Of a stretch of DNA of 64,000 nt, positions 1 to 64,000 are shown piece by piece; positions within the stretch are counted from its first letter, which is position 1, and every line of letters begins with the position of its first letter. This DNA comes from a virus (lineage: Duplodnaviria > Heunggongvirae > Uroviricota > Caudoviricetes): positions 64,566-128,565 of IMG/VR virus record IMGVR_UViG_3300010348_000547; one strand, written 5' to 3'. A program made the position numbers and the translations under genes. A model generated the notes under the pieces. That model saw nothing but the letters and a program-made list of their open reading frames with translations, searched no databases and was not told where the DNA came from.

Positions 1-268
1 GAATGCCAGCCAGCTGCTTGACCTGAAGTCCCTTGTGATGGGTCCAACTATTAACTCTTACGAGGCTATGGGTTCTGACTTGATTGATATCTGGGATGAT
101 AAAGGTGGACAGTACTATAAGCGACGCGTAGGTCCATACTCTTGGCAAGACCAAGGCGGATTGAAGTTATGGGCTCATATGGGCAAGATGTTCGGATTGA
201 ATGCATCTAACATTGACCCTGCACAGCAGATAACAAACTTCCAAAAAGCTCAAGATATTAAACGCTAA
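1..268 (+). CDS. 3' end of an ORF that enters from upstream of the window (hypothetical protein)
   Basis: The frame is open from position 2 to the TAA at 266-268, and the stop overlaps the next start codon (ATGA). Confidence 0.4.
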   Translation, partial: NASQLLDLKSLVMGPTINSYEAMGSDLIDIWDDKGGQYYKRRVGPYSWQDQGGLKLWAHMGKMFGLNASNIDPAQQITNFQKAQDIKR

Positions 269-951
269 TGAAGGTTCTTGTATTGGTCCAGTCCATAGAC
301 AAAGATGGATACAGGGAGCTAATCCAAACGCAAAAAGAAACCTGGGATGCTATTCCGCACTCCCAGGTTAAAACTGTTTTCTATTTTCCAGACCCTCACA
401 AGGAAGGTTGGTTTGGACAAGATTTGTACGTCAGATCCAATACACATTATTATCTGATGTTTAATCATGCAATCGAGGCTATGAGACGCTGTTTAGAATA
501 TGAATGGGATTATCTATTCAAGACAGATAACTCAACGTATGTTTGCAAGCACGAACTGGTGAAAATCCTCCAGAATAAACCCAGAGAACATTACTTCGGT
601 GGACAACCTTACGAAGGACCTCCTTCACCGGATTGTAATTGGCCATTTATGTGGGGTGAGGGTATTGCTCTTTCCCGTGACCTGGTCGAATTCCTGGTTG
701 AATTTTACGGGACTCGTGTACCGGCTTGTTATTATGGTGCCGAAGATATGTTTATAGGAAGATGTTTAATGGACATGCCCGAGTGGGATAAGTCTCTCCT
801 GATATACCAATACGGGATTGCCAAAGGCAAGGTGATAAAATCTCACCATGTTTATCGCTGCAGAAAGGATGGAGCTGAACATGATTTTGATTCAACTATC
901 AAGTCCATGCGCCACATTCACCATGTACTCAGCATACTCAACAACTGGTGA
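268..951 (+). CDS. hypothetical protein (227 aa)
   Basis: Long ORF whose start overlaps the upstream stop; it lies convergent to the minus-strand block and a bidirectional terminator follows it. Confidence 0.55.
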   Translation: MKVLVLVQSIDKDGYRELIQTQKETWDAIPHSQVKTVFYFPDPHKEGWFGQDLYVRSNTHYYLMFNHAIEAMRRCLEYEWDYLFKTDNSTYVCKHELVKILQNKPREHYFGGQPYEGPPSPDCNWPFMWGEGIALSRDLVEFLVEFYGTRVPACYYGAEDMFIGRCLMDMPEWDKSLLIYQYGIAKGKVIKSHHVYRCRKDGAEHDFDSTIKSMRHIHHVLSILNNW

Positions 952-985
952 AAAAAAAAAAAGGGAACCCCGAAGGATTCCCTTT
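949..985 (-). terminator. rho-independent terminator of the minus-strand operon (probably bidirectional)
   Basis: Hairpin AAGGGAA-N10-TTCCCTT at 961-984 with a 12-nt A-run on the plus strand, i.e. a U-run after the hairpin on the minus strand. Confidence 0.6.
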
Positions 986-989
986 ACTA

Positions 990-1202
990 TTAACCATTCC
1001 GCTCAACTTGTCCGAGCAGATACGTCTCTAGCTTTTTTCCATCCAAGTCTAGTTCTTCAACGTCAACTTTGAATAGTTTAATTCTTTCTGCACTGAAACC
1101 AACAAGCACAAACTTTACAGGAGGTGTGTCAATTTCATCAACCAAGCTATAGGCGATGTGATGGACAAATACGTCTTTGTTATTCCATTTACACGTTTTC
1201 AT
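990..1202 (-). CDS. hypothetical protein (70 aa)
   Basis: ORF at the distal end of the minus-strand operon. Confidence 0.4.
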   Translation of the reverse strand: MKTCKWNNKDVFVHHIAYSLVDEIDTPPVKFVLVGFSAERIKLFKVDVEELDLDGKKLETYLLGQVERNG

Positions 1203-1584
1203 GAGGCAACAATATTGGTTTAATATTAGGTTTAAAATATCCCGGTCCCTTCAGGATCTTTCCATCTTCTCTGAAGACAGGTTTACCATCTTCACCTAAC
1301 TTAGACATATTACTGCGTTGAATCTCAGCAAAGACTTCTTCAATCTTGTGCTGCATCCCATGTTTAAGAATTGTCCCGCATAATATGTATAACTGGTCGC
1401 CTAAGGCGTCAGCAATACCTACCAGGTCCGCATCTCGACATGCTTCAATATACTCTTTATTTTCCTCATCCATGAGGTTGTAACGGAGCTCCGACTCTTT
1501 GTCCCTTAGCAATCTGGGAGAATCTCCATTCTCTACCAGAAATGCATTGTGGAATTCTTCCACTGCTTTTAATTGTTCTTTCAT
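1189..1584 (-). CDS. MazG-like nucleoside triphosphate pyrophosphohydrolase
   Basis: 131-aa all-alpha protein with EExxE/D-rich motifs typical of MazG/HisE-type pyrophosphatases (EEFHNAF...ELRYNLMDEENKEYIEA...DALGD). Confidence 0.55.
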   Translation of the reverse strand: MKEQLKAVEEFHNAFLVENGDSPRLLRDKESELRYNLMDEENKEYIEACRDADLVGIADALGDQLYILCGTILKHGMQHKIEEVFAEIQRSNMSKLGEDGKPVFREDGKILKGPGYFKPNIKPILLPHENV

Positions 1585-1732
1585 TGTATAGTTTTTGTGG
1601 TGTAAATTGTAATTCCTAACAGTTTAAAACCTGCTTTCTGTAGCTTTACATCATAAACCCAACAGTTGATATGGTGGTCGTAGGTGGGCTCTCTGAGAAC
1701 TCTAAGTTCGTAGAACCAGCCACATCCCAGAA

Positions 1733-2323
1733 TCATGCAGTCTTCAGCATCGGACGATACTGCTCCCCTATATGATCCCACATACCGTTCTTGTCGGGGT
1801 CACTTCCGTAAAAGCCACCACACGAATCTACTAATTCTTCATGAACATGTCCATGGTCACAAGTAGATTTTTTCACTAATTTGAAAGAGTAGATATCACC
1901 GGTCAGGTAACTATCATAAGTTTTCACTTCTCCTTCCAGAACACGTTTTGCTTTTGCAAGATTCTCTTCATTAATCTCACCGTATTCTTCTTTGATTTTC
2001 TCCTCTGTAACATATATCAGACCTACTTGGCCAGAATCCCACCTGCAGGAGAAACCTGTGGTGTTCATTGTGATACCGCTATGGTCATATAAATACAGGG
2101 GAAGGATTACCACGGCTTTCAAGTTCGTTCTTAAGTGCTCTTCCATTTCACTCCAGTTATTAAAATCATCTGAGTGAAAAGGGATGTTGTCATCACCTAA
2201 AGAATAACGTCTGTGAAAACAAGCCATGATTCCTAGATTGTCCCAACTACGCGGGTCATCTGGGCTTTCTTCTTGCTTAATCTGCAAGAAATGATTGTCA
2301 GCTAATTCTATTTCTCTTTCCAT
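1733..2323 (-). CDS. hypothetical protein (196 aa)
   Basis: ORF with His/Asp-rich motifs. A downstream ORF at 1581-1781 overlaps it in another frame, so a frameshift or fused gene is possible. Confidence 0.45.
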   Translation of the reverse strand: MEREIELADNHFLQIKQEESPDDPRSWDNLGIMACFHRRYSLGDDNIPFHSDDFNNWSEMEEHLRTNLKAVVILPLYLYDHSGITMNTTGFSCRWDSGQVGLIYVTEEKIKEEYGEINEENLAKAKRVLEGEVKTYDSYLTGDIYSFKLVKKSTCDHGHVHEELVDSCGGFYGSDPDKNGMWDHIGEQYRPMLKTA

Positions 2324-2652
2324 TAGTCTTCTGCATTACCTGGGTTATTAATGAACTTGTTGAATTCAGAGTCAAACGTAAAGCCTGCACCAATAAGTCT
2401 TGCTGTTACAGTTTCTAAATCAAATTCACCTGTTAATTCAAAATGAGCTTCAGCCATTTCAACTTCTTCTACACCACACTCAAGTAAGGTTTTGCCGGGC
2501 ATGTTATGTCCACCTAGTTCATCTGAACAAGCATGCGTTTCTTGCCAACACTTTTTAGTAGTAAAGACTACTATGTCATTGAAGTCATGGTCATCTCCAG
2601 ACATGACTGCAAAGATTATTTCTTCTGGTTTATATACGTATTCTTCTTCCAT
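2323..2652 (-). CDS. hypothetical protein (109 aa)
   Basis: ORF tightly packed against its neighbours with an ATGA overlap. Confidence 0.45.
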   Translation of the reverse strand: MEEEYVYKPEEIIFAVMSGDDHDFNDIVVFTTKKCWQETHACSDELGGHNMPGKTLLECGVEEVEMAEAHFELTGEFDLETVTARLIGAGFTFDSEFNKFINNPGNAED

Positions 2653-2653
2653 A

Positions 2654-2905
2654 TTATTGTATGCGTGTTAAGTGATCAACATCCCAAGCATTGTAGTAGA
2701 ACCCACCTGAACAGAATGTTACTTCATAAATACGGTTAGGTTGAACTGTTGTGTCTTGGGCAATATGCATTCTTTCACTTACTGTGTAAATACAACCAGG
2801 ACATACTTTTTGTACTCCTGCACGTCTTTGTTCATAATTAGCCTGACAGCTACGGCATCCCGTAAGTGTCAGGCTGATTAATACTATTCCTAATAGTTTC
2901 TTCAT
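2654..2905 (-). CDS. putative lipoprotein (83 aa)
   Basis: N-terminal signal peptide with a lipobox (MKKLLGIVLISLTLTGC). Confidence 0.5.
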   Translation of the reverse strand: MKKLLGIVLISLTLTGCRSCQANYEQRRAGVQKVCPGCIYTVSERMHIAQDTTVQPNRIYEVTFCSGGFYYNAWDVDHLTRIQ

Positions 2906-2906
2906 T

Positions 2907-3221
2907 TTAGTTTAAGATTACCCAGTCTTCTGCTAGCATGTCTGTTTGAGATGCTAACCAACCTGTTAAGATTTTCTTATCTGCAGTAAACATTCTGATG
3001 CTACCTAAAGCCTCAAAGTTTTCACCACCTACTTCTTTTTCTACAACCTCTCTCAAGGCTGGATCATGGATTGCTTTGGTAGGAACTATTCCTCCTGGTA
3101 ATAAGAATAAGAACATGTTCTTTCCATTCCATCCTTGACGGGCTACTCTTTTTCCGCTCTTAAGAGCTCTTAATGCTACACCAAAATCTACTTGGTCATA
3201 GTTTGCTGATTGTGCTTCCAT
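2907..3221 (-). CDS. DUF2829-like small protein (Tad2-like candidate)
   Basis: 104-aa protein with ALKSGKRVARQGWNGK near the N-terminus and WLASQTDMLAEDW near the C-terminus. I recall these as the DUF2829 signature. Confidence 0.45.
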   Translation of the reverse strand: MEAQSANYDQVDFGVALRALKSGKRVARQGWNGKNMFLFLLPGGIVPTKAIHDPALREVVEKEVGGENFEALGSIRMFTADKKILTGWLASQTDMLAEDWVILN

Positions 3222-3584
3222 TTATTTGTTTTTGATTGTTTCTTTAATAGTTGCTTCCTGTAATAGGAAATACACGATGATGTCTCCCAACTTCTCATTC
3301 ACCACTTCTTCCTTCACTTCCTTCCCTGCATCAATATCATCCAACATGTCCAGATAACTTACTAAGTGTTTCTGTAACATTCCGTGCAAAGCACGCGGCA
3401 TTGTTGTACGCTCCATCTCTGAAGCTCTACGGAAATTATGTAAGCGGTCATTACCACGAACATATTCTTTACCTTTTACAAGGATAAGCTGTTTAGTTTT
3501 CTCAATTCTTTCTGAGATAATGCGCTCTACTGTGTCCATTACAGGAGCTTTAACTGGTTTGTTTTTGCTTGCTCTTCTTGCCAT
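3222..3584 (-). CDS. hypothetical protein (120 aa)
   Basis: ORF with a basic N-terminus. Confidence 0.45.
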   Translation of the reverse strand: MARRASKNKPVKAPVMDTVERIISERIEKTKQLILVKGKEYVRGNDRLHNFRRASEMERTTMPRALHGMLQKHLVSYLDMLDDIDAGKEVKEEVVNEKLGDIIVYFLLQEATIKETIKNK

Positions 3585-4278
3585 TTTGTTCTTTTCTTTC
3601 TTGTTCGTATTTAAGTTTTCTTTTTCTGTCCGTAATCTTGTACTGCAACGACGGCATCTGGGACTTCATCAGGTTCAGGATTTTCTCTTTCTCCTCTCCC
3701 TCCACCGGCTGTTTCCTCCAGTTCAGTACCATCTTCTCATCATCAACGTAATAGTAGGCAGCGTATTCGTTACCACGGATATCGTATATCAGGAGACGGA
3801 ATAAATTGTCACTGACTACGTGTCCCTGCATTCCTCTCATCTGGATACCTGCGACGGTATTATTACCGGTCTCGCGGATACCTTTGAAGAAAAAGTTCTC
3901 AAGGAAATCTCTATCAGAACGAGTCATCATGTATGCCGTATTGTTCCACCTGAAGTGACCTTGCACATAGTCTTCTCCTTTTTTCCAAGTACGATGAATT
4001 CGCCCGGTGTTGTAACCATGTAACTGGTGACCACGCTCAGACATCTTCTCAAAGGATGTCCTGTTGTAATATGTCCACATCTTCACCTTCCCGCTGATGA
4101 TACTCTTCAGCATAGGCTTAACTGAGATAGGACAGCCTATGTTCAGGCACATGTGATGTATCTTGTCTACAAGAGCAATCATTCCCTCCAGATTCTCACC
4201 AGCATAGCAAGTGAGCATTAAATTGGTCTCTTTTTCTAGAAGAGCTTTTCTGTTGCTTAAAATGTCTAATGTATCCAT
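3550..4278 (-). CDS. hypothetical protein (242 aa)
   Basis: Long ORF. I could not place its His/Arg-rich central region in a family. Confidence 0.5.
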   Translation of the reverse strand: MDTLDILSNRKALLEKETNLMLTCYAGENLEGMIALVDKIHHMCLNIGCPISVKPMLKSIISGKVKMWTYYNRTSFEKMSERGHQLHGYNTGRIHRTWKKGEDYVQGHFRWNNTAYMMTRSDRDFLENFFFKGIRETGNNTVAGIQMRGMQGHVVSDNLFRLLIYDIRGNEYAAYYYVDDEKMVLNWRKQPVEGEEKEKILNLMKSQMPSLQYKITDRKRKLKYEQERKEQNGKKSKQKQTS

Positions 4279-4283
4279 GTTGT

Positions 4284-4502
4284 TTATCGTGCACGTTCTA
4301 ACACTCTCATTAAATTATAAGATGTAAAACCTTCAAGTTCGTCCGCTAGTTCATCGGGTATTTCAGGTTCATCTGAAAAATTACATCCTTCATACCTTGC
4401 ACCTGAACGGGTTGGTATGCATTTTTGAGTATAAGTTTTTCCCTTATAGTTAAGAACTATTGTGGCTTCTTTGCGCGTTGCTGTGATTGTAATTGTATCC
4501 AT
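4284..4502 (-). CDS. hypothetical protein (72 aa)
   Basis: ORF. Confidence 0.35.
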   Translation of the reverse strand: MDTITITATRKEATIVLNYKGKTYTQKCIPTRSGARYEGCNFSDEPEIPDELADELEGFTSYNLMRVLERAR

Positions 4503-4503
4503 G

Positions 4504-4722
4504 TTATTTGCATTTGCATCCCCAGTTAGGGTTTTCTTGATGCTCTTTTAATGTTATGGTTTTAATATCAAGGTCATCTTCAGAAGCTTCTTTCATAAAA
4601 TTAGCTCTTTGTTTTTTGTCCATGCAGTGCCATACAGCTGCCGATACATTACCGTTACATTTTCTGCAAAAGCCAATTTTTATTTCTACCTCTTCTGGTG
4701 GAAGTTCTTTAGTTTTGTCCAT
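4504..4722 (-). CDS. zinc-ribbon protein (72 aa)
   Basis: CxxC...CxC cysteine pairs (CRKCNG...CKCK). Confidence 0.4.
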   Translation of the reverse strand: MDKTKELPPEEVEIKIGFCRKCNGNVSAAVWHCMDKKQRANFMKEASEDDLDIKTITLKEHQENPNWGCKCK

Positions 4723-4784
4723 GTTGTTTAAAAATTATAAGGAGCCCTCGGTCGAAACTCCGGACTCCTTACCCATCGCCATGG

Positions 4785-5108
4785 TTAGTTTTGTGATTCT
4801 TGTCTCTTTTCTTTCAGAACTTTCACCAGCTTCTCAATTTCAAACCTCATCTCTTCAGGGATGCTGTTCATATATTCTTCAGTTGGTTTAATGAAGTTCA
4901 TGTTTTCGTCCAGAGTATTTATCTCAAGACATTTATCGCAAAGGATGATATCACCAGGACGCATTTCTACTTCCTGGTTACCATCAAATGGCAATGCTGA
5001 CTTCATCTCGAAGCCGCAGTGCCCGCATTTGTTTTCATTAGTGTTCATAACAGTTTCCACATAATTGTCCATCATAGAAAATTGCAGTAGATGGTTGCAT
5101 GGTACCAC
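4785..5108 (-). CDS. zinc-ribbon protein (107 aa)
   Basis: CGHCG...CDKC motifs. Confidence 0.4.
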   Translation of the reverse strand: MVPCNHLLQFSMMDNYVETVMNTNENKCGHCGFEMKSALPFDGNQEVEMRPGDIILCDKCLEINTLDENMNFIKPTEEYMNSIPEEMRFEIEKLVKVLKEKRQESQN

Positions 5109-6153
5109 ATTTCATACATGGCCATCCATCCTCATCCACAACTTCTGTTGGGGTTTCTACTACCGGTTCTTCAGCTTGGTGGTTCTGTTCCACTTCAGCC
5201 ATTGTCACCGGATACTTTTGAATTGCTTCTCTACCGATTTCCTCGATGATATCCGTCTTCTCCTGAACTTCCTCAGCATTATTTTGCTCAACCGCATGCC
5301 CAATACATGGTGCTACGGCTTCTTTCATTTCTGCAGATTGCTCTGCTTCCTTGATAGCATCGATAATGTTTAGCTGGTTAGGATTATCTGCGATAATGTT
5401 TTCCGGCTTAGACTCCTCAATATGTAATACAGGATTACCTACATTAAAGTCTTTGCAGATTAGATAGTGAATCATTCTTTGCTGGTCCATCCAGGTACGC
5501 GGATGTGATTTCTGAAGAGCAAAGATGATTGCATTATACATTTCCCACAAGCTATCCGTGATACCTGAGTATTCGAAACTTGGCTTTCTGAATTCCGTCT
5601 TCACAATCCCTAATTGCTCACCAGTAACAAGCTCATTCATATAATATGCACGGCCCATAAATTCTGCACGCAACTGCTCAGGTGCCAATATGTTCTTCAT
5701 TATCTCTTTGTCCATGATTAGCTGCTTAAAATACTCTTCAGCATTGTTAATCTGCTCCTCTATCTGGTCAAACACTTCCTGGTCTGCTGTTCCTGTATGC
5801 TTTCTTCCGAACGTAGCCATGTTTCCGCCAATCACTGTTGCCAATGATGCATGCACATAACCTCCGATAGAACACTTAAAGCGCATGCTTTTGTCGTATG
5901 AATTACTCCACGCGAACATCATTCCCAAATCTGGGTCATCTCCGTAGTTCAGGTGATATATTCCCTGCGCTACCTGAGCTCCCTCATTGCATCGATACAG
6001 CTCACGCTGAATCTCCAATCCTTTACTAGCAAGGACTTCACGGACTTTATCAATAATTGCTCCGTGCGATATCACAGTGTACGTATCAGTTGCCTCTGGA
6101 AGTGAAGCTTTGATTAAATACTCGTGTGTAGTTGTATTTGCTCTTTTACTCAT
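5038..6153 (-). CDS. DUF932-like phage/plasmid protein with a C-terminal zinc ribbon
   Basis: 371 aa. The N-terminal region resembles the DUF932 (TIGR03299) family, and the C-terminus has CMKCG...CGNC. Confidence 0.45.
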   Translation of the reverse strand: MSKRANTTTHEYLIKASLPEATDTYTVISHGAIIDKVREVLASKGLEIQRELYRCNEGAQVAQGIYHLNYGDDPDLGMMFAWSNSYDKSMRFKCSIGGYVHASLATVIGGNMATFGRKHTGTADQEVFDQIEEQINNAEEYFKQLIMDKEIMKNILAPEQLRAEFMGRAYYMNELVTGEQLGIVKTEFRKPSFEYSGITDSLWEMYNAIIFALQKSHPRTWMDQQRMIHYLICKDFNVGNPVLHIEESKPENIIADNPNQLNIIDAIKEAEQSAEMKEAVAPCIGHAVEQNNAEEVQEKTDIIEEIGREAIQKYPVTMAEVEQNHQAEEPVVETPTEVVDEDGWPCMKCGTMQPSTAIFYDGQLCGNCYEH

Positions 6154-6370
6154 TTGTTTTTGGTTGATTACTGTTTATAAAATCTATCCATTGTTGCCCT
6201 GTCCAATCCAATGAGGTGAGCCCAGTGGGTACCAATTGTTTTCCAATTGCTATATCCCACTTGCCTCCCCATTTAACGGGCCATCCTGCTTTTAACTGAT
6301 GATCAATTATCACTCGTCTTACCAGGCGTGAACTCCTTAACGGAGTGTTTAAAGGTGTATTCCAAATCAT
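6146..6370 (-). CDS. hypothetical protein (74 aa)
   Basis: ORF. Confidence 0.35.
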   Translation of the reverse strand: MIWNTPLNTPLRSSRLVRRVIIDHQLKAGWPVKWGGKWDIAIGKQLVPTGLTSLDWTGQQWIDFINSNQPKTNE

Positions 6371-8290
6371 TTAAAACAAGCTTAATTGTTGTTTTGGCTT
6401 TGGACAGATGTTATGTATTTCCTTGTAGATTTTTTCTAAGTAATAGCTCTCATCTACATTGTACTCTGCCCAAGGCTTCTTTACGAAATAACTCAAATCC
6501 TCCTGCATCCATTTACCGGATTCCAGTTGGATTTCCCTGCCGTCACTTTTATTCACCTTCATTATTTTGCAGCCTCTTTCAGATATATAATACCTAATCG
6601 TTTTCTGCAAAACTGTTTTCTCTATTGCTTTATTTCTTAAACAAGTTTGTTGAAATTCCCAGTCACCTTTGATTTTTACGCCTGCGCAATAATCAAGGAT
6701 GTTCCGGTTTTCCAGGAGAAATCTTTCTGGTGGAACGTCGTTGACAAAGTAATTGAAGATTGCCTTAGGGATAATGAGGAAGCTCTTGTTCTTATGAAGA
6801 GCTAAATCTTCAAACTCAAATCTACCTTTACACTTGTACTTACCAGCTTTGTTTACGGCAATGTAATTATTCACATCTCCAATAATCATCTTGGTGTACT
6901 CATCGTGTTCCAGTTGCAGGTTGGTTATCTTCTCCCATTCGGCACAGATTGCTAAATACTTTTCCTTATACTGTTCAGGAATCATCATTTCCAGACCATC
7001 TGTGTTTTGCATCAGTGGTACGGAACCTGGAATTCCTTCCGCTAACATTTCATACAGCATCATCAGACTTAGCTGTCCATTGATGGTAATCTGCATGGTG
7101 AACTGCGGGTCATACAGGAAAGAGTTTCGGTCGTTGCTTAGACCATAAGTTGAGTTAAGGATAATCTTGTACACATAATTCCGTGGGTCTTTCTTAGGGA
7201 TTTTCTTTCTCTCCTCGAAGAACCACTCATACAGTTGACAGAAATCCTTTTTAGGAAGGTGAGCAGGTGCCCAACCATTCCTGATTGCTAGATTCGGATA
7301 GAAGCTAGTCACATCCGATGTCATGATGATCATACCGTTACCTGAAACATACACTCCTGGTTCAGTGCAACCATGTACACCACCTAAGCCAAAATCAGTT
7401 TGTACCCCTTTGTATTTGAGAGAATATTTAAACCCTCCCTTGGTTACATTAGGGTTAACTACTACGGCTTTGAAATTGTCCAAGAGGTCTTGGAAAATAG
7501 GGGTTTTGAACTTCACATAGGGTACAATGATATCCTTCACCATAATGAGCGACCGGTTGGTGCGCATCTGACGTAAGTCATACTTTTGTATTCCAGTTTC
7601 CTTACTCAGGAAATGCATGAAAAGTTCTTTGGAAATTCTTGGTTCTGAAGCACTGAAGAGTCTTATCTTATACTCATCGGTCAAGGCGCCTCGCAGCGTG
7701 ATTTGTTCCTTGCTCAATTGCATAATCTTCTTAGTGGACTTCACATCATTCTTACAATAAGAGATAATCAAGTTGATTTGCTCCATTGTTTTAATACGAG
7801 TGCTGTGGTGAATTGGCATCTCTTGTATATTCTCCCAGTCCATGGAATACTGTATCCATTTCAAGGAAGACCTCTTTGCTGGGTTATCCCAGTGATTGAG
7901 CTTAAACACATCTACCTGTTCTATGGATAGATTTCTTTCACTGTATTCTGCAAACTCTCCAAACTCTTGCCGGCTGATTACCTCCTGCGCCTTCTCATAG
8001 ATGGCGGTTGCAATCTGTTCAGCGGTCATAGTGGACAATTTCTTCTTCTCCCGAAGAACAAATTCAGTAATCTGAGAGTCAAATGAAAGACCATTGAATG
8101 ACACATGCCATTCCTTTAGCTTTTTATTTTCTTCCAGAAAGGTTAAGAACTCTGGAAACTGGTCCAGGAGCTCATGGATAACGAAGACACGGGTATCGTC
8201 CGTCTTGTAATTTTCAAAGCATGCCACAAAACAATTACTGAGAGTTTCGTAGTCATGCACCCAATGGGTTCGAAGTCTCGGTTGGCTCAT
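6371..8290 (-). CDS. family B DNA polymerase (compact, 639 aa) with a 3'-5' exonuclease domain
   Basis: Exo I (HDYETL), Exo II (YCKNDV), motif A (DVTSFYPNL), motif B (KIILNSTYGLSN) and motif C (NTDGL). Confidence 0.7.
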   Translation of the reverse strand: MSQPRLRTHWVHDYETLSNCFVACFENYKTDDTRVFVIHELLDQFPEFLTFLEENKKLKEWHVSFNGLSFDSQITEFVLREKKKLSTMTAEQIATAIYEKAQEVISRQEFGEFAEYSERNLSIEQVDVFKLNHWDNPAKRSSLKWIQYSMDWENIQEMPIHHSTRIKTMEQINLIISYCKNDVKSTKKIMQLSKEQITLRGALTDEYKIRLFSASEPRISKELFMHFLSKETGIQKYDLRQMRTNRSLIMVKDIIVPYVKFKTPIFQDLLDNFKAVVVNPNVTKGGFKYSLKYKGVQTDFGLGGVHGCTEPGVYVSGNGMIIMTSDVTSFYPNLAIRNGWAPAHLPKKDFCQLYEWFFEERKKIPKKDPRNYVYKIILNSTYGLSNDRNSFLYDPQFTMQITINGQLSLMMLYEMLAEGIPGSVPLMQNTDGLEMMIPEQYKEKYLAICAEWEKITNLQLEHDEYTKMIIGDVNNYIAVNKAGKYKCKGRFEFEDLALHKNKSFLIIPKAIFNYFVNDVPPERFLLENRNILDYCAGVKIKGDWEFQQTCLRNKAIEKTVLQKTIRYYISERGCKIMKVNKSDGREIQLESGKWMQEDLSYFVKKPWAEYNVDESYYLEKIYKEIHNICPKPKQQLSLF

Positions 8291-8380
8291 GCGATTGTAT
8301 TCAGTTTAGCTGTTTCCCCGTCTAGTATAGACACAAAAGGGAGCACATGGCTCCCTTCGGTGACTACGGTGTGTAATCTA

Positions 8381-8803
8381 TTACGGTTTTATTAACTCAA
8401 TTTTCTTTTCCTCAGGCATGATAATCGCTGGATCAACCATGTACTTTTGGAAATCATAAGTGTCTGCATTCACTGCAATCATCTTAATCAAGCTAATAAT
8501 TTCTTCTTTCTCTGCTAAATAGTGCTCTGTATATGTCTCTAAGTGAACTCGCGTTTCCTTGTACGTTTTACCGTTCAAGCGCTTGTCTTTTGCTTTCATA
8601 GGGTCACCGTTCTCATCTAAGCGCGGTAACATGTGTACGGATTCTTTCTTTTCTCTTGACATCATCACTAAGATGCGTCCTTCAGGCATGAAGATACCTT
8701 CATTGAATGGACAGTCTTTGTGAATTGGCATTAGCTTAAACGTTTTTTCGCCTTGCATGGCTGACGTGATAAGCATCATTGTTGGTTGTACGATTGCTGA
8801 CAT
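8381..8803 (-). CDS. hypothetical protein (140 aa)
   Basis: ORF. Confidence 0.45.
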   Translation of the reverse strand: MSAIVQPTMMLITSAMQGEKTFKLMPIHKDCPFNEGIFMPEGRILVMMSREKKESVHMLPRLDENGDPMKAKDKRLNGKTYKETRVHLETYTEHYLAEKEEIISLIKMIAVNADTYDFQKYMVDPAIIMPEEKKIELIKP

Positions 8804-8832
8804 GTTTTTTGATTTTTAAGTTGGACTACAAA

Positions 8833-9399
8833 TTACGGCTTTTCTTTTACAATTTCCAAATTGGAAACAGAGATTGTTAATGTCTCCTTTTCCATGTCTG
8901 GTAAATCACAAAGTTCACCCACGCTTCTCAGGACTTCTTCCTCTATACCGGATAAATCCGAATACAGCTTGAAGTATTTTTCAGGAAACAAGAATGATTC
9001 AATATAAGGTAAGTGGGCACTTTTATGTCCAAAATACGCTCCTATTGCTTTCTTGTGTTCTTTTGAAATCTTTGAATACTTTCCTGTGAGAACGCTGTTC
9101 CAGTCCTTAATCATCGGCTGTAGATTAAACACGTAGACCCCTTGCTTCTCTGCTACTTGTATAAACTCATGGAAGTATTTGTTTCCACGGAGTTTAACTC
9201 TTTCAAACATCTTAAAATCTTCATCTTCTCTGAGATGATAGAGACAACACAACATACCGTCTTCAGGCTTGTAACGCCCTTCCCACGACATGTGTGTCTT
9301 AACGGGAGTTACACTTACTCCTCGTTTGATTTCCAGGGCCGGGTATAGAAATACCTGGCTCTTCTGGAAATACTCTTTATACATTGAGACTATCTTCAT
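8833..9399 (-). CDS. hypothetical protein (188 aa)
   Basis: ORF. Confidence 0.45.
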   Translation of the reverse strand: MKIVSMYKEYFQKSQVFLYPALEIKRGVSVTPVKTHMSWEGRYKPEDGMLCCLYHLREDEDFKMFERVKLRGNKYFHEFIQVAEKQGVYVFNLQPMIKDWNSVLTGKYSKISKEHKKAIGAYFGHKSAHLPYIESFLFPEKYFKLYSDLSGIEEEVLRSVGELCDLPDMEKETLTISVSNLEIVKEKP

Positions 9400-9409
9400 A
9401 CGCTAACAG

Positions 9410-10444
9410 TTATAGGATTACAGTACCTTCCGCAAATGCTTTTGGAAGTGAATAATTTCTGGTGTTATAATGCCATTCAGCTTCTTTGAGTTTTTCCTCA
9501 AGACGCAGTTGCCATTCCGCCATAGTTCCTTCACTAACCTCAAAGCAATATACTTGCTGGTACTTATCAATAACAATAAAGTTGAAGACAATCTTCCATC
9601 CTTCCTGAGCAAGAAGCTCGTGGAAGTTGAAATGTGCCAACCTGTGGTAAATTGCTGCTTGACTCCAATAATTGTAGAACTCAATTGTTTCTTTGAAGTC
9701 AGCGATGGTTTTACTTGTGGTCTTTAAGTCGTTGACAAAAATGGTTTTCTTGTCGTGGTCCACCTTGACATTGTCCAATACTCCTTTCAGACCAAAAGGA
9801 TAGTCAATATCAATGTTGAAAAACTTCTCATTGTGTAATTCCACATTGTCCATTTCACTGATAAGCAAGCCTAACAGTTCACAAACCTTAGGGTCTGCAC
9901 GTAAAATGTCCACAGCTTCATTACAACGCTGCATGGTTTCTGAATCTAATAGGTCTTTGTTACCTTTAATCTTCAGGAACTCGAAATAAGACTTAGCATC
10001 TTCAGTCAGGATTTTCTCCAACCTCTTCTCATCTCCTGTTTTCCAAGGAGCTTTCTTGTCATCCGTTAATGACTGATGTAGCTTGACCTCTTTCAAATAC
10101 TCCAGTATCTCTACGGTGTAATTTTCTAAAATGCCCGGTGCTTCCTTTACTCTGTCATAGATTACATCTACAAGCTTACGGGTATTATCCGTTGGTAAAG
10201 TGCTTGGCATCAACATGAATTGCTCTTCAAAAGAACCGTTGTCTAATAACAGACAGTGGATTACTTTTCCGTCAATTAAATAGCTTTCCAGCTTTTCTTC
10301 TCTTTGCTGCAAGATGTAATGCTTGTAGAAAAGAGCAGGCGAATACAGCATTTTATTTAAACCTGAATAGCTCAGGTAAAAAGGTTTGCTGTAAAATTCT
10401 TTTACCAGTTCTTCCACTGGTCTAGTTTCTGTTGTACTTATCAT
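9410..10444 (-). CDS. PD-(D/E)XK-family nuclease (putative exonuclease)
   Basis: 344 aa with a D...D-x-K arrangement (VNDLKTT) and a Cas4/RecB-like layout. Confidence 0.45.
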   Translation of the reverse strand: MISTTETRPVEELVKEFYSKPFYLSYSGLNKMLYSPALFYKHYILQQREEKLESYLIDGKVIHCLLLDNGSFEEQFMLMPSTLPTDNTRKLVDVIYDRVKEAPGILENYTVEILEYLKEVKLHQSLTDDKKAPWKTGDEKRLEKILTEDAKSYFEFLKIKGNKDLLDSETMQRCNEAVDILRADPKVCELLGLLISEMDNVELHNEKFFNIDIDYPFGLKGVLDNVKVDHDKKTIFVNDLKTTSKTIADFKETIEFYNYWSQAAIYHRLAHFNFHELLAQEGWKIVFNFIVIDKYQQVYCFEVSEGTMAEWQLRLEEKLKEAEWHYNTRNYSLPKAFAEGTVIL

Positions 10445-10467
10445 TGTACTTGTTTTAATTTGTTAAA

Positions 10468-11592
10468 CTAGAGATGTGGGTTGAGTTGTTCTTCTGAGTC
10501 GTCATAGATGATTGTGTTATGAGTTGCATCCAATATGTTCTCTTGCAGTCCTCTTTCAATTTCTTCAGAAAACTTGAATTCGGCACATTTAAAGTACCTT
10601 AGACCCGTTTTCCGCTCTAATATCTCTTGAGCAATCGGCATGATTACATCAAGATTATTTCTGCTGAGTAACTTATTGTTGATTAGGGTTTCAATTACCT
10701 TGTCTAGTGATACATCACTTGTACTTGATAATCCGAAAAATTTGAGTAGAGCTCTGAAGTTGACGTGATCTACAAGTGGACAGTTAGCAATTTTATCCTT
10801 TCCGAACTCGTGAATCAGGAGCAACAAATATACGGCAGATTTTTCATAATCACAATTAGCCATAATCTCCATTGCTACTTTTACGTCTTTGTCATCTGTA
10901 CTTTTGAACAATCTTTTGATTAATTGGAACTGATTTTCATCCATTTCCGCTCCAGAGTTGAGTCTTCGAGTAACATCTCTCTGGTGAAAAATGTTACTAG
11001 CTTCCTGAATATGTTGAAAAGTTTTCAAGTCAGCCTCACTTCTGAAGATAGTTGAACGAGCTCCACAATGTGTAGGACTCAAGTTTAAGGTATGCCCCTG
11101 TGTTAGATTTAACATCTGGTCTTTTATATTACTGCCAGATACATAAACATATTCTGCAGTAACTTGGCCAACCATTTCTATAAAAGCTGGACCACAGTAT
11201 CTCTGTACTTGAGCTTTAAAATAATCAGCTTTTATTCTATACATCTCACAACTTTTTACTAAAGCTGAGATAGTATCGGGACCAACAAAAAGAGCAGTTG
11301 CTGACTCCTTGTACTTAACCATTGCTGTCTTGTACTCTTCACAAAATTTCTTCATCTTGAATCTTGGAACAGTACAGCCGGGTAAGAAGAAAAGCTTATC
11401 ACCTCTTTGTGGTATGTATTCTTTTGCAGTAATTGAATGCTTAGCTGCAAACGAATCTGGACTTATATCTTCTACGACATACTCCAGCTTTGGTGTTGTT
11501 TCATAACGGCCATATCTGCGTGAGTATTCAGCCTGTAATGTTAGGGTTATCTTAATCTCCATCTTGATTATTAAATAAAACGGGTTTAGCAT
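10468..11592 (-). CDS. hypothetical protein (374 aa)
   Basis: Long ORF. Confidence 0.5.
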   Translation of the reverse strand: MLNPFYLIIKMEIKITLTLQAEYSRRYGRYETTPKLEYVVEDISPDSFAAKHSITAKEYIPQRGDKLFFLPGCTVPRFKMKKFCEEYKTAMVKYKESATALFVGPDTISALVKSCEMYRIKADYFKAQVQRYCGPAFIEMVGQVTAEYVYVSGSNIKDQMLNLTQGHTLNLSPTHCGARSTIFRSEADLKTFQHIQEASNIFHQRDVTRRLNSGAEMDENQFQLIKRLFKSTDDKDVKVAMEIMANCDYEKSAVYLLLLIHEFGKDKIANCPLVDHVNFRALLKFFGLSSTSDVSLDKVIETLINNKLLSRNNLDVIMPIAQEILERKTGLRYFKCAEFKFSEEIERGLQENILDATHNTIIYDDSEEQLNPHL

Positions 11593-12031
11593 TCGGGTCT
11601 AAGTGCTTCAGTGTATCTTTCAACTCAATAGTGTGCTGATAAAACTTAGAGTGTGTAGTACGTTTTTCATGCTCAATCAATTCATCCTTAATACGCATGT
11701 AAATTTCGTCTGTCATCCAACCTTGTTTAATCAACCATGAGCCAAACTCTGTAGCATTTTTATGTGCAATAAAGAACAAGTGAGCTCTGTCACGAAACTC
11801 TCTACCTATCTTTGTTCTCTGATTAACCATTCTACTTGAGTAAAGATTAGCTAATTTCCAAATCCAGAAAATGGATTTCTCCACATTAATAGGAGCTAGT
11901 ATTTGTTGTGCCATTAAATGGTCTGCCTCATCATTGCTACGCAACATACAAAGCAGTGTCTCGTAATGAGATTCAGTAAGAACAGTCACCCCAGGGATTA
12001 CCTGAGGTGCTGTTAATTTTGATTTTGCCAT
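11552..12031 (-). CDS. hypothetical protein (159 aa)
   Basis: ORF. Confidence 0.45.
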   Translation of the reverse strand: MAKSKLTAPQVIPGVTVLTESHYETLLCMLRSNDEADHLMAQQILAPINVEKSIFWIWKLANLYSSRMVNQRTKIGREFRDRAHLFFIAHKNATEFGSWLIKQGWMTDEIYMRIKDELIEHEKRTTHSKFYQHTIELKDTLKHLDPNAKPVLFNNQDGD

Positions 12032-12032
12032 A

Positions 12033-12578
12033 TTATTTCATTGCCATTTTTAAATAATCTGCAGCTTTTAGTAATAAGTCTGGGTCATCTTGTAGATATG
12101 AGATAGCTGAATTACAAAAAGCACAGAGTATACCTCTCACTTCTCCTGTATCATGATTGTGGTCTACTACTAGCCCTTTACCATGATTTAGTCCTGTTCC
12201 ATTACAGATTTTACAGAGACCTCCTTGGAGTCTATAATGTCTTTCAAAGTCTGGCATAGTAAAGTATTCTCCATTTTCATTGAGAATTCCTTTCTGTTTC
12301 CAACCTCTTTCAAGCCACTTAGCTCTATTCTTTTCATAATACTCTTTGTGCTTTAACCGGTAGTTATCCCAGTTCTTTTTTCTGTGCTCAGCGTTAATAG
12401 CAATGATATGCTTTCTATTCTTTTTATAGCGCTCTTGTCTTTGCTTAACAGCTTCTACACTCTTCTTCCGAGCACTCTCACAATCTTTACAATTAGGTGC
12501 CAGACCATCTTTACTTCTGCTTTTTTTGTGGAACTGTCCATGGTCTTTAGGAACAGCACATACTGAACATGTTTTCAT
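12033..12578 (-). CDS. Endonuclease VII-family (HNH-like) endonuclease
   Basis: N-terminal Cys4 zinc cluster. The C-terminal CKICNG...DHNHDTGEVRGILCAFCN is the Endonuclease_7 HNH signature and is paralogous to the gene at 47002-47355. Confidence 0.65.
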   Translation of the reverse strand: MKTCSVCAVPKDHGQFHKKSRSKDGLAPNCKDCESARKKSVEAVKQRQERYKKNRKHIIAINAEHRKKNWDNYRLKHKEYYEKNRAKWLERGWKQKGILNENGEYFTMPDFERHYRLQGGLCKICNGTGLNHGKGLVVDHNHDTGEVRGILCAFCNSAISYLQDDPDLLLKAADYLKMAMK

Positions 12579-12642
12579 AAATATAATTTAAGAGGTAACA
12601 AGCACAAAGATATACATTATGCTTGTTACCACCAAAAATATT

Positions 12643-14094
12643 TTACTTCATAGCCATCTTCATTACATCAGCGTTTGTCATCATGCGTTGGAACTTTTGC
12701 TTGTTACCATTTAAGATTTTCTTAACCAACACATATTTCAAGTCATCCGTAAACACGTCTTCTGTTGCCAAAGCAATCAAGCGGTTAGTGATATCCTGAG
12801 TGATTGGGTTCTCCTGAGAATAATTTACAGTGAAATTTATCAGACGAGTGGTTAATACACTAGCGATATCTGCACGATAAGCATTCCCTGTTCCAACACA
12901 CTCACGAATTTCATTCAATACAGTTGCGTCACTGTCTTTCAATAACATGTCTTTAGGAGAAATCAACTTATCCAATTTGTTGTGGATAAATGAGGTGAAC
13001 ATGGTAGTAAACTCAGGCCCTACTGAACCTTCACCAATCATTTGGATAAGAGGTAAAGTGTTAGCAAAGTCCTGAATAGAACTGATACAGTTGAAGAATG
13101 TGGTAATCGATCTTGGATTTACACGAGCACTTACTAACTCATCATGCATCAACAAGAAGTTGATACAACGACCGTCAATCTTTTGCTCTTCAGCCCAACG
13201 AGCCCATACATCTTTGTCAAACTTTAAGTTGACACTTACAAAACGAGTTCTTTGAGCTGTATCAATAGACTGTACTAAATAGTCTCCGTTGTCAGGGTTA
13301 GCTGTCAACAAGATATGCCAGTCTTTTGGTAACTTCCAAGAGATATATTCCTGTCTGTCCACCAATTCCATCACGGCTTGAATGAAACGAATGTCTGCAC
13401 GATTCCAGTCATCCAAGATTAAGAATCCACCACCTTGCTTATCTGCAATCCACTCTGGAGGACAGTAAGACATACGCTTTTGTCCAGTGAATTCGTATCC
13501 ACGCTTGATGTATTCTTCTACAGCATTTTCATCAACCCATAAGCATTGGGTATCAAATGAGCCTTCAGGAGCATCAGCAGGTACTTGAACTTCTTCCATC
13601 ACTGTTTCTTCAATTTCAACGTCCACTAATACTTCTTCCTTAATCTTTACTTCAACCGGCATGTTTACGGTTTTCATTTGGAACTTACCGTCTGGTCCCA
13701 TTACCTGTTTGTTTACAAGACGCGTTTCAGTTACAGTCTTTTCAACTTCTTTCGGTTGCTGAACAATTCTCTTAACTGTTTTTGGAACTTGCTTAGTTAC
13801 CATGTGTAATGCAACCGCAGCATGCTGAGATTTGCATAATTGGAACTGTCTGATAGGAAATCCTACCAAGTCACCTAACTCTTCAATCTGAGCTAAGTTT
13901 AACTTCACCACATTCATGGCTTTCTCATGTGCTAATTGTAACACAGAACTGGTCTTACCCAGACCCGATTCACCGATGATTTCTACAGCTACTGCAGGCT
14001 TGCCATCCTTTTGTAGGAAGCGGTTATTATCTACAATGTGAGTTAAAAATTCTTTTGTCTCATCAATGTTTAAGTGTACTTGATTGTTGCTCAT
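12643..14094 (-). CDS. AAA+ ATPase (MoxR-like)
   Basis: Walker A GESGLGKTS, Walker B LILDDWN. It sits directly upstream of the VWA protein, as in ATPase-VWA pairs. Confidence 0.65.
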   Translation of the reverse strand: MSNNQVHLNIDETKEFLTHIVDNNRFLQKDGKPAVAVEIIGESGLGKTSSVLQLAHEKAMNVVKLNLAQIEELGDLVGFPIRQFQLCKSQHAAVALHMVTKQVPKTVKRIVQQPKEVEKTVTETRLVNKQVMGPDGKFQMKTVNMPVEVKIKEEVLVDVEIEETVMEEVQVPADAPEGSFDTQCLWVDENAVEEYIKRGYEFTGQKRMSYCPPEWIADKQGGGFLILDDWNRADIRFIQAVMELVDRQEYISWKLPKDWHILLTANPDNGDYLVQSIDTAQRTRFVSVNLKFDKDVWARWAEEQKIDGRCINFLLMHDELVSARVNPRSITTFFNCISSIQDFANTLPLIQMIGEGSVGPEFTTMFTSFIHNKLDKLISPKDMLLKDSDATVLNEIRECVGTGNAYRADIASVLTTRLINFTVNYSQENPITQDITNRLIALATEDVFTDDLKYVLVKKILNGNKQKFQRMMTNADVMKMAMK

Positions 14095-14109
14095 ATTATT
14101 TTTATTGGA

Positions 14110-15315
14110 TTAGTTTAACTTTATTTGTGGGCCTATTAATGCTTCATTTATTTTAGACTGACTGCTTAGTACCCATAGCATTCGTCCTCTAGCTGGAGTC
14201 GGTGCTGAACATTCTCCATCAGTGAAATACATTAAACAAGTGTACTTATGTACATTCTCGTTATAATAATCAATCACCGGTTGGAAATCAGTCCCACCTC
14301 GTCCTTTAATCTGGATGTCCTTCTTAATGTTAAAAGGAGAGATATCACTGATAGCAGTATCACACTGTAAAACAGTTATCTCAGTTCCAGTCTTGTGTAT
14401 GTGATATAACTCATTCATACACTCTCGTAGTTCAGAAGAACTAACAGAGGCTGACGTATCGATTGCAAACAAGATGTGACGTCTCGGTTTTATTTTCAAA
14501 CCTGGATTCTCCTCATAGCGTTTGTTATACTTACGTCTTGTCTTTTTCGTATAGATTTTGGTTGATCCTCCTGCAAACCTTCTCAAGTATCCACGCCAGT
14601 CAAACTTAGGAGGCTCAACTTCAGCTAAACGCTTAAGTATCTCCGTAAATTCACCTGGAATAGTTCCACGAGATTTCTCAACTTGGTCAGCTACCTCTTT
14701 CAGAATATTTTCTGTATGAGTTCTAATCAATTTTTGAGTTGCTTCTGGAAGACCTTCCATAGCTTCCCAGCCTGAATGGTCTGGTAAATCTATAGTCTTT
14801 TGTCCCTTTCCTGTACCGATTGTTACTTGACATTGCCCAGCTGCATTAGCTGCCATCATTGCTTCAAGAGTTGGAGATGAACCATTTTTCTTAGCTTGTA
14901 TAAGCTTTTCATAATAGTACATTGTCCCCTTCTTTTCTTCAAGTTGTAGTTCAGGAAAACTAGACGGTAAAATTGGGTTGGGTGGTAAGTCATCAGTATC
15001 AATATACTGATTAATCTCACAATCCATGGCGTAGTTTGCAATTTCCTGGTCCGCCAAATGATTAAAGTCAGTCAAATGGAAAAACCCGATATGAAGTAAC
15101 TCATGTTTTAACAAACCTCTATGAGATTTCTCAGTTAGAGTACTCCAAAATTGCTCGTTGATTAGTAAATGGTAGTTGATACCATTCAATCCAACGCATG
15201 CGGTGTGAACACTATCACTCCACTGTTTGTTCAGCATTATCAGGAACATCCCGTAAAAGGGTTCCCTCAGCATCAGATCTTTCGAGGCTTTCGCCAATTG
15301 GTCTACTTTGCTCAT
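14110..15315 (-). CDS. VWA-domain protein with an N-terminal HExxH metallopeptidase-like domain (DUF2201-like)
   Basis: HELLHIGFFH motif in the N-terminal part. MIDAS motif LFAIDTSASVSS in the C-terminal half. Confidence 0.6.
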   Translation of the reverse strand: MSKVDQLAKASKDLMLREPFYGMFLIMLNKQWSDSVHTACVGLNGINYHLLINEQFWSTLTEKSHRGLLKHELLHIGFFHLTDFNHLADQEIANYAMDCEINQYIDTDDLPPNPILPSSFPELQLEEKKGTMYYYEKLIQAKKNGSSPTLEAMMAANAAGQCQVTIGTGKGQKTIDLPDHSGWEAMEGLPEATQKLIRTHTENILKEVADQVEKSRGTIPGEFTEILKRLAEVEPPKFDWRGYLRRFAGGSTKIYTKKTRRKYNKRYEENPGLKIKPRRHILFAIDTSASVSSSELRECMNELYHIHKTGTEITVLQCDTAISDISPFNIKKDIQIKGRGGTDFQPVIDYYNENVHKYTCLMYFTDGECSAPTPARGRMLWVLSSQSKINEALIGPQIKLN

Positions 15316-15721
15316 TTGGATTAATTTGGATTAGTAATTGTTCAATTTTTCTGTCTCCTGGTTGGAGCTTTCTGTTAATTTCGTCCATCATGTGTACTGC
15401 GAAGCGTGACATGAAGAACTGGATGTCGTCTAAATGAACCTTATATGCTAAAGAGATTTCCAAAATCTTCTTGTAGGTTATACGGTCAACGATTCCCAAG
15501 GCGCGGTATTTCTTAACTGTCTCTGCGGCATGTTCGTTCCATAACTTTCTGTCCACATTAGCCTCCTTCATCATCAGAAGAACGTAGGTAATGTTTTGTT
15601 TAAAGTCACTGGCCTCAATGCATGATAATGCAACTACAGCATTCTCCTTATCGGAGGATTCCAGCATATCTTTTAGCTGGCTGTATGTTTCTTTTCCTAA
15701 TATGATTTTGTCTCTGCTCAT
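15215..15721 (-). CDS. hypothetical protein (168 aa)
   Basis: ORF. Its 3' region overlaps the start of the VWA gene in another frame. Confidence 0.4.
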   Translation of the reverse strand: MSRDKIILGKETYSQLKDMLESSDKENAVVALSCIEASDFKQNITYVLLMMKEANVDRKLWNEHAAETVKKYRALGIVDRITYKKILEISLAYKVHLDDIQFFMSRFAVHMMDEINRKLQPGDRKIEQLLIQINPNEQSRPIGESLERSDAEGTLLRDVPDNAEQTVE

Positions 15722-16063
15722 TTAATCTGCGAGTTTCTTTGTTTTAATCATCCACTCTTTTGGTTCTTTCAGATTGTCCAACCATTCCTTCGCTGAAGGT
15801 AAGTGACCATTACAATCTTCTTTTACATGTTGTTCACCAACATATCTTGTGTAAACAGTTTTACCTTCACTGTTTACAAAGCTTGCTCCGAATTTCTGCT
15901 CACACTCAAAGATTCCCTCTGAGTGATGTCTGAATAAACGGTGTTTGGAATGCCCTATCCATGCCTTAGTTTCATCAAACCAGTTATGGATGTGGATATA
16001 ATCCTCGGGCTTTCCACCGAATTTTTTTGCGCTACTTTTAGCGTGAAGCATTGGATGTGCCAT
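15722..16063 (-). CDS. hypothetical protein (113 aa)
   Basis: ORF. Confidence 0.45.
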   Translation of the reverse strand: MAHPMLHAKSSAKKFGGKPEDYIHIHNWFDETKAWIGHSKHRLFRHHSEGIFECEQKFGASFVNSEGKTVYTRYVGEQHVKEDCNGHLPSAKEWLDNLKEPKEWMIKTKKLAD

Positions 16064-16479
16064 TAGTTATCGTCTCCTACTTTACCTGTTAATACTGAGT
16101 TCACTGTTTCTGTTACATTGTAATAATGGTCACCATGATAGCTAGCATCTAATGTACTTATATACATAGTACCACCGCCACCTTCATTATTGTACCAGTC
16201 ATCAGCTCCTTGTAATAATTTGTCAGTCACAAGATTTTTTACTCTTTCTTCCATTTCTTCACACAGCTCTGCAACATCATACTCATCATCATCCTTTACT
16301 TCACCATCTTCAATTGTAATGTGTCCTGCTGGAATTAATTCGATTTCATCAATACAACCCTCATCACCACCTCCTGAATACTTTATGCGAATCCAATGAT
16401 AGCCTTGAGCTGCAAGGTTGAATAATAAATGTGTAAATCCACTGTTTAATGGAATAGTTGGGCTAATTTTTTCTGCCAT
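16063..16479 (-). CDS. hypothetical acidic protein (138 aa)
   Basis: ORF rich in Asp/Glu. Confidence 0.45.
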   Translation of the reverse strand: MAEKISPTIPLNSGFTHLLFNLAAQGYHWIRIKYSGGGDEGCIDEIELIPAGHITIEDGEVKDDDEYDVAELCEEMEERVKNLVTDKLLQGADDWYNNEGGGGTMYISTLDASYHGDHYYNVTETVNSVLTGKVGDDN

Positions 16480-16480
16480 G

Positions 16481-17017
16481 TTATAAATTGTTTCTACGGG
16501 CGTATTCCGCCATTAATACTGCATCAATTAATCCGTCATGTGGTACAGTTGCTCTTGTACCAAATGTTAGTTTTAGTTCAGGGAAGATTCTTGTTATAGC
16601 CACAAGTGCCATAGCTTTGGTATCCCTAACCGGTTTCTTTCCGGTCTTACTTGGCTTGGTAATTTCTTCCACGCCCTGGAACATAGCCTTCTGCCAATCA
16701 ACAGCTCTTACTTTAGTATAAGGAAGCTGATTAGCTATGAGAGACATTTCCACTGCTCCTGCTTGGTTACCCATAGAGAATGCAGTTTGCTTACTTGAAC
16801 CGAATATCACACCAAGCTTTTCAAATACAGCATAGGCATCTTTCCCAAGATGACTTACTGCTTCATTCTTCATATCACGAATGATACTGTTCAGCTGATG
16901 ATAATTCAGTTCTGTTTTTATTTTGGGCATCTCAAATGTTTTGATTTCCCCGTCAGGATAGATAATGGCAAGAGCACCGGATTTTCCGATGTCTACACCC
17001 ATGTACACTTTACTCAT
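16481..17017 (-). CDS. RuvC-like Holliday junction resolvase
   Basis: N-terminal MGVDIGKSGALAI matches the RuvC/YqgF-fold start; size 178 aa. Confidence 0.5.
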   Translation of the reverse strand: MSKVYMGVDIGKSGALAIIYPDGEIKTFEMPKIKTELNYHQLNSIIRDMKNEAVSHLGKDAYAVFEKLGVIFGSSKQTAFSMGNQAGAVEMSLIANQLPYTKVRAVDWQKAMFQGVEEITKPSKTGKKPVRDTKAMALVAITRIFPELKLTFGTRATVPHDGLIDAVLMAEYARRNNL

Positions 17018-18006
17018 TTGAGTGCTTGTTTTAAAATTGGGGTTAATACTTGCTTTACTTTTAGGATACCATGGTCACGTCCAGAATCACTCAAATCTTT
17101 AGATAAAGGTAAGAGAGCTCCTTTCAGACCATACTTTTCCTCATAAGCTGCCATAGCTTTGATACCTGCATCATCATTATCAAAGAGAGTACAAATTCCT
17201 TTATACTTCAATTTGAATGAATTCATGATGTGTTCTGCAATAAGTGTGTTCTCACTATCAGGTGCTACGGATTCTGCTTCTTCATAACCAAGCTTGTCAA
17301 AGAACATTAAGTCCTTTAAAGAGCTACTGATTACAAGGTACTTCTTTTGATACGTCAGCTGATCCATCCCCTGTACATATTCTCGCACCTTGATGAACTT
17401 GTGGTCCGTTACAAGAGGCTGATAAATTTTATACAGTGTGCCATCTGCTCTGAAATAACCATAGATACAGCTACGACCTTTGATGATAAGAGTTTTGGTG
17501 TCACCATCTTCCTCCTTAGACATCTCATAAGATTCAAGAGGAACGACGTGATACTTGCTGAGCAATTTACTTCCGATGTGGAACTTAGTCCAGAACTTCT
17601 GGTCAAGGGTATTCCATCCACGGGTTTGATGTGCTGTTACCTTATATCGCTGTTGTACTTTGAATTCTCTGAGACTCATGTCTTCTTTATTTGTAAGAAG
17701 CCATTTGTTATAATCTTCAATAATTCTATGAGCTGCTTCACCACGCGTTGTGTAGTTAAACAGACTCTTTATCAGTGATACATTATCTCCGGACTTACCG
17801 GTTGAGAAATCTCTAAACAGATAAACATTGTTGCCTTTACTCCCGACAAATATGCTCAGGGAAGGTCTTTTATCTTTAGGATTAAACGGTGATAGAATCA
17901 TCAGATTCTGACCCATCAATTTCTCTGGAAGCTTTAGATAATGTTCAAACACCCATTCGGTGGGTATTTCAGTCAACTCAGTTACTAATACTTTTGTCTG
18001 AATCAT
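17014..18006 (-). CDS. TOPRIM-domain DNA primase
   Basis: FDNDDAG TOPRIM motif near the C-terminus; located inside the replication module. Confidence 0.5.
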   Translation of the reverse strand: MIQTKVLVTELTEIPTEWVFEHYLKLPEKLMGQNLMILSPFNPKDKRPSLSIFVGSKGNNVYLFRDFSTGKSGDNVSLIKSLFNYTTRGEAAHRIIEDYNKWLLTNKEDMSLREFKVQQRYKVTAHQTRGWNTLDQKFWTKFHIGSKLLSKYHVVPLESYEMSKEEDGDTKTLIIKGRSCIYGYFRADGTLYKIYQPLVTDHKFIKVREYVQGMDQLTYQKKYLVISSSLKDLMFFDKLGYEEAESVAPDSENTLIAEHIMNSFKLKYKGICTLFDNDDAGIKAMAAYEEKYGLKGALLPLSKDLSDSGRDHGILKVKQVLTPILKQALK

Positions 18007-18060
18007 AGTCTATAAATAACAAAGGGGGACGAATCCCCCTCTGTAATAGGTTAAAAGTTA

Positions 18061-18759
18061 TTAATCATCTAACTTGAAATCACCGGCTGCTGGACCTGAA
18101 ATGTCTTGAGTTGGTTCCATTTGCGTATTTGCATCTGGTTCGAACTCGCTAACAGCATCAGCTTTCTTTTTCTTGATGTGTTCTTCAGGATTGAAGACAA
18201 CAACTTTCTTACCGAAGGCTGCACCAGCTTTACTGTATTTAGGTAAGAACAAATCAAAATCAGTATAACCGTTTTTGTTTGTGTATTCCTTACCACCGAT
18301 ACAGAACTCGATAGCTTTATCACCATAAGGCTTGTCCTCATTGAACGCGTTAATTAACTGTTCAATGGTGTCGAACTTACCGTCTTGGTCAACTAACCAT
18401 TGGTTGCAATCAAATGCAGTACAAAGATTCTTAAGCAATTTTAAGATTTCATTGTCTTTGCTGATTTCAACACCGCTCTTAGTGGTACCGTCAGCATAAG
18501 CCCATTCGCTTGCTTTCACACGACCAACTTGACCTTTATGACGACCAAGAGATTGGTTATCTTTATCAAGCCAGAAACCTTCAAAATCAGGTCCTTGGTC
18601 AGGACCTTCTAAGTGCAATATTACATGCACGCTACCTGGTTTGAATTTGAAATCCTCTACGGTAATACCGTTCAATTTACAAATCACGTTACCCGGACTT
18701 AATGTTTTTGGTGTACCACCGTCGCCACCACCTTTGATGTTTTTTGTGTCTAATGCCAT
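18061..18759 (-). CDS. hypothetical protein with an acidic C-terminal tail (possible ssDNA-binding protein)
   Basis: 232 aa ending in GDFKLDD. The OB-like N-terminal region and its neighbourhood are only suggestive. Confidence 0.35.
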   Translation of the reverse strand: MALDTKNIKGGGDGGTPKTLSPGNVICKLNGITVEDFKFKPGSVHVILHLEGPDQGPDFEGFWLDKDNQSLGRHKGQVGRVKASEWAYADGTTKSGVEISKDNEILKLLKNLCTAFDCNQWLVDQDGKFDTIEQLINAFNEDKPYGDKAIEFCIGGKEYTNKNGYTDFDLFLPKYSKAGAAFGKKVVVFNPEEHIKKKKADAVSEFEPDANTQMEPTQDISGPAAGDFKLDD

Positions 18760-18769
18760 TTTCTTTTTT

Positions 18770-19408
18770 TTACTTAGTTGTTTTTACTTCTTCATGAGGT
18801 ACGTCAATTACTTCCGCAATTGAGCCATCCTCATTTCTCTTAATTTGATTCTCGTTGGAAATAAATGTGTCAGCCATTTCCTCAGCTGTGTACAGACCTA
18901 ATAACAAGTCTGCACCGATTCTATTGGCACCCTTTGCTAAGCAACGAGCATACAACATTTCTTTTGGCATACGCTTCCAGTTATCTTTTGTTGATAAGCC
19001 TTGAAGTTCTGCATCACGCATAGTGAACGTACACATCTCTTCTAATCCGTCACGGATAAATTTGATAGTAGTTCGTCTATCCACGGCCTTTTCGTCAGGA
19101 GTTGAAGGTTGTAAAGCACCGCCTTTGTAGACATATACTCCATCTTCAAGTGTTACGAACTTAACCCCACCTTTTCTTAATAAGGCGCCTACCGCCTTAG
19201 CACTTAAGCTAAGTCTTCCCTGAATAGGGATTATGTAGTGGAATGATTGCATGGTTGCAAATCCTAATTCCTTACCCATTTGGGCAACTGTGAACGCCTC
19301 TTCCACATTTTTGATGTGAACAGGCAACTTTTTGGACACGATTAGTGTCTCCAGGAAATTCTTGAGATCTCCTGCTGATTCTTGGACCAGAGCTTTGTCT
19401 TGATTCAT
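18770..19408 (-). CDS. hypothetical protein (212 aa), possible single-strand annealing protein
   Basis: Sits between the SSB-like gene and the helicase. I recognised no clear motif. Confidence 0.35.
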   Translation of the reverse strand: MNQDKALVQESAGDLKNFLETLIVSKKLPVHIKNVEEAFTVAQMGKELGFATMQSFHYIIPIQGRLSLSAKAVGALLRKGGVKFVTLEDGVYVYKGGALQPSTPDEKAVDRRTTIKFIRDGLEEMCTFTMRDAELQGLSTKDNWKRMPKEMLYARCLAKGANRIGADLLLGLYTAEEMADTFISNENQIKRNEDGSIAEVIDVPHEEVKTTK

Positions 19409-19415
19409 GTTTCTG

Positions 19416-19967
19416 CTATTTATTATTGGTGATGATATTATTCAGCCACGCCTTGTGGCTTACTGGTTTGTTTAAATGAATGGCAGCATAATCTCTGATG
19501 GTCATTTGTTCCATCGGCTGGTCGTTGTCCGGGTCAATACCTTTCAAGGTAAAGTCTTCTTCTACTACAGCTGGTGCAGCAGGTTTCTCTTTCTCCTTTA
19601 AGGTTACGTGTTGTAATTCTTCAACAGGGACTAAGTATCTGACGTGACCCGTTTGAGGGTGTGGTTCCGTCTTTTCATACTCTTCTTCAAAGTGTGGATT
19701 GAATCTCCACTTATACAGACGTCTTTCCGGGTCTTCCGGTACTAAATCTGCAGTAGTGAATTCAATATACACATCTTCGCCTTTGCTAATCTCACTAGCA
19801 AAGAAGGCAATGTGAAGCTCTGTCTTTCCATAAGGGCGATATGCCATCTTAGGAATAAAGACTGCTCCTGGTACACCAATCTTCTCTAAGAGAGGTTGGT
19901 GAAACTCGCGTAGCCGTTTAAGCCTTTCGCGCTTGTCTTCTGGTTTGTCTGTTGTTGATATACTCAT
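19416..19967 (-). CDS. hypothetical protein (183 aa)
   Basis: ORF. Confidence 0.45.
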   Translation of the reverse strand: MSISTTDKPEDKRERLKRLREFHQPLLEKIGVPGAVFIPKMAYRPYGKTELHIAFFASEISKGEDVYIEFTTADLVPEDPERRLYKWRFNPHFEEEYEKTEPHPQTGHVRYLVPVEELQHVTLKEKEKPAAPAVVEEDFTLKGIDPDNDQPMEQMTIRDYAAIHLNKPVSHKAWLNNIITNNK

Positions 19968-21010
19968 GTTCTTACTTTTCTGTCTTGTGTTGGTGGAGGC
20001 GGTATCTCCACTATACTCATTTTCTCAAACTCAACTCTGAAGAAACTCATTCTAATGTCACCATTTCTGCACTTCAAGAAATGCATTACCATGATGTTTT
20101 CATTATCAATGATGTATCTGTCAGGTCCAAAGAACTTGATTTTTCTTAAGCCTGGTCTGTTGATTCCGATAACCATGTCTGCATGCTGCAGTAAGGCATC
20201 AGCTCCAAAGATGTCAGACTCTAAAATAAAGTTGCCGTATTTGCCATCTTCTGCTCTTGCTGGGTCATCGATGCTTCTGTTTAACTGCGTTAAGATGATG
20301 AAGATGATAGGGTACTTTCTTTTCAATGCTGTAAGAGCATCTCCAAGTGCATACAAGGTATCATACTTGTCCTTCTCAAACGCTTCTTTTTTCAAAAGCA
20401 AACTATGGTCAAGAGTAATGATGGTCTTTTTGTAGACTTTGACTTGTCTTTGTTTAGTAACTGTTTTGCCATCAACTTCTTCATGATAATCTTCTGTCTT
20501 TATGATTGCATGCGCATTCATATAATCCTCAATGATGGCCTTAAATTCAGATACAGTACAAGGTTCTTCTACAATGTCAATTGGATACTTGACTTTTTGA
20601 TTGGCATAATCCAGACAGCTCTTGAGAACGTCTGTTGTTACGGGTTCATGCTTCACAGCATTACATAAAACTTTATAGCTTTTACCGGTTACAGCTGAGA
20701 ATTCTCGAATAGCTGAAACTCGGGCTAACATTTCCAAGGAGAACTCTAACACCCTAAAGTCCTCACCTGGATTAAGTTTAAATGCTTCACGAACTATCTG
20801 ATCTTTGATAGCTGTTTTTCCACTAGCTGGTCTTCCTCCGATTACAATGGTAGAATGCCATTCTATACCATCTACACCGGCATCATTAAACCTGTTCCAG
20901 GGCGTCTTCATGCTTCGGATGTCACCTTTCATTCGTCCCTGAAGATACTTCAGCGAGTCTTGAAAGCCTTGTCTTTGGCTTTGCCAAGCTTGTTTCTTTT
21001 TTAATGTCAT
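19964..21010 (-). CDS. DnaB-like replicative helicase (C-terminal RecA-like domain)
   Basis: Walker A GGRPASGKT and the DnaB H3-like motif ILTQLNR. Confidence 0.6.
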   Translation of the reverse strand: MTLKKKQAWQSQRQGFQDSLKYLQGRMKGDIRSMKTPWNRFNDAGVDGIEWHSTIVIGGRPASGKTAIKDQIVREAFKLNPGEDFRVLEFSLEMLARVSAIREFSAVTGKSYKVLCNAVKHEPVTTDVLKSCLDYANQKVKYPIDIVEEPCTVSEFKAIIEDYMNAHAIIKTEDYHEEVDGKTVTKQRQVKVYKKTIITLDHSLLLKKEAFEKDKYDTLYALGDALTALKRKYPIIFIILTQLNRSIDDPARAEDGKYGNFILESDIFGADALLQHADMVIGINRPGLRKIKFFGPDRYIIDNENIMVMHFLKCRNGDIRMSFFRVEFEKMSIVEIPPPPTQDRKVRT

Positions 21011-21136
21011 ACGTACTTTTGGGGAAAAGGCACCGGATATTGCTTGCGCAATTAGCTTTGTTCAATGTCTAATTTAGTTACTCTGTTCCCAACACAAAGA
21101 TACATTTTTTAGATGTATTTTGCAAGGGAAATCTGC

Positions 21137-21769
21137 TTAAACTGCCTTAGTTTTGAAGTGGTCTTCCTTCTCAATCATTGGCCCAGAAGCCGCGTCAGAA
21201 CAGCGATTGGCTAATTCAGAACCCCAGCTTTTATCAGCTAATTGCTTGCGGATAAAGTACTGAGAAGTCTGCATGTAGAGATAGTTTTTTAACTCGTATT
21301 CTGCTACATAATTTGCAGTAGCTTTGAAGATTGTCTCCCAGCTATAGTCATATGTACTCATGAACCAAGCAAATGCAATTTCTACATTTTTCTTGTCGGA
21401 ACGGGCTGCTTTTCCACTTGGTAATTTCATCTTAGGGAATATCTCCAGGTATTGCTGAATCTTTTCCTGATATCCTTCACCAAGAATCTGGGCAGGCGTC
21501 CCTTTCTTCTGAGGCTTAAAGAGAGCCTCTACTTTTTTCAGAACCGTTTCACCTTCTTTGGTCATATCAAACTGCATATGTCCTCCCTGAGGAGTCATAG
21601 TAGCAAGCTTCATGTCCAATAAAGCGTTGTGGTCTTTCATGTCAGAGATGATATACTCCATATCATTCTCTCGGATGTTCAATAAGAGAAAAAACTGATT
21701 AGGTGTCAAGCCTTGTTCTCGTATTGTCTGATGTATCAGCGTCAATGTTAAAGGTTTCTTTGAGCTCAT
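21137..21769 (-). CDS. hypothetical protein (210 aa; the true start may be an internal Met near 21661)
   Basis: ORF. Its first 36 codons overlap the upstream gene. Confidence 0.4.
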   Translation of the reverse strand: MSSKKPLTLTLIHQTIREQGLTPNQFFLLLNIRENDMEYIISDMKDHNALLDMKLATMTPQGGHMQFDMTKEGETVLKKVEALFKPQKKGTPAQILGEGYQEKIQQYLEIFPKMKLPSGKAARSDKKNVEIAFAWFMSTYDYSWETIFKATANYVAEYELKNYLYMQTSQYFIRKQLADKSWGSELANRCSDAASGPMIEKEDHFKTKAV

Positions 21770-22172
21770 GTTTTATTCTGTTAAATATTCTTACGGTTTC
21801 AGCATCATTGGTATCCAATAAGCCTTTTAATCCTCTTATACCTTGCAGGATAGTTGAGTGGTTCTTTCCAAACAGTTTACCAATATCACTCAAGGACATT
21901 CCTTGATTACGCAATATTAATGTGGTACACTGTCGGTACAGTACTAATTCTCTATACCTTGCATTACTTCCTAAACCAGTATATTTTACTCGTTTAGGTA
22001 CGTCAGGGTCATTCATCATCAACGTTTCTACGAAACTGATGAGTTGTTCAGGAGAGACTTTTATCACTGGCACAGTGTGTAGAATCTTGACTTCCACCTC
22101 CGTTTGATAGGTGATAGCACAAATTTCTTTAAACTGTTGGATAAACCTGAATATGTCTGATTCTGCATTCAT
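21699..22172 (-). CDS. DnaA C-terminal-domain-like DNA-binding protein
   Basis: SLSDIGKLFGKNHSTILQG resembles the Bac_DnaA_C helix-turn-helix (GRDHTTVLHA region). It is the first gene of the minus-strand block, next to the divergent control region. Confidence 0.5.
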   Translation of the reverse strand: MNAESDIFRFIQQFKEICAITYQTEVEVKILHTVPVIKVSPEQLISFVETLMMNDPDVPKRVKYTGLGSNARYRELVLYRQCTTLILRNQGMSLSDIGKLFGKNHSTILQGIRGLKGLLDTNDAETVRIFNRIKHELKETFNIDADTSDNTRTRLDT

Positions 22173-22321
22173 GTTAATAGGGTTTGCAAATTACAATCTT
22201 TTTCTGTATATTAAGGTATGGTTCATGGTGATCTCCTGTTTGAACCATCTCTGATTCCCCCTACACTTTAAAAGTGTAACAGTGAGAGATCACCTTAGTA
22301 TAAACTTAATAGATGTAGAAA

Positions 22322-22639
22322 ATGTTTGACTTCATGAAAAAATCTTTTCCAGGAACATGGAAATTCATCGCGGACTTCTTTGAAGCCCTTAACGGTAACC
22401 GAAAAGGTCACAGTTTACGTAAATGGTTAGCTGTTGGATTCTTTTGGTTATGTGCAGTAGTTACTATCAAATACACGAATTCAGAAAATCTGGAAGGTGT
22501 ATTAGTGATTTTAACTAGTATGATTACAGCCTTGATTATTACTTATTCAGTAAGTAACCATGCTGATAACAAATTACAAGCAGGTAAAAATCCGAGTGAT
22601 AACACAACAACAACATCTACAGATGAAACTCAAGCCTAA
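22322..22639 (+). CDS. membrane protein (105 aa)
   Basis: Two predicted transmembrane helices. First gene of a short plus-strand island. Confidence 0.45.
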   Translation: MFDFMKKSFPGTWKFIADFFEALNGNRKGHSLRKWLAVGFFWLCAVVTIKYTNSENLEGVLVILTSMITALIITYSVSNHADNKLQAGKNPSDNTTTTSTDETQA

Positions 22640-22958
22640 CCAAATATTTCAGATTTGTCTTGTAGGACTTGTCCTAATTCTGTTTGCTATTATCATCTTC
22701 AGAAAACCGACGGTGATAGTAACATCCGATAGAGAACAGGTATTACAAGATTCAGTCAAACTTTTACGCAGTCAAAGGGACTCTTCTCTTGGTCGTCAAG
22801 CTAAGATTCAAAACTCGTTTGACAGCTTGATGAATTTGGACCCACAGATAAAATACAGAACTCATGAAAAAATCAAGTTTATATTTAATACTGCTTCTCC
22901 TCGTGACCTGGACAGTATCATTCGCACAAACTGGAAAACCAGCAGCAGATACCGTTAA
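22623..22958 (+). CDS. membrane protein (start chosen at the internal ATG)
   Basis: TM segment IFQICLVGLVLILFAIIIF. The ORF track begins at 22560, but ATG 22623 avoids overlap with the previous gene. Confidence 0.4.
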   Translation: MKLKPNQIFQICLVGLVLILFAIIIFRKPTVIVTSDREQVLQDSVKLLRSQRDSSLGRQAKIQNSFDSLMNLDPQIKYRTHEKIKFIFNTASPRDLDSIIRTNWKTSSRYR

Positions 22959-23274
22959 GTGTTACGGTATTACTGAGTTGCGATACATTGCTTCTACCAT
23001 TGTTGAGGGTAGAGCTTGTGATACAGCACTAGCTAATGCTAATGCAAAGATTGCCAACCGGCAAGCTCTTATTCGTGAGAAGGACGTTGAGATAGCCAAC
23101 CTAGACCTCCAACTCTCACTCAAGGATCAAATAATCCTTAAGCGAGATGAGGAAATCAAAGCTGTCAATCTCAAGTTAGATAAAGAGAAAAAACGCCATA
23201 AATGGACTAAGTTTGGTTGGGCTGCAAGCAGCGTTCTCCTAGGTTCTCTAGCTTTTGTGGTAGCCGTACATTAA
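22864..23274 (+). CDS. secreted coiled-coil protein (136 aa)
   Basis: Signal peptide MKKSSLYLILLLLVTWTVSFAQ and a heptad-rich middle region. Confidence 0.45.
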   Translation: MKKSSLYLILLLLVTWTVSFAQTGKPAADTVKCYGITELRYIASTIVEGRACDTALANANAKIANRQALIREKDVEIANLDLQLSLKDQIILKRDEEIKAVNLKLDKEKKRHKWTKFGWAASSVLLGSLAFVVAVH

Positions 23275-24936
23275 ACCGGGATAATTCTCTCTTAAGACAT
23301 ACAATTTATCAGTAGCTCTGGAATAAACAGTATATTTTATACGGTTTCTTTCCAGAGTTTTTCTGTTTTGGTCAATGTCTTCCTCCAGAATCAACACATT
23401 CTTGTAAGTAGAACCTTGTGACTTGTGAGCTGTGATAGCATAATTGTATCCCACATTAGCTGACCATTTCAGAATGTTAAAGTAACGTACCCATGCTTTA
23501 CCGTCTTTTGTTGTAACTGCATGTTGTTTTGCAGCTTCCTGAAGACGTTTGTAATCTTCAGCACTTTCTTCATGAACTACAAAGATTACATTACTTTTAG
23601 GATTATCCGGATACTCAGGGTCAAATGATTCTACAAACAGCTTATACACTTTCATGCTTAAGCTGAACGGCCCTTCAGCAAACTTGGTAAACTCTTCTGT
23701 TACTTTCTTTACTTTCAACTCCTCTGAAGTAGTCAATAGCATTTTGTAATAGCGGTCATCATCCTCTCTCTTCATAAAGATTGGCTTCATTACAATGAGA
23801 GCTTCTCCAGGTATGAATCGAGACTGAGAATGTAAGGCTCCGTATTTGATTTCTCGGGCAATGTTGTTGATATAATCAATGGTCTTGTTTCTCCATGCAA
23901 TCACCTTAAAGTAATCAGTATCCTTTTCATATTCAGGAGCCATGAAATACTGTTTCATCAGCTCTTTGATTTTCGGTTTATCGGTCTTAGCATCCAAAAA
24001 CACAATACCATGGTCTGCATCATTCAATTCTGTTTTCAATACAGGTAATGGTTGTGTTTTGTCTAAGTTCTCTCTAATCTTAAAGGACTGAGCAATGATC
24101 GGATGGTCACCTTTCTGACGCATGATTTCTTTTAACTCCACTAATTTGAAATTGAAACCGGTATTAGTCTTGAAAGGAAGACTGTCCGTCCTGTTAACTG
24201 GTGGAATTTGAGCAGGGTCGCCCATGAATATGATACGTACTCGTTTAGAGAACTTCATAATATCACGGCACAGTTTATCGTCCAGCATTGATACTTCATC
24301 TACAATTAAATAGTGATAGTTGCTGAGCTCACTGTTGTTAATCTTGTCTACTACAAACATTTGTTCACCCTCATCGGTGATTACTTCTTTTAACCCAAGC
24401 AACTTATGAATTGTGCTATACGTGATACGTGAACCCATCTCAAAGATGTCTTCAAACACATAACCATCCATGCCATTTTGCATTGAGCTGCGATATAATA
24501 CCGATACAGCTTTGTTTGTAGGAGCTCCAATAGCAATCTTCTTTTGGTCTGTACTGTAAGTGATATATTCTAATATCTTCTTAACAAGATAGGTTTTACC
24601 TGTACCGGCATAACCCTTTAGAACCACAGCATCATGCTCTGGATTTTCAATAAAGTCAACAATTTCTTCAAAGGCTGCTGACTGCCCCTGGTTGAGACCT
24701 ACAGCTAAGCGTGTACGAATTAATGTTTTCACACATTCTTCAGCTACTGTAAAGTTCTCCGGATCTGAAGAATCAATCATCATTGTCAAACTAGCCTTTT
24801 GATCTTTGTCAATAAGGTCTTTGTCATAGATTTCTGTAATTCTTCTGTTCCATGCTTTTTTCTTAAATGCTATTGTCATAGGATTGGAATAAGGTTTGAC
24901 GTATTTTGGGTCTAATTGTTGCCACAATCCGCTCAT
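23248..24936 (-). CDS. Dda/RecD-like SF1 DNA helicase
   Basis: Walker A GYAGTGKTY, Walker B LIVDEVSML, and a C-terminal VYSRATDKLYVL motif. Confidence 0.65.
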   Translation of the reverse strand: MSGLWQQLDPKYVKPYSNPMTIAFKKKAWNRRITEIYDKDLIDKDQKASLTMMIDSSDPENFTVAEECVKTLIRTRLAVGLNQGQSAAFEEIVDFIENPEHDAVVLKGYAGTGKTYLVKKILEYITYSTDQKKIAIGAPTNKAVSVLYRSSMQNGMDGYVFEDIFEMGSRITYSTIHKLLGLKEVITDEGEQMFVVDKINNSELSNYHYLIVDEVSMLDDKLCRDIMKFSKRVRIIFMGDPAQIPPVNRTDSLPFKTNTGFNFKLVELKEIMRQKGDHPIIAQSFKIRENLDKTQPLPVLKTELNDADHGIVFLDAKTDKPKIKELMKQYFMAPEYEKDTDYFKVIAWRNKTIDYINNIAREIKYGALHSQSRFIPGEALIVMKPIFMKREDDDRYYKMLLTTSEELKVKKVTEEFTKFAEGPFSLSMKVYKLFVESFDPEYPDNPKSNVIFVVHEESAEDYKRLQEAAKQHAVTTKDGKAWVRYFNILKWSANVGYNYAITAHKSQGSTYKNVLILEEDIDQNRKTLERNRIKYTVYSRATDKLYVLRENYPGLMYGYHKS

Positions 24937-25349
24937 ACATCACCGTCATTTGAGTAAACTTCACGGTTATCACCTGTGAAAAATTCTTTAATCAAGTACA
25001 GCGTATCTATTGTGCGTTTTGGTGACTTCATCTCATTAAAAGAAAAACGAACTTCAGGTATAGTGTAATGGTCAATATCAACCCTTTCTCCTGTTTCTCG
25101 CCAAAACCATTTCTTGCTTAAGAGGACGTTAACCTCAGCTAATAGTTTTCTTTTTTCGTTTGAGATGTAATTTTGCAGCTGAGGGATTGTTAGTTCCATC
25201 ATCTGTATTCGTGTAGGTACCGGCAGCTTAGTAAGCTTTTCATAGAAGTCTACATGGTGAGGGTGAATAGTGACATTATCACCGTTTCTCAACTGAATCT
25301 TTAATGGTTCAGGAGCATTGTGCTCACTCTCCAAAGTTTTATCTACCAT
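24933..25349 (-). CDS. hypothetical protein (138 aa)
   Basis: ORF. Confidence 0.45.
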   Translation of the reverse strand: MVDKTLESEHNAPEPLKIQLRNGDNVTIHPHHVDFYEKLTKLPVPTRIQMMELTIPQLQNYISNEKRKLLAEVNVLLSKKWFWRETGERVDIDHYTIPEVRFSFNEMKSPKRTIDTLYLIKEFFTGDNREVYSNDGDV

Positions 25350-26062
25350 ATGATTTTCTGTTTAAACTGTTTGTAACTAATATCAGATATCTTGTTGAAG
25401 ATGTCTCCTGAATCCCAACGCTCGAGTGCATTATGCGCTGCAGAAGCGGGGTGTGAACAGAACAGTTTGTAGTTATTGTCTGATACTGATTCAGACCACT
25501 CTTGGGCTTTCTTACCCATAAAGGCGTAAATCAATCCAGGGTTATAACACATTAATTGATCCATCACAAATGCAATGAATGGTTGCCAGATGTTATAATG
25601 CTGACCTACTTTCCCTACCGTAGTAGTTAAAGCAGAGTTCAGCATTAATACACCTTGCTTTGACCATCGCCTTAGGTCAGGGTCCCACGAGTAACCGTCT
25701 GTATAGACAGTATCCTCAATTTCTTTAAACATGTATCGTAAGGAAGCTTCAATGATTTTAGTGTTGGAACATGAGAAAGCAATCCCATCTGCAACACCTA
25801 GCTGCGGATAAGGGTCTTGACCCATGATTATTACCTTCAATTCATTATAAGGACATTCCTCAAACGCTCTGAATACTTGCTTTATTTGTGGAGTAAAGCG
25901 TCTCCCTTCTTGCGCATCTTTTAATAGCGCCTTTAGAATCTTGTCAAAGTCCGAGCTTAATATGAATGTTTTGAGCTTGTCTGCCCAGCCGGAAGGCTTT
26001 AACTTTTCATACAGCTTTTGCTTTATCTCTTCTAAATCTACAGTGTGTACTTGTGAGCTCAT
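25343..26062 (-). CDS. uracil-DNA glycosylase (family 1)
   Basis: GQDPYP water-activating motif, GIAFSC, and a C-terminal HPASAAH motif. Confidence 0.7.
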   Translation of the reverse strand: MSSQVHTVDLEEIKQKLYEKLKPSGWADKLKTFILSSDFDKILKALLKDAQEGRRFTPQIKQVFRAFEECPYNELKVIIMGQDPYPQLGVADGIAFSCSNTKIIEASLRYMFKEIEDTVYTDGYSWDPDLRRWSKQGVLMLNSALTTTVGKVGQHYNIWQPFIAFVMDQLMCYNPGLIYAFMGKKAQEWSESVSDNNYKLFCSHPASAAHNALERWDSGDIFNKISDISYKQFKQKIIW

Positions 26063-26103
26063 AAACTTGTATTGTTTAAATTTTTTTACTTACATTTGGT
26101 GTA

Positions 26104-26486
26104 TGGCAGAAGAACAAAACACAACTCCTCAAGAGGAGAAACAAACAGTAAAGATGACCACAATGCCTTTAGAGGCCATAGTCACTTTAGAGGTATCAGG
26201 TATATTCTTGCAACGCATACACGGATTAATGGTTACCATGTGTGATGAGGTTGGACAGGAAGAAACTATTAAGATATTTGAGAGGCTTAAAAATGATCAA
26301 GCCCCTCAAACAACTCATGAAGAATCCATCCGTGTCCTTTTAGCTTTAATTGACGGTATTGAAACCGCAGCAAGAGAACAAGGTAAGATTCAAGAAAAGG
26401 AATATTCACATGATGAGGCATTCCAAATGCTGGAGTTCCTTAACATACGTCCTACTGCTGAACCACCTAGACCTACCGGAAATTAA
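26104..26486 (+). CDS. hypothetical acidic protein (127 aa)
   Basis: A lone plus-strand ORF. TACATTTG sits about 9 nt upstream of the ATG, and the 3' end overlaps the convergent gene. Confidence 0.45.
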
Positions 26487-26877
26487 TTCCGACAGTGTCT
26501 CCCATCTGGATAATGGTTTCAATAACCATACCCAGCTCCTCTTTGGATGCATCTCCTAAGGATTTGCAGAAGAGGACTGATTCGCCCTTATGCTCGGTTA
26601 TAAAACACAAGCCAGAGCTTTTAAGTACTTCCAATTTCATTTCATCAAATGTGTATCCAAGTTCTTTTGCAAGTTCTCGGATGCACACATGTACTTTTGC
26701 TAATTGAGCTAGCGTACCGTCATCTTGATTAGCCTCAAGAAAAGTTTCAATCACTTGACCTACTTCCAGATGCTTTACAAATTCGTCGTACTTTGCTCGA
26801 CTGGTAGAAATTGGATGTAATTCACCCGTAGGTGTTTTAATCATTTTACCGTGAAAGATGTTATGCTTTTGCGCCAT
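26473..26877 (-). CDS. hypothetical protein (134 aa)
   Basis: ORF. Confidence 0.45.
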   Translation of the reverse strand: MAQKHNIFHGKMIKTPTGELHPISTSRAKYDEFVKHLEVGQVIETFLEANQDDGTLAQLAKVHVCIRELAKELGYTFDEMKLEVLKSSGLCFITEHKGESVLFCKSLGDASKEELGMVIETIIQMGDTVGINFR

Positions 26878-27250
26878 TTTCTGTGTGAACTAATTTAACC
26901 CATTCCTTTGCGGTAACTTTGAATGACCCTCTTTTTTCAATAAGAGCAACAGCTTCTCTTACAGGAAACTTACTTCCTCATTCAAGAATATGCTTGATGT
27001 CACTTGGTTCATCATTACCAGGAACAGTTTCGATGAATGCTTTAAGAACTCCTTCAGCATTGATTGCAAGGGCGACACCAATTGCATGTCGCCCATTGAA
27101 CCATACAATTCCTAACAGCTTCATTTCTTAGCCTTTTGAGAAGCCATAAGCTTCTTATGTTCAGACTTAGCTTTTTTAACTGCCGCTTTTTCCTCTGGAG
27201 TTTTCTTAAATACTTCTCCTCCACGGAACTTGTTTTCTTTTGGAATTACT

Positions 27251-28342
27251 TCAGACATTTTCTTCAACTTGTTTTTTAGGTTTTAACTGTTTAAGGGTAC
27301 AGTCTTCTTGACCCACATCATCTCTTTTTCCTAATAGGACAGGCTGAAATAATGCTCCGCCTGGATTGTAGTACAAATATTTCACTTCTACAAAGTCACC
27401 TGGTTTCACCTTATCTGAATTAGCATACACCGTGGTGTTACCAACAGGAACAGGATTACCATTCTCATCAAATACAGCTATCCCGATTGAGGTACCGGCT
27501 GTATTAATGCTTGTAACTATACAAGTGGCTGAAGCTACAAATTTAAACTTTAATTGGTCACCACCTGAGTTAGGACGACCGCTTTTGTACATGCTATCAA
27601 TCTTTTTGAACACAATTCCTTCGCCTTTTTCGTCTAAGATTTTAGCATATAAGTCGGCTTTTTGCTGAGGTGTGTAAGCCGTTGGTACTTTTACCAAAAT
27701 TTTTCCATCTAACTTTAGCTTATCAAGAGCACCGAGGCGCTCAGCTAATGTAAGATTTGGATCTGGCATGTCAAATACATATACCGTATCACCAATTGCC
27801 TCACCATCCAAGATAAAGTCTTTAGTCCCGGCCATTAATGTAGCACCTGTAAGTGCATCACTAATCTCCACTGATAAACCTTTCTTGTTAGTTCCAATGA
27901 CGTCGGTGCCTTTTCGGATAAGACCTCTGCGGACACCGTCCATCTTCTCCTGAGCAATCCACTCAGGACTATTAATCAGTTCTTCCAAACGTGATTCATC
28001 CACATCATTTAATAGCTGAGGTAAGAACTCTGTTTTGCGAGGAGCAAATGTACCTAAGCTAAATGCAACTCCGGCACCTTCTTTCTCGCAATAACCTTTA
28101 GCCATTTTCTCATGAATAAGCTTGCCATATATGGCTGAGGCTTTTTCAAAAGTTGTTGGACTAGCTGTTTTAGTTCCTGTACTTAGAGTTGAACCTCTAC
28201 GTCCATATGCGAACTTTACTACATACTGTTTCTGTGGTGTTTCTAATAACTCAACGTTATACACCTTATCTGAACCACCTTCTCGGTAGAACAAATGTTT
28301 GCTTTCTACTAGAATCATAGCTGTATTCCTTGTTTTTGACAC
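27251..28342 (-). CDS. ATP-dependent DNA ligase
   Basis: Motif I KMDGVR, motif III LDGEAI, motif IV EGIVFKK, motif V LKFK. The N-terminal part has a WGR-like YGRRGS signature, but that call is uncertain. Confidence 0.65.
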   Translation of the reverse strand: MSKTRNTAMILVESKHLFYREGGSDKVYNVELLETPQKQYVVKFAYGRRGSTLSTGTKTASPTTFEKASAIYGKLIHEKMAKGYCEKEGAGVAFSLGTFAPRKTEFLPQLLNDVDESRLEELINSPEWIAQEKMDGVRRGLIRKGTDVIGTNKKGLSVEISDALTGATLMAGTKDFILDGEAIGDTVYVFDMPDPNLTLAERLGALDKLKLDGKILVKVPTAYTPQQKADLYAKILDEKGEGIVFKKIDSMYKSGRPNSGGDQLKFKFVASATCIVTSINTAGTSIGIAVFDENGNPVPVGNTTVYANSDKVKPGDFVEVKYLYYNPGGALFQPVLLGKRDDVGQEDCTLKQLKPKKQVEENV

Positions 28343-28629
28343 CAGGTCATAGCTGTTCCTGAGAGTATCATGAACAAATCCATGATACGGTTCTCATCAA
28401 TACAGGTAATCGCTGATATGATGGTTTGTGGGCCTAACTCAAATCTGAGTTTGCTCCATACTGGTACCAACCAGTCCCACGATTCGTGGAATCTTAGGTC
28501 ATCAAGACCTATTAGTTGAAACTCTACATCCATTAAATGGCTGAAGTGTTTCTCCTTTAAATATTTTGGACCACCCATGTAGGCGGTGATAGCATTGAGC
28601 CTTTTACCTAATTCTGCTTTTTCCATCAA
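28315..28629 (-). CDS. hypothetical protein (104 aa)
   Basis: ORF. Confidence 0.4.
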   Translation of the reverse strand: MMEKAELGKRLNAITAYMGGPKYLKEKHFSHLMDVEFQLIGLDDLRFHESWDWLVPVWSKLRFELGPQTIISAITCIDENRIMDLFMILSGTAMTWCQKQGIQL

Positions 28630-28985
28630 AATTGTGCTAATAAATTACGAATTGTTTCATGCGCTACTGTATGGTTCTCTGTATCCTGAGATGCAAGCAT
28701 TTTCAGGAGAGACCGCATTTGTTCCTTGCTAATCATTTCTAATGTATAGAGCTGTAACAAGGATATTTCAGTTGAAAGAGTGTCAATACGCTGTTCTAAG
28801 TGGGTAGCTCTATTTTCAAATGAAGAAAGAGAACTTTGCAAAGTGCTCATGTTTGATGAATGTGCGCTTGCCATAGTTACTAATTCATTTTTTGCGTTAA
28901 ATACTTCTGTTTTTAATGTTGAAAGCTTTGAATCTAAGTTGTGCTCGTTCCATCTATGGTCCCATTCATTCAGATGTTCTACCAT
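28626..28985 (-). CDS. hypothetical coiled-coil protein (119 aa)
   Basis: ORF. Confidence 0.4.
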   Translation of the reverse strand: MVEHLNEWDHRWNEHNLDSKLSTLKTEVFNAKNELVTMASAHSSNMSTLQSSLSSFENRATHLEQRIDTLSTEISLLQLYTLEMISKEQMRSLLKMLASQDTENHTVAHETIRNLLAQF

Positions 28986-29274
28986 TTGGGAATTCGTTAG
29001 AGTTAAACAATCTTCTTATCCAGGGCTTTTTCATATCAGGATATACATCACCAACAGTTTCAGGAATAAACCCGCAACCTTCAAAGTATCGACCACCATG
29101 AGGTAAACAGCTTCTAACTTGTAACTCTTTTCCATGACAGTCAATACAAAGTGTTTCTTCAGTAAACCAAGACCTAGTTTTTGTGATTAATGGGCCTTTG
29201 CATCTATCACAAAAAGATGCTGAGAAAAAGTTATCTGTTTCCATTTTTTCTTGATTCTTCATAGTCAATGACAA
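28966..29274 (-). CDS. zinc-finger protein (102 aa)
   Basis: CDRCKG...CIDCHG motifs. Confidence 0.4.
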   Translation of the reverse strand: MSLTMKNQEKMETDNFFSASFCDRCKGPLITKTRSWFTEETLCIDCHGKELQVRSCLPHGGRYFEGCGFIPETVGDVYPDMKKPWIRRLFNSNEFPNGRTSE

Positions 29275-29497
29275 CTTGTTTTAATCTCACTCGTGCTTTA
29301 ACTAGCAAGAAATTGTGTTTATCTCCGGAGACATAACACACTTTTCCTTGTCTGAATTTGCCGCGTTGAGAGGGTAAGAAAATAGCATGCTTACTTTCTG
29401 AGACGAATAAGACTACTCTGTGATTTGAACCGTTTTTGTTGCAAACAATACTCCCTGGAACCAGGGAGAACCACTCATCCGAAGTCATCGCCCTCAT
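29231..29497 (-). CDS. hypothetical protein (88 aa)
   Basis: ORF. Confidence 0.35.
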   Translation of the reverse strand: MRAMTSDEWFSLVPGSIVCNKNGSNHRVVLFVSESKHAIFLPSQRGKFRQGKVCYVSGDKHNFLLVKARVRLKQVVIDYEESRKNGNR

Positions 29498-29729
29498 TTA
29501 AAAAGGTTAGCATTTTATTGCGTTCCTCAATAGCCTCTAAGCGAGGCTTATCAAGTTCAACAATAGATTCTCCTCCCATTTCCAGGTCAGTCTCAACTTC
29601 TTCATAGAACTTGATGATCTTTCCTACCTTACGAGAGAGAGCTTTTGTTAATTGCTGATTTGCTAGTATCTTTTGAATATACTTCAGCTGCTCTTTTTGT
29701 TGAGCATGTTCTTTAAGATTGACTTTCAT
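29475..29729 (-). CDS. hypothetical protein (84 aa)
   Basis: ORF. Confidence 0.35.
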   Translation of the reverse strand: MKVNLKEHAQQKEQLKYIQKILANQQLTKALSRKVGKIIKFYEEVETDLEMGGESIVELDKPRLEAIEERNKMLTFLNEGDDFG

Positions 29730-29943
29730 CTGTAGGGTCTTTAAATAAATGTGAAAAGATAGGGTGATTCCAACAAATTTTCAAATCCGTAGTGTTGTAA
29801 TTCATGATTTTTCTGGTTTTCTCCAATGCAACCACCCATGTTCGGTCTTGGTTGCCACCGTACTCAATAATCATGAGCACGATGCCGTCTCCATTGGGTG
29901 TTTCCACCCAAAGGTTTTGTTTTACTTCGTGTATTGCTATCAT
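29713..29943 (-). CDS. hypothetical protein (76 aa)
   Basis: ORF. Confidence 0.35.
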   Translation of the reverse strand: MIAIHEVKQNLWVETPNGDGIVLMIIEYGGNQDRTWVVALEKTRKIMNYNTTDLKICWNHPIFSHLFKDPTDESQS

Positions 29944-30665
29944 CTGATAAAGATTAAGTTGACATTATTTATCCAGTGTAAGAACATTCCATGGGACTTA
30001 GCGTAAGCGACAAACTCTTCCTTCTGAACACCATTGTATTCTATACAAAGGCATTTACAACCAACTGCTGTTAAGTCAATCTGCTTGAGTATTTCTAAGT
30101 CCATACCTTCCGCGTCAATGGATATAAAGTCCCATTGCTGTCTACCACTTAAACGTTTGAAATAATCAAATGTAATAGAGTGTACTTGCACAGTTTCAAA
30201 CTGCGTATTGTAAGGCTCCCACTTTTTTATCTCTTCAGGTAAAAGGGTTGATACAAGAGCAATATCATCTGATGTAACCAAATGACCACTCTCATAAAGC
30301 GTGACATGACCAAACTTACCAATAGCGTAATTGAAAAGATTTACACCGGCTCTTCCTAAATACATTTGTTCTAGTCTTTCAAAAGCTTTAGGTGATGGTT
30401 CTACCAAATCTGCTTTCCAGCCACGTTTAATGAACTGATAAGAGTTTGAATAAGTGATTCCATCATTAGCCCCAATGTCTAAGACAGTACCTTTGTAATT
30501 AAGGCCCCACGTTGACATGAAGTAATTGTCAATGATTTTGTCTTCTCCATATTGCGCACTTGAATTCATAGAAATAAGCTTATTAATGCTATGCCCAAGG
30601 CTATATAGGCTACGACCAAGGCGTGTGTGCTTCGCCTGCTGTAATAATGTTCTGGCTCCCACCAC
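29940..30665 (-). CDS. FkbM-family SAM-dependent methyltransferase
   Basis: LDIGANDGITYS motif typical of the FkbM methyltransferase family. Confidence 0.5.
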   Translation of the reverse strand: MVGARTLLQQAKHTRLGRSLYSLGHSINKLISMNSSAQYGEDKIIDNYFMSTWGLNYKGTVLDIGANDGITYSNSYQFIKRGWKADLVEPSPKAFERLEQMYLGRAGVNLFNYAIGKFGHVTLYESGHLVTSDDIALVSTLLPEEIKKWEPYNTQFETVQVHSITFDYFKRLSGRQQWDFISIDAEGMDLEILKQIDLTAVGCKCLCIEYNGVQKEEFVAYAKSHGMFLHWINNVNLIFIR

Positions 30666-30672
30666 ATTCTTT

Positions 30673-31287
30673 TTAGTTTAAAGATTTAACAAAAGTTTCA
30701 GCCCACTCATTGGACTCTTTGCAACGTTGCACTTCCTCTGCATATTGCTTTGTGTGATACGCAATGTCATGGTCGATTGCTTCAATCATTTCATTACGTT
30801 TTGCTATTGGGTCAATGTGCTTTAATTGTTCCTCAATGCGTTTTAGCTCTTCTTCATGGTACTTTGGATCAGCATCCCAATCAATGGTGTCTGAAATCTG
30901 TTTTACCATGAAGTCTTTGATTCCTTTGTGCTGGTCCGTTGGAGGCTGCCATTTATTGACTTCATCCAAGAAATGATTCAGTCTTTTACCGATAGCATTT
31001 ATTTCAGCTATCTTCTGTGTCACTCTTTCCTTTTGTTCTTCAAGTTCTTTCTTGGTTTGAAGAGTGATTTCCAATACATCCATTTTCAGGACTTTGGCTT
31101 TCTGTTTTTCGTACTCGTTAATTTGCTTGAGATGATAGTCATCCGGTTTACGGTGTTCGTAAGGTTTATCGAAGGGTTCATCTCTCATGTGAATTGCAGC
31201 ACCAAATGCTCTCATGCACTGTTTAGCAAATTCTTTAAATGTTTTTGTCTTGCCGTCTACAATACCGGCCGTGTAACCTGTTGGCAT
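30673..31287 (-). CDS. hypothetical coiled-coil protein (204 aa)
   Basis: ORF. Confidence 0.45.
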   Translation of the reverse strand: MPTGYTAGIVDGKTKTFKEFAKQCMRAFGAAIHMRDEPFDKPYEHRKPDDYHLKQINEYEKQKAKVLKMDVLEITLQTKKELEEQKERVTQKIAEINAIGKRLNHFLDEVNKWQPPTDQHKGIKDFMVKQISDTIDWDADPKYHEEELKRIEEQLKHIDPIAKRNEMIEAIDHDIAYHTKQYAEEVQRCKESNEWAETFVKSLN

Positions 31288-31311
31288 ATGATTAATTATT
31301 AGTTATACAAG

Positions 31312-31344
31312 AAAAAAAAAGGACAGTACATCTCTGTACTGTCC
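31312..31344 (-). terminator. rho-independent terminator (minus strand)
   Basis: Perfect hairpin GGACAGTACA-tctc-TGTACTGTCC at 31321-31344 next to a 9-nt A-run on the plus strand, i.e. U9 after the hairpin on the minus strand. Confidence 0.65.
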
Positions 31345-31445
31345 TAATTGGAGTGGGTATCCGGTTCCGTTGACTCCGCTACGCTAGTCTTTCGTTGACA
31401 TCATTGGTCATGGTTTTCATGCCTCCGTCCTTTACCCAGGCGGTT

Positions 31446-31766
31446 TTATCCTAGGGAATCTTCAACTACCACATGTTTCACAATCCATTGAAGACCTGGT
31501 TTTATCCACTGATTCTTCTTACGGATTAAAAGCTTGTTTGCTTTTGGATAGAAGTTCACTAATCCCTCTGAACACTCAAAGATGTAACAATGATTTTTTT
31601 CATCATGTGTTATTTCAATGCCTTGTTTCAAAAGCATAGGTAAATACTTCTCTTCAAATCTTTCAAGACGGGCCTCTCTAATTGCACCAGTCATAAGACC
31701 GAGTGCTCTTAAATCATGGTCCGCCTCGTCAGCTTGCTTCTTTAATATTTCTGATTTTTTTTCCAT
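31446..31766 (-). CDS. hypothetical protein (106 aa)
   Basis: ORF. A structured 100-nt 3' UTR separates it from the terminator. Confidence 0.45.
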   Translation of the reverse strand: MEKKSEILKKQADEADHDLRALGLMTGAIREARLERFEEKYLPMLLKQGIEITHDEKNHCYIFECSEGLVNFYPKANKLLIRKKNQWIKPGLQWIVKHVVVEDSLG

Positions 31767-32212
31767 TATACTCCTGCCGGAACTAATTCAAATTCCTCTT
31801 TTGCCTCTTTCAACAATTTCTCCAAATAAGAGTCAACCCACTGATCAGGTACGGGAATACCAAATCGGTCTGCAAGAAAAAACTGGTAAGGAAAACAGTC
31901 ATCAATGTTAAGTTCTTGTAGTTTAAAGCCAAGCTTTCCACCTTGGATTAACATTTTACTGACTGCAATCACCGTGTACTTTTGTCCACGCTTTACCCAC
32001 TTTGATGTAGGTATCCCATCGGGTCTGTCGGCATCATTGATGCATATTACACTAAACGGCAGCATCTGGATAAAAGTCTTGTTCTGTTTCTTCAGGAGCC
32101 ACATAACCAGGGTTCCACTCTGGGTTTGTCGAAGCTTCGATGATAAGCTCATTACGTTCATGCGCTTGTTTACGCAATTCCTTATGATACTCTTCTTCGG
32201 TTCTTGGGTCAA
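31766..32212 (-). CDS. hypothetical protein (the start may be internal, near 32062)
   Basis: ORF that overlaps the next ORF in another frame. Confidence 0.35.
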   Translation of the reverse strand: MTQEPKKSIIRNCVNKRMNVMSLSSKLRQTQSGTLVMWLLKKQNKTFIQMLPFSVICINDADRPDGIPTSKWVKRGQKYTVIAVSKMLIQGGKLGFKLQELNIDDCFPYQFFLADRFGIPVPDQWVDSYLEKLLKEAKEEFELVPAGV

Positions 32213-32360
32213 ACCCTAATGAGGGTTGCCCCACCGGTTCGTAGTTTTCATTACCTAAGTAAATGTCTACGTCTAGTCCTCCTCCTTCACGAGGGACTGT
32301 CATCAACAAGAGAATGTGGTCTTGTTCGTCTTTCTTTGTTTTGATTGTTGTTGTTGCCAT
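32052..32360 (-). CDS. hypothetical protein (102 aa)
   Basis: ORF. Confidence 0.35.
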   Translation of the reverse strand: MATTTIKTKKDEQDHILLLMTVPREGGGLDVDIYLGNENYEPVGQPSLGFDPRTEEEYHKELRKQAHERNELIIEASTNPEWNPGYVAPEETEQDFYPDAAV

Positions 32361-32520
32361 TAGCTTGCTTTTACTTTTTGTTTACAGTGTACACAACGCC
32401 ATGAAGGAGTACCTACTCTGCGCCCACTCCTCCTAATTATTTTGAAGGAGTGAACTTTACCATCTGTATTACTAAGACAAACATCCATATTCATCTTTTC
32501 CTCAGCTGGCTTTTCAGGTT

Positions 32521-32865
32521 CTAAGATAATCTCCATACGTGAGAGCCAATATACGTCTTTTTCGCATCAAGTATAGCTTTAGACGTCAAATAAATTTCTC
32601 CCTTTTTCTTGCCACCATTCATCTTACGTTTTAAATTTAAAACTAAGTTTGCGGCTTGGCTACGTGTTGCACAAATCGTAACAGGGATATGAACCGATGT
32701 GGTTTTATCTCCAGGTACTAATTTTTGTACTTGTTCTTCAAGTAAAGGTAAGAACTCACCATGTACTGCTGAGCGATTACCTGTGAACGTTATGTCTTTC
32801 TTAATCGCGAAAGGGTTCACTTTTTCTGTCTTTTTTGCTGCTGCTTTTACTGTTGTTTTTGCCAT
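32521..32865 (-). CDS. basic hypothetical protein (114 aa), possibly DNA-binding
   Basis: Lys/Ala-rich N-terminus. Confidence 0.4.
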   Translation of the reverse strand: MAKTTVKAAAKKTEKVNPFAIKKDITFTGNRSAVHGEFLPLLEEQVQKLVPGDKTTSVHIPVTICATRSQAANLVLNLKRKMNGGKKKGEIYLTSKAILDAKKTYIGSHVWRLS

Positions 32866-32875
32866 GTTGTTTAAA

Positions 32876-34096
32876 TTAAATTGTTTCGTGAATTGTGCTT
32901 ATTTTGTTTTGGTCAAACCCTTCAAGAGCTATCTTAACCCAGTACTCATCTACACTGTCTTTATAACAAAGAATGTGTACTGTTGACGTTTCTTTAGGAT
33001 TTAATCTCAGCAATCGTCCGATGCGTTGGCTTGACTTACGCTCATTACCATATGCATGCATAATGATTCCTTGCTTAAGATTAGGGACATTGACACCTTC
33101 GCTCAATTGTAGAACGGATGCCAATTTTGTAATTGACCCTTCCTTGAATGCTTTCAAGTTGTCTTCTGATTGCTTATTCTTGCTATGATAGCTAGGAATA
33201 CCAAACTTATCAGCTTGTTCCTGTGTATTAGCAAACAGAATGACTTTGTCTTTAATTTGATTCAGGAGAATGGATGCGAGTTTCTCTTTGCTTGGGAAAC
33301 TCTGGAGCGCTTTCATCCGCATTACACGCATGATTTGCTCTTCTTTTTTGGTACTGGCTGCATCTAATCGATTGCACCAGTAGTTGTAAGTCTCAAGTTC
33401 TGATGCGTACCACTGCTTACCTGTCTTGGTCTTCATGACCATTGTCTTTAATGGATTCAAGCGTAATGTGTGAATAATGATTCTATAGTCATTAAGGATT
33501 TTGTCCTTAACAGCATCATCTGTTACATACTTGTACACTATTGGACAATATTTGTCTACCATTTTACCTTTCTCTGAGCCTTTATATTTTGGCGGAGTTC
33601 CTGTAAGACCTAAAATCTTATTAGAGTATTCACTTAACCAAGGATCATGTGTTTCTAATAAGGAATGACACTCATCTAGATAGACAACATCAAAATCATG
33701 GTCTTGCTTAGGAAGAGATAAATAGGTGGTAAACACCATGTGATCTACGAGATGTGGAAGACCGTGCTCTACAGCTTGACTCTTCCATTCCTCAAAGACA
33801 GATACTTTAGGAGCAACAATGAGGAATCGTGCATACTCCGAGTAATTAGCATTCATGTGACGTAAACCAAGTAAAGTCTTTCCAGAACCCATACTCATAC
33901 CTACACCACATCTATGCAGTGGTAAAATCAAAGCAAGAGCTTCACTTTGGATTTCACTTTTGTTTTTCATGATATTCGAAATAACGTTGAGAGAGTTCTC
34001 GGTGTTTGCAATCTGGACAGGTGTATGCACCATAAAGACCAATACCCGCTTTCCACTCTCCAATTGTAGCGTGTCTACCACATCTACATCTAGCAT
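32876..34096 (-). CDS. SF2 (DEAD/DEAH-like) helicase
   Basis: Walker A MGSGKT, DECH box VYLDECHSL, motif VI HAYGNERKSSQRIGRLLR. Confidence 0.6.
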   Translation of the reverse strand: MLDVDVVDTLQLESGKRVLVFMVHTPVQIANTENSLNVISNIMKNKSEIQSEALALILPLHRCGVGMSMGSGKTLLGLRHMNANYSEYARFLIVAPKVSVFEEWKSQAVEHGLPHLVDHMVFTTYLSLPKQDHDFDVVYLDECHSLLETHDPWLSEYSNKILGLTGTPPKYKGSEKGKMVDKYCPIVYKYVTDDAVKDKILNDYRIIIHTLRLNPLKTMVMKTKTGKQWYASELETYNYWCNRLDAASTKKEEQIMRVMRMKALQSFPSKEKLASILLNQIKDKVILFANTQEQADKFGIPSYHSKNKQSEDNLKAFKEGSITKLASVLQLSEGVNVPNLKQGIIMHAYGNERKSSQRIGRLLRLNPKETSTVHILCYKDSVDEYWVKIALEGFDQNKISTIHETI

Positions 34097-34134
34097 GGCT
34101 GCTAGGCATAAGATTATTATTGTGCTTGCTCATC

Positions 34135-34368
34135 TTACTTTATTGCATTAACAGCTTCTTCAGTTGTATTGTATAATGTCCAGCTTGTTGCCGGCATTTC
34201 CATCTTAGAACCGATTTGCTTTATTATTGGTACAACTGTACCTTCAATGTTTTCGTAAGCTTTAATCTTGCAAGCTAAAACCTTTGCACCATGTTTGCTT
34301 TTATTTTTCTGTGAATAATGTTTGTGTACAGCATAGACTGTTGTACCAATTCTTTTATAACCAATCAT
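34135..34368 (-). CDS. hypothetical protein (77 aa)
   Basis: ORF. Confidence 0.35.
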   Translation of the reverse strand: MIGYKRIGTTVYAVHKHYSQKNKSKHGAKVLACKIKAYENIEGTVVPIIKQIGSKMEMPATSWTLYNTTEEAVNAIK

Positions 34369-34370
34369 GA

Positions 34371-35174
34371 TTACGCGTTTAGATTAACACCTGGTAATTG
34401 CATTTGAGCTGCAACAGTTACATCCACAAAGGCGATACCTGATTTAGGTGCACCATGTGGAGCAAATAACTGCTCAGCTACTTCTTGTTTTACACACCAA
34501 ATATTACCACTTCTGTAAGGATTGGTAGCATCTTCCGTTTTTGCTTCTACCGCGCCAATTAAGATAAAGCCTTTGGATTTCATTTCTTTGCACTCATCAC
34601 ATAGTTCTTTAGACCATACGTTTTGGTTGTGCATTTCTTCTACTTTCTTGGCTGCACTCTCAGTTAAGCGAGTATTCATCACAACGGTACCACCGTTTTC
34701 CATTTTCTTTGTGCACACTGGACATAACTCGTTGATCAGTGCTACACCTAACTTTTTTGACATAGCTTTTTCTTTTTTTAGCCGCTTATCACGCAGCTGG
34801 TTAATTACTTGTTCAGCAACAATAAGATTTTCTTCGTCTGGAGAATTAATCATGGCTTTAATGTTATCATACTCTTCAGTAGTAATAATATCAAGTGTTT
34901 TAAGTTTTTCGAGTTCCATAGGTAGCAAGAGTTTTGCTGTTCCTGTATCTCTCTTGACTTTATTTTGCCAAGTAACTGTTCTTGGAAGACCTGCTGATTT
35001 GCCTGACATAGGTGTCCATGTATAAGAACGAGGAGCTGTTTTCCCTTTAAAGAATTCAGCCATTTTCGTTCTCATCATGATATCCACTTTAGCTTGGTCT
35101 CCTTTGAATAAGACGGTGAAAAACTGTTTCATTTCATTGTACTGATCTCGACCAATCTTATCTTGAATTTCCAT
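34371..35174 (-). CDS. hypothetical protein (267 aa)
   Basis: ORF. Confidence 0.5.
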   Translation of the reverse strand: MEIQDKIGRDQYNEMKQFFTVLFKGDQAKVDIMMRTKMAEFFKGKTAPRSYTWTPMSGKSAGLPRTVTWQNKVKRDTGTAKLLLPMELEKLKTLDIITTEEYDNIKAMINSPDEENLIVAEQVINQLRDKRLKKEKAMSKKLGVALINELCPVCTKKMENGGTVVMNTRLTESAAKKVEEMHNQNVWSKELCDECKEMKSKGFILIGAVEAKTEDATNPYRSGNIWCVKQEVAEQLFAPHGAPKSGIAFVDVTVAAQMQLPGVNLNA

Positions 35175-35794
35175 CAGTTCAAATTCTCTTTACTGTTGAT
35201 TCTTTGCATTTGTTGAGCAAAATGGTCATAGTTGTCTGTTAACAAATCTGCCATAATACCGCCTACAAAGCCTTCTTTCTTACTAGCCCATTCAAGGTCC
35301 ATGATTTTTTCCAGCTTTACATCAGCTGGGTCAGCTTCATTTCTCTTGATTTCGTAGTGAACAGAGGCTTCTCTGTCAAATGTTTCAAACATGAACATTA
35401 AGACTTCCTTCTTGTCTTTAGCTTCTGAGGGACGTTCCATTAAAGGGTCAACTAATTGACCTTCTGAATTAACATAAGGAGTAACTGCATCTTTATCTAC
35501 CATCTTTGCCCAGCCTTCACAAATAAAGGCTGTAGCTACAGGCTTCATTTCTTTGTTAAACTTACGCATAATAGCAGCAGCTGCTTGTTTACCCTCAGCA
35601 TTCATGAACAATGGTCCGATACCACCCAAGACTGCAATGGTTAACTTATTTTGGTCTTCAGGTATAATCAAAGCAAACAACATAGGTTCAATTTCACCGG
35701 CTTGATTAAACATGTCTTGCACCATAAGTTGCACATTCTTTTTAAAGAGTACTAACTCTTCTTCAAACTGTTCTTTAATTGTCTTTACGTTCAT
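35174..35794 (-). CDS. hypothetical protein (206 aa)
   Basis: ORF. Confidence 0.5.
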   Translation of the reverse strand: MNVKTIKEQFEEELVLFKKNVQLMVQDMFNQAGEIEPMLFALIIPEDQNKLTIAVLGGIGPLFMNAEGKQAAAAIMRKFNKEMKPVATAFICEGWAKMVDKDAVTPYVNSEGQLVDPLMERPSEAKDKKEVLMFMFETFDREASVHYEIKRNEADPADVKLEKIMDLEWASKKEGFVGGIMADLLTDNYDHFAQQMQRINSKENLN

Positions 35795-36116
35795 TGTTTG
35801 TCTCTGTGTTTTTAATTCTCTTGAATTTCTTAGGCTTCAAGGTTGCCATAATTGTAAGAGCTACTAAATTGTTTTCTTCATCAGGTGACTTTAACATGTT
35901 CTGCAAGTTTACACCTTGCTCTTTGCTCACCTGTTTTTCTAAAATCAATTTTTCTACAGCATCTTGAACTAATCGCAATGCTTCAGCACCACCTCTTCGG
36001 TTATTAATTAGTTCTACCCATTCTTCAGGAGACTTTTCATATCTCCAGCGTCTTGTCCAAAACAATTTCATATGTGCTTTGTATTTGCTCTTAGACATTC
36101 CTCTTTTATAACTCAT
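35775..36116 (-). CDS. hypothetical protein (113 aa)
   Basis: ORF. Confidence 0.4.
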   Translation of the reverse strand: MSYKRGMSKSKYKAHMKLFWTRRWRYEKSPEEWVELINNRRGGAEALRLVQDAVEKLILEKQVSKEQGVNLQNMLKSPDEENNLVALTIMATLKPKKFKRIKNTETNNERKDN

Positions 36117-36580
36117 TTGTCTAAGCGTGTTAGTGAAAAGCCCATTTCCTTGGCTTCTTTAGGATGCATTTCGATCCATTCATGGCAAGCTCTGCATGCA
36201 GCTAGCCAATAAAGTATATTCAGGAGTAAGTCACCAACTCGACCAGCTTTGTGATGTACATCAGTTGCCTGACCTGTACACACACCTGGTATGTGAGCTT
36301 GGCACATACAATTCTTGGAGAGAAACTCCTTTCTCCTGATTGAATACTCTTGTTCTTCTTTAGCTCTTTTGGGAGAGCGTGAGGGTACGCGCTTTTGCAC
36401 AGACGTTGGTTTAATTCTGGGTCTAACTGAAAGAGCACTCCAGCATGACTTGCAATAACGTTTCCCCTCATGATTCTTCCAGATGAACTGGAACTCTCCA
36501 CAAGGGCCATCACACTTTTTCTTCTTTGCCTTCATTTGAATCCGGACTCTCAGAAGTTGTGGTAGGTGCATCAGTAGCAT
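36113..36580 (-). CDS. Cys/His-rich zinc-binding protein (NinG/Rap-like?)
   Basis: Several CxxC clusters plus DVHHK...ACRACHEWIEMHP, which resembles lambda NinG-type proteins. Tentative. Confidence 0.35.
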   Translation of the reverse strand: MLLMHLPQLLRVRIQMKAKKKKCDGPCGEFQFIWKNHEGKRYCKSCWSALSVRPRIKPTSVQKRVPSRSPKRAKEEQEYSIRRKEFLSKNCMCQAHIPGVCTGQATDVHHKAGRVGDLLLNILYWLAACRACHEWIEMHPKEAKEMGFSLTRLDK

Positions 36581-36770
36581 TACGCCCTAATTCTTTCTTA
36601 CCGATAATAACTCCGGTGCTGAACGATTTGTTTACAACTGTAATACGACTTCTGATTTCAGTGATGTCATTGTTTTGTTTCATCATCTGTTTTAACAGAG
36701 CTTCTTCAGCTGCATTCTCAGGGCATAGTATCAATGATACAGAGCCATTCATGATAAATTCTACCTGCAT
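36510..36770 (-). CDS. hypothetical protein (86 aa)
   Basis: ORF. Confidence 0.35.
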   Translation of the reverse strand: MQVEFIMNGSVSLILCPENAAEEALLKQMMKQNNDITEIRSRITVVNKSFSTGVIIGKKELGRNATDAPTTTSESPDSNEGKEEKV

Positions 36771-37261
36771 GGTGTTTCTTGTTTAAGTTGATAAAAATTG
36801 GATGGCAGAACGCCTTCCTGAATTAATTTGGTAACGATTTCTCTCTTGGTAATACCTAACTGCTTAAAATCAATTGTGCAATTGAAATCAGGGTCAACTT
36901 CTTCAACAGTCCTAACGAAGTATTCAGCAAATTCTGTCTTAGGAAATTTCCTTTGAAAGAACCGCGCTGTCATTACATTCACGACCTGTTGTTTCCAGAT
37001 GTTTAACACCCTTTTTGCTTTCTTCTGCATTTTGACTATGCGTTTACGTTTTTCCCAATGCATGTCTTTTATCTCATCTTGTGTATAGACAGATAAGCCA
37101 AACATTACTCTATTATACAAAAAATTCTGGTAATTATTCATAGGGTTATGAACAACTAGTCCCACTTTCTTGCCATTTAAAGTATTGCCAGTGAGCTGAT
37201 ACTCACTCATTATGCCATTGTACTCAACGTTTACCGGAGTTTGTTTTTTGTGTTTTGTCAT
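36761..37261 (-). CDS. hypothetical protein (166 aa)
   Basis: ORF. Confidence 0.45.
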   Translation of the reverse strand: MTKHKKQTPVNVEYNGIMSEYQLTGNTLNGKKVGLVVHNPMNNYQNFLYNRVMFGLSVYTQDEIKDMHWEKRKRIVKMQKKAKRVLNIWKQQVVNVMTARFFQRKFPKTEFAEYFVRTVEEVDPDFNCTIDFKQLGITKREIVTKLIQEGVLPSNFYQLKQETPCR

Positions 37262-37284
37262 GGTGATTGGGTTGATTAGTTTAA

Positions 37285-37836
37285 CTACATATTATCTATT
37301 GGGCCTGCGTCAAGTGTATAATCGGCTTCAGCCATTTCTTTGTAAGCTAAACGAATCTCATCTCCATTTGTGTGACTCATAGGATTACCTAGAGCGTCCA
37401 AGATAAACACATCTTGGGCATTTGGATTTGGACTATAAAAAGTCTTACGGTAAATAGGAGAACCATCTATGCAACACACAATACCGGTTTTCCCGGCTAT
37501 TTTATAATCGCGTTGCGGTTCTTTCTTGTTAAACGGTGTCAATTGCTCCTTAAAAACAATGGTGCCCGTTAATTCTTGTCCTTCAAACCATCCAAACCTT
37601 TTCAAGTCTTTAATAAGACCTGGTATTAGAGCGCTTACAGGTTTCATACGACCGAAACCTCGCTCATCAATGATTATACGGTGTTGTTCCACACGTATAT
37701 GCCCCCATTTTGCATTGTTCTTTGAGGGAATGACTACATTTCCAGAAACGGCCGTAACTATTACGGCAGATTTCTCTGCTTGTTGAGTTGATATCATAAA
37801 GGGTTGAGTTGGTACAGCTATAAACACAAAAGACAA
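37285..37836 (-). CDS. hypothetical protein (183 aa)
   Basis: ORF. Confidence 0.45.
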   Translation of the reverse strand: MSFVFIAVPTQPFMISTQQAEKSAVIVTAVSGNVVIPSKNNAKWGHIRVEQHRIIIDERGFGRMKPVSALIPGLIKDLKRFGWFEGQELTGTIVFKEQLTPFNKKEPQRDYKIAGKTGIVCCIDGSPIYRKTFYSPNPNAQDVFILDALGNPMSHTNGDEIRLAYKEMAEADYTLDAGPIDNM

Positions 37837-37853
37837 GTCAGCTGCGAACTTGT

Positions 37854-38153
37854 CTAATCTTCAACGATGTTGTCTGGAAAATCTGAAATGTCGTCAAGAA
37901 GTATTTCATCACCACCTAAGTTGTCACCATGACTACGGTCAGGGTCATCTTCTTGATAATCCATTGAGTGGTCTTCATCACTGTCATCAGGAGGTGGTTG
38001 TTGTTTCTTACGGATTGCGGAACCGTAAAAAGGGCTAGTAGCATAGTTTCCTGCGTTAATGCTCATAAGGTATTGGATATCTTGGTCATCAAGATCCAAG
38101 TATTCCTCTACAGTTAAGTGTATGACCTTACCATTTGGCAGTTGATATATCAT
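37854..38153 (-). CDS. acidic hypothetical protein (99 aa)
   Basis: ORF. Confidence 0.4.
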   Translation of the reverse strand: MIYQLPNGKVIHLTVEEYLDLDDQDIQYLMSINAGNYATSPFYGSAIRKKQQPPPDDSDEDHSMDYQEDDPDRSHGDNLGGDEILLDDISDFPDNIVED

Positions 38154-38213
38154 GTGCTAATAAGATTCCCTGAACAAATATACTTCTTTTTTCAACAATC
38201 TGCATGTAACTTG

Positions 38214-38432
38214 TTAACTTTTAATGAGTAAGTAGATTACAGCACCTGATAACAATAGAGTGAACATTCCAAGGGCAATGTACATGCGCCATAGTTCACT
38301 TAACTTGTTTTCTAATTCTGTTTTTTGCTGCTCTACATACTTGTTAAAGTTGTCCAAGTACAAATACTTCTTTTTGTTTTTGGGCTTAACACCGTTATTC
38401 AACGATGAAGACCCTGCCTTCTCTTCTGACAT
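38214..38432 (-). CDS. small membrane protein (72 aa)
   Basis: C-terminal TM helix. Confidence 0.35.
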   Translation of the reverse strand: MSEEKAGSSSLNNGVKPKNKKKYLYLDNFNKYVEQQKTELENKLSELWRMYIALGMFTLLLSGAVIYLLIKS

Positions 38433-38643
38433 GTTCTTTTTCTTCTAGTTCTTTAATAATTCGCTCCACGGTACGTCGGTTGACGCCTGCAAGTTCTGAC
38501 AGAGTCTTGATAGATGGATAGCACCTACGTTCTTTGTCAAGGAATGTACACAGTAATGCGTACAACGCCTTGGCACGAAGTGATAGTCCAGGATCTTGGA
38601 CTATGTCAGCGTGGACTATTCCAAATTTTCTTTGCTTTGTCAT
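38395..38643 (-). CDS. helix-turn-helix DNA-binding protein
   Basis: LSELAGVNRRTVERIIKELEE is a winged-helix recognition motif. Confidence 0.5.
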   Translation of the reverse strand: MTKQRKFGIVHADIVQDPGLSLRAKALYALLCTFLDKERRCYPSIKTLSELAGVNRRTVERIIKELEEKEHVRREGRVFIVE

Positions 38644-38667
38644 AGCTATGTGGATTAATGTGATTGC

Positions 38668-39141
38668 CTAGAAAGGCTTATCATCACTTAAGTTCTCGGG
38701 ATATTCCTCCGAGTGATTGAATACAACATCTGGGATACATGAATAGGAATCTTCTGTTGAATTACCTGATTCATCTATGCGCTCATAACGTACTTGTATA
38801 GATTCACGACGGTTGTGATTGATATCAACAACTACAGCTTTCACTAATGTTTCTTTTACTAGTAAACCTGCTTCACGCATTCTATCTTTATTCATACGCC
38901 ATGTGGGCATGTTGTCCCAAGGTATTAGTACATCATCTCCTATCTTTACATGCACTGATGGTTTTAATCCACTAAATGCATTATACAGATGAGATAAACC
39001 CATTTCTGAATCTGCTAAACCATCTACAATGGTTTCTGCGATAAGAGTGGCATGTGGGGTACCTTTCATGCACCCCACTAGCCTTTCTTTAATTTGTTCC
39101 ACAGATGTTCTTACTTCTATGTATGACTTTTTTCTTGACAT
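38668..39141 (-). CDS. hypothetical protein (157 aa)
   Basis: ORF. Confidence 0.45.
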   Translation of the reverse strand: MSRKKSYIEVRTSVEQIKERLVGCMKGTPHATLIAETIVDGLADSEMGLSHLYNAFSGLKPSVHVKIGDDVLIPWDNMPTWRMNKDRMREAGLLVKETLVKAVVVDINHNRRESIQVRYERIDESGNSTEDSYSCIPDVVFNHSEEYPENLSDDKPF

Positions 39142-40121
39142 TACTTTAAGTTAATCATGGGTGTGTTATTACCTAAGATTGTAGTTGGCAACTTACCATC
39201 CCAAGTTTGTGCTTTGATAAAGTCCACATAAATTGGAGACAATTCTTGTTTCTTCAAACGCATTGCTTCTGCTACACCTTTGGCTTCAATGATATCCGCT
39301 TGTGCTTTACCTGATGCTGTAATTACGGCTTTAGCTGAGTCACCTTTAGCTTGAGCGATTAACTTCTTGGCATTGGCATCTGCTACTAAAGCTTCTTGCA
39401 TTTTAGCTTGTGCTTCTTGAATTGCTTTGGTCTTATTTACAATAGCCTCTTTTAATGCTTCAGGAGGAACAATGTTGGTTCTCAACTGTGATACCGTAAA
39501 CCATTTAGAAACGCGCTTATTACATTCTGCTACAATAGCTGCTTCAAACTGTTCTCGGTTATTGAAGATGTCATCAACTGCCCACTTATTGGCTACGTCA
39601 TTAACAGAGCCACATACAGCATTCATTAACCAGCCCTGTTCAATTTCTTTAACGCTTACACGCAAGTTGACGAACATATCACCTACCTGGTCTGGCTTTA
39701 ATGTGTAATTGAATGTTGGTTTAATCGTTGCTGAGAATCCTCCTTTAGTAATTACACCCTGGTCTGCATACTCAATATGCTGTTGGAATGTAGGAAACTC
39801 ATATAAGTCTTCAGCCCAATTATTATACACGACCCAACCTGTTTTATAAGTATAGTCTGATACACCACGTTCATTACCGGTTAAGTTCACTTTGATACCA
39901 ATATGACCCGCATCTACACGTTCAAGACTATAAGGCTGAAATATGGCTACAATAAGAGCGCTCACCGCAATCACAATTGGCATCTTCAGCCAAGAACCTT
40001 TTACCTTTCGGATTTTATCTCCATAACGCGTTTCGGTCACTGTGAAACCGTCATTACGAGTTGCTACTAATAAACCACAGGCTAATGCTAAGCCTACTAA
40101 CAAGATAATTAATGAGATCAT
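39141..40121 (-). CDS. SPFH/band-7 domain membrane protein
   Basis: N-terminal TM anchor. The Ala/Lys/Gln-rich coiled tail (AIQEAQAKMQEALVADANAKKLIAQAKGDSAKA) is typical of HflK/C and prohibitin-like proteins. Confidence 0.55.
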   Translation of the reverse strand: MISLIILLVGLALACGLLVATRNDGFTVTETRYGDKIRKVKGSWLKMPIVIAVSALIVAIFQPYSLERVDAGHIGIKVNLTGNERGVSDYTYKTGWVVYNNWAEDLYEFPTFQQHIEYADQGVITKGGFSATIKPTFNYTLKPDQVGDMFVNLRVSVKEIEQGWLMNAVCGSVNDVANKWAVDDIFNNREQFEAAIVAECNKRVSKWFTVSQLRTNIVPPEALKEAIVNKTKAIQEAQAKMQEALVADANAKKLIAQAKGDSAKAVITASGKAQADIIEAKGVAEAMRLKKQELSPIYVDFIKAQTWDGKLPTTILGNNTPMINLK

Positions 40122-40324
40122 TCTGATTTAATTTTTAAGAGTTTAACAATTAATTTTAACAGGTAGTAACCTACCATAGCGTCAATTCCAAGCACTACTA
40201 CTAGAGCTAGAAAAGCTAACGCTCCCGGAACTATGTCACGGTTTACAACGTACTCAAAGTACGCACCATTTAGAAGCAGCAAAAAACTTAATGCTGCACC
40301 TAACTTAATCAAGTTTCTCAACAT
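40118..40324 (-). CDS. small membrane protein (68 aa), possible SPFH partner
   Basis: Two hydrophobic helices; its start overlaps the SPFH gene. Confidence 0.35.
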   Translation of the reverse strand: MLRNLIKLGAALSFLLLLNGAYFEYVVNRDIVPGALAFLALVVVLGIDAMVGYYLLKLIVKLLKIKSE

Positions 40325-40447
40325 ACTAGCGGAAAAAAAAAGATTTAAAAATGCGAAGCGTAATATTTAGCTCAACAAAACACATAAATTCTTACATGTC
40401 TTGTTGAGCATAATTCTGTTGCCAAGCTCTACTACGAGCTCCGACTC

Positions 40448-41848
40448 TTAGTCAAATTTCACGCGAGCATATCGGTCTGTCATCACTGTGTCTAACATCA
40501 GTTGTTCAGGTCCGTAAACCTTACCCTTCAGAATAGACTTCAGTATTGATGGACTGAAACCGGATACCAATCCTACGCCTTGGTCTTGAACCTGTGCAGG
40601 AGAATTACCCAAACGACCGTTCACATTCCAGAAGATAATCTCAGGCATTACATAACCAGATTGGTTATACTTTGCACGGATTACATCCAAGTTTGTAGAG
40701 CGATTGTCTCTAGTTGCTGTATTAAACTCCATATCAGAGATAATTAACAACTTAGTAGGCATTTCTTCAGAGGGAATATTCTCTCTGATTGCACTGTTCA
40801 GGATTAGGTCAAAGGAAGCCTGCAGATTAGTGGTCATTCCCCACGCTGCTGAACTCAACTGACGCATCCTTTGAGTCAATGACCCTTTCAGGTATTGCAT
40901 CTCAGGATTTGAGCTGAATGTCAGGAACGCATCCTTGAATATACCTTCGTTTCTCTCAGAGATATAAATCCCAAGAGCAACGGATACATCCATAGGTAAC
41001 CCACCGTTATCATTCATAGAGCCAGACACATCACACATCGGTAAGATGCGTTCAGTACTGCCTTCCATGTAATTAGGTAGGTTATTCCACTGAGCTTCGA
41101 TTGCGCTTGCATTTTGACCACTCTTAACTGCTTGATACAATTGATGAGGGAACAAAACAGAGGCATTAATCTTGGCTTCTCCTGAATGAACTGCATCGAT
41201 ATATGCTTTCATGCGAGCTTCATCATGCTTGAAAAATGCCGTACGGTATCTATTCATAGCAATCGAAGGTACATGAGCATAATTAATGCCACCCCATTCA
41301 CGTCTGCACATAAGCGTCTCCACTACTACAGTCTTTTTCACTAAGTATTGACGGAACTCTTTTGGAGTTACTTTCATATACTTGTGCATGGCTACAAACC
41401 ATGGACCTTTGCGTGGGAACCACTTGGCTAAAAGACCAGCGTTCTCCGATTCCTCTAATGTTGTTTTCAACCAATTAAGGTTGTTATCATTAGGTTTCTC
41501 GATAACGAACACGTCTTTCCAGTATCCGAACTCTGGCACAAGAATCATCAGCTGATCAAAGACTTCCGGATAGTTAGTACCAATATGGCTCATAACAATT
41601 TGGAAGAATCTTCTCTCACCTGCACCTCCTCGTGCGTCGCGAGCCCAAAACAATATCTTCACAGCAACTAATGAGTCTTGAGCGAATGCTCTCTCAAAGG
41701 CTGTCACGATATCTTTTGGTTGCATGTTGCGAGATGCTCCTGCTAAGAAGAACAAATCTACACATGAATTTAACGAAGTCGAGTGCGTAACTGCTCCGTT
41801 TGCTGTCACGCTATTATAGCTGCGTGTTGCGTTTACTAATCTACTCAT
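40448..41848 (-). CDS. VWA-domain protein, candidate TROVE/Ro60-like (DUF2828-type)
   Basis: 466 aa. The C-terminal half has MIDAS elements (MCDVSGSMN, a Thr in TNLQASFD, LLIISDMEFN). The N-terminal half of about 260 aa is alpha-rich. An ORF-free ncRNA island with tRNA-like RNAs lies immediately upstream. Confidence 0.45.
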   Translation of the reverse strand: MSRLVNATRSYNSVTANGAVTHSTSLNSCVDLFFLAGASRNMQPKDIVTAFERAFAQDSLVAVKILFWARDARGGAGERRFFQIVMSHIGTNYPEVFDQLMILVPEFGYWKDVFVIEKPNDNNLNWLKTTLEESENAGLLAKWFPRKGPWFVAMHKYMKVTPKEFRQYLVKKTVVVETLMCRREWGGINYAHVPSIAMNRYRTAFFKHDEARMKAYIDAVHSGEAKINASVLFPHQLYQAVKSGQNASAIEAQWNNLPNYMEGSTERILPMCDVSGSMNDNGGLPMDVSVALGIYISERNEGIFKDAFLTFSSNPEMQYLKGSLTQRMRQLSSAAWGMTTNLQASFDLILNSAIRENIPSEEMPTKLLIISDMEFNTATRDNRSTNLDVIRAKYNQSGYVMPEIIFWNVNGRLGNSPAQVQDQGVGLVSGFSPSILKSILKGKVYGPEQLMLDTVMTDRYARVKFD

Positions 41849-41895
41849 TTGGCTTAGGTTTTTTAGTTAGTTAATAATTGATTAATGGTGATGTA

Positions 41896-42121
41896 CCCCT
41901 CTGCACTCAGTTATGCATGTTGTTTACTTCATTTCTGAAGGATGATTCGTTAGATGCTTTCTAGGCTCCTATACAATTGTAAGCAAATAAAAGTCCGTAA
42001 GATTTCTCTTGGGAACAGTAACAACAAACGTTAATCCATCATTGACTAATCTTGCTTGGTTCCTCGCGTGTTAGTCTACATAACTGCTCACCCTTGGGAA
42101 GTGAGTTATGGTGCATTAATA
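41896..42121. repeat. structured repeat element, copy 1 (conserved 16-nt 5' arm and 39-nt 3' arm around a 170-nt variable stem-loop)
   Basis: CCCTCTGCACTCAGTT...AACTGCTCACCCTTGGGAAGTGAGTTATGGTGCATTAAT. The internal stem CAGTTATG/CATAACTG covaries with copy 2. Confidence 0.5.
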
Positions 42122-42614
42122 TACAGGCGTGTTCAACATGTATAGTGAGACTTCATCTGTGTCTATACACTTCCCTCATTAAGGCCTTAGCCACCTGTAA
42201 TGTTATCTCAAGCACTTAGTTGTAGTAGTCAGACTGGGATTGATTACCCAGGCTCTGGCAGGGTACCACAACTACTGTCACACTACAACATTGTGCTATG
42301 AGAAAACTGTGTTGATTTTTAACAATGGACCAGGTTACTCCACCAATCATTACTAATTGGCTTCATAGATAAAGCATCATAGCTCACCTGAGTGTTTTAA
42401 TCCATCTAATCTTTAACAGTTATAGAGATAATAAATAAATGCAGGTCAACATCATCCCTGCTTGCCCCAGATATTGAAGACTAGATATGCTCTAATTGGC
42501 TGTTCTTTGGGGTTACCCTGATGGTTATTAACCTATTCCACTCAGCTGTGGGGTCAGATTGTTTAAATTAATAACTCGTGCTCTTTATACTCAGCAGGGA
42601 GAGATTTTGGATAT

Positions 42615-42718
42615 CCCTCTGCACTCAGTTGTAATAGTTGGTCTTAGGTCAATATCAATAGATATCCCATGTACATTACAACTGCTCACCCTTGGGAAGT
42701 GAGTTATGGTGCATTAAT
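42615..42718. repeat. structured repeat element, copy 2 (same arms, 49-nt variable stem-loop)
   Basis: Identical 5' and 3' arms. The internal stem CAGTTGTAAT/ATTACAACTG keeps base-pairing through compensatory changes. Confidence 0.5.
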
Positions 42719-42940
42719 TTTGGGAGAACCCACCACCTTTTCACGGGTGATGGGGCTCAGATGTACGACAGGATACGGTTACCACCACACGCTACTTTCG
42801 TAGGCAGGTTCTCCCGGGTTATTGAACTTATAGTTTATAGTTTATAAGTTGCTGATGTATCCTTTGACATCTAATGTTTGCAGAATGCTACTAAGCCAAG
42901 TTATCAAATTGGATTAATATGCTGAAGCATTCTTTGTTTG

Positions 42941-43061
42941 TGGGGGCAGCAGGATTCGAACCTGCGACACATTGTTTTTAGTTTGGTATGCTGACCCAAT
43001 CAACAGATTGGACTGCTTTCGCAGTTATAGACGATTGCTCTACCAGCTGAGCTACACCCCC
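42941..43061 (-). ncRNA. tRNA-like RNA A (acceptor, D-arm and T-arm intact; about 70-nt structured insertion replaces the anticodon region)
   Basis: Minus strand: GGGGGTG-TA-GCTCAGCTGGTAGAGC...GCAGGTTCGAATCCTGC-TGCCCCC-A. The insert holds a GNRA hairpin CTGCGAAAGCAG and the motifs TAACTGC and GCATACCAAAC. Confidence 0.55.
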
Positions 43062-43307
43062 GTTTGCTGTCTGTTCCAGCTGTCAACCCGTATTGTTCTT
43101 ATTGGATGGATGTTACCTCAATGGGCTCATTTCGATGCCAGTGTCCCACTTATTGCTCTGACAAAATCAGTTTTCGGGCCCGTTACTGTTCTTTCGAACT
43201 TAAGTATCCCTGATGCTGAAACATGGTGTGCAGAACTTTCTCTGTAGTCAACCACCCTTATGTAATTAAAAGTCACTAGTACTTCTCAGTCATAAGGCAG
43301 GATTTTG

Positions 43308-43423
43308 TAGGGAGGGCTGGACTCGAACCAGCGACCACGACGTTAACAGCGTAAGTTGGTATGCAGTTAGCAACCTTTGACAGGCTGCGTTTTACGTGCT
43401 CTAACCAGCTGAGCTACCTCCCT
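43308..43423 (-). ncRNA. tRNA-like RNA B (paralogue of A with a different, about 64-nt insertion)
   Basis: Minus strand: AGGGAGG-TA-GCTCAGCTGGTTAGAGC...GCTGGTTCGAGTCCAGC-CCTCCCT-A. It shares TAACTGC and GCATACCAAC with A. Confidence 0.55.
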
Positions 43424-43776
43424 AAAAATACGGACTCCAGCTTGATTCATTAAAAGTGAATTGCTTAAGTTGCTGTATGGAGTCCTTATTAGACAGATTC
43501 CCTTTTTGCTTTTTCCAATAAAAGTTTTTTAAGTTGCGGATGGAATCTTTGTTTAAGGTGGCTGAGAGTGTTGAGCTTTGTCTTGCGACTGACTCAACCT
43601 TTTGCTCTCAGCAATTTCTTAAAGAGTTCAGACTTGGTTACCTGGTAACTGTTGTCTCGGATCTCTCCGGCTACGTTCACTCGAATGGTGTCTACGCAGC
43701 TAAACTACATGCATTGTTCCTGACTTTCGTCAACGCTTTGAGCTTATAACACTCACAGTTGTTTTGCTCAGACCTT

Positions 43777-43792
43777 TTTTTGTATATTTGTC
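43777..43792 (+). promoter_or_regulatory. Bacteroidetes-type -7 promoter element (TTTTTTTGTATATTTG) driving a near-leaderless HNH gene
   Basis: TAnnTTTG consensus 4-5 nt before ATG 43795. The same 16-mer precedes the HNH gene at 47002. Confidence 0.45.
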
Positions 43793-43794
43793 TT

Positions 43795-44277
43795 ATGAAG
43801 ACTTGTACACAATGTGATGGTAAACATCACGCTAAAGGTTACTGTAAGATTCACTACAAGGAGTTTATTCTCGACAGTAAAAAGCTTAATCAACTATGCT
43901 CAATAGATGGTTGTAACAATAATGTTGGAAAGAACGGTTTTAACGGATTATGTTCTAAACATTATACCCGTGTAAGACGTAATGGAGATGCTTTAATTGC
44001 AGGTAAAAACCGACAGTTTTATTCACTCCAAGAGTTCTTTAACACTAATGATACAGATACAATTCTTGACACTGTATTTGAAAGCAGAGTACGCTGGGCG
44101 TTTGCCGTCAAACTTTATTATGGTGACAAGTGTTGTAAATGTGGATGGGCTGAAACATCTTGCGATGCTGATCATATCATCCCTTTTGAATCCGGTGGTC
44201 CTAACACAATAAGAAATGGACAAGTTTTATGTCCTAATCATCATGCTATTAAACACCGACCTTCTACATCATCTTGA
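43795..44277 (+). CDS. HNH endonuclease with N-terminal Cys-rich repeats
   Basis: C-terminal CDADHIIPFESGGPNTIRNGQVLCPNHHAIKH. The ORF track starts at 43759, but the internal ATG at 43795 is chosen because of the promoter position. Confidence 0.6.
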   Translation: MKTCTQCDGKHHAKGYCKIHYKEFILDSKKLNQLCSIDGCNNNVGKNGFNGLCSKHYTRVRRNGDALIAGKNRQFYSLQEFFNTNDTDTILDTVFESRVRWAFAVKLYYGDKCCKCGWAETSCDADHIIPFESGGPNTIRNGQVLCPNHHAIKHRPSTSS

Positions 44278-44390
44278 GTTTAACGTGGCTCAAACCACGG
44301 TGCAAATATACACATTAATATCAGAAGAACAAGAGCCGGTCTAACCATCACCACTGGTATAGCTGACCGACTCCGCTCTATATCTTGACA

Positions 44391-44534
44391 TCATATTCCG
44401 CCACAATAGGCGCACTCAATCCAAGCACCTGTACCTGGACCACCAACATATTCATTATGGCCGCAATAGCCACATTTGAATACGAGCCTTTTGGGTTTTA
44501 CTTTAGGCTTTGATTTATGTTGTTTCTTTTTCAT
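44391..44534 (-). CDS. small zinc-ribbon protein (47 aa; not in the ORF track because it is under 60 aa)
   Basis: MKKKQHKSKPKVKPKRLVFKCGYCGHNEYVGGPGTGAWIECAYCGG with two CxxC pairs. Confidence 0.3.
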   Translation of the reverse strand: MKKKQHKSKPKVKPKRLVFKCGYCGHNEYVGGPGTGAWIECAYCGGI

Positions 44535-44542
44535 CAAATTCA

Positions 44543-44582
44543 AAAGATGAGACCGCGCATTAAATAGCTAGGTCTCATCTTT
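44543..44582. terminator. 12-bp perfect hairpin (AAAGATGAGACC-N16-GGTCTCATCTTT), candidate terminator or processing site
   Basis: Long perfect stem between convergent transcription units, with flanking T-rich sequence on both strands. Confidence 0.4.
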
Positions 44583-44759
44583 AAGGTATTTTCAGCTCTC
44601 AGACACCGCCTGGGTAACCTTGGGTCTGAGCCAGAACTTCTGTTAACTAACGTTCATCTAGTTCTCGGCATCCTTTTCAGTCAACCCATTCCAGCGCTAG
44701 AGTAGGGTGCTCTTCTTGAAGAATGACTAACTGACTTCTTAAGCTCGTCTGCCCATATC

Positions 44760-45365
44760 TTATAGCTGGATGTTGAACACAGGAGCAAGAGCCAAATGAG
44801 GCTGTGTGGTATTCACTTCTTCTCCTGATTCATTTAGTTTTACTGCACATTCTGGGTATAATACAAACTCGGCCATGACATCAATGTTCCAATTCATTCC
44901 CATATACAACCAGGTTGAGTAATGCTGTTTCCAGTCACTACCATCTACAAATAATGAATCAAGTTCATCCATGTAGATTCTGGTTTCTCCTCTTTCAATT
45001 TCTACTTCAGTTATGATATATATCATACTCTTACCGAAATTGTATGTTGCTGGAGTATTGTCATCCACTGACATGTTGCATGTGTGACGAGCGAATGCAA
45101 GTATTTGTTCATGTTGACCTTTACCGATTCGATAATCGCAGGGTTCTGCATATGCAGCTTGCAACGAGGGTTTCATTTGTTGTAACTCCCCTAATACATG
45201 TTGCCCTGGTAAAACAAGCAATGCCTCACAAGAGAGGAGTAAAGACGGGTCATATTCACCACCGTTATGTTCAATGACTTGATGACCCATCTTTATTAAT
45301 TTTTGTTTTACCACATTGTACACTGAGAAATTAGCCTGATTACTTTTAGAGAGATATATTCTCAT
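44760..45365 (-). CDS. hypothetical protein (201 aa)
   Basis: ORF. Confidence 0.45.
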   Translation of the reverse strand: MRIYLSKSNQANFSVYNVVKQKLIKMGHQVIEHNGGEYDPSLLLSCEALLVLPGQHVLGELQQMKPSLQAAYAEPCDYRIGKGQHEQILAFARHTCNMSVDDNTPATYNFGKSMIYIITEVEIERGETRIYMDELDSLFVDGSDWKQHYSTWLYMGMNWNIDVMAEFVLYPECAVKLNESGEEVNTTQPHLALAPVFNIQL

Positions 45366-45730
45366 TAAAGAGTCTCTCCAAATAACTCAGTATAATTAGC
45401 TTGGGCAATAGCTAATTCGATTTTCTTGTTTGCGATTTGTACTGATACTTTTTGGTATTCAGCAGCCCAGGAGTCAGCATCAAATGCTTTACCTACCGTT
45501 AATGAATAACGATTATCAGGAGATTGGTCAAGCATTAACTCACGCTTATCTTCCAGGTTCATGACTTCTTTATCTAAGCCGTCGATGATGCCACGTTGAG
45601 CAACTTTACCTGATTTAATAATACGATCGCCTCTGTCTCCGATGATGGCGTCCCCTCGACGTTTAATCATGGAGTCGAATTTACCTGCTACTTTGCAGTT
45701 TCCTTTTTTGGTTGATGTTCTTGTACTCAT
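45365..45730 (-). CDS. hypothetical protein (121 aa)
   Basis: ORF. Confidence 0.45.
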   Translation of the reverse strand: MSTRTSTKKGNCKVAGKFDSMIKRRGDAIIGDRGDRIIKSGKVAQRGIIDGLDKEVMNLEDKRELMLDQSPDNRYSLTVGKAFDADSWAAEYQKVSVQIANKKIELAIAQANYTELFGETL

Positions 45731-46028
45731 TTTCTAATTTTTTAAGTGATTGATGATTGGGTTGATATATTGAGTTTACGAATTTTCCCAACTCCCACTC
45801 AAGGGAGCCTTGCGAGCGTGACGGTCGTTGCACATTGATTCAGCTACGCTAATCAAGAGGTGGTACTGAAACTGACGCTATGTACAATTAGATACTCTCT
45901 TCAGAACCCACAACCTTAAACCGTTATAAGTGTTACAGTGGAAGACTAAAGAGAGGAAGCAAAGCTTCAAATGTGAGGGTTCTCAGACTTTTCCCACGGC
46001 ACGCCTGGTACTAGGTTGAGATTTAACC

Positions 46029-46610
46029 CTATGGTTTCTTTAAAAGAGCTTCTAAATCAGACACAAATTCAAGAGCCAATACTCTTAAACTAGATATGCG
46101 TGTTCTATCTTTAGCGAACTCGTTGTACTTGGTACGCATTGCAGTTATCTTATTGATAACTCTGTCCAAATCTTCTTTCCCCTCAAGTCTTTTGTTATGC
46201 TTAAGATGAAATTCAATTTCAAGTCTCAGCTTATTTTTGAACAGGAGCTCATCATTTAATCCTTTGATTTTGAGTTCAAGATTATTCAGATGATTTTTCA
46301 CATTTTGACGTGTGTTTTTAATACGATGGTAGTCTTTACTGCCTTGTTCTACCTCTCTGTATTTATCTCTCAACTGAGATAATGAATTCTGAAGACTGAC
46401 TTTTCTGTTGATGTAGTCATTCCTCTTCTGCTTAATATCCAAGATTAAACTCTCGATAGTATGCAGATTTTCTTTGGTTGGATTAAACGTGTCTGACATG
46501 GTGTGTATAATTATGATTAAGAATAATAATGATTGAACCCGAGTCCAACGGACCACTGCGAGTTGTTGGCTTTTCAATTCCTCGGCACGCCAGGACAGCA
46601 GATACTCCAA
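46029..46610 (-). CDS. coiled-coil hypothetical protein (the true start is probably the internal Met near 46499)
   Basis: The first 37 codons translate an AT-rich, promoter-like stretch and contain the GC-rich 15-mer motif. The rest is heptad-rich. Confidence 0.4.
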   Translation of the reverse strand: MEYLLSWRAEELKSQQLAVVRWTRVQSLLFLIIIIHTMSDTFNPTKENLHTIESLILDIKQKRNDYINRKVSLQNSLSQLRDKYREVEQGSKDYHRIKNTRQNVKNHLNNLELKIKGLNDELLFKNKLRLEIEFHLKHNKRLEGKEDLDRVINKITAMRTKYNEFAKDRTRISSLRVLALEFVSDLEALLKKP

Positions 46611-47001
46611 TCACAGGTTCAATAAGGATATGGTAGCCGGTCTGTTTAAGACGCAGTATCGGGATTGCTCCCTAGACATCCCGTAGTATGTCACCCGGCA
46701 GGGCTTTCGAGATCCTCCCTCCGTTCCCCTTTTACCATAATGTGTTGTTCTCCTCTTCTGTATGTAACGCGAGAGTTGATATTACATTCGCCTCAATCCC
46801 ATACTCGCCATCAATCCGCTGTTTAGTGCTTACACTCACAATAGACTTATTACTCCACGGCACGCCTGAAGATTCGTGATTGTTGGGGATTCTGTTGACC
46901 GCAAGAAGATACAGAGGGCGATGACTAGTATTTGCTCATGGGCTATGACCCACTTTACCCCTCTTAGAGAACAATATTTTTTTTTTTTGTATATTTGATA
47001 C

Positions 47002-47355
47002 ATGAAACAAGGTAATCATTCTGACCGTGATCGTGAGTTATATCTTAAAAGCATACGCTTTAAGGGTTTAACTGCTGCTGAGAAAGCTCTTCTAAAGAAA
47101 GAGGAGTCAAAGTTTAGGGATATCAAACGAAAGTACAATCTTACTAAAGAGCAGTACTTAAAGATGATTGATAATCAGAACGGATTATGTCTGGGTTGTG
47201 GTAAAGCTCCAAAGAAACTCTGTATTGACCATTGTCATACCACAGGCAAAGTCAGAGGTATTTTATGTTCGGATTGTAATGTTGCTCTTGGGCTTCTTAA
47301 AGATGATCCAAATACTTTACGCAATCTAATGCATTACCTAATACGACATTCCTGA
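47002..47355 (+). CDS. Endonuclease VII-family (HNH-like) endonuclease
   Basis: CLGCGKAPKKLCIDHCHTTGKVRGILCSDCN is paralogous to the C-terminus of the 12033-12578 product. The same TTTTTTTGTATATTTG promoter sits just upstream. Confidence 0.6.
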   Translation: MKQGNHSDRDRELYLKSIRFKGLTAAEKALLKKEESKFRDIKRKYNLTKEQYLKMIDNQNGLCLGCGKAPKKLCIDHCHTTGKVRGILCSDCNVALGLLKDDPNTLRNLMHYLIRHS

Positions 47356-47372
47356 CCATACTTGCGACATTT

Positions 47373-47579
47373 TTGTCGTATCAAAACGATGTTGTTAAGT
47401 TATTCAAGCCCTTTAATAGAGCGCTCTACGACTGTTCAAAACATTTCCTAACAATACCAAGAACAGGACCATACAAAAGATGGTTCTCTTTGTGCGACAA
47501 ATTTGTCGTATTAGGTTTGCTTCAGCTAGGTAAAAACTTAAAAACCCTTGACCAAAGTCTTTCGTGCACTGTTTTGTAG
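47373..47579 (+). CDS. hypothetical protein (68 aa)
   Basis: Short ORF. Weak. Confidence 0.25.
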   Translation: MSYQNDVVKLFKPFNRALYDCSKHFLTIPRTGPYKRWFSLCDKFVVLGLLQLGKNLKTLDQSLSCTVL

Positions 47580-47810
47580 GTCTGTAAGGTGAGACTTAGG
47601 CGTTTCTCCATTCACCACTCAGATTTCCCGAGGGAGGCTTTGTCTGGATTGGACCATATCTCACCCAACTTCTTAATGTTTTGCTCACTTACCACATGGT
47701 TTTAATGGGAGCTACCCAACATAGCCTAGTTTATACACCAGGTCAGGTGCTCCTGATTCTATAGTGTACTTTAGTCAGTGAGCTAAGGTTCCTTCAGTTG
47801 GTCCGGAACC

Positions 47811-48128
47811 TTAATGTTGTTTCCAATCAGCCTCAGGTTGATTAAACTCTGGGTCATTGTCAGGATCTGGATGAGCGATTTGCTCACCATAAGCTTTCTT
47901 TAAGTCCTCTTGTTTTTCCATGAGGCTTTTGTAGTTGTACATAGTACCTGGTCGTTCTTTGATTCCGACCATTATATAATTGAAATGGTCTGACGGTAGA
48001 TGCTTGCTATACTCAATCTTGTTGATGGTAGCTTTTCCTCCTGCGAAATCATCCTGACCGCGGTACACATACAATGCAGAGGGAACATATATTACGTCAC
48101 CCTCTGCTGGTTGTTTGTACTCTGCCAT
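47811..48128 (-). CDS. hypothetical protein (105 aa)
   Basis: ORF. The hairpin AAGGTTCC-N12-GGAACCTT lies immediately 3' at 47783-47810. Confidence 0.45.
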   Translation of the reverse strand: MAEYKQPAEGDVIYVPSALYVYRGQDDFAGGKATINKIEYSKHLPSDHFNYIMVGIKERPGTMYNYKSLMEKQEDLKKAYGEQIAHPDPDNDPEFNQPEADWKQH

Positions 48129-48377
48129 GATTAGTATGTGTTTAATGATTATTAGTGCAAGAGGTAGACGCTACTCCTGCTCCCGGATTCTTTCTCAGCC
48201 TTCTTGGCTCTTATGTCAACCACAATTAAGAGAATCACTCCTATTTGGTTCCGGTGCTGGTTATATTTATCAAACCAGTCAACTTTAGACTCATTACGGG
48301 ATGTATCTTCCTAGGAAAGTTACTTGTCCCTCGCTTACCCTCAGTGATTAGTTGAGGCTGGGCAGAGTCCAATCAGC

Positions 48378-48477
48378 GGTAAGTAGAGGAATTGAACCTC
48401 ATGTAACCAACGTACGGATTCGAACCGTATCTTCTCGCTCCCTCCTCAGGAGCAGCCCACCAGACAGGGACTTACCG
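48378..48477 (-). ncRNA. tRNA-like element (tentative)
   Basis: Minus strand: GGTAAGT...GCTCC-TGAGGAG-GGAGC...ACGGTTCGAATCCGT...GAGGTTCAATTCCTC-ACTTACC-G. It has a 7-bp acceptor pairing and two T-arm-like hairpins but no canonical D-arm. Confidence 0.3.
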
Positions 48478-48560
48478 TAAAAGGGATCAGTGTAGTATGG
48501 GAACTACACTGTTGCCCTTTCTGCTAGCTCTCCCACCGTAGGGGTGGTTGCTACTCATTG

Positions 48561-49034
48561 TCAATTGCAGTAATCATTTAAGGTAATCGTATTAACCGTG
48601 CCTGCTGCACATGATGACCCATTAGATTGACAAAAATTTAAGAAAACACCGGTTGTCTTTGTTATTACACCATCCCTGAGTATGCTAAGCCTGATTGTAT
48701 TTGTTAAATTACAATTGGCACTTACATGGTTAATGAAGTTAGGTCCAGGTACAATGTTTAATGAGAACACGGGTGCATCTGCATTGGGTACAATACTCTT
48801 TGTCCATATAGTTCCTGTTGCTGTAGTATCCTCAATGGTATTGTTGTAACCATCAAGATATAATATATCATACTGGCCTGAGCTAACACTTGTACCAAAC
48901 TCTATTTGGTATGTCCATGTGCTTGACTTACATGATGCAACAGATGCTGTACTTGCCGGAGCGGGTGATGATGACTTTTTACTGCATGCCACCATCATCA
49001 AGATAGACATACAGATTAGGATAATCTTTTTCAT
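48561..49034 (-). CDS. secreted lipoprotein (157 aa)
   Basis: Signal peptide with a lipobox (MKKIILICMSILMMVACSKK). Ser/Thr-rich. Confidence 0.5.
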   Translation of the reverse strand: MKKIILICMSILMMVACSKKSSSPAPASTASVASCKSSTWTYQIEFGTSVSSGQYDILYLDGYNNTIEDTTATGTIWTKSIVPNADAPVFSLNIVPGPNFINHVSANCNLTNTIRLSILRDGVITKTTGVFLNFCQSNGSSCAAGTVNTITLNDYCN

Positions 49035-49214
49035 TTTGTTTGTTATTGAGATGGTGGTTATGGATAACTAATAGCGGATGTGGCATAACCAATTAACTAC
49101 ATCCTGTAAGGTATGCTCAATAGAGATTTGAGTGTGCTGAATTTAACATACTGCCTAAGCAATAGAGGTAGATAAGCCTTTCAATTCCCGATATTGGTCC
49201 CTACTGAGCAATAT

Positions 49215-49433
49215 CTATTGTGGTGAATTACGAAGTGGCGGTTGCTCTTTCTCTTGAAATGATACTGATGGACCACTATAGTAGTAATCAAGTACCCATA
49301 GAGGAATACCCGAGTCACTCACTCTCTGTATATACTCTTCATGTTGAATAGCTAATAGCTCATCTCTACTAAGAGAGTCTATATAAGAAGAACTATTAGT
49401 GTGTGAATCAGAGCGTATGTTGTTTCTAGCCAT
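49215..49433 (-). CDS. hypothetical protein (72 aa)
   Basis: ORF. Confidence 0.35.
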   Translation of the reverse strand: MARNNIRSDSHTNSSSYIDSLSRDELLAIQHEEYIQRVSDSGIPLWVLDYYYSGPSVSFQEKEQPPLRNSPQ

Positions 49434-49591
49434 ATAGTGCGATTGAAAATGTTATTGATGACAAGGTGGACAGATTAGAATGTAGACAATATGAGGGATG
49501 GTTGAGGACCCTCTCACACTTTCTCCCTCACTCTCAGCTACTTACAGCTAAACCATATAGGTGAGCACGTTTAGCAAGAGAGCAAAGCGAG

Positions 49592-49622
49592 AAAAAAAAG
49601 GGGAAGACTCTATGTCCTCCCC
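49592..49622 (-). terminator. rho-independent terminator (minus strand)
   Basis: Hairpin GGGGAAGAC-N5-GTCCTCCCC next to A8 on the plus strand, i.e. U8 after the hairpin on the minus strand. Directly 3' of the 49645-50001 gene. Confidence 0.5.
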
Positions 49623-49644
49623 TCTTCTCTGTCTAACAACACTA

Positions 49645-50001
49645 TTACATGTTGTCTATGCCCTCGCTCTTAGCGACATCAGCACCGCCTAACAAGTGAG
49701 CAACACTTGCCTTAGCTAACTCTTGACCGAAGTTACCTCCGTACTGTTTAGCTAATGATGCTGCCTGCTCGAATGCAGACATATCCGGTACAACTTTACC
49801 CTTCTCTGTTACGATAAGAGTTCCCGTGTTACCGATGCAACGGGTTGTGAACCATAATGGTACACCGTTTTCTGTCTCGCGATAGTTGTCGCCTTGAGCC
49901 GCCTTATACGCCTCGATTTGTGCTTCTGTTCCACTGCCTTCGTAAACGAATACTGTGTTACCTTTCTGTGATCTGTACGATCTGCTTAACTTTACTTTCA
50001 T
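49645..50001 (-). CDS. cassette protein, paralogue 1 (118 aa)
   Basis: About 60% identical to the 50522-50872 product (shared TVFVY, PLWFTTRCIGN, VPDMSAFEQAASLAKQ, GGNFG). The conserved 25-nt motif lies upstream. Confidence 0.55.
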   Translation of the reverse strand: MKVKLSRSYRSQKGNTVFVYEGSGTEAQIEAYKAAQGDNYRETENGVPLWFTTRCIGNTGTLIVTEKGKVVPDMSAFEQAASLAKQYGGNFGQELAKASVAHLLGGADVAKSEGIDNM

Positions 50002-50065
50002 GTCTCTGCTTTTTAATTGTTTGACTTTTATTTATTTGTGTACTCGCAATGCGCGCCTTACTTAT

Positions 50066-50089
50066 ATGGCGAACATGTACGTATTAGCA
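50066..50089 (-). promoter_or_regulatory. conserved cassette-leader motif, copy a
   Basis: AGCAATAGATGTTTGAGAAATAGG. One of five copies of the (T)ACAATAGATGTTT(T/G)AGAAATAG(C/T)T motif, each 20-70 nt upstream of a small minus-strand gene. Confidence 0.45.
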
Positions 50090-50521
50090 ATAGATGTTTG
50101 AGAAATAGGCGGGGAGGAAAAGCCGGAGCGAAGCGGAGGCTGTGGGGAGGAAAGAAGGCGCGAAGCGCCCACGTTTATCACACACGCCTTATATATATGT
50201 ATAACCTGAGCGTGTAACCATTACATTCTCAAAAGTGTTCGTCGAAGAATTACCTGTCATTTATACCTGTTTTCCCAGGGTTTTACAAAACTCATCGGTG
50301 ATAAACAGACATTAGTCGAAATGAGAGCGTGTAATGTTTGTGAGTTGAGTTAGAGGAGATAACCCTTTTACTGTACGTCTAGTTTGTGTTTGAGAAATAG
50401 CTGACCGAAAAGAAACCCGTATTGCTACGGGTCTCAATGTGTTTCGTTGCTTAGCACCTGTGCTCAGGGTTATCCTCACTCGTGGGTGAATGACTATCAC
50501 AACGGGGAAGTCCCCCAAGGC

Positions 50522-50872
50522 TTACGCCTCAGGGTTCTCGTCCTCGGACTTGTTACCAAGCAAGTTGGCAACAGACGCCTTTGCAAGGGCATCACCGAAG
50601 TTTCCACCAAACTGCTTCGCTAAGCTTGCGGCTTGCTCAAACGCAGACATGTCAGGAACAATCTTCCCTTTGGAAGTTATTACCAACGACCCACTGTTGC
50701 CAATGCAACGAGTAGTGAACCACAATGGGGTTCCGTCTTCTTGCTCACGGTAGTAATCACCGCTTGCTTGTTTGTAAGCCTCAATCTCTTCAGGCTTAGC
50801 AGTTACTGCATAAACGAATACAGTGTTACCGTTTTGAGAACGGTATGAACGCTTTAGATTAACCTTAATCAT
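50522..50872 (-). CDS. cassette protein, paralogue 2 (116 aa)
   Basis: Tandem paralogue of the 49645-50001 product. Confidence 0.55.
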   Translation of the reverse strand: MIKVNLKRSYRSQNGNTVFVYAVTAKPEEIEAYKQASGDYYREQEDGTPLWFTTRCIGNSGSLVITSKGKIVPDMSAFEQAASLAKQFGGNFGDALAKASVANLLGNKSEDENPEA

Positions 50873-50930
50873 GGCGATGGGCGCACAAGAGGACTATATC
50901 CAACAACATGTTGAATATTTTCTTATGCAA

Positions 50931-50959
50931 TTACAATAGATGTTTTAGAAATAGTTAGG
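50931..50959 (-). promoter_or_regulatory. conserved cassette-leader motif, copy b
   Basis: TTACAATAGATGTTTTAGAAATAGTTAGG. Confidence 0.45.
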
Positions 50960-51018
50960 GCAGGAATGTGCGTGGAGCGCTGACCGTAGGGAAGCGGAAT
51001 TAAGGGAAAAGATAACGG

Positions 51019-51306
51019 CTAATTGCCGTCATCATTCTCCATATTCTTTTTACGGTTAATAGCTAATGCCATTGGTCCGTAGACTGCTGCCTGAACTCTG
51101 AAGCGGACTAATCCGCTCAGTTGTTCAAGCTCTGCAGTTGTCTTGTCGTACAGCTCATCAAACTCTCTTGGTGAAAGTCTTGGTAATCTGTACTGATGTA
51201 AGGTTGCCGCTATGCAGTAAATGTGCTCAACCTTGATTTGATTCTCTTCCGAGAGCGTGAGGTAAACAACCTCATTGAAAGTTTGTGTCATGGTGATAAT
51301 TTTCAT
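51019..51306 (-). CDS. hypothetical cassette protein (95 aa)
   Basis: ORF. The motif copy lies immediately upstream. Confidence 0.45.
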   Translation of the reverse strand: MKIITMTQTFNEVVYLTLSEENQIKVEHIYCIAATLHQYRLPRLSPREFDELYDKTTAELEQLSGLVRFRVQAAVYGPMALAINRKKNMENDDGN

Positions 51307-51333
51307 ACAATAGGGGTTTTAGAAATAGCTGGC
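51306..51333 (-). promoter_or_regulatory. conserved cassette-leader motif, copy c
   Basis: ATACAATAGGGGTTTTAGAAATAGCTGG. A strong hairpin GGTGAGTAGGCC-CGAA-GGCCCTATACTCACC follows at 51336-51367. Confidence 0.45.
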
Positions 51334-51438
51334 TTGGTGAGTAGGCCCGAAGGCCCTATACTCACCACAAGTTTCTTTATGTGGTTGTGTATTCAGGAGA
51401 AGCAAGCTACTCTCTAATGAGAATAGCCTGCAAATGTA

Positions 51439-51663
51439 CTACTTCTTCCCAAAGTGGAAGTTTAGTAGTTGTACCTCACGATGTTCAATAACATCGCATG
51501 GATTGATTCTCATTGGTCTGATTGGTACTAACCATTGAACATCAATAAGGTCTCCACCTTGGTACGTGCGTAGAGACTTTGCACCACAAGAGTAACTAAC
51601 TTCTTGTTTAACAGCTGGCATTCCGTCAACTGTTGTGATTTGGATTGGTCCTAAAATCATGGT
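51439..51663 (-). CDS. hypothetical cassette protein (start moved to the internal ATG 51663)
   Basis: The ORF-track start at 51756 would translate through the conserved leader motif. MILGPIQITTVDG begins downstream of it. Confidence 0.4.
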   Translation of the reverse strand, partial: TMILGPIQITTVDGMPAVKQEVSYSCGAKSLRTYQGGDLIDVQWLVPIRPMRINPCDVIEHREVQLLNFHFGKK

Positions 51664-51720
51664 GATGAGTACGTAAGGGATAACATCAAACAACCTTGTC
51701 TGTATGTGTCTTATCGTAGA

Positions 51721-51747
51721 TACAATAGATGTTTGTGAAATAGCTGA
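51721..51747 (-). promoter_or_regulatory. conserved cassette-leader motif, copy d
   Basis: TACAATAGATGTTTGTGAAATAGCTGA. Confidence 0.45.
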
Positions 51748-51761
51748 GTTCAGCAAAGCCC

Positions 51762-51986
51762 TTATTCAGGGCTGCTGTTCTCGGCTGCATTCAGTTGGGC
51801 TTCAATGTATTCTTGAAGATGTGCACTAAATGCCTCAAATGCATTTGCCTGTCCTTGACAATATGCTTTTAATTCTCTTGCTGTCTCACACTCAATTGGT
51901 GATTGATCAGTCATACAATCTGCAGCTGCTTTGTTTGCATCAGCCGCTAATACATCAAGTTGTTTGATGATGTCTAATACGTCCAT
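51762..51986 (-). CDS. hypothetical cassette protein (74 aa)
   Basis: ORF. The hairpin GCCC-CGAA-GGGC lies upstream at about 52003-52030. Confidence 0.4.
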   Translation of the reverse strand: MDVLDIIKQLDVLAADANKAAADCMTDQSPIECETARELKAYCQGQANAFEAFSAHLQEYIEAQLNAAENSSPE

Positions 51987-52039
51987 GGTAATTAGTTTAA
52001 ATGATTAATAAATAAGTAAAGCCCCGAAGGGCCTTACTC

Positions 52040-52351
52040 TTACTTGTTTGCGTAATACTCTTTACGTATTACAGATGCCTGTTCATCTAACAGGTCAGCC
52101 TTAGCTAATGTGGTTGCACTGTCAATTGCAAACCATATTGCAGACTGTTGGTGTGCTACACAAGCAATGAATGTGTAACCTTTCAATGTAATGAATACAC
52201 TGATGTGTTGATGAAAGTGTGCAGGTAAGCGCTTTAATATGGCTGTTGCCATCTCAGTCTTATAACGCATTTTCATCGCCTTATGAGTGCCCATATAGGC
52301 ATACCCAAATCTGAAGCTTTTCAATTGCTCCATTGTACAGTTTGTTGTCAT
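52040..52351 (-). CDS. hypothetical cassette protein (103 aa)
   Basis: ORF. The motif copy lies upstream. Confidence 0.45.
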   Translation of the reverse strand: MTTNCTMEQLKSFRFGYAYMGTHKAMKMRYKTEMATAILKRLPAHFHQHISVFITLKGYTFIACVAHQQSAIWFAIDSATTLAKADLLDEQASVIRKEYYANK

Positions 52352-52377
52352 GGTGAGTATGTTTAAAGTTATGTATG

Positions 52378-52405
52378 TACAATGGAGGTTTTAGAAATAG
52401 TTAGC
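52378..52405 (-). promoter_or_regulatory. conserved cassette-leader motif, copy e
   Basis: TACAATGGAGGTTTTAGAAATAGTTAGC. Confidence 0.45.
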
Positions 52406-52694
52406 AAGCTTAGGTTGATGTAAATGTTTCCAAGAAAAAAAGAATTCTTAAAAGTTTAGCCAGATTTTCAAATGCTCCAAAATAAAAGGTGGGGGTAGGG
52501 GCCCTGGCGGTTAGACCCCGGGGTGTTTTGTAGAGGACCCCTCTCTCATACTCACATATATCAAATCGCCCACCCGTCATAAACAGGAGTCACTCCTAAT
52601 CTTCTTGTCCTAGGGGGTTTTGCTTTTATGCAGAAAGATGCATGTCACGCTTGTTTATTCGCTGGAATTTTGTATATTATAGAAAACAAACATT

Positions 52695-53495
52695 ATGAAA
52701 AAGAAACTCTTATTAATCATCTTGGGTTCTCTGGTTGTAGCTGGGATAGCTGCAGCAGTTTTGATACCCTTAATTTTAAAGAAAGACCATCATGAAAATC
52801 CGGTACCAATTACTCCTTCTCCTGAACCCCAAGATACTGCGGGCACGGCTTTACAAATTTTCAACCGTTATGACAGTGCTGTTGTTGTTTACATTACTCT
52901 TGGCGCTACTCCTGGTTGCATTCAGTCTGTTCTGGATTTGCCGTTTAATGTGGATACCGTTCCTGGCTCTAAGAAAATGCAAGGAACATTCTTATTGGCG
53001 CCAGGTGATTCTACTGTTGCATTCAACTCAGATACCCTCGGCTTTAACGGGGTTATTTCATTTGGCTATGCTCCTGATAATTGCCCTTCTCCCCGATATC
53101 CCTTAGGTCTTAACCAGTTCGAATTTATATTGAATAATTCTTTCCAGCCGGGTCAACCTCAGGAGTCGATAAATATATCATGTGTCCATGGTGTGAATTG
53201 TGTTATCAGATGTGATGTGAAAACGGATTCGTTAACTCCATTCAATGCTGGTCCTACTATTCCTTTGGTACAGAGTTTTGCTAATACACTTAATCGTTCT
53301 CAGATTAATATTGTCGGTGTTTATCCTTACGGATGTACTCACTGTACTGATTATATAGGAGCACCTAATTGTATTCCGGTACCGCAGCCAGTTAACACGG
53401 AAGCTATTTGCCAGGTACAAAGACCTGCTGTAAAAACCAACAAGGGAAAAATTTCTGTAATTTATTTAGGAAAAATGCAGCCCGCATTAAAATAA
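52695..53495 (+). CDS. secreted or membrane-anchored Cys-rich protein (266 aa)
   Basis: N-terminal hydrophobic signal or anchor (MKKKLLLIILGSLVVAGIAAAVLIPLIL). Confidence 0.5.
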   Translation: MKKKLLLIILGSLVVAGIAAAVLIPLILKKDHHENPVPITPSPEPQDTAGTALQIFNRYDSAVVVYITLGATPGCIQSVLDLPFNVDTVPGSKKMQGTFLLAPGDSTVAFNSDTLGFNGVISFGYAPDNCPSPRYPLGLNQFEFILNNSFQPGQPQESINISCVHGVNCVIRCDVKTDSLTPFNAGPTIPLVQSFANTLNRSQINIVGVYPYGCTHCTDYIGAPNCIPVPQPVNTEAICQVQRPAVKTNKGKISVIYLGKMQPALK

Positions 53496-53614
53496 GTATT
53501 ATATTTGCACCATGTTCAACTTTGTTCAACCTTGTCTATATTGGAGTTTGTTTTCACACATCAATGTGAACAGGGATAAGTTTGTCTATTAGTTAGTAAA
53601 ACAAATTTTGAAAA

Positions 53615-53644
53615 AGCCCTGTAGAAATACGGGGCTTTTTTTTT
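53615..53644 (+). terminator. rho-independent terminator
   Basis: Hairpin AGCCCTG-N8-CGGGGCT followed by T9. Immediately precedes tRNA-Phe. Confidence 0.55.
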
Positions 53645-53716
53645 GGGGCTATAGCTCAGTTGGTAGAGCAGCGGACTGAAAATCCGTGGTCCCTGGTTCG
53701 ATTCCAGGTAGCCCCA
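53645..53716 (+). tRNA. tRNA-Phe (GAA)
   Basis: Cloverleaf GGGGCTA/TAGCCCC, D GCTC-AGTTGGTA-GAGC, anticodon loop CTGAAAA, T-loop TTCGATT. Confidence 0.8.
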
Positions 53717-53722
53717 CAATAT

Positions 53723-53805
53723 GCCGACACTGCAGAGTGGGAGATCTGCACCAGACTGTAAATCTGGCGTCATTGACTTTGGGGGTTCGAGTCCCTCTGG
53801 CGGCA
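53723..53805 (+). tRNA. tRNA-Tyr (GTA), class II
   Basis: Anticodon arm CCAGA-CTGTAAA-TCTGG, 13-nt variable arm, T-arm GGGGG-TTCGAGT-CCCTC, one A.G mismatch in the acceptor stem. Confidence 0.65.
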
Positions 53806-53811
53806 CAACAC

Positions 53812-53894
53812 GGAAGTGGTCTGAATGGACGAAGAGCTAGTCTTGAAAACTGGTGGCTGTAAAAGGTTTGGGGGTTCGATTCCCTTCGCTTCCG
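53812..53894 (+). tRNA. tRNA-Ser (TGA), class II
   Basis: Acceptor GGAAGTG/CGCTTCC-G, anticodon arm CTAGT-CTTGAAA-ACTGG, long variable arm. Confidence 0.7.
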
Positions 53895-53899
53895 CAAAT

Positions 53900-53972
53900 A
53901 CATCTCTAGCTCAACTGGTAGAGCAGTGGTCTCCAAAACCAAAGGTTGTAGGTTCGATTCCTGCGAGATGTG
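53900..53972 (+). tRNA. tRNA-Trp (CCA)
   Basis: ACATCTC/GAGATGT acceptor, anticodon loop CTCCAAA, canonical D and T arms. Confidence 0.8.
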
Positions 53973-53977
53973 CAAAT

Positions 53978-54050
53978 GGTACCGTGGATGAGTTGGTTTA
54001 GTCTCAGGTCTGCAAAACTTGCTACGTCAGTTCGAATCTGACCGGTACCT
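53978..54050 (+). tRNA. tRNA-Cys (GCA)
   Basis: Acceptor GGTACCG/CGGTACC, anticodon arm CAGGT-CTGCAAA-ACTTG, T-arm GTCAG-TTCGAAT-CTGAC, irregular D region. Confidence 0.6.
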
Positions 54051-54059
54051 CAAACATAC

Positions 54060-54146
54060 GGAAGATAGGCAGATATTGGTTTGTTGCACCGCACTGCTAA
54101 CGCGGCCCAGGTAAAACTGGTGAGGGTTCGAGCCCCTTGTCTTCCG
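54060..54146 (+). tRNA. tRNA-Ser (GCT), class II
   Basis: Acceptor GGAAGAT/GTCTTCC, anticodon loop CTGCTAA, variable hairpin CCAG-GTAAAA-CTGG. Confidence 0.7.
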
Positions 54147-54152
54147 CACTAT

Positions 54153-54234
54153 GCCTCTGTGGCGGAATTGGTAGACGCGTTGGTCTTAGGAACCAATGTC
54201 GAAAGGCGTGCAGGTTCGAGTCCTGTCAGAGGTA
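54153..54234 (+). tRNA. tRNA-Leu (TAG), class II
   Basis: Anticodon arm TTGGT-CTTAGGA-ACCAA, 13-nt variable arm, T-arm GCAGG-TTCGAGT-CCTGT. Confidence 0.75.
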
Positions 54235-54238
54235 CAAT

Positions 54239-54318
54239 GCTCCGGTGGTGAAACTGGTAGACGCGCAGGACTTAAAATCCTGTCCTTCGGGGTGCGGGTT
54301 CAAATCCCGCTCGGAGTA
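54239..54318 (+). tRNA. tRNA-Leu (TAA), class II
   Basis: Anticodon arm CAGGA-CTTAAAA-TCCTG, T-arm GCGGG-TTCAAAT-CCCGC. Confidence 0.75.
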
Positions 54319-54523
54319 CAAAAAAAAAATATTTTTGCAAAATGTTTGCAGGAATAAAAACTATGCTTATATTTGTAGCGCAAATGAAACATGTACAACA
54401 TATAAATATCCAGGTGGCGAAAGCCATGATTACGCGCAGAGGCGATGAGCCGTCATGCCCGGAGGGTTTTGTATATTGTCTTGCTTCACATAAATAAGAA
54501 GTCATAGAAATCAAAATACGCAA

Positions 54524-54560
54524 AAGCCTCTGGGAATCATCTCAGAGGCTTTTTTGTTTT
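54524..54560 (+). terminator. rho-independent terminator inside the tRNA array
   Basis: AGCCTCTG-N10-CAGAGGCT followed by TTTTTTGTTTT. It abuts the 5' end of tRNA-Pro. Confidence 0.6.
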
Positions 54561-54633
54561 CGAGATGTAGTTCAGTTGGTAGAACGCGTGCTTTGGGAGC
54601 ATGAGGTCGTCGGTTCGAGTCCGGCTATCTCGA
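54561..54633 (+). tRNA. tRNA-Pro (TGG)
   Basis: Acceptor CGAGATG/TATCTCG, anticodon loop TTTGGGA, T-arm GTCGG-TTCGAGT-CCGGC. Confidence 0.75.
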
Positions 54634-54643
54634 CTTAAATTAT

Positions 54644-54716
54644 GGGCCAGATGCCGACGGCAGGTCAACCCGCTTGCACCGGGATTGTATGGGTTCGATT
54701 CCCACTGTGTCCACAG
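54644..54716 (+). pseudogene. pseudo-tRNA or tRNA-like fragment with an Ala-type anticodon loop (CTTGCAC) and no acceptor stem
   Basis: Anticodon arm ACCCG-CTTGCAC-CGGGA and T-arm TGGG-TTCGATT-CCCA are present, but the flanks cannot pair as an acceptor stem. Confidence 0.35.
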
Positions 54717-54781
54717 AGCTGATTATCAGGTGCAACCTAACAGCGGATTCGCAACCCGTCTGGATAATCAGGTTACATTAA

Positions 54782-54857
54782 GCGCCAGTAGCTCAATTGG
54801 TAGAGCTCTAGCCTTCCAAGCTAGAGGTTGCGGGTTCGAGACCCGCCTGACGCTCCA
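54782..54857 (+). tRNA. tRNA-Gly (TCC), CCA encoded
   Basis: Anticodon arm CTAGC-CTTCCAA-GCTAG, T-arm GCGGG-TTCGAGA-CCCGC, 3' CTGACGC-T-CCA. Confidence 0.75.
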
Positions 54858-55015
54858 ACATCTGTGATTACAATAAGCAGATGGAAGGGAAGTAAAATGA
54901 AATTCAGCACGGGGTTAGTTCTGCGTGTTTGTAAGGAGTGGTTGGAGGCCACAGTCCCCGACTAACAGGGACAAAGTACTGAAAAAGCCTTATAACGAAT
55001 GGATTACTTCCCTAT
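54858..55015 (+). ncRNA. structured spacer RNA candidate between tRNA-Gly and tRNA-Asp
   Basis: Hairpin CATCTG/CAGATG at 54859-54883. A 9-bp long-range stem GGGAAGTAA (54887-95)/TTACTTCCC (55004-12) encloses internal hairpins such as GTCCC-N9-GGGAC. A 22-codon micro-ORF lies inside. Confidence 0.35.
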
Positions 55016-55022
55016 GATTTTT

Positions 55023-55101
55023 GGTCTGTTGGGGGAGTTCGGCCGTCCCTGCTGCACTGTCACTGCAGAGATCACGGGTTCAAATCCCGTACAGACCGCC
55101 A
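55023..55101 (+). tRNA. tRNA-Asp (GTC), CCA encoded
   Basis: Acceptor GGTCTGT/ACAGACC-G-CCA, anticodon arm CTGCA-CTGTCAC-TGCAG, T-arm ACGGG-TTCAAAT-CCCGT. Confidence 0.75.
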
Positions 55102-55180
55102 GGAAGCAAACATGGGTTCGATTCCCATCAACTGGTCTAGTGCCGGTTGTCGTCTAGGGGTCAGGACGGCTTCACGTTAT
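55102..55180 (+). other. permuted tRNA-like halves (a 3' half followed by a 5' half of a Glu-type tRNA-like sequence)
   Basis: Order: GAAGC (anticodon 3' strand), AAAC, T-arm ATGGG-TTCGATT-CCCAT, acceptor 3' AACTGGT, then acceptor 5' GCCGGTT, GT, D-arm CGTC-TAGGGGTCAG-GACG, anticodon 5' strand GCTTC. All four stems are complementary but circularly permuted. Confidence 0.4.
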
Positions 55181-55252
55181 TGCTTCTTAGCTCAGCGGTA
55201 GAGCAGCGCCCTGTTAAGGCGACGGTCCTAGGTTCAATCCCTAGAGGAGCAG
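55181..55252 (+). tRNA. tRNA-Asn (GTT)
   Basis: TGCTTCT-TA-GCTC-AGCGGTA-GAGC, anticodon loop CTGTTAA, T-arm CTAGG-TTCAATC-CCTAG, 3' AGGAGCA-G. Confidence 0.7.
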
Positions 55253-55259
55253 CAAACAT

Positions 55260-55334
55260 TGACACATGGCGCAGCCTGGTTAGCGCATCACACTGATAAT
55301 GTGAGGGTCCCAAGTTCAAATCTTGGTGTGTCAA
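55260..55334 (+). tRNA. tRNA-Ile (GAT)
   Basis: TGACACA/TGTGTCA, anticodon arm TCACA-CTGATAA-TGTGA, T-arm CCAAG-TTCAAAT-CTTGG. Confidence 0.75.
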
Positions 55335-55340
55335 CTTAAT

Positions 55341-55415
55341 ATCAGAATAGCTCAGCTGGTTCAGAGCAACACCCTTACAAGGTGAAGGCCGGGAGTTCGA
55401 ATCTCTCTTCTGATA
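55341..55415 (+). tRNA. tRNA-Val (TAC)
   Basis: ATCAGAA/TTCTGAT, anticodon loop CTTACAA, T-arm GGGAG-TTCGAAT-CTCTC. Confidence 0.7.
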
Positions 55416-55496
55416 CACAAAATATATTTAAACTTGTAATGTTTACACTAATAAGATATAGAAGAAGCAAGGCTAAGATAAAATCTTAGTCCAAAC

Positions 55497-55570
55497 TCCT
55501 CTATAGCTTAGCTGGCTAAAGCACCATACTTTTAATATGGGGACCGCGGGTTCGAATCCCGCTAGAGGAA
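55497..55570 (+). tRNA. tRNA-Lys (TTT)
   Basis: TCCTCTA/TAGAGGA, anticodon arm CCATA-CTTTTAA-TATGG, T-arm GCGGG-TTCGAAT-CCCGC. A hairpin CTAAGAT-AAA-ATCTTAG sits just upstream at 55471-55492. Confidence 0.75.
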
Positions 55571-55577
55571 CAAATCT

Positions 55578-55654
55578 CTCCCCATAGCTTAACTGCATAA
55601 AGCTTTTGCCTTCTAAGCAAACGATTACAAGTTGGAATCTTGTTGGGGAGACCA
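55578..55654 (+). tRNA. tRNA-Arg (TCT), CCA encoded
   Basis: CTCCCCA/TGGGGAG-A-CCA, anticodon arm TTTGC-CTTCTAA-GCAAA. Confidence 0.75.
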
Positions 55655-55655
55655 C

Positions 55656-55730
55656 GCACCTTTAGCTCAGTTCGGTCAGAGCAGCTCACTCATAATGAGA
55701 AGGTCGTTGGTTCAAGTCCAATAAGGTGCA
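55656..55730 (+). tRNA. tRNA-Met (CAT), elongator-type
   Basis: GCACCTT/AAGGTGC, anticodon loop CTCATAA, no 3xG-C initiator signature. Confidence 0.7.
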
Positions 55731-55740
55731 CAAAATATTT

Positions 55741-55814
55741 GGCGGGGTAGAGCAGTCGGCTAGCTCGTGAGACTCATAACCTCAAGGTCACTGGTTCGAA
55801 TCCAGTCCCCGCTA
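55741..55814 (+). tRNA. tRNA with CAT anticodon, second copy (Met, or Ile2 if lysidinylated; fMet unlikely)
   Basis: GGCGGGG/CCCCGCT, anticodon loop CTCATAA, T-arm ACTGG-TTCGAAT-CCAGT. Confidence 0.65.
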
Positions 55815-55879
55815 CTAGAGTGCTAATGACGCCTGACAAAGGAGGGGATATATAACGCAGGTCTCCCGACACTCAACTT

Positions 55880-55951
55880 GTTCCTGTCTTCTAGGGGTTA
55901 GGATATTGCCCTTTCACGGCAATGACACGGGTTCGAATCCCGTCAGGAATA
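55880..55951 (+). tRNA. tRNA-Glu (TTC)
   Basis: GTTCCTG/CAGGAAT, Glu-type D-arm TTC-TAGGGGTTAG-GAT, anticodon arm TTGCC-CTTTCAC-GGCAA. Confidence 0.7.
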
Positions 55952-55956
55952 CATAA

Positions 55957-56029
55957 GCCAAAGTAGCTCAGCTGGTAGAGCTCCTGATTTGTAATCAGAT
56001 GGTCGTAGGTTCGAACCCTATCTTTGGCT
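55957..56029 (+). tRNA. tRNA-Thr (TGT)
   Basis: GCCAAAG/CTTTGGC, anticodon loop TTTGTAA, canonical D-arm. Confidence 0.75.
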
Positions 56030-56031
56030 CT

Positions 56032-56106
56032 GTGTTAGTAGCATATTCGGTTAATGTATCAGATTGTGGATCTGAGGAACAGGGTTCGATTCCCGCTAAC
56101 ACCCCA
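56032..56106 (+). tRNA. tRNA-His (GTG), CCA encoded, weak T-stem
   Basis: GTGTTAG/CTAACAC-C-CCA, anticodon arm TCAGA-TTGTGGA-TCTGA. Only a 3-bp T-stem and no encoded G-1. Confidence 0.55.
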
Positions 56107-56109
56107 ATT

Positions 56110-56183
56110 GGTTTCGTAGCTCAACTGGATAGAGCGTTACACTACGGATGTAAAGGTTCGGGGTTCGACTCCCTGTGAGACCA
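56110..56183 (+). tRNA. tRNA-Arg (ACG)
   Basis: Anticodon arm TTACA-CTACGGA-TGTAA, T-arm CGGGG-TTCGACT-CCCTG. Confidence 0.7.
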
Positions 56184-56191
56184 CTTCTTAT

Positions 56192-56264
56192 TGTCCTGTA
56201 GATTAACTGGCAAATCGTCTGATTTTGGATCAGAAGACTCCTGGTTCGAACCCAGGCGGGACAA
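56192..56264 (+). tRNA. tRNA-Gln (TTG)
   Basis: U1:A72-type acceptor TGTCCTG/CGGGACA, D-arm GATT-AACTGGCA-AATC, anticodon arm TCTGA-TTTTGGA-TCAGA. Confidence 0.7.
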
Positions 56265-56333
56265 CTTTCTTTTACAAGTTCTTGCATATTTGAATTGTTT
56301 TCTGTATATTGATTAAAAGATATTGACAGCATC

Positions 56334-57695
56334 ATGGATATAGAAAACATACAAGCATTAATTGCTCAGGGCAAGATTGTAACACTTGCAGACATTGACC
56401 CTTCACAATCTTATGTAGGAATCGGTGTGTATCAAGCAGGAAACAGAAAAAGAGGTAGTGCTAACAATAGTTACCCTACTTATGTAATTCCTGTTTCTGA
56501 ATTAGGAGGAACTCCTCCGGCACCTTATGTGTACATTACTCCAAACATTTTATATGTTGATAATGTTCAGGGGAATGATGCAACTGCTCAGATTGGATAT
56601 CCAAACAAGCCTTACCAAACGTTAGATGCTGCAACAATTGCAGCTAGTGCAGGTGACTTAGTTTTAGCTCGTAGAGGTACCTACAATGTTTCAGTATCTT
56701 TTAAGCCAGGAGTTAATTATGACCTAGGTGTTTCAACTGTATCAATTGGATACATGGTAAACAATGACTGGGGTTCTGGTTATTTCAATGTATATGGAAA
56801 TGCAGACTTCTTAGTATATGGAGGTCTTGTAAACAGCTGTATAAATAGTACAGTGTATATTGAGTGCAACTCAGTTATGTACTGGGCTGAACCGGTTGGT
56901 GGTATCATCACAAATTCTGAAATCACAATCAAGGTTACTGAACAAATGCAAGGAATGGCTCAATATGCCTTCTTATCATACTTAGACGGTAGCTCAACAA
57001 ACGTAATTGTAAACTTTACAGCTGACCGCTATAATTTCCCAAGAGGTGTTATTAGCTGGTTCAACGGAAATAATCCGATTACATTCAACCTTTATGGTCG
57101 TGAAATGACTCACACGGGTCCTGATGGATTTGCTTCTTTAGCATGGCCTTTAGGTGATGGTATGACTATGAACTTCTATGTTGAACATATCATCATAAAT
57201 GCTGTTGGTGCCAACGCATTCTTCCCATGGTACGGTAAATTAAATGTGTATTCAAAAATCACATGTAATACGGATACGTCATGGATTATGGCAGACGGTG
57301 GTGAATCTACCTTCTTTGGAGATATTGAAGCTCCTTTAGGTCTCTTATATGTAAGAGGTACTGGAGGAAAAGTTAACCTACGCCAAGCTAATTATAACAG
57401 TGGTCGTAACGGTTATGCAGCTTTAGTTAATGGAAAATTGACTATTCAAAATGGAACTGTTAAAAACATGTATGCTGCATTAGGTGCTCCCGCTATTATT
57501 CAGGTAAATAACGCAGCTGCATCATTAATATTGACAAACACTAAAATCATTGGAGACGCGGGTCGTTCTCCTATTACTGATGTAACAGCCGGTTCCGCTT
57601 TAGTTCAAGCTTACGGTTCGAATTATTCAGTAGGTGTACCAGTAGGTATCACACCTGTTCCAGAAACAATTACTCAATTTGCAGCATTACAATAA
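56334..57695 (+). CDS. tail fibre or tailspike-like structural protein (453 aa, beta-helix-like composition)
   Basis: First gene after the tRNA array. Asn/Gly/Tyr/Val-rich repetitive beta-strand composition. Confidence 0.45.
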   Translation: MDIENIQALIAQGKIVTLADIDPSQSYVGIGVYQAGNRKRGSANNSYPTYVIPVSELGGTPPAPYVYITPNILYVDNVQGNDATAQIGYPNKPYQTLDAATIAASAGDLVLARRGTYNVSVSFKPGVNYDLGVSTVSIGYMVNNDWGSGYFNVYGNADFLVYGGLVNSCINSTVYIECNSVMYWAEPVGGIITNSEITIKVTEQMQGMAQYAFLSYLDGSSTNVIVNFTADRYNFPRGVISWFNGNNPITFNLYGREMTHTGPDGFASLAWPLGDGMTMNFYVEHIIINAVGANAFFPWYGKLNVYSKITCNTDTSWIMADGGESTFFGDIEAPLGLLYVRGTGGKVNLRQANYNSGRNGYAALVNGKLTIQNGTVKNMYAALGAPAIIQVNNAAASLILTNTKIIGDAGRSPITDVTAGSALVQAYGSNYSVGVPVGITPVPETITQFAALQ

Positions 57696-57706
57696 ACCCC
57701 TAAGAT

Positions 57707-57922
57707 ATGAGCGCAATAACAATGAATAAAAAAACTACAGCTGATATCTCAGCTGAGAGACTTGACTTCAGTACGTTTCAAAAAGTACCTGAAGTAATTC
57801 CTGCTAATTCAGAACTTACATTTACAGGTAAACCTGCACCAGACAAGGTAAAGGTTATTGTAAAAGGTTTAAACCACATTTACAGTATTTCTGAAACAGA
57901 TTGGGAACAAAAAGCACAGTAA
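57707..57922 (+). CDS. hypothetical protein (71 aa)
   Basis: ORF inside the structural operon. Confidence 0.4.
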   Translation: MSAITMNKKTTADISAERLDFSTFQKVPEVIPANSELTFTGKPAPDKVKVIVKGLNHIYSISETDWEQKAQ

Positions 57923-57943
57923 CACAACTTAATATAAAACAAG

Positions 57944-58615
57944 ATGAGTGTAGGTAATTTAAAAACTAACGGGAACAAAGGAAACAACTTCCCATTCCAA
58001 CTAGGAGCATTACAGCTATTAGGTTTAATAGAAGCTGGCATAACAGGTTTAGTTCCTCCAGGTGGTTTAGCCACTGAAGCAACAGCTTTATCGATTTTAG
58101 CTGCAATTCAAAATGGAAGAGATTTTGAACAAAACTTAGTAATAGATACGGGTGGTGTAGGTTGTCCTGCAAACTGTCCAACTTATTCTGAAATCAGAAT
58201 TTGGAATGGAACTAGTTTTGATCCTCCTGTTTACTATAATGCAGCAGGTGCTGTTGTAGTTCCAGTTGGTCCATTGGAATATGTGAATCCTCAATTCACG
58301 TTAGAAGATATTTTGCAACAATTGGTTGCAGCAAATGCATTACTTACCACAATCGATGGTGATACATCTACGTTAAGTGCGCCTCAAACAGGTTTACCTC
58401 CAGTAATGATTAGATCAAGTGCTGCAGGTACGGTTGCTGCTGGAAAGCGTAGTATAGCTTTCTTTAATGCAGGTAATGCCGACGCCACTGTAACAGGTGC
58501 TGTTTTAAAGCCAGGTGAAACTGTATCTTTTTCAGCAGATGGTTTACGTGATACGTTAGCTGCTGCATCATATGATGGAACAGGAACTGATTTATTAATT
58601 ACAACTGTAGGATAA
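57944..58615 (+). CDS. structural protein (223 aa), possibly fibre-associated
   Basis: ORF whose stop overlaps the next start (ATGA). Confidence 0.45.
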   Translation: MSVGNLKTNGNKGNNFPFQLGALQLLGLIEAGITGLVPPGGLATEATALSILAAIQNGRDFEQNLVIDTGGVGCPANCPTYSEIRIWNGTSFDPPVYYNAAGAVVVPVGPLEYVNPQFTLEDILQQLVAANALLTTIDGDTSTLSAPQTGLPPVMIRSSAAGTVAAGKRSIAFFNAGNADATVTGAVLKPGETVSFSADGLRDTLAAASYDGTGTDLLITTVG

Positions 58616-58616
58616 C

Positions 58617-60863
58617 ATGAGCACAGAAATAAAAAGAACATTACCTAATGATGAGTACCAAGCTGCTATAAATTCAAGCAGTCCATCAAGTACTAATCCA
58701 TTTGCGACAGAAGCAATTACTGATGCATTACAAGTGCAAATTAATGCAATTACTCCAGGTAATGTATTAATTTCTGGAGGAGTAGTTTGGTCAGGAACAG
58801 GTTTTACGTATGACGTATCTGCACTTGAATATAAGATTCAAGGTGTGACTTATACAACTTTACCTACATCTGTTACATTAAGTGCGGCTGACCCATCAAA
58901 TCCACGTATCGATGTTATTTACGCAGATGACACCGGTGCTGTTGGTGTATTAACAGGAACACCGTCAGGCTCTCCTGTAAAACCAAGCATTGATACTGCA
59001 ACTCAGATTGAGCTTACATTTGTAGCAGTACCTGCCGGTTCAACTACACCTGTGATTTCTACAGTACTGATTTATAATGAAAACATTGGTGCTCCAGGAG
59101 AATGGAATACGTCATCAGATGATGTTAACGTAAACTTTAACTCAACACTTGACCCATACTCAGGTGTAAAATCTGTAAACACACAATTACCATTAGGTAT
59201 TAACCGTGAGATTATTTTCACAAGAGGTACACCATATCCAGTAAATGGTGGTGTATTAAGCTTCCGTATTAAAGCTAAGAATGCAATGAACACGGCAGGT
59301 GGTCGTGTGTATGTAGGTTTCTTTAATGGAGCTACCTTACAAGGAAATGCAGTGTATATTGGTGGTAGTAATGCAACCATTTACGGATTCAATCCTAACA
59401 ATACAACATCTTACCAATTAGTGAGCATTCCTATGAGTGCCTTTGGTGTATTACCAGCTACGGTAGGTGCTTTACGTTTATACAGATTAACCGGTACATC
59501 TACCGCAAACTTCTTTTTAGATTTAGTTCAAATCCAAGAAGGTGTAGTAACTGTGCCATCAGCTGCTCCTGGACACGTTATCTATGAAGAAACGACTCAA
59601 CTTGCACAAAGAACTAAACTGTCTTTTGTAGGGGCAGGTGTAACAGCTTCAGATGATCCAGGTAATGACCGTACAATAGTTACAATTCCAGGTGGAGTAA
59701 ACTCTCTTGGTTCCATTGTAGGTGATTATAAAGTGGATACAGCTGTAGGAGGTAATCCTGCTCCAGGTTATATTCGTTATAACAATGCTACACAAACTGC
59801 AGCTACTGTTATTACTATTGACCACTTAACTGATAACGGTATTGATATTGACATATTATTAGCCTTAATAACATCAGGCTCTTCTTTGATAATTCAAGAC
59901 AAAGATGATTCTGCAAACTATCAGATATTCACTATCACAGGTCCTCCTGTTGAAACTGTAGTAAATGATTACTGGAGTATTCCAGTAGCCATCAATACAA
60001 GTGGTGGTTTAGGAACAACTAACTTTGCGAACAACCAATCAATCATTGTAGCTAATTTTGCTGCAGCACAACCTATTACTATTTCAGGTGAGGCGAGTGG
60101 TTCAGGAACTACAGCTATTGCATTAACTTTATCAAACGCAGCTGTAATATCAAAAGTACTTACAGGTTACGTTAGTGGTGCAGGGGTTATTACAGCTACC
60201 GATACCATTTTACAAGCTATTCAAAAACTGAACGGAAACATAGGTTCTTTAGTAACAGGTGTTAGTTCTGTATATGGTAGAACAGGCGTTGTTACAGCTC
60301 AAAGTGGAGATTACAATACTTCACAAGTTACAGAAAATACAAACTTGTATTTCACTAATGCAAGAGTTCTTGCAGCAGTGTTAACCGGGTATGTATCTGG
60401 TTCAGGTGTAATCAGTGCTACAGACACTGTTCTACAAGCTATTCAAAAGTTAAACGGTAATGTAGCTTTAAAACAAGATGCATTAACATTAACTACAACA
60501 GGTACAAGTGGACCAGCTACATTAGTAGGTAGTACGTTAAACATTCCACAATACTCAGGAGGTGGAGGTGGTTCATCTTGGACTGTTACAACTCAAAGTG
60601 GAGCAAGTTATACTGCAGCTAATAATGATTTTGTATTAATCAATGCAGCTACACAAACCGTAACATTACCTGCAGCTACTGCTAATGCAAGAGTAGGGGT
60701 GAAAATGATTAACGCGACTGTTACAAATATTCAAGTTAAAACAGCTTCGGCAGGTGTAACAATTGACGGAGTTGATAGAAGCGCAACAGGTTTACCTATT
60801 TACAATCAGTGGGATTCATTGACTTTTATAGCAGACGGTACTAACTGGTTTATTCAATCTTAA
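58617..60863 (+). CDS. tail fibre protein (748 aa) with an internal tandem repeat
   Basis: Thr/Ser/Gly/Val-rich. Repeated block LTGYVSG(A/S)GVI(T/S)ATDT(I/V)LQAIQKLNGN at about 60150-60240 and again at about 60380-60470. Confidence 0.55.
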   Translation: MSTEIKRTLPNDEYQAAINSSSPSSTNPFATEAITDALQVQINAITPGNVLISGGVVWSGTGFTYDVSALEYKIQGVTYTTLPTSVTLSAADPSNPRIDVIYADDTGAVGVLTGTPSGSPVKPSIDTATQIELTFVAVPAGSTTPVISTVLIYNENIGAPGEWNTSSDDVNVNFNSTLDPYSGVKSVNTQLPLGINREIIFTRGTPYPVNGGVLSFRIKAKNAMNTAGGRVYVGFFNGATLQGNAVYIGGSNATIYGFNPNNTTSYQLVSIPMSAFGVLPATVGALRLYRLTGTSTANFFLDLVQIQEGVVTVPSAAPGHVIYEETTQLAQRTKLSFVGAGVTASDDPGNDRTIVTIPGGVNSLGSIVGDYKVDTAVGGNPAPGYIRYNNATQTAATVITIDHLTDNGIDIDILLALITSGSSLIIQDKDDSANYQIFTITGPPVETVVNDYWSIPVAINTSGGLGTTNFANNQSIIVANFAAAQPITISGEASGSGTTAIALTLSNAAVISKVLTGYVSGAGVITATDTILQAIQKLNGNIGSLVTGVSSVYGRTGVVTAQSGDYNTSQVTENTNLYFTNARVLAAVLTGYVSGSGVISATDTVLQAIQKLNGNVALKQDALTLTTTGTSGPATLVGSTLNIPQYSGGGGGSSWTVTTQSGASYTAANNDFVLINAATQTVTLPAATANARVGVKMINATVTNIQVKTASAGVTIDGVDRSATGLPIYNQWDSLTFIADGTNWFIQS

Positions 60864-60868
60864 TCACT

Positions 60869-61384
60869 ATGCCATATATAGGAAATAGAGGAAAATACAC
60901 ATATGGTTTAAAGACCATTGCCCAGATTGATGCCTTAACTGGTATGCAAGCTGGCGATACCGTTTATGACACTACCAATAATAAACCTACTCGTTATACA
61001 GGAACTGTTTGGACAAATGCCGATTGTGTAGTATTGACAAACAGAACCGGTGCAACACTTGTTAGAGGTGATGTAGTGGTAGTATCAACTAACGCAAATG
61101 CTGTAGCACGAACCATTACATCAGGTAATCCATTAGTGGTAGGACCTGTACTTTATGGAGGTGCTGACTTAGCAGAAGTTGCTGTAGCTATTTCTGGAAT
61201 TTATGATGTAAACTTAACAGCTGCAGGAACTGCACGAGATGGTGTTATAACAGGTACTACTTTAGGTAGAGGTACAGGTACTAACAACTTTGCTCAAGAT
61301 GGAGTTTTTGCAAGTATCCTGGTAACAGGAGGCGCTGCCGGATTACATAGATGTTTTATTAGACCACACCCTGAATACTGGTAA
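60869..61384 (+). CDS. fibre-tip or receptor-binding-like protein, paralogue 1
   Basis: Conserved N-terminus (GxKTxAQIxALTGMxxGDTVxDT...TGTVWTN) shared with the next two genes. Confidence 0.5.
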   Translation: MPYIGNRGKYTYGLKTIAQIDALTGMQAGDTVYDTTNNKPTRYTGTVWTNADCVVLTNRTGATLVRGDVVVVSTNANAVARTITSGNPLVVGPVLYGGADLAEVAVAISGIYDVNLTAAGTARDGVITGTTLGRGTGTNNFAQDGVFASILVTGGAAGLHRCFIRPHPEYW

Positions 61385-61388
61385 AATT

Positions 61389-61913
61389 ATGAGTTACTTT
61401 AGTGAAAGATTTACATATGGACGTAAGACTACTGCTCAAATTGCAGCTTTAACTGGTATGCAACAAGGTGATACAGTTTGGAATACGACCATTAAAAAAA
61501 GAGAATATTATACAGGTACAGTTTGGACTAATGACGATTGTGTCATTCTTACAAACGGTGAAGGCTCCGCTGTAGGTGAAGGAAAGCTTATGTATTTAAG
61601 TGCTGCAAATACAGTGATGTTAGCAGATAACGTTGACAATGACTTCTTTATTGGAGTTGTTTTCAGAGGTGCAGCAGCAGGGGGTGAATTAGTTATTGCA
61701 ACTAAAGGTGTTTACAAAATTGAGTTTAACCCATCTAGTTTACCTACTATAGGTAACTTTGCAAACCTTTCAGCTAATGCTAATGTTGGGTATGCGAATG
61801 TGAATACAACAGGAACTGTAAACAGCATAGCTGTAGTAGCAGAAAATTATTCAGGAGGACTTCCTGTAGACAAATTAGTTAGATGTTGGTTACACGATCA
61901 TGACAGTTTTTAA
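61389..61913 (+). CDS. fibre-tip or receptor-binding-like protein, paralogue 2
   Basis: Same N-terminal module with a divergent C-terminus. Confidence 0.5.
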   Translation: MSYFSERFTYGRKTTAQIAALTGMQQGDTVWNTTIKKREYYTGTVWTNDDCVILTNGEGSAVGEGKLMYLSAANTVMLADNVDNDFFIGVVFRGAAAGGELVIATKGVYKIEFNPSSLPTIGNFANLSANANVGYANVNTTGTVNSIAVVAENYSGGLPVDKLVRCWLHDHDSF

Positions 61914-61915
61914 TT

Positions 61916-62458
61916 ATGGCACTATTAACTAGAGGAGGTACAACCTTCGGAAATAGAACAACCGCTCAGATTGATGCTTTAACAGGCATGGCTGAAGGTG
62001 ACACTGTGTTTGATACCTCATTAAAAAGATACAGAGTATATGACGGTCTTGGTTGGGCCGGTGATAATATCATTGTGCAAAAAATAAGTACAGGATTAGC
62101 TTCTGCTGCACAAGGGAATCTTATTCGACCAAGTTCTGTAGCTAACAATGAAATCGGTTTACCAAGCGTTGCTTCAGGTAATCTTAAACTTATTACGGCT
62201 ACATCTGTTTCTACAGTAACTAAAGCACAAAACGAATATTGTCCTGTAAGTTATTTAGGCGTTCAACCTGCGAAGTATGACGGTGTAGGTGCTTCTGTAG
62301 ACCCAACTGAATATGTTCAGATGTCAACAGGTGTAGCGGGTCAATTTACCGAAACTACTTTAGGTTCTGGTACGGCAGTATTCGGAGTCGCTCTTGAAAC
62401 AAGCAACGTAGCAGGCGCATTAGTAAACATTATTTTTAGATCAACAGAAAAAGCTTAA
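61916..62458 (+). CDS. fibre-tip or receptor-binding-like protein, paralogue 3
   Basis: Same N-terminal module with a divergent C-terminus. Confidence 0.5.
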   Translation: MALLTRGGTTFGNRTTAQIDALTGMAEGDTVFDTSLKRYRVYDGLGWAGDNIIVQKISTGLASAAQGNLIRPSSVANNEIGLPSVASGNLKLITATSVSTVTKAQNEYCPVSYLGVQPAKYDGVGASVDPTEYVQMSTGVAGQFTETTLGSGTAVFGVALETSNVAGALVNIIFRSTEKA

Positions 62459-62464
62459 TAGATT

Positions 62465-62707
62465 ATGGCACACAAGTATTATGCATATGCAAGACATATG
62501 GACGGAAGTCAAGAAATTGTAACTCTTAAATGGGTTGAAGTTACACAAGATCCAACATATCCATGCAGTGATGGTGGGTTCTCGAAACCCGTAAGTCAAT
62601 TGGATGCAAATGAACAAGCACATCTTGATGAATTTCTTACAAGTGGTCAAACCCTAGAAGATGTAAGTAATTTGCCAAAAAATGAAGATGGCATGAACAC
62701 GTTATAG
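62465..62707 (+). CDS. hypothetical protein (80 aa)
   Basis: ORF. Confidence 0.4.
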   Translation: MAHKYYAYARHMDGSQEIVTLKWVEVTQDPTYPCSDGGFSKPVSQLDANEQAHLDEFLTSGQTLEDVSNLPKNEDGMNTL

Positions 62708-62722
62708 TATTAATAATTATAT

Positions 62723-63040
62723 TTGCAAAAGCTATACGTTATGACAACAGAAATATACACCTTCTTACTTGGATTGTCTGGTTCAATCATCATCCTCCTA
62801 TTTGCAATAATAGGCTACTTCTTAAAAATTGTGCACGCTGATGCTAAAAAATCTGTTGAGGAGGCCGGAAAGAACAAAGGAAAAATTGAGTTATTAGAGC
62901 TTCAAATCAACAGCGACGTTAAACGTCTTGAACAAACTACACAGCTAGAGCTAAGGAATCTTGCTGATTCTGTTGGAAAGTTGTCATACAGTGTAGAACA
63001 GTTAGTAAAGATGAAATTCACAGATACACATAAATCTTAA
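62723..63040 (+). CDS. single-pass membrane protein with a coiled coil (holin or spanin-like candidate)
   Basis: N-terminal TM segment FLLGLSGSIIILLFAIIGYFL followed by a charged coiled region. Confidence 0.35.
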   Translation: MQKLYVMTTEIYTFLLGLSGSIIILLFAIIGYFLKIVHADAKKSVEEAGKNKGKIELLELQINSDVKRLEQTTQLELRNLADSVGKLSYSVEQLVKMKFTDTHKS

Positions 63041-63124
63041 TGCATACAGCCAGATCTTAAAGTCTGGCTTTTAAATTTGCATATCTCCTCTAAAATCTGT
63101 ATATTATATCATTATACAGAGCTC

Positions 63125-63808
63125 ATGGCAGCACAAGATAAATTAACCCCTACAGCTATTACGTTAGCTAACAACCTAAATGGAACAAGGCTTTCAACAG
63201 GTGCAACTTTCAAGATGCCCTCAAAAGCTAAGTCTAAATGGGATAACCCGTTCATGGATGTAGTTAAGTTCTTTGCAAGCATTTATGCTAAGCAGAACAA
63301 AATTGCAACAGGGGATATGTCCTGGAATCATAAACTTGACGACAATCAACCGTTACAAGATGCATTTGCACTTGACCAAAATCTTGCTCAACTTACTCTC
63401 GGAAACGTGGTTGCTATTACAGAAGCTGAATGGAACGAATTTCAAACAGCTATCAGTCGTTGCTATAATATAATCAAATGGCTTCCACCGGTTGCTTCAT
63501 TACCTTATACAGCAACTGAAATGACAAACTTATATAGTTTAGCAGGGATTGGTTACGACACTACTAACAAGATTTATGGTGCGGATGGTGAACTCCTTTA
63601 CAGTGGTGCATCTAAGGCAGCTCCTGACTATACATGGCATGCTAAGTGGAACGAACTTAAGGTACCTTATGACAAGGTGCTTAAAGTAGATACTCCGTAT
63701 GTTGCACCAATAGCGCCATCTGGAGTTAATCCGAATTCAAATTATTACCGCTTTACAGGTAATCGTAGATGGTTCTTTGACCAATCCATGATTGAGATTG
63801 GCTTATAA
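63125..63808 (+). CDS. hypothetical structural protein (start at the internal ATG)
   Basis: ORF. A strong terminator follows. Confidence 0.45.
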   Translation: MAAQDKLTPTAITLANNLNGTRLSTGATFKMPSKAKSKWDNPFMDVVKFFASIYAKQNKIATGDMSWNHKLDDNQPLQDAFALDQNLAQLTLGNVVAITEAEWNEFQTAISRCYNIIKWLPPVASLPYTATEMTNLYSLAGIGYDTTNKIYGADGELLYSGASKAAPDYTWHAKWNELKVPYDKVLKVDTPYVAPIAPSGVNPNSNYYRFTGNRRWFFDQSMIEIGL

Positions 63809-63813
63809 TTAAT

Positions 63814-63841
63814 GCCCTGATTCGTCAGGGCTTTTTTTTTC
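63814..63841 (+). terminator. rho-independent terminator
   Basis: GCCCTGA-ttcg-TCAGGGC followed by T9-10. Confidence 0.7.
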
Positions 63842-63913
63842 TCCTAGCTGTTAATAAATTTGTAAAGTTTAAATTTTTTGCATTATATTTGTCTGTAACT
63901 AAAAACTCATATC

Positions 63914-64000
63914 ATGTCAGAAACAACCAACAACACTCCAGAGAGTACTACTGAAGAAAGAGTACCTACGGCTGCCGAGATGGAAGCATACCGTAAAAAC
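63914..64000 (+). CDS. 5' end of an ORF that runs off the window
   Basis: ATG at 63914. TATATTTG sits about 20 nt upstream and the frame stays open to the window end. Confidence 0.35.
   Translation, partial: MSETTNNTPESTTEERVPTAAEMEAYRKN

What the first reader, a model, noticed from the sequence alone, without database searches (positions are those of the whole stretch)
42941..43423. Two paralogous tRNA-like RNAs with intact acceptor, D and T arms but structured 64-70-nt insertions in place of the anticodon arm
On the minus strand both elements have perfect 7-bp acceptor stems, canonical D-arms (GCTCAGCTGGT(T)AGAGC) and T-arms (GGTTCGA(A/G)TCC). Between the D-arm and T-arm sit 64-70 nt instead of the usual 22. 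The insertions share the motifs TAACTGC and GCATACCAAC. The insert in A also contains a GNRA hairpin (CTGCGAAAGCAG) and the hairpin CAATC-TGTT-GATTG. They sit on the opposite strand from the 24-gene tRNA array, next to the putative Ro-like gene. They could be tRNA mimics (Y-RNA-like modules, or decoys for host anticodon nucleases or tRNA-targeting defences). They could also be tRNAs carrying an unusual intron.
Basis: seen in the sequence. Interest (0 to 1): 0.8.

Follow-up and report, generated by a model that had tools for sequence, protein, structure and literature searches.

The report
tRNA-shaped partner RNAs of phage Ro-like protein
The two odd tRNA-like genes are real members of a widespread phage family: tRNA-shaped RNAs with an extra arm (a hairpin followed by the motif ACAGCAA) that almost always lie beside a gene for a Ro60-like RNA-binding protein, so they are most likely that protein's partner RNAs and not decoding tRNAs.

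Summary
Element B (43308-43423, minus strand) has not lost its anticodon arm. It is a complete tRNA-Asn-like cloverleaf (loop CUGUUAA) with a 42-nt extra arm inserted into the 5' strand of the anticodon stem, between nt 28 and 29. Element A (42941-43061) has a 5-position stem closed by a 55-nt arm in place of the anticodon loop.

Both arms carry a hairpin followed by an ACAGCAA-type motif (ACUGCAU in B, UCAGCAU in A). A search based on architecture alone found about 67 distinct relatives in viral contigs. Most loci hold two or three copies, and each multi-copy locus has at least one complete-cloverleaf type. The acceptor stem, T stem, arm hairpin and split anticodon stem all covary.

The RNAs sit on the same strand as a DUF2828/DUF7788 gene and within a few hundred bases of it. 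The window's copy of that gene (40448-41848) folds like Ro60. Exact ACAGCAA occurs 39 times on the gene strand within 800 nt of such genes, against once on the other strand.

Orthologs change their anticodon, so decoding or splicing is unlikely. The best reading is Y-RNA analogues built on an unpermuted tRNA scaffold: a new variant of the Ro/Y-RNA theme that is absent from Rfam and from the literature I could search.

The parts
43308..43423 (-). Element B, a type I RNA: complete tRNA-like cloverleaf (116 nt) with an extra arm in the anticodon stem
   Evidence: Rfam tRNA 47.0 bits. Family model R1 94.4 bits, against 55 or less for ordinary tRNAs (B was in the training set). Orthologs at L170:164-279 and L172:4334-4448.
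43353..43394 (-). B extra arm, 42 nt (UAAAA spacer, hairpin, A, ACUGCAU, ACCAACUU linker), inserted between anticodon-stem nt 28 and 29
   Evidence: Split-stem analysis. In-silico excision gives tRNA-Asn(GTT). Coordinates.
43370..43388 (-). B arm hairpin GCAGCC-UGUCAAA-GGUUGC
   Evidence: The homologous hairpin shows 13-16 double compensatory changes per pair across 31 sequences. L170 changes G.U to G-C, and L172 and L012 have different stems.
43361..43367 (-). B arm motif ACUGCAU, a variant of the family motif ACAGCAA
   Evidence: It aligns with ACAGCAA in the family. The L172 ortholog has the canonical CACAGCAA.
43338..43352 (-). B lower anticodon stem and loop: ACG / CUGUUAA / CGUCG. The anticodon GUU is at 43345-43347; the upper stem C-G is at 43395-43396.
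   Evidence: The cloverleaf with a covarying anticodon stem was recovered by RNAalifold on 35 arm-excised members.
42941..43061 (-). Element A, a type II RNA: tRNA-like (121 nt) with the anticodon loop replaced by a 55-nt arm
   Evidence: Rfam tRNA 48.6 bits. R1 74.5 bits (A was in the training set). It is essentially identical in L170:526-647 and L172:4616-4736.
42976..43030 (-). A arm: CUAUAA, GNRA hairpin (43013-43024), hairpin CCAAUC-UGUU-GAUUGG (42996-43011), G, UCAGCAU (42988-42994), ACCAAACUAAAA. It is closed by the stem AUCGU (43031-43035) / ACAAU (42971-42975).
43064..43070 (-). Exact ACAGCAA in the conserved 5' leader of A (GACAGCAAAC, immediately before the acceptor stem)
40448..41848 (-). 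Ro60-fold protein gene (466 aa; DUF2828 + DUF7788, i.e. a TROVE-like helical repeat plus vWA); the inferred protein partner
   Evidence: Pfam. AlphaFold model with pLDDT 79. The top five Foldseek PDB matches are all Ro60/TROVE, E about 1e-7. Homologs lie beside the RNA in 27 of 41 RNA-derived loci.
39141..40121 (-). SPFH/Band-7 gene downstream of the Ro-like gene; a recurrent neighbour
   Evidence: Pfam Band_7. Cluster C3 is present in 8 RNA-derived loci. A Band-7 gene also lies near the Ro-like gene of mycobacteriophage DuncansLeg.
43432..43547 (-). Two stem-closed RNAs (43494-43547 and 43432-43485), each a stem plus CCAU(C)C(A)GCAACUUAA. They carry the ACAGCAA motif without a tRNA scaffold.
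   Evidence: Weak Rfam Dicty_Class_I_RNA hits. Sequences. Conserved in L170 and L172.

Best explanation
A and B are the noncoding RNA partners of the adjacent Ro60-like (DUF2828) protein. They are functional analogues of Y RNAs, built on an ordinary, unpermuted tRNA scaffold.

Shown:
- B is a full cloverleaf whose anticodon stem carries a 42-nt side arm.
- A has the arm in place of the anticodon loop.
- The arm is a hairpin followed by a single-stranded ACAGCAA-type heptamer.
- This arm and motif, and the same-strand adjacency to a DUF2828 gene, recur across very different phages.
- The protein has the Ro60 fold.

Inferred:
- The hairpin plus ACAGCAA is the docking site for the Ro-like protein, as the bulged stem of a Y RNA is for Ro60.
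- The tRNA body, with its 7-bp acceptor stem, D-arm and T-arm, lets host RNase P, RNase Z and the CCA-adding enzyme cut the RNAs out of the transcript and stabilise them. It also presents a tRNA shape to some tRNA-handling partner. In type I that shape includes a genuine anticodon loop.
- The resulting particle probably acts in RNA surveillance, tRNA repair or counter-defence during infection. That last step is the least supported.
For: Family and structure:
- An architecture-only search of viral contigs gave 90 elements with a closing acceptor stem. Model R1 then found 69 hits above 60 bits (67 distinct) in 46 loci.
- The acceptor stem, T stem and arm hairpin covary strongly.
- A complete split anticodon stem forms in 53 of 66 members, against 6% of shuffled inserts.
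- RNAalifold on 35 arm-excised members returns a cloverleaf with 11-17 double changes per anticodon-stem pair.

Linkage to the protein:
- 27 of 41 loci found through the RNA alone encode a homolog of the window's protein on the same strand, about 100-800 nt away. Most of the remaining loci are truncated.
- This was replicated in genome contigs: 6 of 7 family-like hits have the gene, against 4 of 113 other hits (Fisher P = 4e-7).
- Exact ACAGCAA occurs 39 times on the gene strand within 800 nt of the gene, against once on the other strand. That is 0.61 per kb against a random expectation of 0.06 (P about 1e-12).
- The motif is found in the same place in Listeria P100, Bacillus, Staphylococcus, Campylobacter, Mycobacterium, Vibrio, Enterococcus and Fusobacterium phages.

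Protein:
- Foldseek's top five matches are Ro60/TROVE structures, at full length with probability 1.0.

Precedents:
- Thermus phage phiLo Ro60 binds two Y-like RNAs encoded upstream of its gene (PMC12135203).
- Bacterial YrlA combines a Ro-binding module with a tRNA mimic. [quoted passage not shown]

Local conservation:
- The B-then-A order is kept upstream of the gene in L170 and L172.
Against: - There is no direct evidence of binding, expression or processing. The protein-RNA link rests on synteny and motif enrichment.
- The protein has no significant sequence match to TROVE/Ro60. The similarity is at fold level only, with TM about 0.45-0.52.
- The motif sometimes lies just upstream of the start codon (Vibrio R10Z). 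It could therefore be, at least partly, a cis-acting leader element.
- Many close relatives of the window's protein (L001, L003, L173 and others) lack the tRNA-scaffold RNAs, so the scaffold is dispensable.
- The retained canonical anticodon loop in type I is not explained by simple protein docking.
- The arm's basal helix has only weak statistical support.
Confidence: 0.65

Rival explanations
1. Intron-containing tRNA genes. The arm is an intervening sequence that is cut out, and the exons are ligated, giving functional tRNAs (B would give tRNA-Asn GUU).
For: - Deleting the 42-nt arm of B in silico gives a textbook 74-nt cloverleaf that ARAGORN calls tRNA-Asn(GTT).
- 35 arm-excised relatives fold into a covarying cloverleaf.
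- The loops are canonical, with U33 and with A37 in 32 of 36.
- Some phages with the system also encode an RtcB-type 'tRNA splicing ligase' (Listeria P100).
Against: - Type II members, including A, have no anticodon loop and cannot yield a tRNA.
- Orthologs with near-identical acceptor stems carry different anticodons: window and L170 GUU, L172 UUG, L012 UGG. L089 has AUUGUAA where L064a has AUUGGGG.
- The discriminator is A, G or C among GUU members.
- The phage already has a normal tRNA-Asn, only 68% identical to B's body.
- The most conserved part of the whole RNA lies in the supposed intron, and the same motif occurs outside tRNA scaffolds beside the same gene.
- The insertion is in a stem strand at 28/29 or 29/30, not at 37/38. 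At 42-55 nt it is far too short for a group I intron (established knowledge), and Rfam finds no intron family.
- No RtcB or Pnkp was found among the window ORFs I scanned.
Confidence: 0.1
2. Anticodon-loop decoys or baits. The type I RNAs mimic particular host or phage tRNAs to absorb, or to report, attack by anticodon nucleases or other tRNA-targeting defences. The arm and the Ro-like protein would then be accessory: stabilising, or recruiting repair or decay enzymes.
For: - The loops match real tRNA anticodon loops: CUGUUAA Asn, CUUGUAA Thr, CUUCUAA and CUCCUAA Arg, UUUGGGU Pro, CUGAUAA Ile, AUUUUAA Lys.
- The loops switch identity between close orthologs while the scaffold stays the same, which is the pattern expected under an arms race.
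- The genes lie in or near phage tRNA arrays.
- Some relatives have RNA-repair genes nearby.
Against: - No nuclease target is identified, and no experimental link exists.
- Type II RNAs and the scaffold-free ACAGCAA hairpins have no anticodon loop, yet they are equally conserved.
- The observed loop changes could be neutral drift within a shape constraint: L012 and L172 differ by a single base.
Confidence: 0.2
3. Mainly cis-acting elements. ACAGCAA hairpins would be operators through which the protein regulates its own mRNA, and the tRNA-like bodies would serve only as RNase P/Z punctuation to process the transcript.
For: - The motif is on the gene strand, usually upstream and sometimes within about 30 nt of the start codon (Vibrio R10Z, Fusobacterium, Enterococcus phages).
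- Several copies occur per locus.
Against: - In many loci the RNAs lie downstream of the gene (L064, L089, L067, mycobacteriophage DuncansLeg, Staphylococcus phage, Cronobacter S13).
- A complete, covarying cloverleaf with a maintained anticodon loop is far more than punctuation needs.
- In the window, A is 1.09 kb from the start codon.
Confidence: 0.08
4. Decayed tRNA pseudogenes, or chance resemblance.
For: Default ARAGORN does not call them. A has a mismatch in its stem and no anticodon loop.
Against: - There is strong covariation in four helices.
- A is essentially invariant across three contigs.
- The family has about 67 distinct members sharing a 7-nt motif.
Confidence: 0.01

Closest known systems
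YrlA, the bacterial and mycobacteriophage Y RNA (Chen et al. 2014, PMC4201824)
   Same: It is encoded beside a Ro60-type gene on the same strand, often in two or more copies. It combines a protein-binding module with a tRNA mimic that has D- and T-arms. Where the acceptor stem has 7 bp, it is a substrate for RNase P and CCA addition.
   Different: - YrlA is permuted. Its 5'/3' ends form the Ro-binding stem at the anticodon position, and the acceptor-like stem is capped by a loop. Here the ends are in a normal acceptor stem, and the protein-binding candidate is a side arm.
- YrlA has the GNCGAAN0-1G motif. These RNAs have ACAGCAA and no such motif.
- Type I RNAs keep a full anticodon stem-loop, which YrlA lacks.
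- The partner is a DUF2828-clade protein, not a Pfam-TROVE Ro60.
- There is no Rfam Y-RNA match.
Thermus phage phiLo Ro60 with Yrl1 and Yrl2 (PMC12135203)
   Same: A phage-encoded Ro60-fold protein with two small RNAs encoded just upstream of its gene. It is the closest structural match to the window's protein (9l5y and 9kop).
   Different: Yrl1 and Yrl2 are stem-bulge-stem RNAs with CGAA motifs, not tRNA cloverleaves. Sequence identity of the proteins is only about 16%.
Intron-containing tRNA genes (archaeal and eukaryal BHB introns; bacterial group I introns in anticodon loops)
   Same: An extra segment interrupts the anticodon arm of an otherwise normal tRNA gene, and deleting it restores a cloverleaf.
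   Different: The position is 28/29 or 29/30, in the stem strand. The length is 40-57 nt. The conserved motif lies inside the insert. The anticodon is unstable between orthologs. Loop-less type II paralogs exist. No intron family is detected.
Dictyostelium Class I RNAs (Rfam RF01414)
   Same: A short terminal stem followed by a single-stranded CCUUACAGCAA. The window's two stem-closed RNAs read stem + CCAUACAGCAACUUAA and give sub-threshold hits (PMC7919456).
   Different: The scores are below the gathering threshold (25.6 against 41.5 bits). Class I RNAs are reported as restricted to dictyostelids, and their known binder is an RRM protein. No tRNA scaffold is involved. This is resemblance only.

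Membership tests
tRNA (Rfam RF00005) | Score at or above the Rfam gathering threshold, with acceptor, D and T arms | tested here: met
   48.6 bits (A) and 47.0 bits (B) against a gathering score of 29, over the full model length.
tRNA (Rfam RF00005) | Contiguous 5-bp anticodon stem with a 7-nt loop | tested here: not met
   B has the stem and the loop CUGUUAA, but the 5' strand is interrupted by 42 nt. A has a stem and no 7-nt loop. Default ARAGORN rejects both.
tRNA (decoding function) | Anticodon and identity elements conserved between orthologs | tested here: not met
   Window and L170 have GUU, L172 has UUG and L012 has UGG, all on near-identical acceptor stems. The discriminator is A, G or C among GUU members.
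tRNA (decoding function) | Aminoacylation and use on the ribosome | not testable with these tools
   Needs acid-gel Northern blots or charging assays.
YrlA / bacterial Y RNA | Encoded within a few kb of a Ro60-type gene, on the same strand | tested here: met
   A and B lie 1.1-1.6 kb upstream of a Ro60-fold gene on the same strand. The same arrangement is found in 27 of 41 RNA-derived loci.
YrlA / bacterial Y RNA | Permuted layout: ends in the Ro-binding stem and a loop-capped acceptor-like stem (order T, AS, D) | tested here: not met
   The order here is acceptor, D, arm or anticodon, T, acceptor, with free ends in the acceptor stem. The YrlA layout is from PMC4201824.
YrlA / bacterial Y RNA | GNCGAAN0-1G Ro-binding motif; match to an Rfam Y-RNA model | tested here: not met
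   The motif is absent from A and B. One chance-level instance lies at 43731, outside them. No Y-RNA family appears at E <= 10.
Ro60 / TROVE protein (the neighbour) | Pfam TROVE domain, or a sequence match to solved Ro60 structures | tested here: not met
   Pfam finds only DUF2828 and DUF7788. phmmer against the PDB finds nothing relevant.
Ro60 / TROVE protein (the neighbour) | Ro60 fold: helical-repeat ring followed by a vWA domain | tested here: met
   The top five Foldseek hits are Ro60/TROVE structures, E 2e-7 to 7e-7, probability 1.0, 505-562 aligned columns. The next hits are vWA domains. TM is only 0.43-0.52, so the domain arrangement may differ.
tRNA with group I intron | Intron of about 200 nt or more in the anticodon loop, with a group I core | tested here: not met
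   The inserts are 42 and 55 nt. There is no Intron_gpI hit at E <= 10.
tRNA with BHB (archaeal or eukaryal) intron | Bulge-helix-bulge at the exon-intron junctions, typically at 37/38 | tested here: inconclusive
   The position is 28/29, not 37/38. I did not model a BHB motif explicitly. No splicing endonuclease is known in bacteria or phages (established knowledge).
tmRNA | tRNA-like domain plus a tag reading frame | tested here: not met
   ARAGORN finds no tmRNA in the window. By eye, no consistent frame links GCA to the conserved UAA.

The most novel reading that the evidence does not exclude
The Ro-like protein and the type I RNA form a particle that displays a genuine, exchangeable tRNA anticodon stem-loop. 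The loop identity is retuned between closely related phages (GUU, UUG, UGG; UGU and UGG) to match whichever tRNA the host's anticodon nucleases or other tRNA-directed defences attack. The particle then works as a decoy, or as a sensor and repair platform, for damaged tRNA. This would give the large 'Ro-like' DUF2828 family of Felixounavirus, P100-like, mycobacterial and many other phages its first concrete function.

A further speculative extension is that the hairpin-ACAGCAA module is an ancient DUF2828-binding signal, also used by the Dictyostelium Class I RNAs.
Probability: 0.2. Interest if true: 0.85.

Novelty: new variant of a known kind. Interest (0 to 1): 0.72.

Why it matters
DUF2828 'Ro-like RNA-binding proteins' occur in at least 696 deposited phage genomes, including Felixounavirus, Listeria P100-type, Staphylococcus, Campylobacter and mycobacterial phages, some of which are therapeutic or model phages. 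No RNA partner or function is assigned to them in any record I looked at.

This finding supplies a candidate partner RNA class, a precise candidate binding signal (hairpin plus ACAGCAA) and a covariance model, so the question becomes directly testable. It also shows a second, independent way in which Ro-type particles have recruited tRNA mimicry: a whole tRNA with a side arm, as opposed to the permuted YrlA design.

It explains the oversized 'tRNA-Ser' and 'tRNA-OTHER' annotations in phage records. It also warns that intron-aware tRNA finders will mis-assign these genes; here ARAGORN forced Leu and Trp calls.

Tried and rejected
- **blastn of the 2.5-kb region against deposited phages:** no match.
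- **First motif pattern, TAACTGC...ATACCAA...GGTTCGA, in viral contigs:** nine chance hits in coding DNA and no relatives.
- **ARAGORN intron mode:** forced, mutually inconsistent calls. A came out as Leu-taa with an intron at 33/34, and B as Trp-cca with an intron at 32/33 and a long variable arm. I rejected these in favour of the split-stem model.
- **nhmmer and the Rfam gathering scan on the protein-derived loci:** apart from L012, already found by the regex scan, they recovered only ordinary tRNAs.
- **Mini-tmRNA idea (GCA resume codon, conserved UAA stop):** no consistent reading frame on inspection, so I dropped it. The 'UAA' turned out to be U36-A37-A38 of the anticodon loop.
- **Neighbour cluster C2:** a spurious antisense ORF inside the DUF2828 gene.
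- **phmmer of the protein against the PDB:** nothing. The fold search was needed.
- **Arm basal helix (5' spacer with 3' linker):** clear in some members (GAAAGA/UCUUUC, GUAAAG/CUUUAC, GAAAAA/UUUUUC) but only weakly better than shuffles overall. I do not claim it as a family feature.
- **Genome contigs pattern scan:** 116 of 123 matches were ordinary tRNAs or chance.
- **Burroughs & Aravind 2016 (NAR gkw722):** I could not read it. From memory, its abstract mentions Rot/TROVE and SPFH/Band-7 scaffolds with 'YRNAs and a novel tRNA-like molecule'. That could overlap with this family, and it is unverified.
- **Other literature searches:** searches for DUF2828, for SPFH with tRNA-like, and for Ro-like with tRNA-like found nothing relevant.
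Full report
**1. What is in the sequence**

On the minus strand, element B occupies 43423..43308 (116 nt) and element A occupies 43061..42941 (121 nt). Rfam's tRNA model matches both end to end, at 47.0 and 48.6 bits against a gathering score of 29, with 55 and 51 unaligned bases in the anticodon region. Default ARAGORN finds the 23 tRNAs of the plus-strand array at 53645-56265 but neither A nor B.

B's acceptor stem is seven Watson-Crick pairs. A's has five G-C pairs and two G.U pairs. No Y-RNA, tmRNA or intron family matches the region, even at E <= 10.

**2. Surroundings**

A and B lie in a stretch of about 1.9 kb with no long ORFs (43750 to 41850). It sits upstream of, and on the same strand as, a 466-aa gene at 41848..40448 that matches Pfam DUF2828 and DUF7788. 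An SPFH/Band-7 gene follows at 40121..39141. A free-standing HNH endonuclease gene lies on the other strand at 43759-44277.

The protein has no sequence-level match in the PDB. An AlphaFold model (pLDDT 79) finds Ro60/TROVE structures as its five best Foldseek matches: Thermus phage phiLo Ro60, Xenopus Ro60 with and without misfolded RNA, and a 'Trove domain' entry. These align at full length, with E about 1e-7 and probability 1.0. Only vWA domains follow them. The 'Ro-like' label is therefore supported at fold level. TM scores of 0.43-0.52 leave room for a different domain arrangement.

The rest of the window is a phage replication module, and the ORFs I scanned include no RtcB or Pnkp.

**3. 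A and B belong to a large family**

I then searched viral contigs for the architecture alone: a canonical D-arm, 52-82 nt, then a T-arm. This returned at least 120 loci, 90 of them with a closing acceptor stem.

One unrelated class is eukaryote-type tRNA-Tyr with introns. Apart from that, the dominant class shares an insert made of a hairpin followed 0-3 nt later by ACAGCAA.

A covariance model built from 31 members scores B at 94 bits, A at 74 bits and ordinary tRNAs at 55 bits or less. Both B and A were in the training set. The model finds 69 hits above 60 bits, 67 of them distinct, in 46 loci. Exact ACAGCAA is present in 41 of the 67, and 54 have it with at most one mismatch.

RNAalifold shows many compensatory changes in the acceptor stem, the T stem and the arm hairpin, with 13-16 double changes per hairpin pair.

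**4. The anticodon arm is not missing**

Just before the variable loop, most members have a short stem with a 7-nt loop of the form YU-NNN-AA. The two or three bases after position 26 pair with the bases next to the variable loop. If the 5' strand is allowed to be split, a complete 5-bp anticodon stem forms in 53 of 66 distinct members, against 6% of shuffled inserts. The split is usually after nt 28 (28 cases) or nt 29 (11 cases).

The loops are those of real tRNAs: CUGUUAA, CUUGUAA, CUUCUAA, CUCCUAA, CUGAUAA, AUUUUAA and UUUGGGU among others. Among the 36 cleanest members, selected for having U33, A37 occurs in 32.

Thirty-five arm-excised sequences fold independently into a cloverleaf. Its anticodon stem shows 11-17 double changes per pair and at most 3 broken cells. 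One caveat applies: the excision points were chosen to maximise pairing. The shuffle control addresses that.

I call this architecture type I. B is type I:
- split stem CG|ACG paired with CGUCG
- loop CUGUUAA, with anticodon GUU at 43345-43347
- variable loop UGGUC
- arm at 43394..43353

Deleting the arm gives a 74-nt RNA that default ARAGORN calls tRNA-Asn(GTT).

A is type II. Its stem AUCGU/ACAAU is contiguous, with one C.A mismatch, and it closes a 55-nt arm that holds a GNRA hairpin, a second hairpin and UCAGCAU. Other type II members include L148, L105, L072 and L139.

**5. Paired paralogs are a property of the system**

Of the 46 loci, 19 carry two or three copies, and each of these has at least one type I RNA. 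The partner copy is type II in 6 loci, type I in 5, and ambiguous in 8.

Two sister contigs keep the B-then-A order upstream of the gene:

| Contig | Ro-like protein identity to window | B ortholog | A ortholog |
|---|---|---|---|
| L170 | 99% | 164-279 | 526-647 |
| L172 | 84% | 4334-4448 | 4616-4736 |

B has diverged to 79% identity in L172, with hairpin changes that keep pairing. There it has the canonical CACAGCAA and a different anticodon loop, UUUUGGU. A is essentially invariant, together with its leader GACAGCAAAC. The 512-nt block around A is 98% identical to L172. That indicates either recent exchange or very strong constraint.

**6. Link to the Ro-like protein**

The evidence comes from four directions.

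- **RNA-derived loci.** In the 41 loci found through the RNA alone, the only widely shared neighbour is a homolog of the window's DUF2828 protein. It is present in 27 loci, on the same strand, 100-800 nt upstream or downstream. Most loci without it are short or truncated. SPFH/Band-7 is present in 8.
- **Bacterial and archaeal genome contigs.** Only 7 of 123 pattern hits are family-like. Six of those 7 have the gene in the same locus, against 4 of the 113 others (Fisher P = 4e-7). All 7 come from MAG contigs, so the family looks phage-borne.
- **Protein-derived loci and cultured phages.** Across 40 such loci, exact ACAGCAA occurs 39 times on the gene strand within 800 nt of the gene, against once on the opposite strand. 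That is 0.61 per kb against 0.15 per kb distally and 0.06 per kb at random (Poisson P about 1e-12).
- **Isolates.** In Listeria P100, Bacillus Skywalker, a Staphylococcus phage, Campylobacter F357, mycobacteriophage DuncansLeg, Vibrio R10Z, Enterococcus H1 and Fusobacterium FNU3, the motif follows a hairpin strand (typically AGACAC-NU-ACAGCAA) and often has no tRNA scaffold. These hosts are too diverse for a shared promoter. The common factor is the protein.

Homologs of the protein occur in 696 deposited phage records, variously annotated 'Ro-like RNA-binding protein', 'RNA-binding protein' or DUF2828. No partner RNA is annotated in the records I inspected. The exception is Cronobacter phage S13, where two family members are labelled as a 121-nt 'tRNA-Ser' and a 113-nt 'tRNA-OTHER'.

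**7. How it most likely works**

*Shown:* the architecture, the covariation, the conserved motif, the synteny and the Ro60 fold.

*Inferred:* the hairpin plus single-stranded ACAGCAA is the docking site for the Ro-like protein. The tRNA body provides excision from the transcript by RNase P and RNase Z, CCA addition and stability. It also presents a tRNA shape to a further partner.

Two precedents support this. [quoted passage not shown] Thermus phage phiLo Ro60 binds two Y-like RNAs encoded upstream of its gene and recruits host PNPase (PMC12135203).

The downstream role is not established. It could be surveillance, repair of cleaved tRNAs, or decoy or counter-defence activity.

**8. Rivals**

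The intron model has to be taken seriously, because excision restores a perfect tRNA. Six points count against it:
- Type II RNAs cannot yield a tRNA.
- Orthologs on the same acceptor stem change anticodon (GUU, UUG, UGG). L089 has AUUGUAA where its close ortholog L064a has AUUGGGG.
- The discriminator base does not follow the anticodon.
- The phage has its own, different tRNA-Asn.
- The most conserved element lies inside the 'intron' and also exists outside tRNA scaffolds.
- The position and size fit no known bacterial splicing system (established knowledge).

The retained canonical loop shape, together with a changeable triplet, is what a mimic or decoy of tRNA anticodon loops would look like. 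I keep that as the most interesting open reading. A purely cis-regulatory role is unlikely, because many copies lie downstream of the gene. Pseudogenes or chance are excluded by the covariation.

**9. Comparison with the known, and novelty**

The system works like a Ro/Y-RNA particle with tRNA mimicry, but it fails the defining tests for YrlA. The topology is unpermuted, the GNCGAA motif is absent, there is no Rfam match, and the partner is not a Pfam-TROVE protein.

It is not in Rfam 15 other than as 'tRNA'. I found no description in the searchable literature. From memory, the abstract of Burroughs & Aravind 2016 mentions a 'novel tRNA-like molecule' linked to SPFH/Band-7 and Rot/TROVE scaffolds. 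I could not read the paper, so partial prior notice cannot be excluded.

I classify the finding as a new variant of a known kind.

**10. Verdict**

The claim that the anticodon arm is replaced is wrong for B.

- Confidence that A and B are partner RNAs of the Ro-like protein: about 0.65.
- Interest: 0.72.

Noticed in passing
window 43494-43547 and 43432-43485 (minus strand): Two stem-closed small RNAs, each a stem followed by CCAU(C)C(A)GCAACUUAA, carry the ACAGCAA motif without a tRNA scaffold. They give sub-threshold Rfam hits to Dictyostelium Class I RNA (25.6 and 19.8 bits; gathering score 41.5), whose hallmark is a stem plus single-stranded CCUUACAGCAA. Both are conserved in L170 and L172. 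Whether dictyostelid Class I RNAs relate to DUF2828 proteins is untested.
   Followed up: partly
window 42850-43550 (minus strand): Eight ACAGCAA-type motifs lie within about 700 nt (coordinate = 5' end of the 8-mer on the minus strand):
- 43541 AUCCGCAA
- 43477 UACAGCAA
- 43368 AACUGCAU
- 43220 UUCAGCAU
- 43071 GACAGCAA
- 42995 GUCAGCAU
- 42926 UUCAGCAU (L172 has the canonical UACAGCAA here)
- 42856 AUCAGCAA

This lineage, like Cronobacter phage S13, often uses CAGCAU in place of CAGCAA.
   Followed up: partly
window 41863-42722: An ~860-nt noncoding block is absent from the sister contigs L170 and L172. It holds two copies of a module that starts AUUAAUGCACCAUAACUCACUUCCCAAGGGUGAGCAGUU (39-nt perfect repeat at 42680-42718 and 42082-42120) and ends AACUGAGUGCAGAGGGRUA (42612-42630 and 41894-41912). 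The same module sits directly upstream of the DUF2828 gene in many relatives (L002, L005-L011, L013, L022, L034). It is probably another RNA of the system.
   Followed up: partly
window 42719-42821 (minus strand): A long hairpin (CCCGGGAGAACC ... GGGUUCUCCC, about 100 nt) lies between A and the repeated modules. It is conserved in L001, L003, L014, L027, L170 and L172. Its function is unknown.
   Followed up: no
window 42718-43229 compared with L172:4448-4960: The 512-nt block containing A is 98% identical between the window and L172, whereas B is 79% identical and the adjacent protein is 84% identical at the amino-acid level. This suggests recent recombination of this block or unusually strong constraint.
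   Followed up: partly
window 43759-44277 (+), and 44391-44543 (-): A free-standing HNH homing-endonuclease gene lies on the opposite strand at the edge of the ncRNA cluster. Sister contigs carry HNH or NUMOD genes at other positions nearby. Next to it is a 50-aa ORF with two CxxC pairs, a zinc-ribbon-like arrangement.
   Followed up: no
They cover 19 amino acids, and there is no tRNA-Ala. A T-arm-like segment at about 54640-54714 is not called as a tRNA.
   Followed up: no
L174 (Cronobacter phage S13, KC954775) 4895-5015 and 5025-5137: The deposited annotation labels two family members, right after the DUF2828 gene, as a 121-nt 'tRNA-Ser' and a 113-nt 'tRNA-OTHER'. They score 84.5 and 44.5 bits with the family model and carry UCAGCAC and UCAGCAU.
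   Followed up: yes
L168 (Mycobacterium phage DuncansLeg, ON755181) 3942-4218; L166 (Escherichia phage JH2, NC_029023) 4934-5064: These are unannotated ACAGCAA RNAs beside 'Ro-like RNA-binding protein' genes of cultured phages. DuncansLeg has two tandem elements, with three ACAGCAA motifs, immediately after the gene. JH2 has one element with a degenerate D-arm inside an unannotated tRNA cluster.
   Followed up: partly
L167 (Listeria phage P100) 4620-6500: P100's Ro-like gene lies a few genes from a metal-dependent phosphohydrolase and an RtcB-type 'tRNA splicing ligase'. Enterococcus phage H1 has a 'cyclic-phosphate processing receiver domain protein' and a phosphoesterase nearby. This is RNA-repair context, and it is absent from the window itself.
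   Followed up: no
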